64,000 nucleotides of DNA from Lingula anatina (Eukaryota; Animalia; Brachiopoda). This document shows positions 1 to 64,000 of this stretch, piece by piece. Location: positions 13,392,001 through 13,456,000 of the forward strand of contig CM120646.1 in assembly GCA_051362555.1 (NCBI GenBank), read 5' to 3'. A model generated the notes under the pieces. That model did not search any database. It was not told the DNA's origin and saw only the letters and a list, made by a program, of their open reading frames with translations. How positions within the stretch are numbered: the stretch's first letter is position 1; every line of letters starts with the position of its first letter. A program made the translations under genes and the position numbers.

Positions 1-83
1 TAAACAGATTAATCAGGAGTGTTTCTTGTAGTTCTCGATATATCATTAAGAACTACAAGAAACACTCCTGATTAATCTGTTTA
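1..83. repeat. Perfect inverted repeat (35-bp arms, 13-nt loop)
   Basis: 1-35 taaacagattaatcaggagtgtttcttgtagttct is the exact reverse complement of 49-83. It may extend beyond the window edge. Confidence 0.9.
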
Positions 84-1364
84 CAGAGTATGTGTTTTAT
101 AATCGCTTGGATAAATGAAATTGCATTAGAGGATATATTAAAAATCGTTCACTAACTACTGGGGGTATACAGACAAACGGCGAAATAGACAAACCATCGA
201 CGATGAAATCATAACTTCTTGTTGGTGGAGGAAATAATAAATTCGCGAACAATTGACACAAACGCGAACTCTAGTACATTATTATTGAAGTAACACTTGA
301 AACAACGTGCGAAAAAAGCAGTTTAACTGTAAACTCGTGTGAAAATAGCAGTATGAGACAGGTAAGGGGTGTGTCATTTAACTGGCAACCCGTGGACAGT
401 GAATCGTAATTAGAAGATCCGATAAGATGGACCGTCCCAAGATAGAATGCTTCACTTTGATTTAAAACATGACCTGCTTACGTTAATTTTTAACTACAGT
501 ATAAAGAGCGGAGCGAGGATCTTATCAATAACATTAATATTTATGACCCAGAAGGGGCGGATGCAGGATTATTTGAAGGGGGGTCCGGAAGCAGACCATC
601 GCCCTCTTGGTGAAGGGTTCGGGGCCTGCGGAAGGGCCCCGAAAATTTTTTGGTGTTTTAGAGAGCAAACCAGCTCTTAATTTCAAACTTTCACTGTCAC
701 GATTGAAAGCCACCCAGTCCCTATACAGGCAAGCCTCCCCTTTAAGAGAGAGGAAGAACAATGAAAAACTAACCACTCAAATTCTGGGTTTATATCCTAT
801 AATTGTAACTTTCTCAATGGTTTTGGTCAAGTTCTGTATCTTGGTGATCAAGAGAAAATTGTTGAAATTTCCAGGATATATTATAAGTGTGGTATCGCTA
901 ATGGTATGAGTACCGCTCATGGTGTGCCCTTATCAAAGTACCTTCAGTAAATTGCCGTACTGGTAAAACAAAAGCAATCGGTCCCTACATGCTGTACGAT
1001 ATACGTACAGTAGCAGTACAAATTGCTAAATTGACCACAGCTGCTGTAGGTTGTCCTTCTGGGTATTTGCAGAAAATTCCTGATACATTACATACCGGTA
1101 TACTCAGTACAAATAAATAAATAGATAAATAAATAACCCCATGCCCCTTAGCGCGGCTTATGGTTACCCTCAACTACACGGTAGGGCCGCAGAATTAATT
1201 ATGTGCACTTTTCCGCACAGCATATTTAATTGTCATGATTTGTCCGAGACATTCACCTACTACTAGTATATCTGTGCATGTCAAAATCAATTCTGTTGAG
1301 GGAATAGCTTATGGTTCATTTTGATATATATATGACTGAGCACTATGATGCAGTGGGTGTACAT

Positions 1365-2678
1365 TTAGTGCCTGATACAGCACTGTCGCGAGTCTTCCTG
1401 ACAGTCTCCCCAGTGACATTTCTCACAGTTGACGTGGTCGTGGTTTTTAAGTCGTCTGGCAGCATTACCTGGGGCTCGTCCTGGCAACTGCCCGTCATAC
1501 TCCACCAGGTCTTCATATCTTAAATACAAATTATTTTATAATAAGCACAGATCGTGATCTAATGTCCGTGAAACTGAAGTGTGACAAGTGAGATTTCTTA
1601 TACCCCCTTTACACTGGACGGCGTCCTTTCTGCGTCCTTTCTGCGACCATGAAATTTGGCATCGCTGTGGTCTTAATAAGGAGGCACGAGCATTGATTTT
1701 GTATCAGAATGAATGCTCAATGATCGGCCAGTTGTCGGCACGTAAAGTATTATACTTCTTTAACTCTCAAATGGGGCCGTACTGCTGGACGCAGAAAGGA
1801 CGCCGTCCAGTGTAAAGGGGCCCTTACTGATTAACGATCAATGACGTCGTCACAAAAATTACATTGGCCGATTACGTCATATCTGTTTTTGACCAATCAG
1901 AGAAAAGGCAGCATCTCATCAATAATATATGTTTAAATATATGAATAAACAGACAAGATAAGATGATGACCTTTCCCAAGTCAGACCTTGAAACAATATC
2001 CCCCACCCCCAAATAAAAATACCTATGGTCGACATTTCTGCAATGAGGAGGCATACTGTAGATAGCGGGGTCAATGTTAGCTTGCCCGTGGTTTGAACTA
2101 GATTTAGTTTAATCAAAATGGTATAAAACGTCGAACGTAAAACGTAAAAGGTGCAGAGACGGGTCGAGCAGTGATTCGTAACTTGGGGTGGGGGTTTCTC
2201 GGGGAAATATCAATTTGGCATGAAAATCTCGAATAGAAAACATCGGATATTAAAAATTAACAAATAGATATACCCTGTACTGGGCAAAATGATAAATTAT
2301 AAGTGAAAGAGAAAGCATCAAAAACAGCATCAGAAACAACAACAAGAACAAGAACAGAATGATAAATAATAAATAAATAACGCTGAAAAATCACCTGTCT
2401 AGAACTAAGTCTATCATATCCTCCAGATCACTTCTGGAAAAGCTGGGAACAGCCTCGCCACCACAGATTTTATGCCTTTGTCCCCACCTTACAGGATTGG
2501 AAAGAAAAATAGCTAGTAAAATAGAGAAGTTATAATAATGGAGCACGACATTATATTTACGGATATATTATTATATCATTATTTCAATAATGGAATGCAC
2601 GGGCTTAATGGAAAAGTATTAATATCGGTAAAGTACTAACTTGGTCAAGTGTTAGCTGAATATCTATATATAACGTAG

Positions 2679-2721
<43 letters not shown>

Positions 2722-3299
2722 CGAGAGGCTAGAGCATGAATCGTAAACAAGATTCCGGTGTGGCAGGAATGGCAGTCCCAGAAATGGAAGTCTGAGGTCC
2801 AATACGATTAGTTCAGGTAAGGGTTACTCGGAGTATATGAGACGAATGTCACCCGTACAAAGTAATGGGGAACGGTCAACTGTTCTTCGAGGACTACTAT
2901 TCCTGTCACACTTGGGGCGCATTCCCATAGATTTTATATCGATCTATCCCCGTGGGGAGTCTCACTAGATTACTGTCAGATAATCCGGCTTAAATGTCCG
3001 TCCCCCCTACTACAAGCTGTAAGGGGGTTCACGCTATTTAGCGTGAACCCCCAGGTAGTTAGGTCGATCTAGTTTGATCGATCTAATATCTGGGAATGGG
3101 GTCTTGGTCTCTACCTTCTGCAGATGCGTTGACGCACGAGATCAATCCGTATCCAACACAAATCAGACGTCCACCGAACCCTGCATTCCTTACACGTCGC
3201 CCTTCCATAACCGTATACGTTTTGAAAACGAAATCTAGGGTCTATATCATTTGGATCCAGATTTCTGGCGTCCATTCTTTCTCTTATAATTTGAGCCAT
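1365..3299 (-). CDS. zf-3CxxC (RTP/ZAR1-like) zinc-finger protein, copy A, ~143 aa, 3 coding exons
   Basis: Exons 3299-3115, 2487-2395 and 1518-1365 join by GT-AG, phase 2/2 (432 nt). Protein: MAQIIRERMD...GYGRATCKECRVRWTSDLCWIRIDLVRQRICRRWGQRHKICGGEAVPSF...LKNHDHVNCEKCHWGDCQEDSRQCCIRH*. The pattern CxxC..W.S / Q.(H)xxC...P / H....CExC..G.C matches the zf-3CxxC domain. Confidence 0.85.
1598..1826. mobile_element. MITE (PIF/Harbinger-like) in intron 2 of zf-3CxxC copy A
   Basis: TIRs cccctttacactggacggcgtcctttctgcgtcc (~1604) and ggacgcagaaaggacgccgtccagtgtaaagggg (~1820), flanked by TTA (1598-1600) and TTA (1824-1826). Absent from the equivalent intron of copy B. Confidence 0.75.
2741..2885 (-). 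repeat. Dispersed repeat; diverged inverted copy at ~23790-23935
   Basis: acccgtacaaagtaatggggaacgg (2851) is the reverse complement of cctttccccattactttgtacaggt (23801), and the flanks also align loosely. Confidence 0.55.
2912..3107. mobile_element. MITE family copy 1 (intron 1 of zf-3CxxC copy A)
   Basis: High-identity reverse complement of 56870-57090 (e.g. gtctcactagattactgtcagataatccggcttaaatgtccgtccc). Imperfect termini cattccca...tgggaatg. Absent in copy B. Confidence 0.75.
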
Positions 3300-4030
3300 A
3301 CCAATATTCTACAAAATACAGATACTATTCATTGCACAAATCAGGTATCCTTCGCAAACGTGAATAATTTGTCAGGGTACCGATAAAACATTTACTGTGT
3401 AGGTCTTGATAGCTAAAATATAGTTCTGTGCTCTCCTAAAATAATACCTTGACAGGGTCACAAGATAAAACTACAATAATCTCATTCATATAGGTAACAG
3501 AACGTGACTTTTCTTCTCCATGTCCAAATTTTGTAATTTATTTAGTAGTTGGGTAAGTCTGAATTAAAAAGGTCTGATACCTAAAAAATAAGCATTAAAT
3601 GTTGAGGCAATCAGGGGTAGAAGTCAACATTCTCTGCCTTCACCTCCGAGTGCTTTCTCATAGAAAATGCCGTCTTCAGGGTAACGTGTAAAATGAATAA
3701 TAAAAACCTCAGCAACCTTGTTTCCTGAGTTCAACCCCTTTATCACCCCTCTAGTACCAGTAATAGACAAGCTACAGAAAAGTTATTGTTAATTTAAGTA
3801 TTATATTGAATATACCCACCTTAATACCAGTAATAGTCTGTGTGGTAAAGATACCAGTAGTCTGCCTGCGCCTCAATAATACAGGCGTCTGTCTATAGCA
3901 ACAACAGAAATTAAAACTGGTGATTTCCAGAAGGAGGGGGTTGAAAATATAGGCTATATAAAGTTATCATGAGTGTTTTCCCACTAATCAATCCTACATG
4001 CTAATCTGATGTAATCTGAACTGGGTGCAC

Positions 4031-4111
4031 TATATATATATTTGTGGTAATCACAATGCGCATGTGTAGCCACGATGGCGGGATTTTCACGACAAGTTTC
4101 GGTTTCGTTTC
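4031..4111 (-). promoter_or_regulatory. Putative immune-inducible promoter of zf-3CxxC copy A (ISRE, kB-like site, TATA)
   Basis: Minus strand reads GAAACGAAACCGAAACT at 4111-4095 (ISRE consensus GAAANNGAAA). GGGATTTTCA lies at 4080-4089 and a TATATATA run at 4031-4040. A donor aag|gtgggt at ~3820 and an acceptor ttttgtag at 3309-3310 give a non-coding first exon. Confidence 0.55.
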
Positions 4112-5684
4112 TAAATAAAGGTCTTTCAAAGAAGCCCAACCTGAATATCAGATAAGATTCGTTATGACCATATGCTTCGTCTCTCGTTTATCATGGCGGT
4201 ATTTGCCGAAACTTCGTGGGAAGGCACTCGTGCGATATTTGCGGTATCTACATACTAGTACCTAAGGTCTCCTTCTTGATATCAGCCTTATCGCAATAAA
4301 TAAATTAATTAATTAATAAATAAATGGGGATTTTTGAGGCGAGTTTATTGCCTTAATATACATGCGGAAACGTCTTTAATTTATCTCTGTTAGGTTGGAG
4401 GTAGGACCCTTTTTCGCAAAAAATAATCCCCGTTAGCATTTCCATTGAAGCATGATTTCACGCACTTGCTGATTATCTGATTTTTAATCAAAACACGATG
4501 CTAATACGTTATCTGGGAGACAAGGACATATCCGAATAATGACATGTTTTTGTGACATTAAAACGATTCTTTGTTAATTTATGCTCCTCTGTTGATTCTC
4601 TATGTTAAATAGATAATCGCTCTTTCTAATTGTTTTCTCATTCTTTTTATTTCACTGAAGATTATTACGTACAAGCATTATAGCACGCAACAAGACGAAA
4701 ATCTACTAAGGATTATAACAATAATACTAACAAAAATCCCCTAAACACACACACACAAACATATGCAAAAAAAAAAAAAAAAAATCGCACGACATAAACG
4801 CACGTTTTATACAGGGCATACATGTACAGGCTTATGCTGCCATCATGAACAGTGAACATCCGGTATAGCTCAGTGAATTATTCTACTTTAGGCTAATATA
4901 TCTTTCATATCAAACACCAGTGGTCGTTACAAATCGGAATATGTGTCATATAATAAGGTTAATGCAAAATTTATTTACAAAGACACACACACGCACACAC
5001 ACACACACTCGTGCACACACACACGTGTACACACATATTTAAAACAAAATACGCATATGAACGCTTTTCTATGGAGGAATGCACATTATTTTTTCAGAGT
5101 TAACAAACTGTCGTTAAGGTTACATTAAGCTTGTAATTAACAAAAAAAATGTGGTAGAAATTTTAGCAACTCGTCCCTAATGACCAAGGCACACCCAATC
5201 AATATCTATACCAACCCTCAATTTCTAGCTATTATTGTTACGAGTGAAATCCAGTCAGTCTCTCCATTACCAGAGAGTGACAACAGCTAGAAACGTACAT
5301 GTACCACTCAAAAACGTGTGTTCAGATCGCCTTGGTGATTAATTTATAAATTGCCGAAACTTCCAGGAAATGTTTTAAATGTACATGTAGTATAGCTAAA
5401 CCACTGCGTGCTACTAATGGAATACCAAACAAATTGCGATAAAAATGAACCAAACATATGATGCAGCTCTAAAAGTAAAATTAAAGGTAGCAATACAAAT
5501 CTGACTACACTGCTAAAGGGTGTAGTTCTGGATGTTTGTCTAAACTGCCAGATACACGCATTCAGTATACAATCACAATTGTATGATACAACTCTTTGGA
5601 ACGATTGGATAATACTCAGAGTCCGTTGGCTGGTGGTGCATTTTCATCTGTATGATTGATCACTATGATGCAGCGGATATGCAT

Positions 5685-6781
5685 TTAGTGCCTGATACAG
5701 CACTGTCGCGAGTTTTCCTGGCAGTCTCCCCAGTGACATTTCTCACAGTTGACGTGGTCGTGGTTCTTAAGTCGTCTCGCCTCGTTACCTGGGGCCTGTC
5801 CTGGCAACTGCCCGTCATACTCCACCAGGTCTTCATATCTTAAATGCAAATTATTATATAATGAGCACAGATCGTGATTTAATTTCTGTGACTTTAAATT
5901 GAGATAAATATTATTTAATTATCTTTATTCATCGACGACGTCGTCCCAAAATTATATTGACCCATGACTTCATATCTTTTTTTTTTTTTTTTTTTGCCAA
6001 ACAGAGAAAAGAGAACATGTCATCCATAAGATATGGATAATGGATAAACAGATAAGATACACTGCGCTTATTTCAGATTTTTTTTTCTGGATACTGTGTT
6101 CTAAAACGCAAATTATCTTTCCCAATTCAGACTTTAAAAACGTTTTATCTCCTCTAATAAAAGGACCTGGTGGCGATATTTCCTTTTGAAATGCACAGCC
6201 AGATACTGCAGCCTAATCGCCTGCTCAAGTATTTGCAGATCCATCAGTTAAAGTGGCATTAAGCATCGAATCTGCGTTTTGGGACGGGTCGAGCAGTGAT
6301 TCATTAGGAAGTGGATTTTTTTTCTCGGGGAGAACTCGATTTGGCACGAAAATTCCAAACAGAGTATCTTAGACATTTAAAATAAATAGATATTCTGATC
6401 AACAGATGAAATAAATATAGAAGAAAAATGTTAAATACAGTATTAAAAAAAACAACAACAACAATTTCCAAGAAAACATTAAGTACCTGTCCAGAACTAA
6501 GTCTATCATATACTCCAGAACACTTCTGGAAAACCTGGGAACAGCCTCGCCACCACAGACTTTATGCTTCTGTTTCCACCTTACAGAATTGGAAGGAAAA
6601 AAAACTTTTTAAAATAGTACATGTAAAACATTGGGGCACAATATTTTAGCAAACGGACCTTGCGTCCAATATTTGCATGTTTCTCTCTCTTTTATGGCGA
6701 TGCCACTTTCAGTAATGGAATGAACGTATTTAAATCTAATGGAATACCTGTACCGGTAGGTATTAATTGAATAGCCTGGGA

Positions 6782-6816
<35 letters not shown>

Positions 6817-7045
6817 GATAACATAAATTAGAGAGCATGTGTTGAAAACAAAGTATCTACCTTTTGTAGATGCGTTGACGCGAGAGATCGATCCCTATCC
6901 AGCACATGAAAGACGTCCACCGATTCCTGCATTCATTACACGTCGAAAATCCATAACCGTGTACGTTTTGAAAACGAAACCTAAGGTCTATATCATATGG
7001 ATCAAGGTTTCTCTCGAGCATCTTTTCTTTTACAATTTGAGCCAT
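5685..7045 (-). CDS. zf-3CxxC (RTP/ZAR1-like) zinc-finger protein, copy B, ~143 aa, 3 coding exons
   Basis: Exons 7045-6861, 6579-6487 and 5838-5685 have the same sizes (185/93/154 nt) and phases as copy A. Protein: MAQIVKEKML...GFSTCNECRNRWTSFMCW...RWKQKHKVCGGEAVPRF...HDHVNCEKCHWGDCQENSRQCCIRH*. Confidence 0.85.
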
Positions 7046-7866
7046 GTCGATATCCAATAAAGTAACATTTGATGCAAAATTCAAAATCCTTCCCACTGAA
7101 ACCTCAATAATTTGTCAGAGTTTTGATTGCACAATAAGACCTACACTGTACGTATGTTGTTTTGTGCTTTCTTTTCTGCGTGCGCAGTTTTGCGCAAGAG
7201 TAGGCCTAATCCCTTACAACAGCATCCATTGTTGTAGTAAGAATTAAAATATAAAATGCGGTGTTATGTACAAACTACACCTCTTTTAAAGCTTTGTTCT
7301 TATTAAAAGCTCGAAGTACAATGTGTACCTCTGCAGTCGGTCATACGCCCAGTTTGCACTGACAATGATCCAAAACTAGTAGGCCAGAGCTTTAAATATT
7401 AAAATTCGTTCAATATGGCGGAATGCATGCACTACCGAGTTCATTTTAAATGTGAATCTGTCACTTAACTTTGTCAAATTGTATCAAACATAAAATGGTC
7501 AATAACAAGTGACTCGGCGAATGAGGCGTTTACCCAGATGGCTACTTTATTGGTACCTGTATTTGTGGGTGCATGCTCAGACGATTTTAAGAGATACATG
7601 TATAAGATCAACTTATAATAATCGATGCTCATTGTGGTATAGGCCGCAGCGTTTACTTGGTTGACCCTTGTTCTCACACCGCCCCACACAGGTCTCCGGA
7701 AAGCAGAAGATTTTATCATTTACCTGTAAAAAATATAAAAAATAAGCAATCAACAGACTTAAGGAATATACGCTCTAAAGATTTAATTCCAGAGGAGTCA
7801 GAAATTAGTCGAAAAAATCCTTTTAGGTGTGAGAATAAGAAGATGGAGTGTCATGGGCGCGTGGCA

Positions 7867-7908
<42 letters not shown>

Positions 7909-8769
7909 AATGTATGTGTCTCCTGGCTTCTATTGTTACTCTGTCTTGAAGTTTGGAAAAAAAGTAAACAGCAAACATGCATCCTTTATCTATCTTCAAG
8001 TTATAAGCCAAGTTTAAAATGTTAATATTTGAAACATTTTTGAATGCACTCCCCTTTCCATCAGTAATTTCTCTTCAGTGGAGATATCAGTCTCAAAAAT
8101 TCAGATGTCTGCTATTTTCTACATTATAAGCCCGAGGGGGTGGGGGTGGGGGTTGGGTGGGGTGGGGGTGGGGTGGGGATTAGTGGGTGGAAAGAGCCGT
8201 TCTTTTGGCCGGAAATGTATGGCTCTGATTTATAATCAGTTACACTTCTGATAACCACTTCTGATATTATTTTGATAAATGATACACAATATATGCTCCC
8301 CTACCAAAAAATTGTCATCCTAATGCAATGCGTAAAGTGATTAAGAAAATCATGTCGTGTACATGTAGGTCAATGTTCAACTACTCACATCCCCAATTTA
8401 CACTATGATCGACTGCCTAGTTGCTATGTTATAGTAAGATAAAAACTATGGGTACCCTTGTCGCAATGATCATAATTGCGGTAGGGGTGACACTTATTTT
8501 GATAGGTGAGTATAGATCTGTGCACAGATCTTTGTTTTTCCCAAATATCATATCTTAGATATGATATCTGGAATTAAAACAAAAAACACTATTTATAACG
8601 GTTTACAGGTGTGATGTGACTGTGATAGAAGCAACAAGAACGAAGAAAATAAATAAATTAATAATTTAATAGCGAATAAATGGTTACAAAAATTGAATGA
8701 AAATAAAATTAAACCAAATCGAAATGGATCGCTGTCGGTTGGACTGCTATCGAGAGATACCACTGTCGT

Positions 8770-9160
8770 AAGCCGCCGGGATGACTGCTGGGTCGTGGGC
8801 AGATGAGTGGCGCAGGAGTCGAGTAGACCGATATCGAGCCGCCGGGGTGACCGTCGAGTCTTGGGCCGATGAGTGGAGCAGGAGTAGACCGCTGTCGAGC
8901 CACCGGGGTGACCGCGGAGTCGTGGGCCGGTGCGAGGCGCTGGAGAGAACCGCTGCTGTCGAGCCGCCGGGATGACCGCGGAGTCGTAGGCCGGTGCGAG
9001 GCGCTGGAGAGATCCGCTGCTGTCGAGCCGCCGGGGTGACCGCGGAGTCGTAGGCCGGTGCGAGGCGCTGGAGAGAACCGCTGCTGTCGAGCCGCCGGGG
9101 TGACCGCGGAGTCGTAGGCCGGTGCGAGGTGCTGGAGAGAACCTCTTCTGTCGAGCTGCC
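8770..9160. repeat. GC-rich minisatellite, ~6 units of 61-66 bp (four of 64 bp)
   Basis: Unit starts (gagccgccgggg..) at 8770, 8836, 8897, 8961, 9025 and 9089. Consensus gagccgccggggtgaccgcggagtcgtaggccggtgcgaggcgctggagagaaccgctgctgtc. Confidence 0.9.
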
Positions 9161-10640
9161 TGTCGTTGCTACAAGCTGTGGTCGTCGGAGTGTGTTGATG
9201 CCGCACTGCATTCCGCTGTAGAAAACGTCCAGCTTATATAGCAGCTGGACGCAAAAACTGCTCAGTTACGGTGTTGAATGCGTTCACTATTGGCAGAGTT
9301 CATTAAGTAGGGAAGTTGAGTAACTGTCGCTGACAGTGACCATAATTTAAATTGGAGATGTAACATTGGAGATGTCCCTTTTTAAAAGTGTATACACCGT
9401 ACAGTGTTGTTCTCTATTTCACCCTGCATCAACGAAAACATACAGGTTGCATCTTAAATTGTGAACAAATTACGCTTAAAAGCAAATCGTCATCTTTGCC
9501 CAAAATTCAAAGGGAAGTAAGCGTCCATAAAACATTTCGGGCGGAACCCCAGTCGGCTTGCCAGTATACCAGTGAACAATCTTGTGATACAATATGTCCT
9601 TCACTGAAATAAACTACAGCATCGTTTTAAAACATGGTTTAAATATATAGGATAAATATGTGACTACACAAAGGACGAGGTAAAACTACAAATTTGGTCG
9701 GAAGGAAGGCATTCCCCGCCCTGAATACCACAACACACAAACCATAAGGCGGCTCTGTCAATGTACCATAAATATATAATTACCGAGTAGTGAAAATTTT
9801 CATAAAGGAAAACCTAATCCGTTCGACCAAGCGCGTTTATTTCCGTCTTCCAGGTCTTATTGTATCAATAAAGTATGACTTATAAACTAGCTTGGAATCG
9901 GAACCACTGTGACTGTTAAGCAGGCAGACGTTAAGGGGCCCTTATGAAATGGCCACTCAACTCTAACAGTGATCACAGATTCCCCTATTCATACCATCCC
10001 TAAAATGAAGGAGACATGGGTAGGATAAGACCTTAGGAAACTATTCTTTGTAAAATTTACAAAAGAAAAATTGCCAGGTCCTAGATTGATAAGCATACCT
10101 CTACCTGCACAAGGGTCACAGATCGATGTTTTCGCTACATATTTACAGATATTTTTTTTAATTTCAAAGTAGTTCTCTATTGTGACTCTGTGATGAAAAC
10201 TTAGCGATAGTAACAGGGTTGGTCACTGTTTACCTAACTACTCAGGCAATGGCATTTGACAAGTCCCTGGCAAAACCCTGAAAGGTCCCTCTGACATCAG
10301 TCACGACAACTGATGGGGTAATTGCTCTGAATTTGCTTGCTCTACTGTGTGAAAGTTTTTGGAAATCCCTCCTAACCACGTGACACTTTTGTCAGACAAT
10401 CCCAGGCGCTACGCGGATTTTCTTGGTGTATGAAGACAAATTAAATGAATAACTTGCGGGCAGCAGTGTTTGGTTCCATTGGTACATGTAATTCGTGATA
10501 AAGCTTCAATAAGAATAAGTTGCCCACCTACAACCGACGCCATTACTTGACTGTTTGAGAGAATTACGTGTAGTCCGACAGTGTACAAATCCCAACTACT
10601 GAAATAAGGAAACGATTATAGGCAGCATGTTTTATACATG

Positions 10641-10677
<37 letters not shown>

Positions 10678-10880
10678 GTAAAGGGTTTACTGTGTAGAAA
10701 GGCAGTATTGATAATACTTCATCGATGCTGCTCTTCGTATCATTGGTCCAGCTAAACCTGTTAACCGGATATAGTGACACTGTTACTTATAAGTAGTATT
10801 TTGATGTCTCTGGTGGTTTATACGTATCTTGGTCTACGTAACAGTGAGATGGTTTAATGCACTTTTGCTACCGGTAAAAG

Positions 10881-13800
10881 ATGAATTCGATCGTGACTTT
10901 GCTGGTAAGTTCTCTCTCTGCTTCTCTTTTGTCTCTCTCTTTCTCTCTCACTGCTAACGCGCTACTGATCCGTGGAAGTATATATACCGGTAGATACATA
11001 ATTTAAAGTTGTCAGTAGTTGTTTATTGTCCGTGACATTTGTACAAGTTCAAAATACAAGCTCAAAATAGCGTGCTATAATCTTGCAGTATACATCAAAG
11101 CAGAAAAACGCAAAATTACATACTTATAGAGTGTGAGGGAAGATAACTCCTAAACACGTTTTTTCATGTAGAATTTTCTTTTAAGACAATTTTATCACTT
11201 ATCTTTTCAACGATGGCACTGCGGTATCTGATTAGTTATATATCATAGGCGTGTCTACAACGCTATCTTGTAACTTCTCTCCCTCAGTAGGACAACCACG
11301 TACGCATAAATAAATACAAAGACATAAAATCAAAAATTGTTTCATTACATAATATATAAACCATATATTTCAGTTTTTTGTCTCGTGTGTGAGCACCAGC
11401 GCAATCCCCTCTGTGGTCTTAAGGCCAGAGGTCAAGTTGATAAACACCAGCTGGACGGTCTACGCTTGCCCGTCAGATGGCGCTGCCGACGACCAGACGA
11501 CAGCTTTCGTCCTGCCCGATGGAAACGGTTACGTAAGACCCAATGACGTCGTGATCAGCAAACAGGCAGGAGGGATGATGCACAAGATTTCTCACTCTGC
11601 ATCACTTGGTGAGTCCAGACAAGGAAGTAGATATAGGACGACCATGGTCCAGAAAACATGATTTATTGCTGTAGTGTATATCCTATTTTTTTCTTTTTTG
11701 AAAGTTTGCCATCTCTTTTTCCAACGTTAAGATCTACCATCCACTGCCTTCTAATCAAAAAGAGGAATAAAGATTTTCAAAAGAAATAAGTGGGCAGGTG
11801 TAGGGTTTTCTAAGCACAATGTTGTGCAGAAAATAAATTGTGAATCGGACATTTTCTATACTCTTTATTGTCTTTCACACAAAATTTTAGGTCAATAACA
11901 CGCTTTGGCTTTCAATAATCATGAAGAGAGTTTCGAGTCATGGTGAATTTCATGGAACATCTTCGCAGATTGTGTATAATCAATATGTAACACGTCCCTG
12001 TATGAAGTGATGTTCAAATAAATACAAGCTTATAGACTCGAATACCATAAGTTTGGATACGTATCTAGATCTAGAGTACACGTTAGAACGCTACAGTGCA
12101 CAAAAAGAGAAATACACATGTATATCAATTAACTTGAAATTTCGGCTATTTTTTTGAATCGTTAAGAATAGTACATGTAACAGTTTAAACCAATATACCC
12201 TCCGTAATATAAGTTTTAATGGTAAAAATCCTGTCGTCTGACGGGTAACGGGTGAAGTCAGGGAATTCAGAAAACTTTGCAATTTGGTAACGCACTATCA
12301 GTATCTTATATGAAAACTAAGAACCTATACTGGTTTTCAGCTGTTTGCGCGTTACATATACCGCCTATTCATCTGGTTGCAGCTAAATTACACACTGTGA
12401 ATTTGACATGTCTTAGCTCCAGGTCAATTTTGAAATATAAATGTTTTAAAGACATCCTATGAATAATAAGGTGTTTCAGAGTTTTGGCCACCCAGGTCGG
12501 CTCACGTACTCGGGATTCACGTACCAGACATAAAGGACGCTCAAAAGTTTTAACAGCAACACTTTTTAAATTTTTTCAATGTAATCACATATCAAGCTTA
12601 TGACTAGTGGGAAATTAGTAGTCGTGCACGTCCTTTGTTATTCAGTTTTGCCACCAGGCCGTGACATGTTTATACCATTTCCTGTTTGACGGAGTTGGTT
12701 ATGCACGGGTGTACCGGTGTCACCTGAAGAAACCGTCGTCGTGAATAAACCGTTCTGACGGATTATTCACGCGGGGGTAGCAGTCTGTTGACTTACAGTA
12801 CGTAGCTGCACATACATTTCCAACATTTCCCCGTAGAGAAAGTTGTAGTTTTATCAAACACACAATTTCTTTTTAATGAAAATGACTGAACTCTGAATTG
12901 AAAGAACATTGTAGAGTGAAAACATTTATACTACGAGTCTTAGATCTACCACGTTTTTCACACAGAGCAAAACAGTTCAGTCACAATCAAAAGCTCACTT
13001 CCAACATTCCCCCGTATACTGTAGTAATAAGATTATCAAATTCATACTCTCTCATGACGAAAACCACTGAATTATGAATTGAAAGATCATAGTTCAGTGC
13101 AAACATAGCGCCTACTTAGGACGACATCGTCATACCGGAAGTTACTTCTTTCAATCTACCCTCAATGCGCATGTGCAGAACGGTTTCGTCACGGCACGGG
13201 TCTATCACGCTACACCGGTTTGGGCGGGTCATTACGAAGCACTCATTTCGGATGACTCCTTGGGCACGTTTTTGAAAGACTTTCCACGTCGTTAGAGCAA
13301 CAAAGTAGTTTTTTGACTACACTATTTCGGATATAATTATCTCTGAAGTAGATTTATCACTTGGTTGCCGTAACACTGTTATTAATGCGAATTTACGAAT
13401 GACTTATTTTGAAAGAGGTCCTTGTCATCTCGACCAAGACTGTAATTTGTTGTCACATGAATACACATTTGTGGTCATATACTCACATAAACAAACATGT
13501 TTTGGAAGATCAGGGTTACAAAGATATTGTAATTTATGGGTTGGAGGAAACAGACTGGATTAAGTGGTATGGGAACGTTCATACCAGGCTCAGAGAGACC
13601 GAAAGTGGTTCGGTCTGAATGGCGCGGAGGACATTGGTGTGAAGACGGTGTTTTTCCTTAACTCAATACAAAATGACACAAACTTTGAATGATTTGGAAC
13701 ACTGGGATTGTTTACGTAGCCACAGTTCAGGTGCAAAACGGGAGTTCGGTCAAAATTGCAAGGTACGGCGACACCATTTTAACTGACTCGAAATCGGTTT

Positions 13801-16374
13801 GCTGTGACCTACTGTAGTGTGAACGAGACTAATATCCCTGATATTGTTTTACCTAGATGGATTAAGATATTCGTGTAAACGCCGATGACATAATTTTTAA
13901 AATAAGATTTGACACAGTTGACATGCGAAATATTTTAATATTATAATATTATAAAATATTTTAAAACTGCTCTTAGTGTATCAACTTTAATTTCCTGGGA
14001 CTTCGCAGTTGAGAAAAGAGATCCAGTGAGTTCCATAATAAAGCTCAATAGGGTGTTTTACGAAAGAATACTGAAAGTGCTTTATGATACGTGAGAATGC
14101 AGGCACCAGGGTACATATTACAAGAACGCTTTCGCATTAGGGAAAGTTATAAGGACTGTTGTAAGCTTCAGTGACCAACTACTAGTAGTAATTGAATTAA
14201 CCATCTCTCTCTCTCTCTCTCTCTTTTCTCTCTCTCTCTATTTTGTTGCTTGTTTTATTACGTAATACCTGTATGGTGTTTTGATTTCAGGGACATACGG
14301 CGTATTTTTAGGAAAGATTGCAGAACTTGATGACGTGTTTGAACAAGTGAATATATCTGAACCGTCCCAAGAAACAGAAGAGATCGAAAGACCAGAGTCC
14401 CAAGAGAGCGTTCCTGATTCGAACTTGATTAAAACTCTTACCTCACGGAATGGTTTGGTCTCTGGTAACACCACGGTTGTTAAACTGAAAGGTGTGGTTG
14501 ACCTTGTTGATATATTATATTATATTATATTATATTATATTATATTATATTATATTATATTATATTGAAATGCAGATAATCCTCCAACTTACTGCTACGC
14601 GTGTAACTGTTTTTTCATACAAGTGGGCACAAACGTTTTTGGTTGCTTACATGTTGTTATCAAAATTAGACATTCTTCATCTGAATGTGCGTTTGTACCT
14701 ATTTTAAATCTTTCTATTAATAGGTAGAAGTAAAGTTTGGAAATGCGCAGGGCATGTGTACCAGGGCGAAAACGAGACATCGCACGTGACTTTTTACTTG
14801 GTGATTCCGCGAAGAGAGAGTGACCACATCAATGTAGATGACGTACTGGTAGGCAGTTCTAGCGGCGGTTTTCTAGAAAAAGTGACAGAAATTGTGTCCA
14901 TCCCTTCCCCATGGAGAACAAAGTTCGTCCACACCGAGTTATTGTTTTGTGGAAACCTAGAAGACTCATCAGATGTATTTCGGTACGAATTTTTATTGCT
15001 ATGTCTGTGTATATATACTCTTCGTTCTGGTCGGTATATTTGGCGGTATACCGGATAGCCTATATGTACGTTCCCACCGAGTTGTCTTGAGCTGTAATAT
15101 TTTATTGACTTTGGCGGCAACCCATGAGCTTATCTATGGAAATAACACCTTTGCCAAGTCCTGTAATTGCCACATGTGACACCCAAATATTTTTCTCGAG
15201 TTTATTCCTAAATTTGTTATATTATATGACCATAAATATGCATTTAAATATGCCAAATAATTGTTTGCAGCACTGGTAAACCTATTGTGATAACTTTATT
15301 TAGGATTAATGAAATTCGGAGAGGCTTACAATATACCTCTTGTGTTGGTGGAGATGGAATCCCGGGCCTTCAAATGTTCCAGAGACGGACTCCACGATCA
15401 GTTTCAGTTGGTAGCGTTATACCTGGAAGACCCTCACAAGAGTTTGCTGCAAAGGTAGACCTTCACTCTAGTTGCTATACCTTATAACTCTGGCATGAGG
15501 GGATTTCGTTTTAACTCTGGACAGTAGCCTGTAAAAGGTGTCACATCTGCCATTTGTAATGCTGTTTTAATAATTAGTTAAAATTATTTTTAAATACAAA
15601 AGCGTTACATTTTTCCTGCAGTTTAGGGAGCATGCCTAGATTTTTTTTTTTTTTTTTTTGCCGCGGAAGGACTGATAAAACGATTTTTTCGGCAATCTCC
15701 ACAAAGATTTGTATTTTCAGTCTTTAACTCTTTCATGTTCCCAATTTGGAAAAGCGTTGTTCAAACCAAAGTCACTGTCTTGTTTGCCTGTTGCCTGTAC
15801 AGTACGTTTAAACTTATGATTAATATACAATAATATGTATTATTCTGATTTTTTTAAAATATGACCTCGCTTTACATACTGATATATTTATTTGGTTTCA
15901 CTAAGGTACTCCGAAGTTTCCAGAAAGATGGCTACAACTTCTTTGAAGTTTCTCCTGTGGAATCCATTGAAGGCGGGGAGGTGACTGTGGCGAGCACGGG
16001 TATCACGACAGATAGACATGCAAGACAGAAGAGAACGACATTCACAGCGGGAAAAAAATTCAAGGCAACGTTTCCAGTAACCCTAGGGAAAGTCAAGGTA
16101 AGCACGCATGCGCTTTAAGTTTCAAGAAAATTGTTAACAAGTTGATGGAAGTACATATTGCAGCATAGGTAAAATGTAAGTACGATTCCGGATTAATTTG
16201 AAGTAAAATAAATTTTATCGGATAAAGCAGTAAGCGCCCTTTGTCATTTGATACATGTATTAGCATTAAAAAAAGTACATATTCAACAATAAATTGCATA
16301 TTTTAGTATTCTATCCTATTTATTTAAGTATTCTATCCTATCCACTTCCTTTCTTGTATATTTTATGTCCGTTT

Positions 16375-16463
<89 letters not shown>

Positions 16464-17580
16464 TGTCAGAGAGAGAGAGAGAGGGGGGGGGGGTGTTCGG
16501 GAATCCAAAGCAATTACAACACACAAGTTAAGGAACATAAATACGAGATAAATTCCACCCCGATGACCAAGGTGATGACATTTATTGCAGATAATCAGCA
16601 TTTTTCATGCTTTTGACAGTGGTGATTTTATTCTCGTTATTGTTCTATTTCAGTGACTAATATAATGCGCAAACAATGTCTTGTATTGAGTGGATCTCAT
16701 ACATCTATGGTATGCGAGACCAAAAGACAGGAAGAATTAACCATAAATATCAGTTTGGTCTTGGCCTTGTGCCTTTCTTGCGACTTTGGCGTACTCTGTA
16801 AAACTTTCAAATTTGACAACACATCCAGGAGATGCTATATATACATCCTCAGGGTTACCAATAGAAACCACGCAGATTGTCCACCCTGAAAATAATTATG
16901 AATAATGGATTGATAAATAATGGTGACAGAAACTATAAATTATCCAAACAAACAAACAAAAAATATATATATTTCACTTCATTCTTTTTAGATGGTAAAT
17001 ATGAATTAGAACTGTGGGCCTGTTTCAAGGGTCACATCAATTATGGTCTGATCAGATAAGAGCATTGATATACATGTATATATACAGACATGACATTTAA
17101 TATGGAATGTTTTTCCAATTCATCTTTTCATGCTTAGCTTATCACAGTAACGTTTAAAGTTTTTGTGGTGATCTCTTAAATCAGGTACGGAAAAGGTCAA
17201 CTACAGAATTGGTCACAGGGCCTTCACAAAACGATTGGTACGCGACATTTTAAATTATGTGCGAAACGATACCTTAGTCGGCTTAAAGTAACGGAAGTCT
17301 TTACTTAGACTGAATATAGATTTGATCGTATTGACTCTTCACTCAACACTCTTCAGGGATATACTAACCTTGTTTTTTAATACTTGTTGCTCTTGGTCGC
17401 GGATCGCCCAGGTTAGACATCTTGTCAGTAAGTAGCCATATTAGCTTCGAGTTTTCTTCCAAGAAAAAATCTTCAAACATGAGCTGCGCAGTCTCTAAAG
17501 CCAGTTTTATGTTCGTAGCTCCCTCTTGAAAAGAGACAAAAATGATTTTGTAATAATGTATGTGTGTATTTGTGTGTGCG

Positions 17581-17619
<39 letters not shown>

Positions 17620-20600
17620 GTATGCGCGTTTGTATGTTTACGGAAGAGAAGGAGAGAGTTAAGAAAGAGAGAGAGAGAAGATATTGTCTTACTTCTATTG
17701 TCAATCGCGTCAATGTAAGCTTTAACGGTGGCCAAATTAGTGTATTCATTCAGCTCGAACTCTCTCTCCACATCAGTGGCAAACGTCAATGCACCAACCC
17801 GGGTTCCATCGGGGGCAATAGGACAATGCCTATTGATGAATTCAGCAATCATCTGAGAAATAAAAGCGTGGCTTCCATACATTCAATGCTGCGATGATGG
17901 CATATTAATAATGCAAAAAACCAAACATATTAATCTTTTGGTGTCAAACCAAATACAGGTACATTCATTTTGACAGATCATATGAAGTGGCTCTATCACG
18001 CTTTGTAAACTGTGCATCATAACGCACACATAGAATAAGACTGGGTTCTCATACCTAGATCGATCTAACTGGATCGATCCATCTCCAATGAGTTTCTTGC
18101 TAAATCGCTTACAGCTTAAGCGGCTAAGATGTCTGGCACGCCTACTGAAGCTGCTGAACGTCAATTAATTAATCCTAGAAGCTTCAGTAGGCCTGACAAA
18201 CATCTAAGCCGCCTAAGTTGACTGCAATTTAGCGAGAATCCCCTCGGAGATAGAACAATCTACAGTTAGTGCGATAGGGTCTTGGGATAGTCCGTAAGCC
18301 TGCCTAAGAAGAACCATTCTAATCCCACATTGACTATCTAATTGCGCGAAATATGATTACAATTAAACCACGCTGTATCAGATAAAAATGGGCTAATGCT
18401 CGCCAGATTTATTAATTTTATAACGTACGAATAAATAATTAAATTAGAAATAGCCCATGGTAAGATCACTGACGTGTGGGAGCGGGAGATGAATACCTAT
18501 ATCAGCACCCGGCCGTCAAAGCAAAAATAACTTTCTTTAGATGTTATTTACATCTTAAATTCAAAATAAAACTGTGTTCTTTGGAAAATTATTTTTACAT
18601 ATTGAATTCAGCGTTATCAAAGGACCTCTTACCTTTGTTGCATATTTCTGCACCTTAAACTCAGTATCATCAATGCTCGAACTGCTGTCCAATGCGAAGA
18701 CAATATCAAGATCAGAGTTCTTACTGTTGGTTTGCTCGGTGGTACAGTGAGACACAATCTTCTTTAAAATGTCCGAGAGCTGGCTTGCTGTTGTTGATGT
18801 CCCTTTTTAAAAGTAAAATAAATTCTGGCAATACATGAAATATTTTCATTACAGTTACCATATATCTATATGTCCACTTTGTCATTATTTAGGAAAAACA
18901 GTAGATCCGGAAAAAGATATCAATGGCTACAACTTAGTACATGACTAAGTATATATAATTACTAAGTATATGAAATTGGGGTCAGCGTTTTTTTAATGAA
19001 AATGTACTGATATAAATCTCAAAAAAAGATCTGTTACACCGAAAAATACTGCAAAGCTGGGATATAGATATGATAGTCAAGGTACAATGTTTATCATATT
19101 GAACGTTCTCCTATTCATCGACATTTTATGGAATACAATTATCAATAACTTACCATTACCCCGTGGAATAGAGTTAACCACACACCACTCGTTCAGCAAC
19201 AGAGCAGCAGTCAGAATGAGTGCAAAGAATCGCTTCATATCGGTTGCAGCGTTGGATCTGTATGGCGTTACTATTAACCGCGCTGTCTTATATAATGCTA
19301 AGAGCGGATGCGCCGCTGACACACCTATTGTGTTGTTGTTGCCAATGGCCAATGTAATCACCAAAGACGAATTTAATGGCAGTCTGGTACAAGATATATA
19401 TGTGACATTTGTATGAATTGAGGGGAAATGTGTACGCTCACTGGACGCGTTTAAACATAGCTTCCTCAGGAATGACCTTGTGGTCCAAATGAAAACGTCA
19501 ATGAATAACCTGTATCAAAACAAGTTGAAAAGTACGGAACAACTCGAACCGAATTCTAGAATTGCCTTCTTTCAAAATACACAGAAATGTACGTATATAA
19601 ACAAAAGCCCTAAAGATACGAGAGCTCCACACAGACTGTTGTAATGACAGTCTAAGTGCACCATTGGTCGACCGTAATGCCTTAACCTGCGCTCGTAAAA
19701 TGTTTAATATCTGCAATGAACACGTACTTTGAGACATTAACGTAACAACTGGGCACTAAAATAAGACAACCATTACGCCGGCGCCTTATCAGAAAATGAA
19801 CACGCATTGCTTTGAGGCATGTACAGACAAGAACAAGAGCTTGTCGCCTTGTTGCTATAAGTTTAACTGCAGCGCAGTATGTTGGGTTTTACATTTTGAA
19901 ATGTGGCCATGCCAATTGACTACAAAAAGGCATTTTACAGACCGGTTCTTTACTCTCACATTGATTAAGACCTACAGCATTGGTCAAAAAGGGTTGTCCC
20001 ATCCCCAATTCTATGTGCTTTTATTTAAAAACGATCACGTCATTGGTGTAAACTGTTCTAAACAATGCTTTTTATTACAGATACCATAACTTACAGGATT
20101 AATCGTTCTGAAAATACAAAATAGCGGTGAAATTATCTACATTTTATAGCATTAATTCACATTTAAAGTGTGCACCACTCCAATCTGGTGTTTACTGTGA
20201 TTTCCACAGAGACAAAGAAATGTCTGTTAATTAAATTAAAAAGACACCGCCTAATATCACCGAATTTACACAAAATAAACATTAGGATGTGCTCATTAAA
20301 GGCCACGTGGCTGATGTGTGTGTCTACCGCGTACTGCAATCACCTTCACCAAGAGTAACAATCCTGTTTTGTGGGAAATTGTCCCACATTCTTTATAAAG
20401 AACTTGGCGAAGATGGTCCAGATTAGTTGGAGATTGGTTCTCCTCTGCATTGCATACTCCAATTCATGCCACAGGTGATCGGTAGGGTTAATATCAGGGT
20501 TCAAAGATGGTTACCCCATCCTCCGAACGTTGTTTCTGCAACAAATCACTTGCCAGTACCCTGAGTGTCAGAGAAACGTAAAAGCTAGCTTGCTAAATAT

Positions 20601-23296
20601 ACCTCGTGGTGGAGTCGCTTTTACGATTACCACAACAAAAAAAAAAAAAAACTTTTTTAGAAAAAAAACAGAGACTAACTTTGAATTTAAAAATGGATTC
20701 ATTAACCATTGTTAAGTATTGGAAAATTGTTGTTTACTCCAGGGAATTCATTTTTTGGCCAAAACGAAGAGTTATTATTATCCCTTTAAACCGTAAAAAG
20801 TATATCCAAAGGCCCCTGTGTAACCAAGAACACCATTCGCACAAACAGCACAGTACTTATGTCGCCCTCTGTACATACATCCTTCACACGAGAATTGGTT
20901 GTTTCCTTTTAATATATATATATATATATATATATAATCTCTTCAGGTCCCATGTGGCACCTTCACAGCCTCGGCGAAGGCAATTTTCAGGGCATATCCT
21001 CGAGTATCAATCACACTGAGGTGGAGCCGCCCATTCCTTCACAGGATCAAAGCCTCCCTCGACTCCTCGGTGACATTAAGGGTGACTCTGAGACTGGACT
21101 TCAAATGCAGGTATGCGTCGACGCATTAATCAGTTTTAAATCGTATTGGTTATTTATATGATGTGCCATTAGGTATCATTGCCTTCGAAAATGGTATTGA
21201 ATTAGATAATTCAATTTCACTCGTTTCACGAAGCCTTTTCTGGTTAACACTGCACTTAAGCGTTTCGGAGTTCGCTGGCTATGTTTATTTGAAAGCCTAG
21301 GTGAGTTTAGCGACTGAGTCTATGATGGTTGAAGATGACTGCATGAATGTGACTATAGCCTACCATTTTGAAAGAGGCTGCGGACATTTAGTTTGCGTCA
21401 CACGTATTCTAACACCAAGGCCTGTATGTATCACAAAAAACGTTTTATTTATCATAATCAAATGAATGCGTATTGTTGATACACTTATTGAGACTACCTC
21501 AGATCAATTGGAACAGCTCTGGAAGTAAACACGGTGAAACAATACATAGATAAAACCTGTGAATTCAAAACTACCGGGTACACTTTACCCTTTTTTACAA
21601 GTACACAGCTACTGTAGTCTGACTAACATGTTTGTCGATTTTGATGATGGGCTTGGGATTCTAGCTTTTCTCACATCGACTATGGCTTAGACCTTAATGA
21701 TATATTCTTTGGAAAGGATCACGGTTAAGACTGGTTTTGTTGCGTTTCAGGGTGTCACACACTGGCCCAAAGAAAGCTAAATTCAACCACCCTATTGACA
21801 ACAGACATCTGGTCTCTTTGTGTATCCCAATTTGGGCTGGCCTATGTATCCCTGTTGGTATTCTCGCTGATTTGAAGGTGAAATATGTATTGGAAGCACA
21901 GGTAGGTGTTGGTAGCAAAACACGAATGGTGTGGAATTTTTGCCTCCATCGAATTTTTGACTGCGTTAATTTTGATACGTTTCCATTTATGCGTATTCCT
22001 AATTTGGTTGAAAAGACCACTTCGAAATCAAGTGCAGTCTCTTTTCATAGTGAGTTTTGGTTTGTTGCATTATTCAATTATTCAATCTTTGCAAAGAGTG
22101 TCCTAAAATGTATAAAGACCACATAATACTTATCACACCTCTTACGAAAATTTCCATTGGGAGTTATATGGGACTCTGCAGACGTCTTATGGTATTCCTA
22201 TCATATGTCCTATAGGACCATATAGGATTTGGGGCCAATTTCCTATAGGGTCCTGGGAACAACGCCTTATTTTTAAACAACATAATTAATCATTTGTCCA
22301 GGGGAAAGGATTTGCTGAGGTATCTCTGGAACGAACCGGAAGTGTGGACATGTCGGCAGGCTGGTCCAGTAGTTCCGGTGTCTTCAGTTCAGGTCCTGAT
22401 GTAAGTACATGACAGATCATCTGGAAATTACTCGGCCGGCAATGAAGTTATTGAGAAATTAGCCCGAAGAAAATAGTACTAAGGCTGTATAGGGCTGGGT
22501 CCGTAACGCATAATTGATTTTGAACGATCATTTCTTCTGCCATGTAAAATATACTGTACATTGATCTTTATTTAATTATTTGTTTTATGTAGTAGCTATA
22601 CGAGATAATGCAGCTTTTTCACACTGACCAAATTGTACATCCATGTATGCAGTGCAACTTCCAGAATGTGCCCAAAAACAAGATTTAAAACTTTAAAAGT
22701 TCAGTCAATGTCGGCAGTTTGATAAATTTCACCTTCATCAAATATTTTTTCTCTCAGTTCACGCTAAGCTCTCCGGCTCCGAAATTGAGCGGTGGACTAA
22801 CACGTGACCAAACGTTTGCGTCAGCAACACTAACTATTACCCCCGCCCTGAAGCTGCACGTCCCGAACCTCAAAACCATAGCTAGATTACTTCGAGCTGC
22901 TGGATGGTGGATTCGAAAAGTACTGAGAAAGCTTTTTAAGGTTGAAAATCAACGTAAGAATGTTATGTTTGATTTTTCTTTCTTTCTTTTTTTTTTTACA
23001 TCTTTTTATTAAAACCCTTTGCATGTTTTGTATTGAAATGGGCAGTATGCGTACCAAGAAAGCAGTGTGATGTAACAAGAAACCAGTTGATCCGGTTTGC
23101 TCTGGGTGGGGGTCAGTTGAACGGCGCCCAAATTGGTCCGTCTGTAGCATTTGCATGCACCCAGTATTCAACATATAAGCAAACAGAAAAGCAGTAATAG
23201 TGTTCTCGATTGATAGTTCCCGTTTTGTTTTAAATTCACATGTGAAATACTTTTTAATCATATTTCAGAAGTTTTGAAAGTATATATTTTCACTCC

Positions 23297-23344
<48 letters not shown>

Positions 23345-25675
23345 TTTTTTTGCTTAACTCAACATTATGTCCTCGTGGCTAATAGGCTAAGTAAATCCCT
23401 TCTTTTTCCTCCAAAATATTGGGAGTTTTGGGACTGCGTTGGTGTCGTGGATATAAGCATGCCAATCTTTACGTTTTCATTCACACGAAGTTGTAAATTT
23501 TACAGGCAGAATCCAACCCATACTTGAGTTTGTGGTATCGGCTCCACTTGTTGGACGTGCGAAAGTAACCGCTTGTCCAAGTGACTGCAACCCGCCAAAG
23601 GACAAACTCAAAGTAGAAGGACATGCGGGGTTACCCGAGAGCATTGACGGGCACCTTACGGTTAAAGTTCCACTAACAAGCATCTCTAAAACATGGAAAG
23701 TGTTTAGCATACCTGGAAAACATTACGATGGAAAGTGAGTGGCCTCTTAGAAATGTCTTTTTGCTGTTATTTGATATACCGTTGTGACAGGAACCGTAGT
23801 CCTTTCCCCATTACTTTGTACAGGTGGCATCCGTCCCACATACTAACCCCAATAGTACGCCTATCTCTAGCCTGTACTAATCATATGGGACTTGGACTTT
23901 CATTCCTAGGGCTACCATTTTTGTCACACGGGCCTCTGTTTTTCGCCCAATTGTCTCATTAATGTTGACCTCTGACCAGTGGCTAAAAAAGCTGGTTGAG
24001 ATAGAACGAACTAATCTGTTCCCAATGGTCTCATGACCGCTTGAGCGAGTTCGATAATATATCCTTGACCAGCAAGTTAAGGAATAAAGTTATGCAGATA
24101 AAATTATGCTCGACTATTCTTTAAGCACTATCTTTTAATATATTTTCGAACTTATTTATTTTATGAACGTAACCCACATTTCAGCGCGGCTAAATTAAAT
24201 TTTTTTTAGTTTTTTGTCAAGCTGCGGATTTAATGCTATATCTATATTTTGCGTAAATGAAACTTACAGGATATACTTTTTTCATTATATAAAAAGAGAC
24301 GGTTTCATTTTTCAGAAAATGTTTCGCATCCAATATAATCAAATGTAATGGACCACCAAAGACTACGCCTACCCCACCGACAGAAGAACCTACAACTCCT
24401 CTGAGACCAACAACCCCGCGCCCATCTTCCACAACAGAACCTTCAACACCACCAACAACGAGTTCCCCATCAACTATGGTAGATTCTTCCACTCAGTCAA
24501 CCCTTACAATAACATCGAGCCCAACTGTAACAGCCCAACCCCCTACTATGACTGAATCCAAGCCAGCAATAACAAGTTCCACATCGACTATGACAGATTC
24601 TTCTATCCAGTCGACCTATTCAATAATATCGCCTTCTTCCTGGGCAACAGAAATTACAAGTATGGCTGAAACACCATCAGCAACAATAAGTTCCACGTCG
24701 TCTATGACAGATTCTTCCACGCAGTCAACCCCTAGGATAACATCAACCCCAACTGTTACAACAGAAGCCACAATTATGACCGAATCTACACAATCAGCAA
24801 CAAACCCCACAACATCGACAATGACAGATACTTCCACGCAGTCAACCTCTTCAATAACATCGACCCCAACAGTCACAATAGAACCCACAAGGATTACCAA
24901 CATCCCACCCGACGGAACAAATCCCCCACCACACCCAGAAACTTCTCCTCCCTCGACGTCCCCTGCAAACACATCAGACGAACCGCAAGACACGACGAAT
25001 CCCACTCCGTACGAGACCCCATCTTCTACACACACAACCTCTCCCTGGCTAACAGGCTTCACAGTGAAAACAACTCCCCTCACACCAAACACAACGGAAC
25101 TCATCACTACAACATCAGCGCCAAACACCACTTCCTTTTCCACTGAATACCCGAATGAGGACATGTGCGCCCTAATGCCCTGCGAAAATGGAGGTATCTG
25201 TGTAGATGGACAAGGCGAAACCTTTTCTTGTGTTTGTCCACAAAATTTCACTGGGCAATTCTGCCAAAATAGTAAGTCAGATTTTAGTCATGTTTCCATT
25301 AAAAGATAAACGTAAAAGTTGCGTTTATAACCTGACATCCTCGATAAATACCTACCGGTTTACAACATATACTTTTTGTCGTGTATATTATCTTTTTGTA
25401 TCATATTAGTCGAAATGCTTGTCTTATATCGTTCGGCGAAACTGGACATTTCCTTAAAAATGTAAATTTTGAAAGGTAAGATGATAGAGATGTGCCACGG
25501 ATCTCAGTTGGTTTTAGGTGTCACTTTATTTTAAGATATTGTTTTCCATTTATTTTCCTCAGGAGTCAATGGTTGGACATGTACGTGTCAAGGATGCAAC
25601 CCACAGACCTTCAGGTGTACCGGGGATCCACGCTTCCCCGAGTGTGACTGTGTCAACTGTGACTGTGACGTCTAA
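10881..25675 (+). CDS. Uncharacterised secreted multidomain protein, ~989 aa (signal peptide, triplicated pro-region, furin site, basic beta-rich domain, mucin stalk, EGF, Cys-rich tail)
   Basis: 13 phase-consistent GT-AG exons: 10881-10904, 11374-11608, 14291-14491, 14724-14982, 15304-15454, 15906-16097, 20947-21110, 21751-21901, 22302-22400, 22758-22953, 23506(or 23491)-23734, 24316-25271, 25563-25675 (2970 nt). N-terminus MNSIVTLLFFVSCVSTSA. EGF domain CALMPCENGGICVDGQGETFSCVCPQNFTGQFCQ. Confidence 0.8.
12817..13106 (+). repeat. Diverged ~110-bp direct repeat (2 copies, ~182-bp spacing)
   Basis: ttccaacatt(t/c)ccccgta...ctgaa..tgaattgaaaga.cat..agtg.aaacat occurs at ~12817 and ~12999. Confidence 0.55.
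16378..16494. repeat. Compound (TA)n(GA)n microsatellite with G-run
   Basis: Directly visible. Other microsatellites lie near 2684, 6784, 7868, 14513, 17584, 26700, 33741, 39548, 42271, 54263, 60940 and 62132. Confidence 0.9.
16737..19238 (-). CDS. Secreted single von Willebrand factor A (VWA) domain protein, ~239 aa, nested in intron 6 of the plus-strand gene
   Basis: Exons 19238-19154, 18802-18633, 17852-17693, 17524-17369 and 16885-16737 (720 nt, phases 1/0/1/1). Signal MKRFFALILTAALLLNEWCVVNS. VWA motifs DLDIVFALDSSSSI (MIDAS DxSxS), TRVGALTF, GATNIKLAL, LIWLLTD, ICVVSIG. TATATAA lies ~50 nt upstream of the ATG. Confidence 0.88.
18045..18290. mobile_element. Foldback (long imperfect palindrome) MITE-like element in VWA gene intron 2
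   Basis: Left arm ...ttgctaaatcgcttacagcttaagcggctaagatgtctggcacgcctactgaagct pairs with right arm agcttcagtaggcctgacaaacatctaagccgcctaagttgactgcaatttagcgag...; centre ~18165. Ends are approximate. Confidence 0.65.
20340..20565 (-). mobile_element. Tc1/mariner transposase C-terminal fossil
   Basis: Minus translation NNVRRMG*PSLNPDINPTDHLWHELE...NLDHLRQVL matches the Tc1 motif WPxxSPDLNPIEHLW. Related to 50965-51185. Confidence 0.75.
24476..24900 (+). repeat. Coding tandem repeat, 4 x ~114 bp (38 aa, Ser/Thr-rich mucin)
   Basis: M(V/T)D(S/T)S(T/I)QST motif with ATGs at 24476, 24590, 24704 and 24821. Confidence 0.8.
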
Positions 25676-26424
25676 AGGGTCAGCGCTGCCACTGGATTGT
25701 CAGACTTGTAAAGCCAGCAAATGAAGCACATTATTTATATACTATTCAGATGACAATTTATAGCGCGCTCTCGTGCTATGCCAGGGTTACATTTTCTTCA
25801 TTCTTATTTCATGGACTCGTATAAAACGGATAAGCTTATGTAGCTGTCCATCTAAAAAGAAAAGCACACTGAAGTCGATCATATATATGACCTCATTTTT
25901 ACCGTTAGTGACACTCGTGTCACCAGCGAGAACTCTGTCTGCTAATAGGAATGAACTCCTGTTTAGCCATATGTGACAGAATGCGTTAGCTGTCACACCC
26001 AACACAATCAAAGTTAAACGAGTGTTGAGCTTTCTCTAGATTGATATTTATTTTCTAGCTGTATTTATGGATAAAATAGCTGTAAATTTCGAACGAAAAT
26101 GATTCTACAACACTAACAGCACATAATAACTATGTACCAAGCTATATTTTCACAGAAATATGCTGCTTCTAACCATCCAGGGTACAGTTAACAGAAACAG
26201 TACTGTATATGAACAGAAAATTAACTTGAGTCATATTTTACCATTATATAATATCATATGTATGAAAGCTTTTGATCTATGGGAATGGGAATCACCCTTA
26301 GAGCTCTCCTCTATAGAGTACCTCACGCCTACATATAAGTGTATTTTCAACGCACGCATTCTAATATACTGTTAGTCTAGTTTGTTTGAACAATACGTTG
26401 AAACAGGACTTTGTGTTATATACT

Positions 26425-26650
26425 TAAGGTCCCATTCCCATTGAAACTATTGGTTTACATATATCGATCCAACTTCTTCGCGACTCTCGCTAAATGCAGT
26501 TAAAACAGAATAACATGCCTCCTTTTTTTCCAACGTAATCGTACAATCACCAAAGTTTCTGTATCCTACTCAACGCAAGGAGGAAGCGTGTTAATCTGAT
26601 CTTTTGGATCGATCTACATAGACCGCTATTTTCAATGGGAATGAGCTCTA
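26425..26650. mobile_element. MITE-like element with terminal inverted repeats
   Basis: aggtcccattcccattgaaa...atcgatccaa at the left pairs with ttggatcgatc...tttcaatgggaatgagctct at the right. Confidence 0.6.
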
Positions 26651-26696
26651 TGAGAGTCACCCTGTATTTCAGAGATAACTGAAAACTCGCCTCTAC

Positions 26697-26748
<52 letters not shown>

Positions 26749-27479
26749 CCAACTTATATATATATGTACAAAACATATATCTGAAATTTAAATACTGATA
26801 AGCCATGTTGATGATACAGGTTGATTTTCAATAGGAAACACATGTTGGAGAGAGTTTATAAATTTGTTTATAAATAATAACCCTTGGATAACCTCAGTAT
26901 GTGAAACTTAGGTCTCCGCGAGTACATGCAGGTAGTCCTCCACAATCTATATTTTTTACTTCACTAAATGTAAAATTATATCATTTTCCAGGTAGATTTA
27001 TTAATAAAGCTTTGGACAGTTTAACCTTGTTCATCATACTGTTTGGCTTATCACGCCTTTATACAGATGTACAGTACCGATCTAAAGACTGGTCTGACAT
27101 TGCATTTTTTTTTTTTTTTTGCGTAATGCTTTTTGATTTAACTACAGACTTGACATTTAATATGGAATATTTTTTCCAAAACATAATTCATCAGTTTTTT
27201 TCCTTTTTTGCTAACTGATAAATGAAAATAAGGATTAAAATCGTGTTTTAATAACTTTTGATAATCTCTTCGATGTCATTGTGACATCAGTTCATTAATT
27301 GTATTCGTCAGTGAAGCAAACAAAAATACATTGCCTATTTTAAGTCATACGACAACCATTGAAAGCAATATTTTGGATCTCCATATTTTCCTAATTATTG
27401 TCTTTAAAAGAGTTACACGCCCCCCAAAGGCCCCCATGTCAGTGTCTAGTCACAGCAACAGTCGCTGTTACGCTTAACC

Positions 27480-28480
27480 TCATCTTTCTGCTACCAGAGC
27501 TTTCAAGCCGCAAGGCATTTCTTATGATAGGCTTTTTAGAGTTTAATCTGGAATAAAATTCCAGAATACGGTTAAAACTTGTCCAATTTGGCTCCGTTTT
27601 GATGTAGGACATGCAGGCCGTTGATTCGGCGAGTAATGACCTACCCACATATTGTCTATGTGGTTCAAATATGGCGATTTTGATGACCAAGGTAGCTACT
27701 CATTCCCTTGGTTCTGTAAGTTATCTGCTATTAAAAGTGCTCTGTGTGAACCGGCAACCTCACCCTGCAACCTAAAATTGTTCCTAAGGTGCCCCCTATC
27801 AAATAATTGTCAAGTGGTTCCCAGATTATTCCTTTATTTGATCTGGTTCAGGTTTTCATCGATGACTGCCATTGGTGTTTTGGCACCAATGTGGTATCCA
27901 CTCCAAATACTGACACTGTCAATGACCCTAGTCACTTAAGAAGCGGCACACGCTTCGTCGTAGGCCTCTTCAGGATGTCTGTAAACTCTGTTTTGACCAG
28001 TTTAGTGGTAAAGGTTAAATCTGACCTCAATGAAGAAAGCCACGCGGTTTCATTGTTTTACCCAAAAACTGTCATGGCCCCCAATTCATAAGAGAAACAG
28101 ACTAGGCTGCTTTGCTGTTTACAGTGGCTTCCTCAGAGGTCGTCTGGAATCCTAACCTGCTGATATCAGTTTGGTGTTCGCTAAGAGCCTTGAAAAACAA
28201 GTTTTGGTGACAATTTGTCCCTCATTCAAAACGGACTCGGTGGTTTTGGTTTAATTGCAGCAGTATATCCTGAAGGACAGTGAGTCATATACCTTGGTGG
28301 TAAGACGTCGATGCATTGGGCTTGGTCTCTGTGTAGTGCCTCAAACAGGGCATAACTCTATAAAACTGTGTAGACCGTTCCGTTTGACACAATAATCTGT
28401 CTGGCAATGTCTGTTTTTTTCGCGCCATTCTGGCACAGCTTAACAGTTATGTAAAACGCTGCTTAACTCATTTTACGCAC
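27480..28480 (-). pseudogene. Degenerate near full-length Tc1/mariner DDE transposase
   Basis: One minus frame with stops reads NRVAFFIEVRFNLYH*TGQNRVYRHPEEAYDEAC...SVSIWSGYHIGAKTPMAVIDENLN...NFRLQGEVAGSHRA...LPWSSKSPYLNHIDNMW. This corresponds to the Tc1 motifs VLFSDESRF / VWG / QDDNAxxH / WPSxSPDLNPIENxW. An HTH-like CQNGAKKTDIARQ lies near 28400. Ends are approximate. Confidence 0.8.
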
Positions 28481-31400
28481 TGCAAAACCGATCGCTTGCA
28501 TGCAAAGTTTCAAATTCTTCTATGCAGTATTTGCCGACATATGGATACTTTTTTGACAAAACCATGCTTCGCCAAAGCCAAGCTTTGACTAGCCCAAAGG
28601 AGCACTGCCCAATTAAATTACTGCATATTACACAAGGCAGCAGTGCAACAGACTTGGTAAGCAGTTACTTGGCAGCGACACACCTGACTTCATACTTCTC
28701 CAGTCAGATGTCTTATATGAAATCTGAATTTTTTGAAAAAAGAACGCATTTTTACCTAGGTATACCTTTAAAACTGAAATATTCCATATTAAATGTCAAG
28801 TCTGTATTTCAACCAAATTTACAGAGAAAAAGAATTGAGATACTTCGAGAAATCACCTTTTAAGCAATACGAAACATAGTATTAAAATAAAAAGACAAAT
28901 ACCACTGAATGTGCTAAATGGCACGATCTACCACCATCACTATGCTTAAACATGTCAACAGCTACAAAAATTGAAATTACCACTATCATTTACAAAAGCA
29001 TTAATGGCAAATAAAGGGAAGGAAGTAATACAGTTGTCATCTCGGTGTTACAGCTGAAAAACAAAACATGATAACATGATGGCTCCGTCACAATTCTTAT
29101 TTTGTAAAGGTCCATGTAAATGTAAATCACTGATCCAAACCTAGAACTATTGCTCTGTTTTTAAATATGGTCTAAATCATCCTGCAACACCGTTACTTTG
29201 TATATCACCATGTTTTTCATCTTTTAAAGTGTGCATCAGACTGTGCCATAAACTTTTCGACTTACTGGCCATTCGGACCGCTACTTTCCTTAAAACGTCT
29301 AGTCCGTATCAGGATTCACTGGTCCGAATAAAAATTTCAGTAAGATTGCATTAGTATAGATAATAACAAGAAATTCATTTTGTCAGATGTTTATTTTAGA
29401 ATCATCGTGTAACAGTGATATTTCAAAAAACAAGATAAATCAAATCGACAGCTCTTTTGAAAAGTTATAGAAAAAGCCTAATGGCCATGTCGGACCACTA
29501 AATTTACACATTCTGAATAATTTACTGGTACAAACAAAACTTTATTAGCGGTGGGCTTACAAACAGTGACTTACGCTGCAGACTCTAATATACAAAAAAA
29601 AAAAAAAATGAGTGATCGAGAGAAAATAATCACAAAAGAAAAAATGATTTCTCAAAAACAAGAAACTGATGTTTTTAAAAATGTTATCTGTTATTTTCTC
29701 AGTCATCTTAACATACATGTAGCTACCTTTTCATTATTAAAAGTCGTGTCATATCTTTAACAAACTTCCATGAACGTATCTTTAGTATGTGAAATCCAAT
29801 TTTGATTCCCAAGAATGATGATAAAAAACAAAATGATAAACTTTTTTCAAATACTGTTAAATATTTTTTTATCTTGTGTAAAGACGATAAAAAGGTAAAT
29901 CGTGGTAAAAAGTGGCAAAAAGTGACAAAAGTGGTAAAAAGTGGCAAAAAGTGTTTTGTACTTTTTAGATACCATTTCTACCCTCCCACAAATAGTCTCT
30001 ACCACGTGGCTGACTTGTCATTCCACATAAGTACAAAACACTTTTGGTCTCTACGAACGATTTTTTTTCTGTCTCACTTTCAGATTGTAATGAAGATCTA
30101 TAACTGTTGATCACTCAGTAGGAAAAACGTGGCGATTGATTAGAAAATGAGAAACTAGAATAAAACGTGGTTTGTTGTGAATTTCATTCACTCTCTACTA
30201 ACTGCCAGGTGTTTAATGTACTGACAGTCATTATCTTTCTATCACTGTATTATAAGGATAGATCACCTCATCATTTCACTAGCATAACCTCTTGTGTGTT
30301 ACGTCACCGGTCAAGTGGAACAGGAGATGGTAACATTCAACATTACCCGTACAACTCTTTTCATGCTTGGTTTTTCAGATAGAACAACAAGTGCTTGAAG
30401 CAAATATGTTAAGCATTGTTTTTATTGCAGGACGGAAATATCGCTTCCTTATAAATAACTCACTGTCCACCACGTGGAGGGAAAGTCACTTAATCGATTT
30501 AGATAAATCCTCTCACGTTATTCACAACTCCCTCTGAATACACTTAAATCTGAATTTAATTTAGGAGGTGTTATTGAGCACACCTGTGCTATGAAAAGCT
30601 CCGTTAGCTCCCCCAACGACCTACCTGTGCTGTCCCGGTGTCAATTTCATTCACCTGTAATTAACTCCCTTTGATGTCACCGCAAGCTGTCAATTTCACA
30701 ATGGCGCGCCGCGATGCAGGGCCGAGGATCTGATATAGCGTTATAGAAATGATAATATCGCAGAGCAGCGCTTTAATTGTTGATACTTAAACCCTTCGTA
30801 ATTTCACAATGCAAAACGCGATGGGGATCATAGCTTTGAAAACAGGGGATTCAGGCCATTTAAGCGGTGATACTCTCGCGCGAACAATAGAATGCGTAGA
30901 GGTTTAATAGGATTTTCAGCCACAAGGTGTGAAAGCGGCGGTGAAAAGTTAGTGGATACTTTGTATATTGGCTGAGGAGGAAACAGGCCAGTTCTCCATG
31001 TTTTTGAGTGATCTGGGAAGCACGGGGATATGCCCCAGTACTATTTGGGTAGTGAATCCTGCCTTTCATGCATATGGACTGTTAGTTTAATTTGCAAGAG
31101 ACCTAAGTATCTTTAAGTTTAATAGAAATGTTATACACAAATACCAGTAATTAAAATGTGTTATTAGAAACAACCAATAATTGATAAGTAGACAAAATTA
31201 GATTAAAATGAGTTTAGTCCAAAGGCTGGTCATGTGCTTCAAAATGAATAGTTCGCCGTCTCAAAGAGGGAAGGAAGGTTTAAATTTCTTCCACTTGAAA
31301 TAAAAATTCAAGAACTGATTATTGGTCATTGTTCTTACTTCTGCGCATGTAAAGTGACTGGTAGCATAAAACGATCAAATAAGTTTACTTAAAAAAATAA

Positions 31401-31771
31401 AACATCTTCAAACTCGACTCTTTTGCATTTTTTACTGTAGTTTTTCTATCTAATGGAGTATTTAATATTACATACTGGTGAGTAAATACTTAATTAACCA
31501 CACACCAAGTGCGCTACAAATTTGTAATCACGGAGGCAAACACAATAATACAATGACTGACACATTCACAGTTGAACTACTGGCAATCTGAATAGGCTGG
31601 GGTGTCAATATAGTTGGTAGGGTGGGTTAATGTATTGACACACCTTTTTCTCCTCTGGGCCTGGTGGCTAAGAGCGCTTTCCCCTCTAACCAAAATGCGC
31701 TGTCCTGTAACGCTAACGAAATGGGGTACTGGTTGAAGATGCAAGTATTCAAATAGACCCCCCCCCCCCCC

Positions 31772-31808
<37 letters not shown>

Positions 31809-33736
31809 GAGGGCTGACTCTTACTCGGTAAACTGGACGATATTTTTGACGTCGTAATTCAGAATACTAAACAATATAATTACTGGTCTTTATGAATGCT
31901 ACACGTTCCCATGTGGCATCTCTTAGATGATAGCTAGACGTTAGAATATACTCCCAGCAAACAAGCCACCAAGACCTCATAGTGACTAACAAGATACTTG
32001 ACTTTTATTGGATCTGATTTGATGATAATAAGAGAAATATAATACTCCCGGCACCGCAGGTAACTTGCTGCTAATTTGGTGGCAAATGAATTAACGGTGC
32101 CAAAATTAGCTCCATTCGGCTCATTGCAGCCTTTAATTTCCCATTAATCCATTATGAATTATATGGCTTATTATTCTTGATTAGTTTACTAAGATATCAT
32201 TGATGACAAAAGTCGTTCAGTGGAAATTACATATCAGGCCTTAATAAATAGACCCGATATAATTGACTTACGATGTAATCCGCAATCAAATGTCCGATTT
32301 CCTCAATACTGCCTTCCCTTTCATCCTAGTGCATTGATTTTTTCATTTTCTTTTGAATTTCTTGGCTGTATTATATACTAAGATTATTCTAAAATTAATA
32401 TACGTAGTATTAACCAAAAAAAAAAAAACATATCATCTAATTTCGATGTGAAACAATTGTTTCTTGCGTCAAATGCGATAAACAACCCGCTAAATGATTT
32501 AATGACAAAATTCCCCAATCCCAAAGCTGTGTGTTTACCGGATTCTATATAAAGTACGAGAATTGTCCTCTTATGCAATGAAAGATGAATGAGAAAGGGA
32601 GCAGGGCGCCGACCTGGGAAGGCAAAGCAAAAAACTTTCGGAAATCCCGGTAGATTAGGGAGGCGGGGCCGCAGTTTCAAATTCGTTAAATTTCATCTTT
32701 TCAGTTAATTAGTTGGAGGTCCGATTCCGTGATTGACTGTATGTCGCAGCGATAACGTCGGAGCTCACGGTCATGCGTCTCTCTCCTCCTCTGACAATGA
32801 TTAAATACTTTTAAAAGATAAAATGCTCAGTAAAAGAGCATTTTTTTAGGAGAAAAACTGGTATGTACTTATCATCATCAGTGATTGCAAACCGGGTAAC
32901 TCTGTAACTGAAATATCTGTCTGACAATTTATTTGTTATGTTTTGTTATGTTATTTACTTGTTTGTTTGTTTGTTCATTTGTCTGTTTTTCTTTATCTAT
33001 TTATTTATATATATTATTTTTTATAAACTGTGAGCACTAGAGCCTGGTATTACAAAACTAAACCAGTTTTTATCATCCACTCGGAAGACTATTATATAGA
33101 GTTCCCGCGACGATGAATTTACCATTAACTGTATTAACTCCAATTTTTTAAAGTTAGCAATATAAGAAACTAAAACAGTTCATTTCCCGTAAAGGCTCTT
33201 TTAACTGTTCTCTTCTGAATTCATGATTATTACTGTTATAGTATTTGGATTGGGGGTGATCTTTAATAAAGAAATAATATATTTTGGTGCTTATCTATTT
33301 CTTTTAATAATACTCATTTTTTCTAATCCTTGAATTCTCTTTTCAATCTTCTTTTGTGATAATGTATAGTTGTGTTTGTCTTAATAGCAGATGGGAATAA
33401 CAATAATAATAGTATTCCATTCGCGTCTGCTTATGTGGTCAATTTATTTTTGGGGGCTAAAAGTTGACCACGTTAACAACGCTGCTAGCGTCCACACCCT
33501 ACCCCACCACCATCCATCATTGAGCCAACGCCACAAAAGTTGATAAAATACACCCCTTTAACTTCTCCGACAACACGCGAGATAGCATCTTGTCCATTAA
33601 CCCGCTAGTGAACCTCATCTTTTCACTTTTCTCTCCTTTCTTCTCGGCGTTAGGAAAGATTAGGCACGCTTCATAATGCTGTTCTCATTTCTCGCCTGGT
33701 TTCAAAGTGGCAATTACCTTCGTGCTTATCTCAAAG

Positions 33737-33783
<47 letters not shown>

Positions 33784-34477
33784 ATACATAGATGCTGTAC
33801 TCGGAAATCAGACGACAATATTTCACCTGATTATTTACCACATCTGTTCATTGGAATCAATTCATTGTAACAATTTCGATGGGTTAATTCATCATCGTAT
33901 ATCAAATATTTATAAATATACCGGATCGTATTACCAAAGTAAGTAAATATGGCATTAGCCTCAACGAACAGCTTCATCCCAAGAAACAATATACCACGAT
34001 TGATGCTAATTTTTTCTTAAAAAAAAATAAAAATAAAAAAAATAAAAAAAATAATTTTTTATATAAATTCGGAAATTTGGTTTCCCAATTATAAATATGC
34101 TATTACATGTACACATTATTGTATCTTAGCTTTCAATCATGGTGCGATTTTGCAGGTGCTCTCACATCCCTAATTTATACTTACGGGCCTGTAACATATG
34201 AGAAAAAAACAAAAAAACATGTCACTTAGAAGAAAATTATAAAAGGTCGTTTGCATCGTTCTTTACTCAATTCTAATCATTAATTTTTATAAATTGAGCC
34301 TGTGGTTCAGGTTCCAAAATATACCGAGTCGTCATTGTCTAATAGAAAAGTCACTGCTGACGTCACGCTAATCATTATCATTGTCTTCCTTCATGAAAAC
34401 TTCATTTTTTTATGTAAGATATACTTTGATATGACCATTACGAAAACACAGAGAGATCATTATCTACACGCACTCTG

Positions 34478-34739
34478 TAAGGCCCCATTTAGATTGACAC
34501 CATCGGTCTACGTGGATCGACCCAACTCTGCGGGGACTCTTGCTGACTGCAATCAGGTTAATTAAATGTCACGCCTCCTCTTAGCGTTAAGTATAATACA
34601 GAAAAAAAAGCTGGTGATTATACAATTACTTTGGAAACAAGAGGAGGAATGTCATTCAGTTAAGCTGATTCCACTTAGCGAGAGCCCCTGCAGAGGTCGA
34701 TCCATGTGCACCGATGATGTCTATTAAAATGGAGCCTTA
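34478..34739. mobile_element. Foldback MITE (Harbinger/Tourist-like termini)
   Basis: taaggccccatttagattgacaccatcggtctacgtggatcgacc pairs with ggtcgatccatgtgcaccgatgatgtctattaaaatggagcctta, and pairing continues toward the centre (cctcctctt / aagaggagg). Confidence 0.7.
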
Positions 34740-36554
34740 GAGTTTTTTACATGTATATTTCCTTAAAATGCAATAAATGTCTGTCCGAACTCGGTAGACT
34801 TCGAGAACCAAAAACAGGGTGGGTTCACAAAAAAGTTAAAATCTGAAGTTCGAACATTTGAGTCTACATGTACCGGTACCTTGACTGTAATAAATACTAT
34901 GTAGTCCACAGGTATACAGCAAATGTCTGACTTAACCTTAGCATTTTTTATCCTTTGTGAAATGGACCCAAGATGACTTCTTAAATGGGTTACGATTTTT
35001 TAAACCCAAAGTCAAATCAAGCTAGAATATTTAGTTAATATAAAAAGCTCTTATTTTAATCAACCCAAAATACATTGTCAGGTAAAGGCAGGCCCGGGTT
35101 AAGGTGTCCTGGTGCCCTAAGCACCCCCAGCACTACAGTGCCGCAATACCGGAACAGGTAACTTGTGGCAAACCAGCTTTCCATATTAAAAATCCCATTG
35201 CTTTATGCTTCTCATATACATTATTCTACTATTTCTACTGTTTTTGTATTTTTCTTTTCTACCACTCAAATACCTTTGTTTTATTTTAAATATTTTTACT
35301 CTGGCAGTTTGTTGCCCACTCAGCCGTGTTATCACAAGTTTGTGCGTTGTCTGTTTTTACAGAAATCTGTTCTGCAAGTAGTGTACAGGGGAGTCGTTGC
35401 CAGTTTCCTCATAAAATGAGCTGGAACACACTCACGCTCTCTTGTACTCGCACCCAACACACAGAAATTAGGTACCTATTGGCCCACTTCATACCACACG
35501 ACTTTACTACTGTCTGTTCAATTGGCATGATATTTATTCCCCAATACCGCAAGTAAAAGGACATGTATCAATTTAGAAAATGAGACTGGCCCATTTGATA
35601 CACGTCGTTGAGAAATTTCAGTTTAACCATCATTTTATGCTCTTTTATTGTATTTCCTCGAATACATATAAGTTTTGTGCGTGACATATTAACACGATGT
35701 ATTCTGCGTGCCAAACTGTGTCTTTCCTTTTTTTTGAGAGAGAGAGAAAGTCCATCACCTTGCTTGTCGAAGCGTGCCCAGTGCATTTTAAAGGTTCTGT
35801 TGCTGTTCAATGTTAGTAGGATGCGCGGGGGTGTCATTGTCAGCAATGACGACTAGCCTGTCTAGCATTACAGAAAACTACCTGAAGTTGACGATTGAGC
35901 CTCTTTTTAGAAATTATGAAAGCAGTCACAGTCTCAGTGGCTTTGAGGCCGTTTTGATTTTGTATGTCAGCGAACTACAAGGGTACATGCATGGCGATCC
36001 ACCTTCAATGTACTGTACATTCAAAATTAACGACTTGACTCAATAAAGAACGACTCGATAAAGAACAGTTGGTTTGTAACATTAGTTTGGCTTCATGTGA
36101 TGAATGAAGGGTGCGGATGAAGTCCTTGAAACCGTTTTGGAAATATGTAACTCCACGGTATTTTTTTCATTAATCGGATAGATACCAATTTCCACTCTGC
36201 CAATTCGTTCATGCACAAGTGGTGGCATGTTTTCACTTTCCAAATATCACTCAAGTTCTTTTCTCTCCTCTCCTTTTTTGCTTCTAAAACGAAGCTGTTT
36301 TAGGTGAAGTTGCAATACAGTCTACTCTAGTGCAAGTGTTAAAGCCCTGACAGGGTCAGCTCAAAGGATCTCCGAAAAATGCGGTAGGCTACAAAGAAAA
36401 TGTCTCCGAGGCTTGCGACCAACTGCGAGCTGCGAGTCAACCAGTTCGCTTTATGCCTCCCAGTAGTATAGTGTAGACTTCGATTATTATTCATTAATCT
36501 CTATTAATCTAAGTTGATGAATCTGGTGGGGCCTCGTGACAGACCTCATTTGTC

Positions 36555-36645
36555 TTGACCAATCAGAGAGCACGTCTCAGCAGGACGACTGACGTCGGTA
36601 GGCGCTCTGTGCGACCTCGGTCCAACAATGAACCAATCAGGAAAC
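36555..36645 (+). promoter_or_regulatory. Candidate Gbx promoter/proximal element
   Basis: Two CCAATCAG boxes (36559, 36633), a CRE-like TGACGTC (36590) and a Sox-like AACAATG (36624) cluster ~1.4 kb upstream of the Gbx ATG. Confidence 0.35.
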
Positions 36646-38029
36646 TCGATCTATACCTCATGGGGATTTGAGGACTGAGTTTGACAGATAGAACAATAAC
36701 AACGAGCGAAATGAAAGAAAGATAGATGACAGAGCTAAAGACCACCCCTCAATTTACTGTGCACTGATAGAATCAGCAGTGTAAAAGATAGTACGTAGCT
36801 TTAGCGTAATTACTTTTCAATGCTAGCTCAAGGCAAGCAGGCAGGGTGTTTGTTCAAAACCACAACCGGGGAACCAAGCACAAGTCTGCTGTAAGGTTTC
36901 TGCAGAGAAAAAAACAACCGAGCTTTACTGCAACTCGTTTTCATAATTCAGCATCATCGTGACAGCTAGGTCGCCGATGAAAAAACATAAGTAGGAACAT
37001 TATCCCGCCGATGAGAACGTTTGGACGACTTCGCCCATTAATTTGAACACAGAGTGTGCTTTTACAAACATTTATTCAAAACTAACCACTTACCAAAACA
37101 ATGTCGGACGGAACAGCGGGACAGAAATGAATTCGAAATTGGTCTCATTAAGAAAATCTGCTGCGTTAAAAACAAAGCGCTTGCACGGTCTACGTAGGAG
37201 GTTAATTACTCCGTGTTAAGTCAACATCGCAGCCAGATCGAACAGCCAGGGAATCCGTTTGATAAATAATCCCATGGAATAACTTTACTCAACTAAAACA
37301 AAGTGAATACGGGCGTCGAGCTAGGGTTACCCGCTTTAGATACATAGAGCCCACAGCTGGGCATTGACATTACAAAACTGGATATTTTACTGCGCATCGA
37401 CATTACTGGCTTCGAGGTCTCCAGATAGCAGACGTTTTGAAAGGCGAAATACCAAGAGGGAGAACGTTCTTGTTAAGCTGAACAAGCACAACGTGATTCG
37501 GTACGGCCATAGAGCAGATTTCAACGGCAAAATAGTAGGTGACGTGTTGGGCCCGACAGCCGGGGAAAGACAGATACAGAGGACATAGTTGCAAGGGAAT
37601 TTTGTCGAATAGCATGTGGGTGAATGTTATTCTTTATGATGTACATGAAAACGCATCATTTGGAAAGTCGTGACATCAGCCCTTGACATATCACATTAAA
37701 ACTGTATCTCTGTTTCATAGGTTGTTTAGAGGGAAAATTCATCTTTGGTAATTCGACGGCAAAATTTGGGAGAACAATTGCCTAAGAAGAGGCAGTGATA
37801 ATCTTTGGCTGATGGAAAGTCTCTTTCCGACTGTTTGAATACGATATATAGGTACAGGAGTGGTAAATCTTGTTGACACGTGTATGTGCTATTGACGTTT
37901 TCTCTGTAATCAAGGACCTGAATTTCGGAGCGAAGTCAGGGAATCGAATGTGATCGATCACCGTAGGTTACCGTTCCCGGTTCATTATATCATGGATAAT
38001 TAATCTGTTAACGTTGAAAAAAGAGAAAG

Positions 38030-39545
38030 ATGCAGAGAAAACCCGGAGCTTCGTTTACGATAGACGCCTTAATTGCACCTACGTCGCCCTCCACGACGTC
38101 TACGCAACCCGCCATAAGCGACGGCACAGACGCACAAAGCGCACGTCTGTCAACGCATTTCCCGCTACTGTATGGGGGCTATCTCTCTCACCCCGGGCTT
38201 ACAGGGACAGCGTCCGACGGTCTCTGCGGCGGACATGCATCACCAGGAACCGTGTCGCTAGCTGGGTCCATTTATAGACCGTATGACAGTGAAAGCAGGT
38301 TTCACCTCGCGACGCCGGCAGTGACTCGCTCGGGCCCCGTAACGACGAGCGAGGATCAAGGCAGGTATCTTCACACGTCTTCCAAGTCAGCGTTTACGTT
38401 CACGCTACGAGGTTTGACCTCCAACGTTGCTGCGTCGTCGGCGCTGGCGTTGTCAACGTCCACCACGGTGCATGCGACCCAAACCAGTGTGACTTGCCCA
38501 GGAACCTCCGTTGAGTTGACAAAACCAGGTACGTGCACATCGGTTAATATTTTCAATAATTTGTAAGTTGAATTAAGAAATAAATCCCCACCTTTCATGT
38601 GAAGCACATCAGGCAGAAGTTATTTTACCCGCGACTCCCTCAAATAGTTGGAAAAATTGGCTGGGAGTTACTCATATTACCGCAAATAATAATGATAATA
38701 AACATGAATGTAATTATAAAACAGGACAGATTTTTCACTGATAAGTCTTAATTAATTCCCAAAATATTTACATGCACCTAAAATATCATCTGACGCTGTT
38801 AGGTGTGAAAAACAACCGAGGTACCGAGATTATAAAAAAGATGTTAGTGCTTGTAAAGTTCTTGGTTGGCAATAGATTTTAACTCTAAATGTAGTACTTC
38901 TTTTGTAGTTTAATAAATTTCCAGTTTTATGAAACTATCCAGGATTTTATTAGGTTTTTATACACGTATATGTGGTTGCTAGTGCAAAAGCCACCTGTAT
39001 CTCGATACTCAAGGAAAAATGCACCCGTATATAATAAAACAGAAGTACACGAATAAAAGCGGGTAATATTCTGCATGCCACTCTCGTTCAACCTGACACT
39101 TTTAATGCCGTTATAATTTAAAAGCTATATAAGTTCGTCTAGGTGAAAAACGCGGAAATATGCAGGTGGCTCTAAATTTCTGTCGTGACAGTTATTTATA
39201 CAGATACACTGCCATTTTGTTATGACTATTGGGTCCAATTATTATATAGGTTAACAATCAATTTTAAAATAAGCATTAACTTTTTTTCAACTACACTTAA
39301 TTAACGGGAGCAAATATTATATTACAATGATTTTATAATTTTGGGAAGAATTCGCGGGGAACTTGTCTTTTGGGTAAATAAATGAAATTGAAACTGTTAT
39401 TTATATTAAATTGTTTTCAAATTAAACAATGGTTCAATTATCGAGCTAGCTGGGACTAAAAAATCATTCAAATTTTCGAAAAAAAACACTAAGATTTCCC
39501 AATTCATTGAGACTAATAACAAATGTTTTAATACACAAAAAAACA

Positions 39546-39580
<35 letters not shown>

Positions 39581-42266
39581 TATAATAATAATAATTTATA
39601 TTTGATTAAGAAATATTATTATTATAGATTTATGATATTTATGTCTTCTTCATATTACAAATAAAACAAGAACCCTAAATACAACAAGGACTCGTGAAAG
39701 GCTCGCTCTAACTTTTCTCAATACCGTGACATAATCCGCTATTAAGTCACTGCTTTAAAAAAATCGTGCTGTGACTTTTATTGATTTTGCCGTCATAATT
39801 TTCATTTTGTTATAGTCTGGTTTATTCGAATACGATCAAAATTATATTTTGTTTCAAAAGAATTACGATCAAAATGTCATGCAGTGTCTGGATTTTAATC
39901 AGCAAGTTGTCTGCCATTAAAGAGCTAATTATGTTGTTAATTTTACAGCCTGGACAGCTGCGCCACCGGTGAAATCCTACATTTTAAAGGACAATATTAT
40001 GCTGCCGTTTTGTTGTCTTTAGAACAAAAACTAAATTAAAAAACTGCAGCTGAGGGCACATAAAGTGATTCTCAGGCTACCAAAAAAATTAAAATATCTG
40101 GAAGGTACTTTAAAATTGGTTTTTAAAACTGCGAGCAAGATTGTGCATGAGGAATAGTATAAAAATCAGACTTCATATAAGCATATTTCATTAAAATTAG
40201 GTAGGCTTTGTGCCTTATTCGGAACCGCCAGAATCACCTTTATATAAAATGATTAAGTGCAATCAAAACGGAAACGTGTTAAGTATTATTGTGAATATGA
40301 CCTTTGTGTTACTTAGTTTGCGATTTTTTTACTTTTGTGTTGATATATCATCCGGGTTAGAGTCGCTTACATTAATGGAACTGGGTGCTCCAACACATTC
40401 AATGCGGGTCTTCTCCATGGATTGTAGTGAAAATGTTTATTTTCCAATATTTCACCCAGCCTCTACCTTTTTTCTCCCCTAGATGAATTAATCTTCATTC
40501 TCAACTGATATATTACTCGCTCAATTACTCCCAATCAAAGGTCAGATATTATTAACGCCGTTTTAAAGTAATTTCAGTCATAATTGCTTTTTTGTATGAC
40601 ATAGGCTCCGTTTACGTTGGAAATACTTGCCTCGACTTGACTCTGATTTAATCATGTTTGCCAAAATGCATTATCTTAAAAGCGAGACCCTGTTATCTAT
40701 ACTGTTTTACCCACAGTAGCACTGAGGACCTTAAAGTGATTCGCCGTCATAATCGAGAAAGATTGGAGTAGAAAAGTCTATGGAAGAACATGTGTCTCAA
40801 ACAACGGTGATTGTGAGTCACGTTTCTCTGCAAGACGAAGTGGACAGGATACTCAGACGACATACTGTAGTCCCGGGCTAATTTAAATTAAAATTATAAG
40901 TAACACATTGAAAATTGAAACTATTTTATTTTAACTACCAAGTATTAGCTCCAAATCTGGTTCGGCTCGAGGTGAGGTGTGAACAGGCCGCTAACCGCCT
41001 TTCATCACACACCGGCTCATCACTGCAACCTGTGACTCATAAATGTCAAGCGAACAAATAAATTTTAATCATAGGGAAAATGTGTTCGTTTAGGCAGATA
41101 CAGAGACGAGTCTTGACACATCCAACCTTTGTGCGTTGTTCTGTGGGGAGACGTTAAAATAAGGGGCTTTGCAGCGGTTTCCTACGTGCAGGGTTTCGGT
41201 GCTTGTTCATAATAAAGCGGGGAAGGGGGCATTTAATATTTGACCTTTTGACTATAAATATGACTCACTAATTTATCGAAACTGAGTGATTGTGTACTTT
41301 CGTGTGCGTGTTTTGCCTTACGTGTAACTTTATTTCAAGCTATTGTTTGCGTATGGAGGACGTCAAGCAGCGCGTTTTAATAACTTGGCAACCGTCACCT
41401 TGTGAAACATTGCATTATCAACGACAGTCATAAGAAAAGAGATGAGACCGCGGAAGGGAGATTTTAAGCACGTTCTTTTTTCAATCAATTGTCCATGATA
41501 TATGCGTTATATTGAGTCCGAGCTCTAGACAACTGTCTTCAGTAAAACATTGTAATTATGTTTTCCCTCCAAACTGTACTAAACACTGAATGAAGCGAAG
41601 TATGAAAAATAACGATGAGAAATTGAAAAGTTACCGTCTAACCCACACGACCAACTTGTGGATGTTATTAATCAATGGAGCCTGCCACAGAGACAAAGTT
41701 ATTAGCATTGCCGCTGCCACTAATTAACCGAATATTAATGTTATTTAATGTACTATTAATTGGCATTGCCTTACGACTGTCGCCGCGGAGTTTGTCGCAT
41801 GCGGTCTCCGCAGGGCATTATTTGACATTACGATACGCTTTCACAGCCATTTTAGAACGCCGCTATTTACTACCAGATCGATTCAAACACGGTTGCAGAG
41901 TCCAGAATTAGCACACATTAGGTTTGAATTCATGCCGTTACATGTACCACGACAAGATTTTCAACTTTCCCTGCCAGCCATATTTGGCTCCCACCAAAAG
42001 AAATTCACGTTCGCGCGAGCGCAGTTACATGTACCGGTACACATACATGTATAGCGTATAGTTGTAGTGCAGCGGCACTGTCTGAAGTAAATATATAGCT
42101 TAATACGTGACTTGTCTGGACTGTGCATTTAAAACTTCGTCAATAAACAACGCCAGTCATAACAGTCATTGAAACTAAGAAAACAGTCTTGTTTTATTTC
42201 TTCGACCCCAATTTACACGGATGCTCGATTTGGTGTACAAGGTTAAGAAGGGTAATTATGGTTGCT

Positions 42267-42325
<59 letters not shown>

Positions 42326-45300
42326 GGGTGGCGGGCACGATGTTCAGTGTGTATTAATCAATTAAAAGAACATCTTTTTGTCTTTGTGCGTACGAAAAAT
42401 AAGTTGATAGCATCAGTTTTCACTTGCTTTGAGTATTTTGTTGACCGTTGAAAGGTTCCATCAGATGTGTAATATCAACAGAAATGTAGAAGTTCTTCCG
42501 TGATCAATAGTTTGAAAAATAAACTGATACATTGTACTTTACTGTTAGCAGACGACATGCTGTCTAATAAAGTATCAGCTTATTTCTCAAGTTACTTTTG
42601 TATTCATTAAAGGCGTTTTTACCGTACATAAACACTAAGCAGAGAGAGGGAACAAGTTGCTTAAAACACGCAACCGATTGTAGGTGTTCGCACGCTTGCG
42701 TGCGTGCGTGCGTGCGTATGTCTTCCTCTGACGATCCTCTCGTTCATTTTCTTCACTGAACCCCACAACAATTAATAACTCCGTCTAGTAGATAGAGACA
42801 GCTGTGTAGTTAAAAGCGATGATCTATTGCTCTAATTATGGGCTGATTAACTGCTCAATTAGGCGCCCGCATGATGGGGTAACGGAGACGTGCTTGTGAA
42901 TAAGGCACGGCTTGGACTGCGGACTACTATACAAAGTGATTCATCTGTGTATTCTTCGGCAGACGCGGCCGTGTCCCTTTACGATATGGATAGCTTGGAG
43001 TGAGTTTTGTGAATAAGCGTGCCTTACAGCTTAGAGCAGTTAGCAATACGTGAGGTTTATCTAGTTTCTTCAGCCGGTAAAGAACGACATGCTGAAGTAT
43101 TTCCTTGCTCCAATATTCACGATTCCTGGTCAATTATAATGAAATGTTATTGGGTATCTTTAAGTAAAGGACCAACGTAAAAAGGGTAGAAAGTCTCCGC
43201 TACAAACTAAGCCCACTTTAAATTAAGAAATTAGTCTCGTTCACATCAGGTAGTAGACGTTATGAAGTTTTGAAATGCGTGTTTGAAACAAAAAACGATA
43301 ATTTCAGGAAGATATGAAATCGGCAGACAGTTTCTTTGTACGAATCATTATCGTCCTGTGTGAACATGGGTGAATTAATTATTATGTGAAGGAGAACTGT
43401 GCACGGATATACTGTGCAGGCGATCAAAAATTTAATCAGCAATGCGGGCTTGGAAAAATACTGGAACAGGCGGAAAAAAAGTGAAAGCAAACTTTAGCTG
43501 TATATAAAGCACGTGCTTCATTCCCACGGAGAAAAGCGAACGGCATTTCACTTTTTTTTTAAATAAATATAAGTATAAAAAGGAACAACAAATATCATTT
43601 TAGATACGAAGGGACGACTATGGCTGTCAGGGTGCTGTCGTGGTTCTTAACAAAGGCTTGGAATTGTTTAGAAATATGGGGGCAGAAACTTTACCAGCAG
43701 TTCCATGTAATTGAAATACGGGTGCAGCGTCAATTTACATTTTAAAAATGGAAAAGAAAAAGCGGGGAAAACATAATTTGGTTTTGTATATAATCTATGC
43801 CTTGTTTATATCACTGGTAAAACTTAATACATTCGAAAACTAAAACAAAAAATGTCCATTTCTTTTACATATGATTGTGTATTTGTCACAAATGAAAAAT
43901 AAAATAAAGAAAAGTAATGGTATCTAGCCTTAAAATGTACAGAAGTTACAGCTATTTTAGGATGGGCATTGTAAATCTAAAGACAATTTCGATGGTTAAA
44001 AGTACACCAAACTTTATCTGGAACTACAAATGTGCACGAAATTAAGGGTGACCAACTGCTGTAACCAACCTGCCTGGGTACATACACGACTGGAATACCA
44101 AGTACCATTTCACAGTTAAATTAACACCATGAGTTCTGTTTTCGGCGTCTGAAATATATGAACCTGACAAATAATTTTAAAGGTTCATTGAACAAGTCTC
44201 ATCTATTTCCCCGTATCAAGCTATCATCATGTTTCGAGATTAATTTTGGAATTAAGGGCTTGTTTAGGGTCAATTTAACAAGGATTATCTATTCTGTCCA
44301 ACGCATATTTCACCGATCATTGCCAGTCCATCAGATCGTCAGGGGATCGTAGTAACTCAGAGAGAGAGGCAACGGTTATGCGCATGATCGAGGAAACAAA
44401 TCTGTAGCTATTTTTGTATTATGTCATACCTTCACATAAAAAACTTATTTTCCATTTTACGCCTTTGATGCAGAAGTCTTAAGGTCTTGTATAGGTTAGA
44501 TACGTTTTTATGGTAGCTAGAATGGTCAATGGAGGTCAATTCAAACGTATAGTTATTCGTTCATGGTTGGCATTTATTAGGCAGTCTTAATCCTTCTGCA
44601 CGCGCGAACGCGTGCATGTGTATAACGAGTAAAGTGAAATGAGTTTTTTCTGCGATAGTTCGCTTTCACTTACACATTATTGTTTAATAATTAAAAAATA
44701 GGATCTAAGCTACCAGAAAAACACAGTGTCTGAAAATTACCAAGGGAGGGTTAGCCCATAGACTAAAAGTGAAGTGTACATGCAGTTAAGAGTGGACCAA
44801 AGACAAAAAGATGTATATCCAAAGACAGGTGCAAGTGACTAGAATTTATTTATTTATTTATTTATTTATATGCTTTGATGAATGAAACTGCCTGATAATA
44901 GTCCATGTACCGAGAGGTATCAAGCTGTCGAAGGCTGACACGCTCCTGCAGAACTCGTAATTAAAGGCTGATCTGGAGAGTAATTCACACCGTAGCTGGC
45001 AGTATAAACGACCAATTAGCTGGTAATGATAATCACTGAAGTAGACACTAATGCGGTATAACGCGAGATCTGCCGGCGGCACCTTGGCTCTCTTCACTCG
45101 ACGCAGTTTCGGTTCTAAAGTGTTTGGTGACTGCTTCTAGTTCAGGTTTGGTTTCATGATGCAATGGCAATGACGCAACATAAAACCGTATGTGATTGAT
45201 ATTCGGCGATATATGCCTTGGTTGACCTCCGACAACAGTGCATTTCAGAGAGACATTAGTGACCTAAAGTACAGCTCTCCAGAGATGTCACTTTGATTGA

Positions 45301-48300
45301 CCCACGCGTACTAGTAAGACCTCTAATGCACAGCCATATGTACTTGTCTCACGCAGGTGGTGCTTGCGTACATCTGGTGTTATTATTTTTTTTTTAATCA
45401 AAAAAGAAAAAAAATGCAAAATAACCTCCATTTTTGATGGCACTCTGTCAACTGGCGGTAGCTGTCGGTAGAAATTGTTCAATAATCTAAAATTTCTGGG
45501 GAGTGGGCGAACGGTATAATAGGTACTACCGTCCTATATTAAATGCTTTTGATACCCCATATCTTTAGGTTGAAGATCTCATTTGAACATTGTATTAAAG
45601 AAAAGTACTTTTTACATATTATTATGAAATGAACACGATGCAACCAGGAATAGGCGCTTACCGAGAGGGCACCATTCATATTCAAACTGTGCATTAAAAA
45701 TATGTACACATTTACTTACACATCTTCAAAATTAAGAAAAGTATAGCGCGCAGAACTCTGCCAGAACTCGTTGTAGTTTCCCCCACCCCTTTCCTCCAGT
45801 ATGACGGCAGATGCCAGGTTATAATTGTAATCCGATTTGTCAAAACAAGGACGGATAAAAACAAATCCGAGATTTCCACCGATCTATCTCTCGGCATCGA
45901 TATTACAGCAGTTTAATCATCGTGCTTAGTAAGACGGCGATGAGACGAATCTGGTACAAATAGGAGACTTTTTAATTGTATTTCCTCCTAATCTTACGGT
46001 AGCTAATATCTTGGAGGGGGCTCGCGGGTGGGTATCTGTGTCACCGATCATTAAGTTAAGCCGTGATTAGATTCCCATCAATCATCACTAACTTGGAGAT
46101 ATTGACACGTACAGTGGTGCGGAAAATGTTTTAACTCAGATACAGTGTTACTCTTGTCAGAATGTGTGTTTAAGTACAGCCGTGCCCGAAAATATCGTAC
46201 TTTTTCAAAAGCTTTTGCGATTGATAAATAGGAACTCTGAACTCCTAATGTAGTTTTTTTTTAATAGATAGAGTTATATTCGTGGAAAGTACTTTTTCTG
46301 ATGTACAGTTGCTGAAATATGCGTACAAAGTGTTTAACAACAGGTTGCTCAAAAAGGTGGGACTTTGGATTTTTAACACGAATATTATAAGATGCATCCC
46401 TTCTCCTACACCTGTGATGGTGGTTTTACAATACTGCCACGTCGTTTACATTTCTATTCTATTCTATTCTGGTAAGCGGCAGCCGAGAGACTACTAGTAT
46501 ATGCATGACTTGGTGTATTAGAATATAAAGCTACATGTATGAACTACATGTAAGACACGCTCTCTCTCTCTCGTTGTTTAATTTGCCATGTTCAGAGCCT
46601 ATATCATTCAGGGCTCGCACGGGGCACGGGGTTAAATACAATCGGAGTTTTACGCTCATCGAACAAACGTTTCTCTTCCCCTAGAAGACTCGACATGACA
46701 TGTAGCATATAGTAATATCCTGATGCTCCTGACGATATGAGAGCTTCTTTGACCCCTGTCATATTGTGCCGCCATCATTTGACGCCTGCCAGTTTATATA
46801 AAAAAGTCAGGCGCTGAAAAGGAATTAATACATTTGTATTTTAATAACATATTCCTTACATGTAATATACGTATTTTTGTGCTCTCTGTTAATATAATTC
46901 GGTATTTAAATTGTTCAGTATGTTGCGTAAATGCAATCGCTTTATTCACGGTGTGGCATTTCAGGACGAAAAACACTAATATCCGACGAGGGCAAACAAT
47001 GTGACTGCATGTGAGAAAAAAAAAAAAGAAAAACGAAAAAATGAAAGAGAAAAAAGTTTGTGTAAATGTTGAGCCAGCCGAAATAATACAAGGAAAATGG
47101 GAAGAGAAGCGCGCTGGTAAAATTGCGCTAATTTGACAATGATCGATCCGTAGACAGCGGGATGATAATATCAACCCACGTGAGACATTCTTATAGATCA
47201 CTCATTCAAAGAACTCGATACCAGAGACGGCTTTTGTTGTATAATAGATCACAAGGTTCTCAAGAACTTGCATAAAAATCAAGGGGTTTAGTCACAGATA
47301 GCGTTTTCTGATACGCCTTCCATTTTCGATAGATATAAATAAGGGGGGGGGGGGGGGGGTAGTACCGATATTCTAACGTGGTGTCCTAACAATTATTTGC
47401 TATTTTATTTCATTTTCAGTATTTATTATTTTTTTAGTCCAGTTAGTCATGGATTGTAGATCACGCAATGAACACAGTGTTTCAATCATGCGGTGCACTG
47501 GAGAAAACGCAGCGTGAAGTATCAATTAACGGCACACCAAACGTCAACATAGAATTATTAATCTTTGTCTGACTGCACGCCTACTAAAAGTCTAATTATA
47601 AATACGCAGTGGAAAGTACAAGTAGAGGCATTCAAGTTTACCATCTTAAAACTCACGTTCAAAAGTACTTAATTCACATTCGACGATAACTATACATTTT
47701 GAGTTGATTACCTTTCTTCCATTTCTTAGCAATGACAGTTAAGTTGGATAAAAGCTCTATAAAAAGAAATCTGATAGGTACTTAACATCATTTATCATCA
47801 TATAGGGCGGTTAAATGATAAATATGTGACACCAGAAGACATTGTTATAAAGTTAATAACAGCATGGCACAATTCCTTACACGACGATGGTTTATGTCAT
47901 AAATTTATGAACTCGGACGTAATGGAGAGGCTGTGAAATTGAAGATATTTGTGATATAACAATATAAAGTCAGCAACATCCTCGTATTCTTATTATCTGA
48001 ATCTTCCTCACTACAAATCCAACACATTCGAAGATACGTGCGATTAAACAAACTAAATTACTCGCTTCGACGGCTTCATTGCTTAATTTTGAAAATGGCT
48101 CTCCCTAAACAAGTTGATAATTTCAGAAATCACCAGCCTCTCTAAAGAGGTGATCCTTTTTTTTACACAATCTGCTGGAAAAGATCGCGATGTATCAAAC
48201 AGCCAGGCGCATATTTCACTCAAATGTAGTAGAACACCCCGAAACGCGTTTCCACAGCAACGGGCCCCAAAAAGAGTTATGCGTCGAATGAATACCCATT

Positions 48301-49448
48301 AGTTTGGAGTCGTGCTCGCAGGTGTTCAAATGAGAATTTGAAGACCTATAATCCGCTTATTCTCCTCAGTGTAATGCACGTTTTTTCACTCATATCTTCA
48401 TCCTTGATTCATCTTCGTAATTCGTTTCTCGTTTACGGCAATTGATCACTGTCAAGGCGAAGGCCTCGGGCCATTCGGTATTGTGTCGTGCTAAGAGCAA
48501 TAGGAAAATTTAATCCATTTCATTTTTCTTAAAATTGGATGGTATGATGTCTCAATGCGTTTTCACCCAACGGAAGTCGTACATTACGACAGACAAAAAT
48601 ATTTGTGTAATACTTAATCTCTGCCGATTCATTTTTGTCGCATATTCCACATCCTGCACTAACCATATATACATGTACTACTATACTAACGTTACAGATG
48701 GAACCGATTTTTATAATGTATATGTTTATTTTTAAGTCGTTCGAGTATATGATTTATTCAGTGATACATAACGCATTATACTGCACTCTATCACGGCACA
48801 TGTAGGCTACATGTAGGCCTACCCCAGTGGCAATTTGATTATATCATGGATTATTTCTTTTTTTCTTTTTTTTTTTCAGAGTTTCCCGACGCTGGTATAT
48901 TCAGAAGACACAACGCAGGCGAATCCGAGAGTTACTGCTCAAGTGCTCGCCTAGTGTGCAACAAGACTCCGGACTCGACCACCAGAGACGATATTGACGC
49001 CGATGTCAGCAATGGGAAGGTTGCAGTGATGGAAGACGGGAATGAAAGCGAGACCGGAACGAGCGACAGCGGAAATGGCGATGAGCCTTCTGGGAAGGGC
49101 GAAAAGACTAGACGGAGGAGGACAGCATTTACCAGCGAACAACTCTTAGAACTTGAAAAAGAATTCCACAGCAAAAAATATCTGTCACTGACTGAGCGCT
49201 CACAGATAGCACAGACATTGAAACTTAGTGAAGTGCAGGTTAAAATATGGTTTCAGAACCGTAGAGCGAAGTGGAAAAGGGTTAAGGCGGGACTTCCTCA
49301 AAGGGTTAAAAGTGGTGTTGAGACACCTCAACCGAGCATGCGCAGACCGAAGATCGTGGTGCCTATTCCCATTCACGTGAATAGAGTAGCAATTCGAAGC
49401 CAGCACCAACAGCTGGAGAAGACTATGAAAGCTTTGCAGCATCATTAA
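38030..49448 (+). CDS. gbx: Gbx (gastrulation brain homeobox / unplugged) transcription factor, ~355 aa, 2 exons
   Basis: Exon 1 38030-38528 carries the eh1 motif SFTIDALI and donor G|gtacgt. Exon 2 48880-49448 follows a polypyrimidine tract + cag (phase 1). Homeodomain [60 protein letters not shown] and C-terminal [25 protein letters not shown] are Gbx-diagnostic. Confidence 0.96.
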
Positions 49449-50115
49449 CCATGGTTTCGTGTTTGGGGTTTAAAGCCGATATGAAATATGATAAAAAATG
49501 ATATTAAATAATATTACGCCTGATTTTTGAATACAGTGTAGGCCTCATTCTGAATGGGTTGGAATAAACCACTGGATGAGATGGCAATCGACACATTATA
49601 ATCATCTGATTGTATCAAATATTTGAAACATTGGAAAGGATAAACTGGTAGTTTGCTATAGTAAGTGCCTGTACATGTACACCTATATTTAGAATAATAA
49701 GCAATATTCACGAGGGGTGACAGTTTCTCAGCCGATTTCTCTCAAATCACTAAGAATGAAAATGCTTCCTTGGTGAAGGAGTGCGCCAAACCATGACTCT
49801 GTGCTATACATTAGCTGGTGTTTTAGTAGGACTAATGAACTCTTGTTTATTGTGCTGTAAATACATGTGCAAGGACTTTATTTGGTGCGTTGTGAAAGTA
49901 GTCACATAGAAAATTGGTGTGCGTAGCAGCGAGAAGCTATAGAGAGAAACCCTTTCAATTTATTACAGGTGTAGTATTCGGGGCCATGAAAAAAGGCAAT
50001 TTGGTCAGTAAATATATTACAAAGGTACTCTATGTGTCCTTTTTTGGGTACAGTGCAATTTGTCTAAACGGAAATAGTGCCTCCTTGGGTCATTCAGACT
50101 ATGTAGGAAAGTGCC

Positions 50116-50121
50116 AATAAA
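50116..50121 (+). terminator. Candidate Gbx polyadenylation signal
   Basis: AATAAA ~670 nt after the stop, followed by T-rich sequence. An earlier AATAAA at ~49563 is an alternative. Confidence 0.35.
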
Positions 50122-50964
50122 ACACAACAAACAAGTAACGTTTGTTAAATCTTTATTTCTGTCATAGGGGTTATAGTAAGGTTAAACATTAAGCCTTTTG
50201 TATACTTAGGCTGCACCAAATTCAAAAAGCAATTTTTCAGATCGATTTACCCCCCCCCCTCCCCCACCATCACACTTATAATTTGCGTCCTACACTGTAC
50301 GCGCCTGATCGATACACAAAGTTTTAACTTTTTTAAATAACTATAAATGTATGGACTCTCCAGCCCTAAGATCCCATACATAAGCATAGACTGTGGGAGC
50401 GTCAGATTTGTGAATTTGGTTTTAAAATTCTTAATCTTAAAAGTATTGCTTAGAATTTTATTTTATTGTATTATAATATTAAAATTATACTGAAAGAAAA
50501 TTCCTAAAACGACCCAGTACTCCTTTTGGCTCTATTGAATACTCGAATCGCCACGAAATGTATCCTTTCTTCACCTTCTTACAACATTGCTCAACAAAGT
50601 TTTCCTCTCTCCATGGCCAGTTTCATGCGCTTTTATTTACAAATGATCAAATCACAGGTAAAAATTGTTATGAATAGTGAGTTTTATTCCAGATACCATA
50701 ACTAGCATGATTAATGATACAGAAAATACTTAATAGCGGTGAAGATATCCATATTTAATACCAATTATTCATATTTATAACATGTACCCCCTTAATTCCG
50801 ATGTTTCACTGTAATTTCCATAGAAGTTAAGAAATGTTCATTTAATTGAAAAGACACCACCAGATGTCACCAAATCTACACACAATTAGCATAAGGGTGT
50901 GCTCGTTAAAGGTCTAATAGCTGTCTACTGCATACTGCAATTGCCGGGTATCTCCTGTAGGCGG

Positions 50965-51185
50965 CGCTGCCTGCCTTCAGCAAGGGCACCAATTCTGTTT
51001 TGTAAGACATTGTCCCATTCTTCCTAAAGAGCTTGGCAGAGTTGGTCCAGATTATTAGAAGGTTGGTATTCTTCAGCGTCTCTCACTCCAACTCATGCCA
51101 CAGGTGCTCAGTAGGGTTAGTATTAGGGCTCAAATAAGGTTGTTTCATCCTCAGAACATTGAATTTCTGCAACAAATCACTCAAT
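50965..51185 (-). mobile_element. Tc1/mariner transposase C-terminal fossil
   Basis: Minus translation NVLRMKQPYLSPNTNPTEHLWHELE*...NLDQLCQAL*EEWDNV. Aligns with 20340-20565. Confidence 0.75.
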
Positions 51186-54100
51186 GTGTAAGTGCATTTC
51201 CATGATGAAGCCTGCAGTATAGTTATGGTATCTGCAATAAAAATCACTATTTATGCCATTTATTAGCAATGCTGTATGGTAAGCATCTTCTCGAAGCTGA
51301 TCTTTTTTTATTAACATTTTTTAAATTTCATTCAACTATTTTTTCAGAAAGGGTGGGGTCGCCACGACAACGCATAATTTGGACATGTTACTTTTGTTAA
51401 AAAAAGTCACCCTCGCCAACAAACACAAAGGCATTTGTAGACGGATTTGCACAATGGCACAATACACTTTGCTTAGTTGAAAGAACACTTCTGCGTTCTA
51501 AATAGGGTTTGTCGTCTGAGTTTGACGACAATCCGCGTGCCGATGTATGAACACTACCGCTACATACGTGAATGTCACTGTTAATTAGTATCACACTTGA
51601 AATTCATAGTGCCCTTATACGTCTTGATTACCGTTATAGAACCCCTGATTAGATGGTGTTGTTTTCGCCTCAATTTCGAGCGAGCACTGACGCAAAATTA
51701 ATCTTTTTGCAAATGTTCATCAAGTTTTCATAAGTTCAATTGTATTAATATATTTTCAGCTCGGGTCTTGTGTTCTTTCATATCAGTTTTTTCCTGATAT
51801 GATCTAGAGCTCTGTTATGACGAAAATGATAGATATTATAGATATCGTAGAAATAGCTGAATCGAAAGTTTTAAAAAATTAAACAAAAATTTTCAAATTG
51901 ATGTACATATTGTTAAAAAGAGTGATTAAAACAGATAGCAGGAATATGACTTTGACCGCTATTTGTATAGTATTTTCTAGTAAAAGCAAATAACATTTCT
52001 TCAGTATCCCTTTGCACAAATTAGGACCCATCAAACTAGCCGGTCATTGGAAGAAACAACTTTTAATATCACCAAAGAGTAAGCAATCGGATGATTGCTT
52101 CACATAGGATCGATTCATAATTCAGCCAAAACAAATAATAATCGAACCAACTGTTCCAATTCTGCAAGCAATATATCTCAGACCCTGCGCCTTCTCTGGA
52201 AGCGGTTAGACAAATGTACAAGAGGCAATTGCCTTAAGTTTGTACTGATTGATCAACGGGCGAGCGTTCCTGGAGATTTAATTTACATTTGGGGGGAAAT
52301 TGGTCCGCGAGTTGACAGGGTGACGACCCTTTCAATCATCCAGCAATCCCAAGGTGCATTGTGAATTCCCAGGGTGCAATGCAATTCTCGTGCCAGCGCA
52401 CCTCACGCGATCGACTCGGTTAAGTAAATGGCGTTCTGAGAGATCTGACAGGTATACCCTTTCAATCATGTTTCCAATGTCATGGTCAACGGCAAGTCAC
52501 TAGGGGTGTTTTGACTTTCCTTTGTTCGTTGCTGCGCCTTCTGTGTATTCTTGTTTTTCCTTAGTTTTTCTTGGCCGCGTAATTAATTTTCTTCGTTATT
52601 TGAGTTCCAGTCTCCATTCGCTGTGTTATAACTCACTGTTGACTTCGTAAACGAAGCCTGCATTTACTAGCTGTAAAGGATTTGCAGTTGGAAAAACATT
52701 ATCAGCCTACTCAAATGGCTCATGATTTTTTGTATATAGTTCTAACACCAAGTGTTTCGTACCGTTGGATAATATGCCCTTTTCTGTTTTTATGTGCATC
52801 TTCTTCTGATATATATATCAAATAGCATTCTATTTTTCAAAAACGTTTACCTTTGGGTCAAATAATTAATTAGCATTGAATAATCTTTCATTAAGTATCA
52901 TACATCATGAAGTCGGTAATTGGTCGAAATTTTGTGATGATCTGTAGATTTGGAAGTGGCCCTACAAAGACAGGTCCACTGATGACCAAGTTGCCCCCAT
53001 TTATGCCATGACACAGCTGAAAATGTTTTTGGCTACAAATTTGCAAATGATTCATTTACATATTTCACGACCATAGAAAAATAATAAATGAGTAAAAAGA
53101 TAATAATTGAACAAAAAGACTAATGAATAAATGAGAAAATGGCATGTTTTTCAAATGAATGGAAAAGTAGGCCTATATATATAAACCAATATATGAAATC
53201 AATTTATTTAGATGCTGCGCAAGTACGGTAACTACATTTTTTAAAAAACAATGTGGACTGGTGGTATGTTACCCGGTACAGAAGTTTGAAAATTAAAATT
53301 CATGCTGGCATGGAAGATCGAGCATTAATGTCTACAAAAAGTTCATCTTTTCCATGTGATCCGAGCTAGCTGTCACTGCCCTTTCAGACCGTCATTTCTT
53401 CATCAGTCCGTGTCTAAACATTCTAATTAATAAGCACTTCACATAAAAATCAAACATCAAATAGAATCGCCCTAACTCCGACCCCAGTGCATAACTATTT
53501 AATGCTCACATCAGAGTGAATAGTGTAAAGTGGGAAAAGGTGATAACCTTTTCCATCAAACAATTCCCAAGATGCGTGTTTATTAGGTTAGGAAACTAAT
53601 GCATTAGTAGCTAGAAACACCGGAGGATGCTGTGCAGCAGACCGTCAAACAGTTTCTCTCTCATTTAAGTCAGCTAGGTTGTCTTGAATGGATATTCAGT
53701 CATGGTTCTTAACTTTTGATTACTTGGAAAAGGTATTCAGTTATCCCGGACTGTACAAATTGGAATAAAGGGCGAATATAAGCATTTCATTTATCGTAAA
53801 TTGAAAGGAATCTCATTCAGGGTTAAGACAGCAGGCTGATTTTGCAATTTGATTGGCGATTAAGTTCCCTTTGCTGTTTTTTTTTTTCTTTTAAATATTT
53901 TGTCGAAAACACATTATTCAGAATATTTCGTCCCCTTTTGTGACTTGACATTGGCTCAATGACCGTGAAAAGAGAGAGAAAGAGAGAGAGATAGAGAGAG
54001 GGTGGGGGGGGGGGCAGTGCTGAACTGGACATTCCAACGGATTGAATGTGCCTTGTGCATGTTGGTCTTTTTGTATGGAAAGTTCATCCCATTCCGCGTT

Positions 54101-54259
54101 ATTAACTTATAGTATTTTTTGTCATTGTAAATCTTTTCTTGACGTACACTGTACTACATATCCCTTGACATACTAGGCGTTTACATTCATAAACAATGCT
54201 ATTTTTATTGACTTTAATCATACAAACATTTGGCATAATTTATAACTAGATGAATGCTT

Positions 54260-54311
<52 letters not shown>

Positions 54312-54325
54312 GACACAGACAGTGT

Positions 54326-54364
<39 letters not shown>

Positions 54365-54366
54365 CT

Positions 54367-54570
54367 CGATTCGACCCAAATAGAAACGACAATGAATGGT
54401 GATTGTGTCATACATGTTTTTCACATCTAGCACAATTCTATAACCGCTTTCTCTCTCTTTCACAACCCCCCCCCCCCCCCCCCATTTAGCGATTCGACCC
54501 AAATACAAGCCACAATGATTGCTGATTGTGACATATATGTATTTCACATCTACCGCATTCTATAACCGCT
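54367..54570 (+). repeat. ~82-bp direct repeat (2 copies) separated by a poly-C tract
   Basis: cgattcgacccaaata...ttcacatcta...ttctataaccgct occurs at 54367 and 54490. Confidence 0.75.
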
Positions 54571-55979
54571 GTCTAATATTTATCCAGCAAATCTTTATGA
54601 TGACAACAGCCAAGATACCCCCCCCCCCCCCGCCCCCAGAAGCTTTTACAAGAATTTTTACCTAAAACCTCTTTCGAATATATTTCAATCCATTTCATAT
54701 TTCCAAAAAAGGGTTGTGTTTCCGCAGTGTGTTTATAGTAGCAGTGGTGGTAGTAATTTATGGACTTATGCGTTCAAACACATGCAAATTCGGTAGGCGA
54801 ATAAAATAATATGCATGCACACTCTACTCAATGTACACTAGTGTTGCTGCCTGTATGTAATTACTCTGTGACAGGTAAATAAATAGATATATATAGATAT
54901 TCCCTACACATAATGGGTTCATAAAAAAATAAAATACATGTAAAGACAGAGCCAACCGATTTAAATTGGATTACATGCTCTCTCGCTGACGTGACGCATA
55001 CCTTTAAATGGCCAGAGGACAAAAACCAATCGGAGAATAGGACTAAAGAAAACTTTTCTTTCACATTAAAATTGAAACAAAAACAGGATTTTAAAAACCC
55101 ATACCTGATGTGTGTGGACTGATAAAATACTTTAACTGACAACAAAATGAGATATCATAACAAGCCTAAGGGCAAGGGAAATACCTTCAGAGGAATAATA
55201 AAATGCACGAAAAACCGCTGACAAAGCACAGTTGTAAAACTAGCTACAGCTATTACAGGGCTGAGCCGTGCCAGGGACTAAACAGTGGGTATTTCTTTGC
55301 GTTACACTGCCATTCATATTATATGGGCGAGGCACAATCATAAGTTGACAACAGAGATAGGAAGATATGAAAAAGCACACAGAACACAATTATAAGTTAA
55401 TGGAGCTGGGTAAAAAATGAACCACGTCTAAATTGAAATAGGTGGAAAAATTCAGAATTTGACTTTTTAAAGATTAAAAAAATGCGTATTGACGAGTGGG
55501 AATTCGTGAGTATAGAAAAGGTGTCAGAATGAAATAAAAGCATATATTCCACTGATATTGCAATGCAGCGCTTGCTTTTATTTCATATATGATATTTGTA
55601 TGATGCACAAACAACTCCATTATGTTGAATGATACAGAGCTACACCATATATAGAAAGTGGGACAGCTGCCTATAACACTACACAATCAACAGAATGAAA
55701 AACACCATTCTCGATTCTCCACTACCTGTCTTGAGTTTATACTACCCTTCACCTGCGTACTGAATAATGGGCTCATTGATCCTTTGAGTCAATCGTTTTT
55801 TGTGCTATTTCAAAACAGAAATATATTTGCGTAGTTACAAATTAGGTCGGGTCGCAAGAAATGACCCGTTAACCAGAGGTAAACTGCAAGTTACTTCCTT
55901 GTTAGTTAACTAGCAGTGGGCCGGGTGGTTATTTTATCACCGACTGTCAAGATATCGAGGAAAGTTGATCTGGGGCACC

Positions 55980-57143
55980 ATGGCGGTTTTATTAATTATA
56001 ATAAGATTATTTGCATCAATTGCAGGTAAATATACTTACATGTATATACTCATTATTAAAGTAATCATTAATTGTAGTTATTATAGCATTCTGATAGTTT
56101 TTAAAAGCCTAAGTTAGTTACACCTTTGCCATGGAGTAGTAGAATAGGTGAAAATAACAGATGATGTATTGTATGCATGATTTAGCGAAACGCATGCTTA
56201 TTGCGTCTTCACGCTATTTGACATATTGTTAAAAAATAATTCATTATACGAGACCTGACCCTATCAAGGTAATGTTTGTCCATAGATACCTCTCTACTCG
56301 CTATGTTGTAATGGTGGGGGGTTCTTAGATAACAAAACGACACAGTATCATGTGCAAATTAATTTGGGTAGTTTATAATGAATTCAACATCAGTTTCAGC
56401 AACGTCGAATACAACCACAACAATGGATACAACAGCAACGCCGAATACAACCACAACAATGGATACAACAGCAACGCCGAATATAACCACAACAATGGGT
56501 GTAACAACAGCAGCGTCGAATACAACCACAACAATGGGTGCAACAACAACAGCGTCGAATACAACCACAACAATGAGTACAACAACAACTGCAGCATCTG
56601 CAACAGCAATTACAACGACAGGTAAGACAACATTTGAAACAGCAACTATTTCAACTGTAACTAATACACAAATGATGGTATAAATATGTGCACAACTCCA
56701 GTAGTGTGTAATTTTGAAGACACATTAATGGAAACATAACATGACTGTACATGTAAATAAAGTATCTCCAGCTGATTAGAAACGTTACACGTTGAGCTTC
56801 TCTGTGAAATTTTAACATTATTATCATACTTCGATAGAACTCATCCTACCCCTTACATGGTAAACTCCCTAAGACCCCATTTCCGGAGATTAGATCGATC
56901 TACTTTAGATCGACCTAACTCCCTGGGGGTTCACGCTAAATAGCTGTCAGCCGAGCGGACACGAAAGTTAATTACCCCCTTACAGCTTGTAGCAGGCGGG
57001 ACGGACATTTAAGCCGGATTATCTGACAGTAATCTAGTGAGACTCCCCGCGGGGATAGGTCGATCTAAAAGCTTTGGGAATACAGCCTAAGTTGGCAAAA
57101 TAGACTTCGTCATATTTTCGTGCAATTGTGTTTATTCATTTAT

Positions 57144-57181
<38 letters not shown>

Positions 57182-58691
57182 GTTCTTGTAGTTGTTGTTG
57201 TTTTCCCGATGTGATGATGCTAAGCTTTTAAAGCAAATCTGACTAAACATGTGACCTTCGTAGACCTTTCGAGCTATGACTTTTTTATTCATGAAAGTAA
57301 AGAAAAAGAATACTGATTGAAATGTTTTCTCCTCATTACTTTGCAGTTTTTCAAACACCGTTATTAATTGTGGTTGTCCTGGTCACTGTGTGTCATATTC
57401 TCATTTTAGGTATCATACTTATCAGTGTACTTGGTAGCTATGGGGTTGTGATCCTTATATCGGGTATCATCATGGTGGCTTGCTGCCAAAAGCGACGAGG
57501 GTAATAATAATGAGTATTGTGCCATTGTCGGAATGTTTTTTTTTTTATTTTTTTTATTTTATTTTATTTTATTATTTTTTTGTTAAGGAAACAAGATTAT
57601 TTTTTATATTTTCTTTCTTTTTTAACCCACCGATTGTCTATGCAAACGTGCAGTTTAATCAGATATTTAAAAAAAGAACAAACAAAAATTAAAAATGTAC
57701 AACATGTGTGTACACGTGCTTGATTTTGAAACATATACACGTCAAGTTGCGTTTTTAAGTACAAGTATCATGGAACACGATTAAGAGCAAAATTATTTCT
57801 GTCACAAGACTGTATATTGCATATGTTTGTTGCGCATTATTAGAGGTAACGCTTCTTTGAAAAAGATTCACTGATTACAGGCACCAACTAGAAGGGGCAG
57901 GAACAAGACGTTTTGACGCGGACGCTTGGTTGGAAAGAAAGCTTCGAGGTTTATCCGTGAAAAGTCAAAGATCTCTTGCTGCAGCAGACGACAACGGCCC
58001 GGAGCACGTGACATTTGGGAAACAAAAGAAGCAGGGGTCAGATCTTGGAGAGGAAAACATAGGCGGCGCCACGGTTGAGAACTTCCGTATGTCTTACGTT
58101 CCATTAAGTGACGAGACAAAGAGTCCTGGTAAGCCCGAACAAGGTCAATATTACAAATCGTTATTATGTCCAAAGCCCGAGGCAGGTTTTCGGAACCAAG
58201 CCTACGAGGACGTAGATATAATTGGGGCACCGCCTGCTAGAGGAGAGGGAGATGAAGGGATAGAAAAAGAAATTATGACAGACAAAACAAATGCTTCCAT
58301 CAAAATCAATCAAGGCCGTGACTCGCCCATGTTGGAAAATGGTAAAGAGTCAAAAGACAGTGAAACGTCCAATGTAGACAATATAGATCAGCTGTATGCT
58401 CATCCGGTTAAGAAGTCAAAATCCAAGAAACTTCACGAATCGCCCATGGATGATCCAGCCCACACGACCGTAGAAGACAGACATGCAGAGGCAAGTGAAC
58501 AAGCATACGAGAATACTGTATTAGGCGTAATGAACCCCAGCCCTGGGAGAAATGAGGACGACACACGAGAGAAAAACCCAACCGCAGGCAACGGTTCAAA
58601 ACCAGAACCGGAAATGGACGAAGCACCAGAAGAAGTGATCATGCAAGAGAATGATCTGTATGAAATGACAGTGGTTGAAAACGGTAAATGA
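55980..58691 (+). CDS. Type I membrane sialomucin-like protein with long Tyr-motif-rich cytoplasmic tail, ~391 aa
   Basis: Exon 55980-56025 has Kozak gcaccATGG and signal MAVLLIIIRLFASIA. Exon 56394-56621 holds Thr-rich 12-aa repeats with NTT sequons. Exon 57410-57500 gives the TM segment GIILISVLGSYGVVILISGIIMVACC-QKRR (alternative acceptor 57347). Exon 57881-58691 is the acidic tail. Phases 1/1/2 are consistent. Confidence 0.75.
56405..56590 (+). repeat. Coding 36-bp tandem repeat (~5 copies)
   Basis: Unit aatacaaccacaacaatggatacaacagcaacgccg, translating as NTTTTMDTTATP. Confidence 0.85.
56870..57090. mobile_element. MITE family copy 2 (intron 2 of the sialomucin gene)
   Basis: Reverse-complement match to 2912-3107. 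Confidence 0.75.
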
Positions 58692-59896
58692 TCTTCTGTG
58701 TGACATTTGTTATTACACACAAAGTGGTGAAGAGGCATGCAAGGGCATATTTCTATTTAGGTTTCATCCAATTGATATTTTACGTGACATTGAACCCTTA
58801 ATTATCATATGTCAGTCTTGTCAATCGATTTTGTTCATTTATTCATTTATCTTTTATTATTATATTACATTGTTATTATTAACCATGCTATTATCATTCA
58901 TGTTGCTGTAAATTGTTTGCTAATTTTAAACAATCAGTTGCTTTCATTTTGCAGAAGAAGTCCATTGAATGTTAAAAGTGGTCAAAACATAGCATCTCTA
59001 CTATTTTGACTTTATTGGTCCACTCGAGAACATACTGTCAGTGGTCATTATAAACAAAGCAAAAAATATGCCTCTTAACTATATCATTTTATTTCATTTT
59101 CGAAACTAACATGCAACAGTTAAAGAGAGCTTTAATACGAAAGTAATACAATTGTAGATCTTAGCCTTAGGTTGTGGAACTACATGGTGCATTATTTGAA
59201 TCAAATGTAATTGCACATTTTTAGAACGTTGTGACTAAATTCCACCAATACGAGTGCAGATCATGAACTGTGTCATTTAATCAATTTTTTTAGCACACAC
59301 ATTTATATGAAGTGTACATTACAGGTAGACACATATTTCTACCGTGTTAAATACGAGTAAGGTTTGTAGATGAAATTCAACTATACCTATCAATCCAAAA
59401 ACCAATCGCTTTTCATAGTTATCGAAAGACTTGTCGCCATCCATGTAAGCTAGTTGGCCGTGTGTTAGTAGGACTCACATCATGAACCGCAGAAATACGA
59501 AATGAATGGAAAGATAAACAATATATACAGGATTTTCTTTAGTGCAAATGATTATTCAAGAGAACAGAATTTTACTAGTTTTCAAGTTTTACTGTTATGG
59601 AGATTGTTCTGTAAGCCAACGCTGCCGAAAAAGAGTAGTAATTCCGTAACTCGAAGTCCGCCAGTATCCAAGGTCGTTTCATTATCTGGTCAGTCCTAGA
59701 GCAAAATCCGAGGTCGCCCGTAATCTGTACAGGGAACAAACAGCAAACGTTTGGAAAAGCGCCATACTTGGTGTTGCATCAATTGCTTTGCTGCAGATTC
59801 AGAAATGTTACACTATTTTACCATTTCAGTTGAAGTTATTGGAAATTGACAGCTGAATTCCTTTCATCCTTTTTTTTTTTTTTTTTTTGTCACTTA

Positions 59897-60939
59897 CTAC
59901 CAAAAACACCCAACATACAATAAAACGTTATCCGTGCCACTAGGAACGTTGCTCACTGCATTTCTGGTAGCCCTGAAAAGACATATTGTACACATTTTCT
60001 CCATGCTATGTCAATCTCAATTGTAACTCACCATGGCTCTGTACTTGTGCTATTTATCTCGTGTGCGCATTTGGGACGAAGAAAGCCAAGGTATGTAGTG
60101 ATTCACAGTCGGTTCACAAATTGTTTAAAATGTACTGTGTGTGAAATAGGCAAAATGTCACACTTATCAATGAACTTCCCGTAGGGAGTTCATCTCCCTT
60201 TTGAGTATTCAAGGCGGATAGACTTACCAACCAGATAGAAACTGCTTAACCGTTAATACTGAAGCCGATGGAACAGCACTTAAATAGTCATTGACCACGC
60301 CCGTCTGAAATAACCGCGAAAACAACAGGTTTTTAATTAGTCTGAATACCATTTCATTCGTCTATGTACATATATTGTATTGATAAACTGAATTTGCTTG
60401 ACACGGTCTGTAAAATGGAATTAGTAAATTTGTGGTATTATTCCGCCTGCACAGTGTAAAGCAGCATTTTCAACAGAATGTAGCAAATTAAGACATGCTT
60501 CACGAAAAGGCAGGCGTTTGTTGGGTATTAGCTAAAAGTGCAAAAACGTTTTGAGTCTATTACGTAAGATGAAGACTTTCAGTGTTTTAGGGAAGATTGG
60601 CCAGGCTTAATATGAAGCTGGAAATTTTTCTTAGTGTCAGAATCAAGACAATTTAATGCATCTTAGACCCAATTTTCAAAACTAAGAGTAAGTATGAAGA
60701 ATATAAAAAAACCCTACAATGATTCAATTATCATTGTTTTGTAAGATGCAAGGCAAAATACAACACATGGGCATTAATGAAAACTAATGTAAAATATCAG
60801 TACATGAGAGGCGATACGGTTGTACTTACCACATAAGCTGTCGCAAAGGAAGTTCCTGTAACGATTGAAATGCTAAGGATCAATAGGCACATCAATAGGC
60901 ACATTAATAACAACATGGTGTGTGTGCGCTCGCACTTGT

Positions 60940-61013
<74 letters not shown>

Positions 61014-62131
61014 TCAAAGCCATACATTATGTCATACATTGAAGTGATGCACTGAATATCTTACTTTGTGTGAAGAGAAAGCTGGGAAACTTACCGGATT
61101 TTGTGGTGGTTGCAGTTGGACCGAAACTGCTAGCACCTAAGATATCCACACCCTGGAAAAGGAGACATAGGCAAAGGAGCTAGCTACTGGAAAATACAGC
61201 GACACACACACACAAAACATAATTACTAAATAACGTAAATTTTATTTCAAGATTTTCGTAAAACATATCGTACTCGCCATTTTAAATTATATTTCTAAAC
61301 CATGCAAGCTTCTAGAACAACAACCGAACTTACGGCTGCTAAGATATCAATGCATGTTCCGTAATTCGATATTGAACTTGGAAAAGCAAATTGGTTATCC
61401 ACCGCGCCCACTACGATACTAAAAGAAAGGAAAAGAACAGAAGAACATCACCTCAAGCATCCTCAATGTCACTGGAATATAGGATGTGCTATATATATGG
61501 TAATCACATAATTGAATCATGTGGCGTGTTTGTTGCATAAGATACATACATGCGTGGATAAATAAGTGTGTCTTAAAATAGCCGCACGTGAGTTGTTGTT
61601 GTGTGTGTGTAAGCAAGGTGTTTAGATATTTAGATTTTTAAATTGTTTGTGAACTAAATTTACGTCCACCAGAAAGGCTTTGCTGTCACTGTCTGCCATA
61701 TAACAGAATGATGAAAGAAGAAATTAAAAAGAGGTGTATAAGAAGCTTATACATACCTCTGTAAATCATTTAAGCGTACGAGAAAAAAAGGGTTTTACTT
61801 ACGCTTCTGGTGCGCTTCCGGGCACAGTATTACATGAATCATAACCGCCATTTCCCGCTGCTCCTATGACTGGGATGTTCTGAAATAAAACAAAATGAGT
61901 AATGTAATTAAATATAAAAAGATGTTGATATTCTTTTGAATTCACACATGTACACGTGAAAAACCGAAAAAGCGTGAGAACCAGTACGTGTAGTAACATT
62001 ATCATTATAACAGCCATGTCGTTATCAGGACGTTCTAAACCAGAAAATTTATGAAATATAAATAGAAAATTGTAATTTAATGTATATAAAATTCTTAAAA
62101 TCCTTCCCAGACCTTGCTCTTTGTGATACTC

Positions 62132-62185
<54 letters not shown>

Positions 62186-63643
62186 CATGTCATTTATGAT
62201 AAAAGCGCAGAATAAATACAGTCACTTATTATCCCAAAAAGTGTATGTCATATGTGTATACGCACAGCCTGTACTGCCTGTTCAATCGCATCTGCAGCAG
62301 CCTGGGAAGTCCCTCCCCCGGATAATGAAAGGCTGGAAGTTATAAAGACGAATATGAACTGGTCGCTTTACATCTTGTATCATTTACTTTATGTTTGTTG
62401 AACATGTTTTTTTTTTTTTTTTCACGAATACATGTACTATCGCTTTTACCTATTTTACTTATTTGGTTTCAATATACATTGCATATGGGCTTCAGCGAGC
62501 AAGAGCTTACTGAAACCGAACACTAGCCTACATAATGAGGGGAAAAAATGACGGGAGTGGACAATAAAACGCACTCTAAGGCAAAAGAAATAAGCAGGTG
62601 AAAAACTGTATTGTTGTCACAGAGACAGCGATTCATAGAGCAAAATGCAACTAAGGCAACGGCTTGGAAACTGTAACTAAGCGATTCTTTGGTTATATTA
62701 AATGTAGATAGAAGGCGGTAGAGGTCAAAACTGACTAACTACTCACTAATACTTAGAATCTGCCACTGTAGAGCTATTTGAGTGAAAGGGGCAATTGCTA
62801 CGTCGTTTGTACAAAGGCACTTACTTGATGGTACATCTAATTCCTTGTTGTTGCCCGCAGTCAGTGATTGCGTACCCTATGGCGGTAACCAAATCACTAA
62901 AATGTAGAGGATGTTCTATAACATTTTTGTGGCCTCTTTAGATACTAGTAAGATGATAGAAAAGAGTAATTCTTATACCTAGAACCTAGTTGTGAATGGC
63001 TCATTTAGCTTAGTTTCTGCGTCAAGCTAAACTTTTGTCATGTTTTGTAATGTTTCACGGCATGTCACTTTTTGCTCGAGAGTTTTGCAAGTCAGAAAGT
63101 GTTTTAAAAGTACATTTCAATGATACAACAAACAATGTATTTATGCAAAGACCGAGTTTGAAATAGGAACAGAAATAGTAGTTTTTATTTCTCTTTAAAG
63201 CGTTATACTGCTTGTAATGAATTTTAAAACAACAGATTTTTCTTAAATGATATACCATAGGTGACGAATCCTATAAATGTCAAAGAGATATTACAATGAC
63301 AGTGTAAAAAAGACATTAAAACTCTACTCAAGTAATGTAATATCATAATGGGGTTTATGAAACTTAAGGGCCGCATTTACAGCAACGGACTAATAACAGA
63401 TTCGCCGATCAAACATAGCGGACTGACTTGAATGCTTGTCGCGTAATCCCCTCCGTAATCCTAGGGGATTATGTGGCAATTTTTTAAGTGGGTCGCCGTA
63501 TTTGATCCGCGGACCTGTAAGTTCGCTGTTGTGAATGCGGTCATAGACTTACGACGTGAAACCGTTTCCCTGGCCATCCAGAATTCGAACCGAAACAAGG
63601 GTGGCTTTATTTGATGCGCCGTAAAGATTTCCAGCGATGGCAC
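59897..63643 (-). CDS. Proteinase K/aqualysin-like subtilisin (peptidase S8A), 3' part; 5' exons lie beyond the window
   Basis: Exons 63643-63553, 62896-62825, 62332-62266, 61879-61803, 61418-61334, 61152-61095, 60855-60830, 60304-60228 and 59972-59897 splice in phase. Translation: GAIAGNLYGASNKATLVSVRILDGQGNGFTSDLVTAIGYA...TINLSLSGGG...IGAAGNGGYDSCNTVPGSAPEAIVVGAVD...SNYGTCIDILAAGVDILGAS...TKSGTSFATAYVTGVV...PSGTDNVLLYVGCFW*. Oxyanion Asn (AAGN) and catalytic Ser (GTS) are present. Confidence 0.92.
63365..63545. mobile_element. Foldback MITE in subtilisin intron
   Basis: ggccgcatttacagcaacggact...gatcaaacat...cgtaatcccct pairs with aggggattatg...gtatttgatc...agttcgctgttgtgaatgcggtc. Confidence 0.7.
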
Positions 63644-63852
63644 CTGGGTGTCAGAAAGAAAATATACAAAACATTTGGTTTGTGATTGTTGATAGAATCC
63701 TCCCCAAGGAGGTGAGAGCGACTATAGAGTGCAACAGGGCCAAAAATGACCAGGCTTCTCTGACGTAAATAAAAATGTCATTTAAAAATAAATAAATAAA
63801 TAAAAATATATATGTATCACTTCAACCTTCGGGTTGCAATATTTCAATAAAG

Positions 63853-63889
<37 letters not shown>

Positions 63890-64000
63890 GAATGAGTCAT
63901 ATTGATCAGGATGGATTTCACGAGAGATAATGGTACATGTATCTAGCATCAGTGCAGAAACGATAGACGTAGGTAATACGTAACAAGACACCTCTAAGCA

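Follow-up and report, generated by a model that had tools for sequence, protein, structure and literature searches.

A thirteen-exon gene and its product

In the 64,000-nucleotide stretch of the Lingula anatina genome that was analysed (the window), an open frame of 989 amino acids plus stop (2970 nt) is assembled from 13 spliced exons with GT-AG ends, at positions 10881-25675 of the forward strand. RNA reads covered the exons in three of five runs (X7, X8 and X9, from one study; X1 and X4 did not cover them), and RNA joints supported at least 10 of the 12 introns among the joints listed, introns 6 and 10 not being among them. These data uphold the initial annotation's proposal of one gene. 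Its description of the gene as unannotated holds in that no name has been given, but a RefSeq model exists (Lingula LOC106164513, uncharacterised), and 954 of 989 residues were identical to RefSeq XP_013397905 (P0003).

10881-10904, + strand: exon 1, start codon and first 8 signal-peptide residues; RNA joint from 10904 to 11374/5 in X7 and X8
11374-11608, + strand: exon 2 (aa 9-86), remaining signal peptide and small beta-barrel repeat 1, from RNA joints and the model
14291-14491, + strand: exon 3 (aa 87-153), end of repeat 1, acidic connector EPSQ...VPD, helix, start of repeat 2
14724-14982, + strand: exon 4 (aa 154-239), barrel repeat 2; DDVLVG..GGFLEKV matches the bacterial repeat motif
15304-15454, + strand: exon 5 (aa 240-290), barrel repeat 3
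15906-16097, + strand: exon 6 (aa 291-354), end of repeat 3, furin linker, beta-domain strand 1
16023-16034, + strand: RQKR furin motif (aa 331-334), position kept across the family
20947-21110, + strand: exon 7 (aa 355-408), long strands b2-b3, W380 turn
21751-21901, + strand: exon 8 (aa 409-459), strands b4-b5
21821-21853, + strand: hydrophobic hairpin tip CIPIWAGLCIP (aa 433-443), counterpart of the bacterial FFIGPVPV-type hairpin
22302-22400, + strand: exon 9 (aa 460-492), strand b6, conserved W480
22758-22953, + strand: exon 10 (aa 493-557), strands b7-b8, two short helices
22869-22937, + strand: Trp-bearing amphipathic basic helices (aa 530-552), from the model and family alignment
23506-23734, + strand: exon 11 (aa 558-633), final beta-domain strands, C-x3-C pair
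24316-25271, + strand: exon 12 (aa 634-952), mucin-like stalk ~24356-25150, EGF domain ~25166-25264
25563-25675, + strand: exon 13 (aa 953-989), 8-Cys CxC tail and stop; tandem acceptor 25563/25566

The protein is likely secreted, as first proposed: hydrophobicity and homologues point to a signal peptide, and the most hydrophobic 19-mer after it (residues 429-447) was modelled as a beta hairpin and not as a TM helix. The alternating strands, mucin stalk (S+T = 46%), single EGF domain (Pfam E 3e-8) and Cys tail described initially were all present.

The N-terminal ~630 residues are predicted to form three small beta-barrel repeats, a linker with the furin motif and a ~290-residue amphipathic beta-sheet laid out as a long meander (model pLDDT 78, low at the furin linker). 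None of 1000 shuffles scored as high as repeat 1 against repeat 2; the pairwise comparison of repeats 1 and 3 was not significant (979/1000 shuffles as high), and the bacterial profile described below matched several repeats in homologues. What had been read as a pro-region does have a net negative charge (-6 over residues 21-335), but it is modelled as these three folded repeats and not as a propeptide, and the acidic linker noted within it in fact joins barrel repeats 1 and 2 and is conserved.

Secondary structure assignment (DSSP) in the query and paralogue models gave only two ~10-residue helices in the predicted beta domain. Family mean hydropathy alternated on the clearest strands (b2, b3, b5, b8 and b9) (approximately +2.1 to +2.5 vs -1.1 to -1.6), and the amphipathy spanned full strands of ~20 residues (~65 Å) and not a 10-residue belt, with a hydrophobic face rich in small residues. 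Conservation within the family extended to the hydrophobic hairpin tip and to an amphipathic helix bearing Trp. Tryptophan was concentrated on turns of one parity (0.50, 0.27, 0.96 and 1.48 per sequence, vs 0.00-0.16 on five others), from which we infer, on strand parity and not coordinates, that the Trp-bearing turns share one pole; the argument presumes that the sheet is a simple meander, and one turn, the helical one, exceeds the others in length. The conserved Trp could also be core residues.

Relatives in animals, bacteria and fungi

Word-index homologue searches gave Lingula proteins only, and an exhaustive phmmer search reached further relatives. The module was present in 49 clusters, from sponge to amphioxus, accompanied by SRCR, beta-helix, MAM, CUB, EGF, VWD, VWA and cadherin domains. 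Giant bark-beetle-like or VWD-EGF-cadherin proteins of sponge, annelid, nemertean, hemichordate and amphioxus contain it whole (E down to 1e-45), with the furin motif mostly present. These proteins, 1.8-4.9 kaa in length, formed 12 clusters, ten with a GDPH site after the module (GDPH-VWD) and six with a C-terminal TM segment; the other six looked truncated. The Lingula protein differs from them in its mucin stalk and lack of a TM segment, and its gene is likely a shortened soluble derivative. Comparison of its Cys tail with the CxC linker of the giant proteins gave 15-280 of 500 shuffles scoring as high across five comparisons.

Bacterial lipoproteins from Myxococcota, Deinococcota and Actinomycetota share the barrel repeat, the long beta domain and the hairpin tip with the animal proteins (animal vs bacterial hhalign probability 97%, E 1e-10), but they are lipid-anchored, have a single repeat and carry C-terminal Ig, PKD, FN3 or propeller cargo. 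An HMM built from bacteria only (32 sequences) recovered amphioxus members at E 1e-21, with the best reversed decoy at 7e-7. The Lingula query itself scored E 6e-6, near the best decoy, such that its link to bacteria passes via intermediate homologues. Most bacterial members start with a lipoprotein-type signal, indicating a membrane location. Within the phylum of G003, the search gave matches in 40 of 201 genomes. Among the 31 bacterial members, NCBIfam gave four single-member matches only (E 0.001-0.1) and PADLOC gave none. The 24 eukaryote-type rows, several of them labelled by architecture, formed one side of a branch with SH-aLRT 98, in a tree from a quick search with long branches and mostly Myxococcota sampling that gives neither donor nor direction.

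The Lingula query matched no Pfam family at E ≤ 5, and so did not reach the cut-off of DUF7223 (PF23865), which was matched by 1 of 27 animal members (P0005, E 0.008) and 4 of 31 bacterial members (best E 3e-4). By transitive profile homology the module belongs to a DUF7223-related superfamily, with a weak link to the fungal members. DUF7223 itself is fungal and occurs with DUF7029; animal members have three barrel repeats and the furin site, and bacterial members one repeat. ESM Atlas neighbours were bacterial hypotheticals (0.90-0.92) and DUF8402 and DUF7223 clusters. DUF8402/DUF8403 (PF28444/PF28445) came up as Atlas neighbour labels and in none of the Pfam scans. The earlier statement that the N-terminal part falls in no named family is accurate for the query, but these 630 residues are not an orphan, having relatives from sponge to amphioxus and in bacteria. 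In the literature covered, which did not extend to subscription journals or bioRxiv supplements, we found no naming paper for DUF7223, DUF8402, DUF7029 or six gene and protein identifiers, and none on the combination of GDPH, furin, EGF, cadherin, SRCR and amphioxus.

Furin motif and fold comparisons

The initial annotation was right to place a furin site at 16023-16034, although these positions hold RQKR and the longer RHARQKR spans 16014-16034. Conservation was far above chance: 27 of 39 rows carried a strict RxK/RR in the linker, compared with 34 of 1363 background windows (2.5%); the 39 rows, four pairs of which are near-duplicates, remained from 48 after nine under 25 aa were dropped. The motif thus has the position-conserved form, in an exposed linker, of a proprotein-convertase substrate. 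It was absent in strict form from 12 of the 39 rows, including the sponge protein, and bacterial members mostly lacked a site in the alignments listed. Of the pro-region and the beta domain, the pro-region was the more acidic in 24 of 26 rows.

No solved fold matched in searches with a 628-aa model and a 371-aa paralogue model, both of medium confidence: the best VIA scores (Z 6.5-6.7) were at background level, none reached Z ≥ 8, and PDB sequence searches found nothing relevant. The first barrel repeat resembled small barrels of phage tail hubs, MreC and VCA0042 at Z of only 5-6.5. Comparison with MACPF, aerolysin and TULIP folds had been suggested initially. Pore-state MACPF structures took all of the best Foldseek rows (E 2e-4), and arcs of outer-membrane barrels (~140 residues at 4.5 Å) occurred among the VIA rows. 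Very long antiparallel strands are common to the family and to MACPF/CDC pore formers (C9, perforin-2, pleurotolysin B), but the helical clusters flanking the kinked sheet of the latter are absent from the Lingula-family models. The MACPF matches listed (TM 0.05-0.12, rmsd ~40 Å) reflect long strands only, and the MACPF/CDC matches listed at Z 5.3-5.6 (rmsd 4.9-7.0, 96-119 aligned) fall short of a shared global fold. MACPF/CDC and aerolysin/ETX Pfam profiles had no match in the query or the 27 members, and neither aerolysin nor TULIP had an entry among the 50 fold-search rows listed.

TULIP/BPI tubes have long amphipathic strands and a cationic Trp-bearing tip, a likeness that is functional analogy only. 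The long helix wrapped by a curved sheet that typifies TULIP proteins (BPI/LBP/CETP, Takeout, SMP) is lacking in both predicted models. PMC9308784 describes BcpT of Phocaeicola as a protease-activated antibacterial lipoprotein, annotated DUF4848 by its authors, with a layout like that of the Lingula protein: an N-terminal chaperone-like part, a protease cut and a ~300-aa active C-terminal part. Homology to BcpT was rejected, with best E 0.18-0.26 across four family HMMs and no match on the bacterial HMM.

Possible roles of the module

We favour, at a probability of about 0.45, a lipid-binding or membrane-docking domain that is unmasked by furin and borne on a mucin stalk. Furin would cut after R334 and free the DUF7223-related amphipathic beta-sheet domain from the three barrel repeats, the more acidic pro-region presumably masking it until then. 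The freed domain would use its Trp-rich pole to bind lipid or to dock on a membrane, with the hydrophobic face probably buried in a groove or oligomer. The mucin stalk and Cys tail would hold the Lingula protein in mucus or matrix. Cleavage at this point in the giant homologues would put the domain at the end of a VWD-EGF-cadherin-TM stalk tethered to the membrane. Cleavage in vivo, the pole geometry and membrane binding are what we infer here. The conserved motif, the acidity of the pro-region, the alternating strands, the one-parity Trp bias, the profile link to bacteria and the lipoprotein-type signals of bacterial members speak for this reading; the background-level fold scores, the missing TULIP-type helix and the rows without a strict motif speak against it. 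Given its setting in giant surface proteins and bacterial lipoproteins, the module is no less plausible as an anchor or ligand binder than as a toxin. One module without a solved fold connects bacterial lipoproteins, fungal DUF7223 proteins and giant invertebrate surface proteins, all uncharacterised, and the animal branch adds a conserved predicted activation site. Should the domain prove to insert into membranes, animals would have a protease-activated membrane-active protein of a new class. The Lingula protein is short, soluble and the easiest member to express, such that the function of the family is directly testable.

Cleavage might instead trigger self-assembly of the open beta-sheet into a filament or scaffold, a structural or adhesive component of mucus or matrix with no membrane activity, much as ZP-domain proteins assemble into filaments after cleavage. 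The adhesion and matrix domains around the module, the GDPH site in 10 of 12 giant homologues, the Ig, PKD, FN3 or propeller cargo in bacteria and a full-length hydrophobic face rich in small residues are all consistent with such a role, but it leaves the exposed-looking hairpin tip and the one-parity Trp bias unexplained, and we regard it as somewhat doubtful. Cutting at a dibasic linker does not activate many of the surface receptors that undergo it, and the furin cut could likewise be ordinary maturation after which the halves stay together and the beta domain binds a protein or glycan ligand. Rows and bacterial members without the motif would fit, but hydrophobic tips conserved from bacteria to animals would not be accounted for, making this quite improbable.

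The initial annotation leaned towards a membrane-active effector, and a furin-activated oligomeric beta-pore former of new fold, serving as a mucus-tethered defence effector, would draw on the acidic pro-region, the conserved cut, the amphipathic strands, the basic Lingula domain and the pore-state and barrel-arc matches. We consider it unlikely, as those matches stay under Z 7 with poor superposition, the amphipathy runs over ~65 Å, MACPF and aerolysin profiles do not match and the lipoprotein toxin BcpT is not homologous. A broader version seems about as unlikely: a cross-kingdom family of membrane-inserting beta-sheets with a new fold, in which a giant receptor predating sponges carried a furin-unmasked harpoon between the furin and GDPH self-cleavage sites, and which Lingula redeployed as a soluble, cationic, mucus-tethered pore-forming effector. 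Teneurins, which carry a bacterial toxin-like unit, offer an analogy for a harpoon in an animal surface receptor. Charge also bears on the pore-forming readings. The strongly basic region reported initially is real in Lingula (residues 336-645, net +31, pI 10.3), but strong basic charge is lineage-specific and not conserved: across the family the beta domain ranged from -17 to +26, with Lingula at +26, only 4 of 26 rows at or above +15, and close Lingula paralogues at +2 and +7.

Gene model, transcripts and neighboring features

Splicing of 13 GT-AG-bounded exons (window 10881-25675) gives an open frame of 989 aa. A search with exon 4 identified its public counterpart as Lingula anatina LOC106164513, whose cluster includes a RefSeq isoform of 989 aa (identity to the window product 954/989); the gene model is already public, and a related DUF already exists. 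Inspection of the product confirmed the layout described in the initial annotation, with RQKR at 16023-16034, a basic region at residues 336-645 (net charge +31), a mucin stalk, an EGF domain, a Cys tail and no TM helix. The exons were covered by RNA in three of five runs, all three from one study, and uncovered in the other two. Splice joints were seen for at least 10 of the 12 introns, with introns 6 (4.8 kb) and 10 absent among the joints listed; the exons flanking intron 6 have similar read depth, and the RefSeq model and two paralogues span it. Because the reads were mostly 90-95% similar to the window sequence, they derive from either a paralogue or a divergent population. In the last exon, both tandem acceptors (25563/25566) are in use among the reads. 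RefSeq isoform X4 (P0001) exits exon 12 (24316-25271) early, ends in another frame and lacks the EGF domain and most of the mucin stalk, and skips inside the mucin repeats of this exon are also visible in reads. Short interspersed repeats at 20720-20790, 17082-17114, 18046-18220 and 23790-23860 draw many unrelated loose-ended reads.

Intron 6 contains a nested gene, and further features lie downstream:

17369-19238, minus strand: nested antisense gene for a secreted VWA protein, within intron 6 (Pfam VWA, E 4e-11)
19238-19154, minus strand: signal-peptide exon of the nested gene
ends at 18633, 17693 and near 17369, minus strand: further exons of the nested gene
38018-49448, plus strand: gene with a homeobox (Pfam E 3e-24), its sequence resembling the Gbx/unplugged type
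56372-58691, plus strand: stalk-like frame rich in Thr, and a frame of 276 aa containing tyrosine motifs

RNA read depth over the nested VWA gene was near zero in the runs examined. The 276-aa frame looks like a receptor cytoplasmic tail and had no match in a Pfam search.

A module family in animals and its putative furin site

The query returned nothing in Pfam or PDB sequence searches, and targeted searches of the accessible literature found no paper on the beta domain, its genes or its architecture. The N-terminal 630 aa nevertheless form a shared module, for which exhaustive phmmer searching recovered 49 clusters at E ≤ 0.001 (25 of them at 1e-10), with named members, based on the 20 clusters looked up, in Lingula, Branchiostoma, Saccoglossus, Tubulanus, Owenia, Dimorphilus and the sponge Oscarella. 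In twelve members, which are proteins of 1.8-4.9 kaa, the module follows beta-helix, SRCR, CUB, MAM and EGF domains and precedes VWD, EGF and cadherin domains; GDPH lies downstream of it in ten of these proteins, and six have a C-terminal TM segment. Some Lingula and amphioxus members are shorter and carry VWD, VWA or a mucin stalk. The module is present in at least four further Lingula gene models (P0002, P0004, P0008 and P0072), of which two are partial, and this suggests either a small expansion or that models were split.

The proposed furin site gained strong support from conservation of its position. Of 39 scorable rows, 27 had a strict RxK/RR motif in the linker that joins repeat 3 to the beta domain, compared to 34 of 1363 same-length background windows (48 rows, 9 left out as too short; four near-identical pairs included). 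Of 26 rows, 24 had a pro-region more acidic than their beta domain. The strongly basic character holds for the query and does not extend to the family: beta domain charge ranged from -17 to +26 across rows, and the nearest paralogues have +2 and +7, which makes strong basicity a gene-specific feature.

Predicted structure and proposed consequences of cleavage

An AlphaFold2 model built from the 48-row alignment (pLDDT 78, pTM 0.57) predicted a beta-rich pro-region, with confidence 85-97 across most blocks, and a beta domain comprising a sheet of ~10 long strands and two short helices. The pro-region comprises three repeats. Shuffling supported similarity between repeats 1 and 2 (0/1000 shuffles as high) and 2 and 3 (27/1000), while the pairwise comparison of 1 and 3 was not significant. 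For both this model and that of a 371-aa paralogue, the top Foldseek rows were pore-state MACPF structures (E 2e-4); at TM 0.05-0.12 and rmsd near 40 Å, the matches amount to long straight strands and nothing more. VIA-align against 48,161 chains gave nothing at Z ≥ 8 (top values 6.5 and 6.7), its best rows being mostly outer-membrane barrel arcs and phage small barrels. Given these weak matches, the beta domain as modeled resembles no recognized solved fold, which is not proof of a new fold and leaves room for families not listed.

The main strands show strict alternation over their full ~20 residues throughout the family and present a hydrophobic face with many small residues. This pattern fits a face buried in a groove, within a curled sheet or in an oligomer better than it fits a membrane belt of 10 residues. 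Assuming a simple meander for the sheet, W380, the CIPIWAGLCIP hairpin, W480 and the basic WW helices would share one end; Trp per sequence was 0.27-1.48 on those four turns vs. 0-0.16 on the other five. We tentatively favor a reading in which cleavage would unmask this end as a membrane-facing pole of the beta domain (probability roughly 0.45). Cleavage-triggered polymerization into a scaffold is possible but clearly less probable. The oligomeric pore, closest to the initial proposal, is somewhat less probable still. Plain maturation by cleavage appears improbable.

Bacterial relatives

ESM Atlas neighbors of the module were bacterial hypotheticals together with DUF8402 and DUF7223 clusters, and these serve as leads only. 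As an independent test, GTDB genomes were scanned by sequence pattern for just the small-repeat motif, yielding 22 loci. The animal beta-domain HMM matched 3 of 998 ORFs (E 3e-4 to 3e-3), all three motif-bearing; a fourth ORF with the motif scored E 0.8. A profile from the bacterial matches was found in 40 of 201 genomes of one phylum sample. With a bacteria-only HMM (32 sequences), amphioxus members scored 1e-21 and the query 6e-6, against 7e-7 for the best reversed decoy; the link between the query and bacteria is therefore transitive. Comparison of animal and bacterial profiles gave 97% probability over 151-245 columns spanning repeat and beta domain. DUF7223, a fungal family, was matched by one of 27 rows on the animal side and by four of 31 on the bacterial side. 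A quick tree separated the animal-side and bacterial groups and gave no direction.

The layout of BcpT (PMC9308784) resembles that of the query protein; as a candidate homologue of the family it was rejected, with no detectable homology. In most bacterial members the N-terminus is a lipoprotein-type signal and there is one repeat; some members carry Ig, PKD, FN3 or propeller domains at the C-terminal end. One bacterial member (L037:1300-3975) has a basic KLVKR stretch where the animal furin site sits, a hint that cleavage at this position may occur in some bacterial members too.
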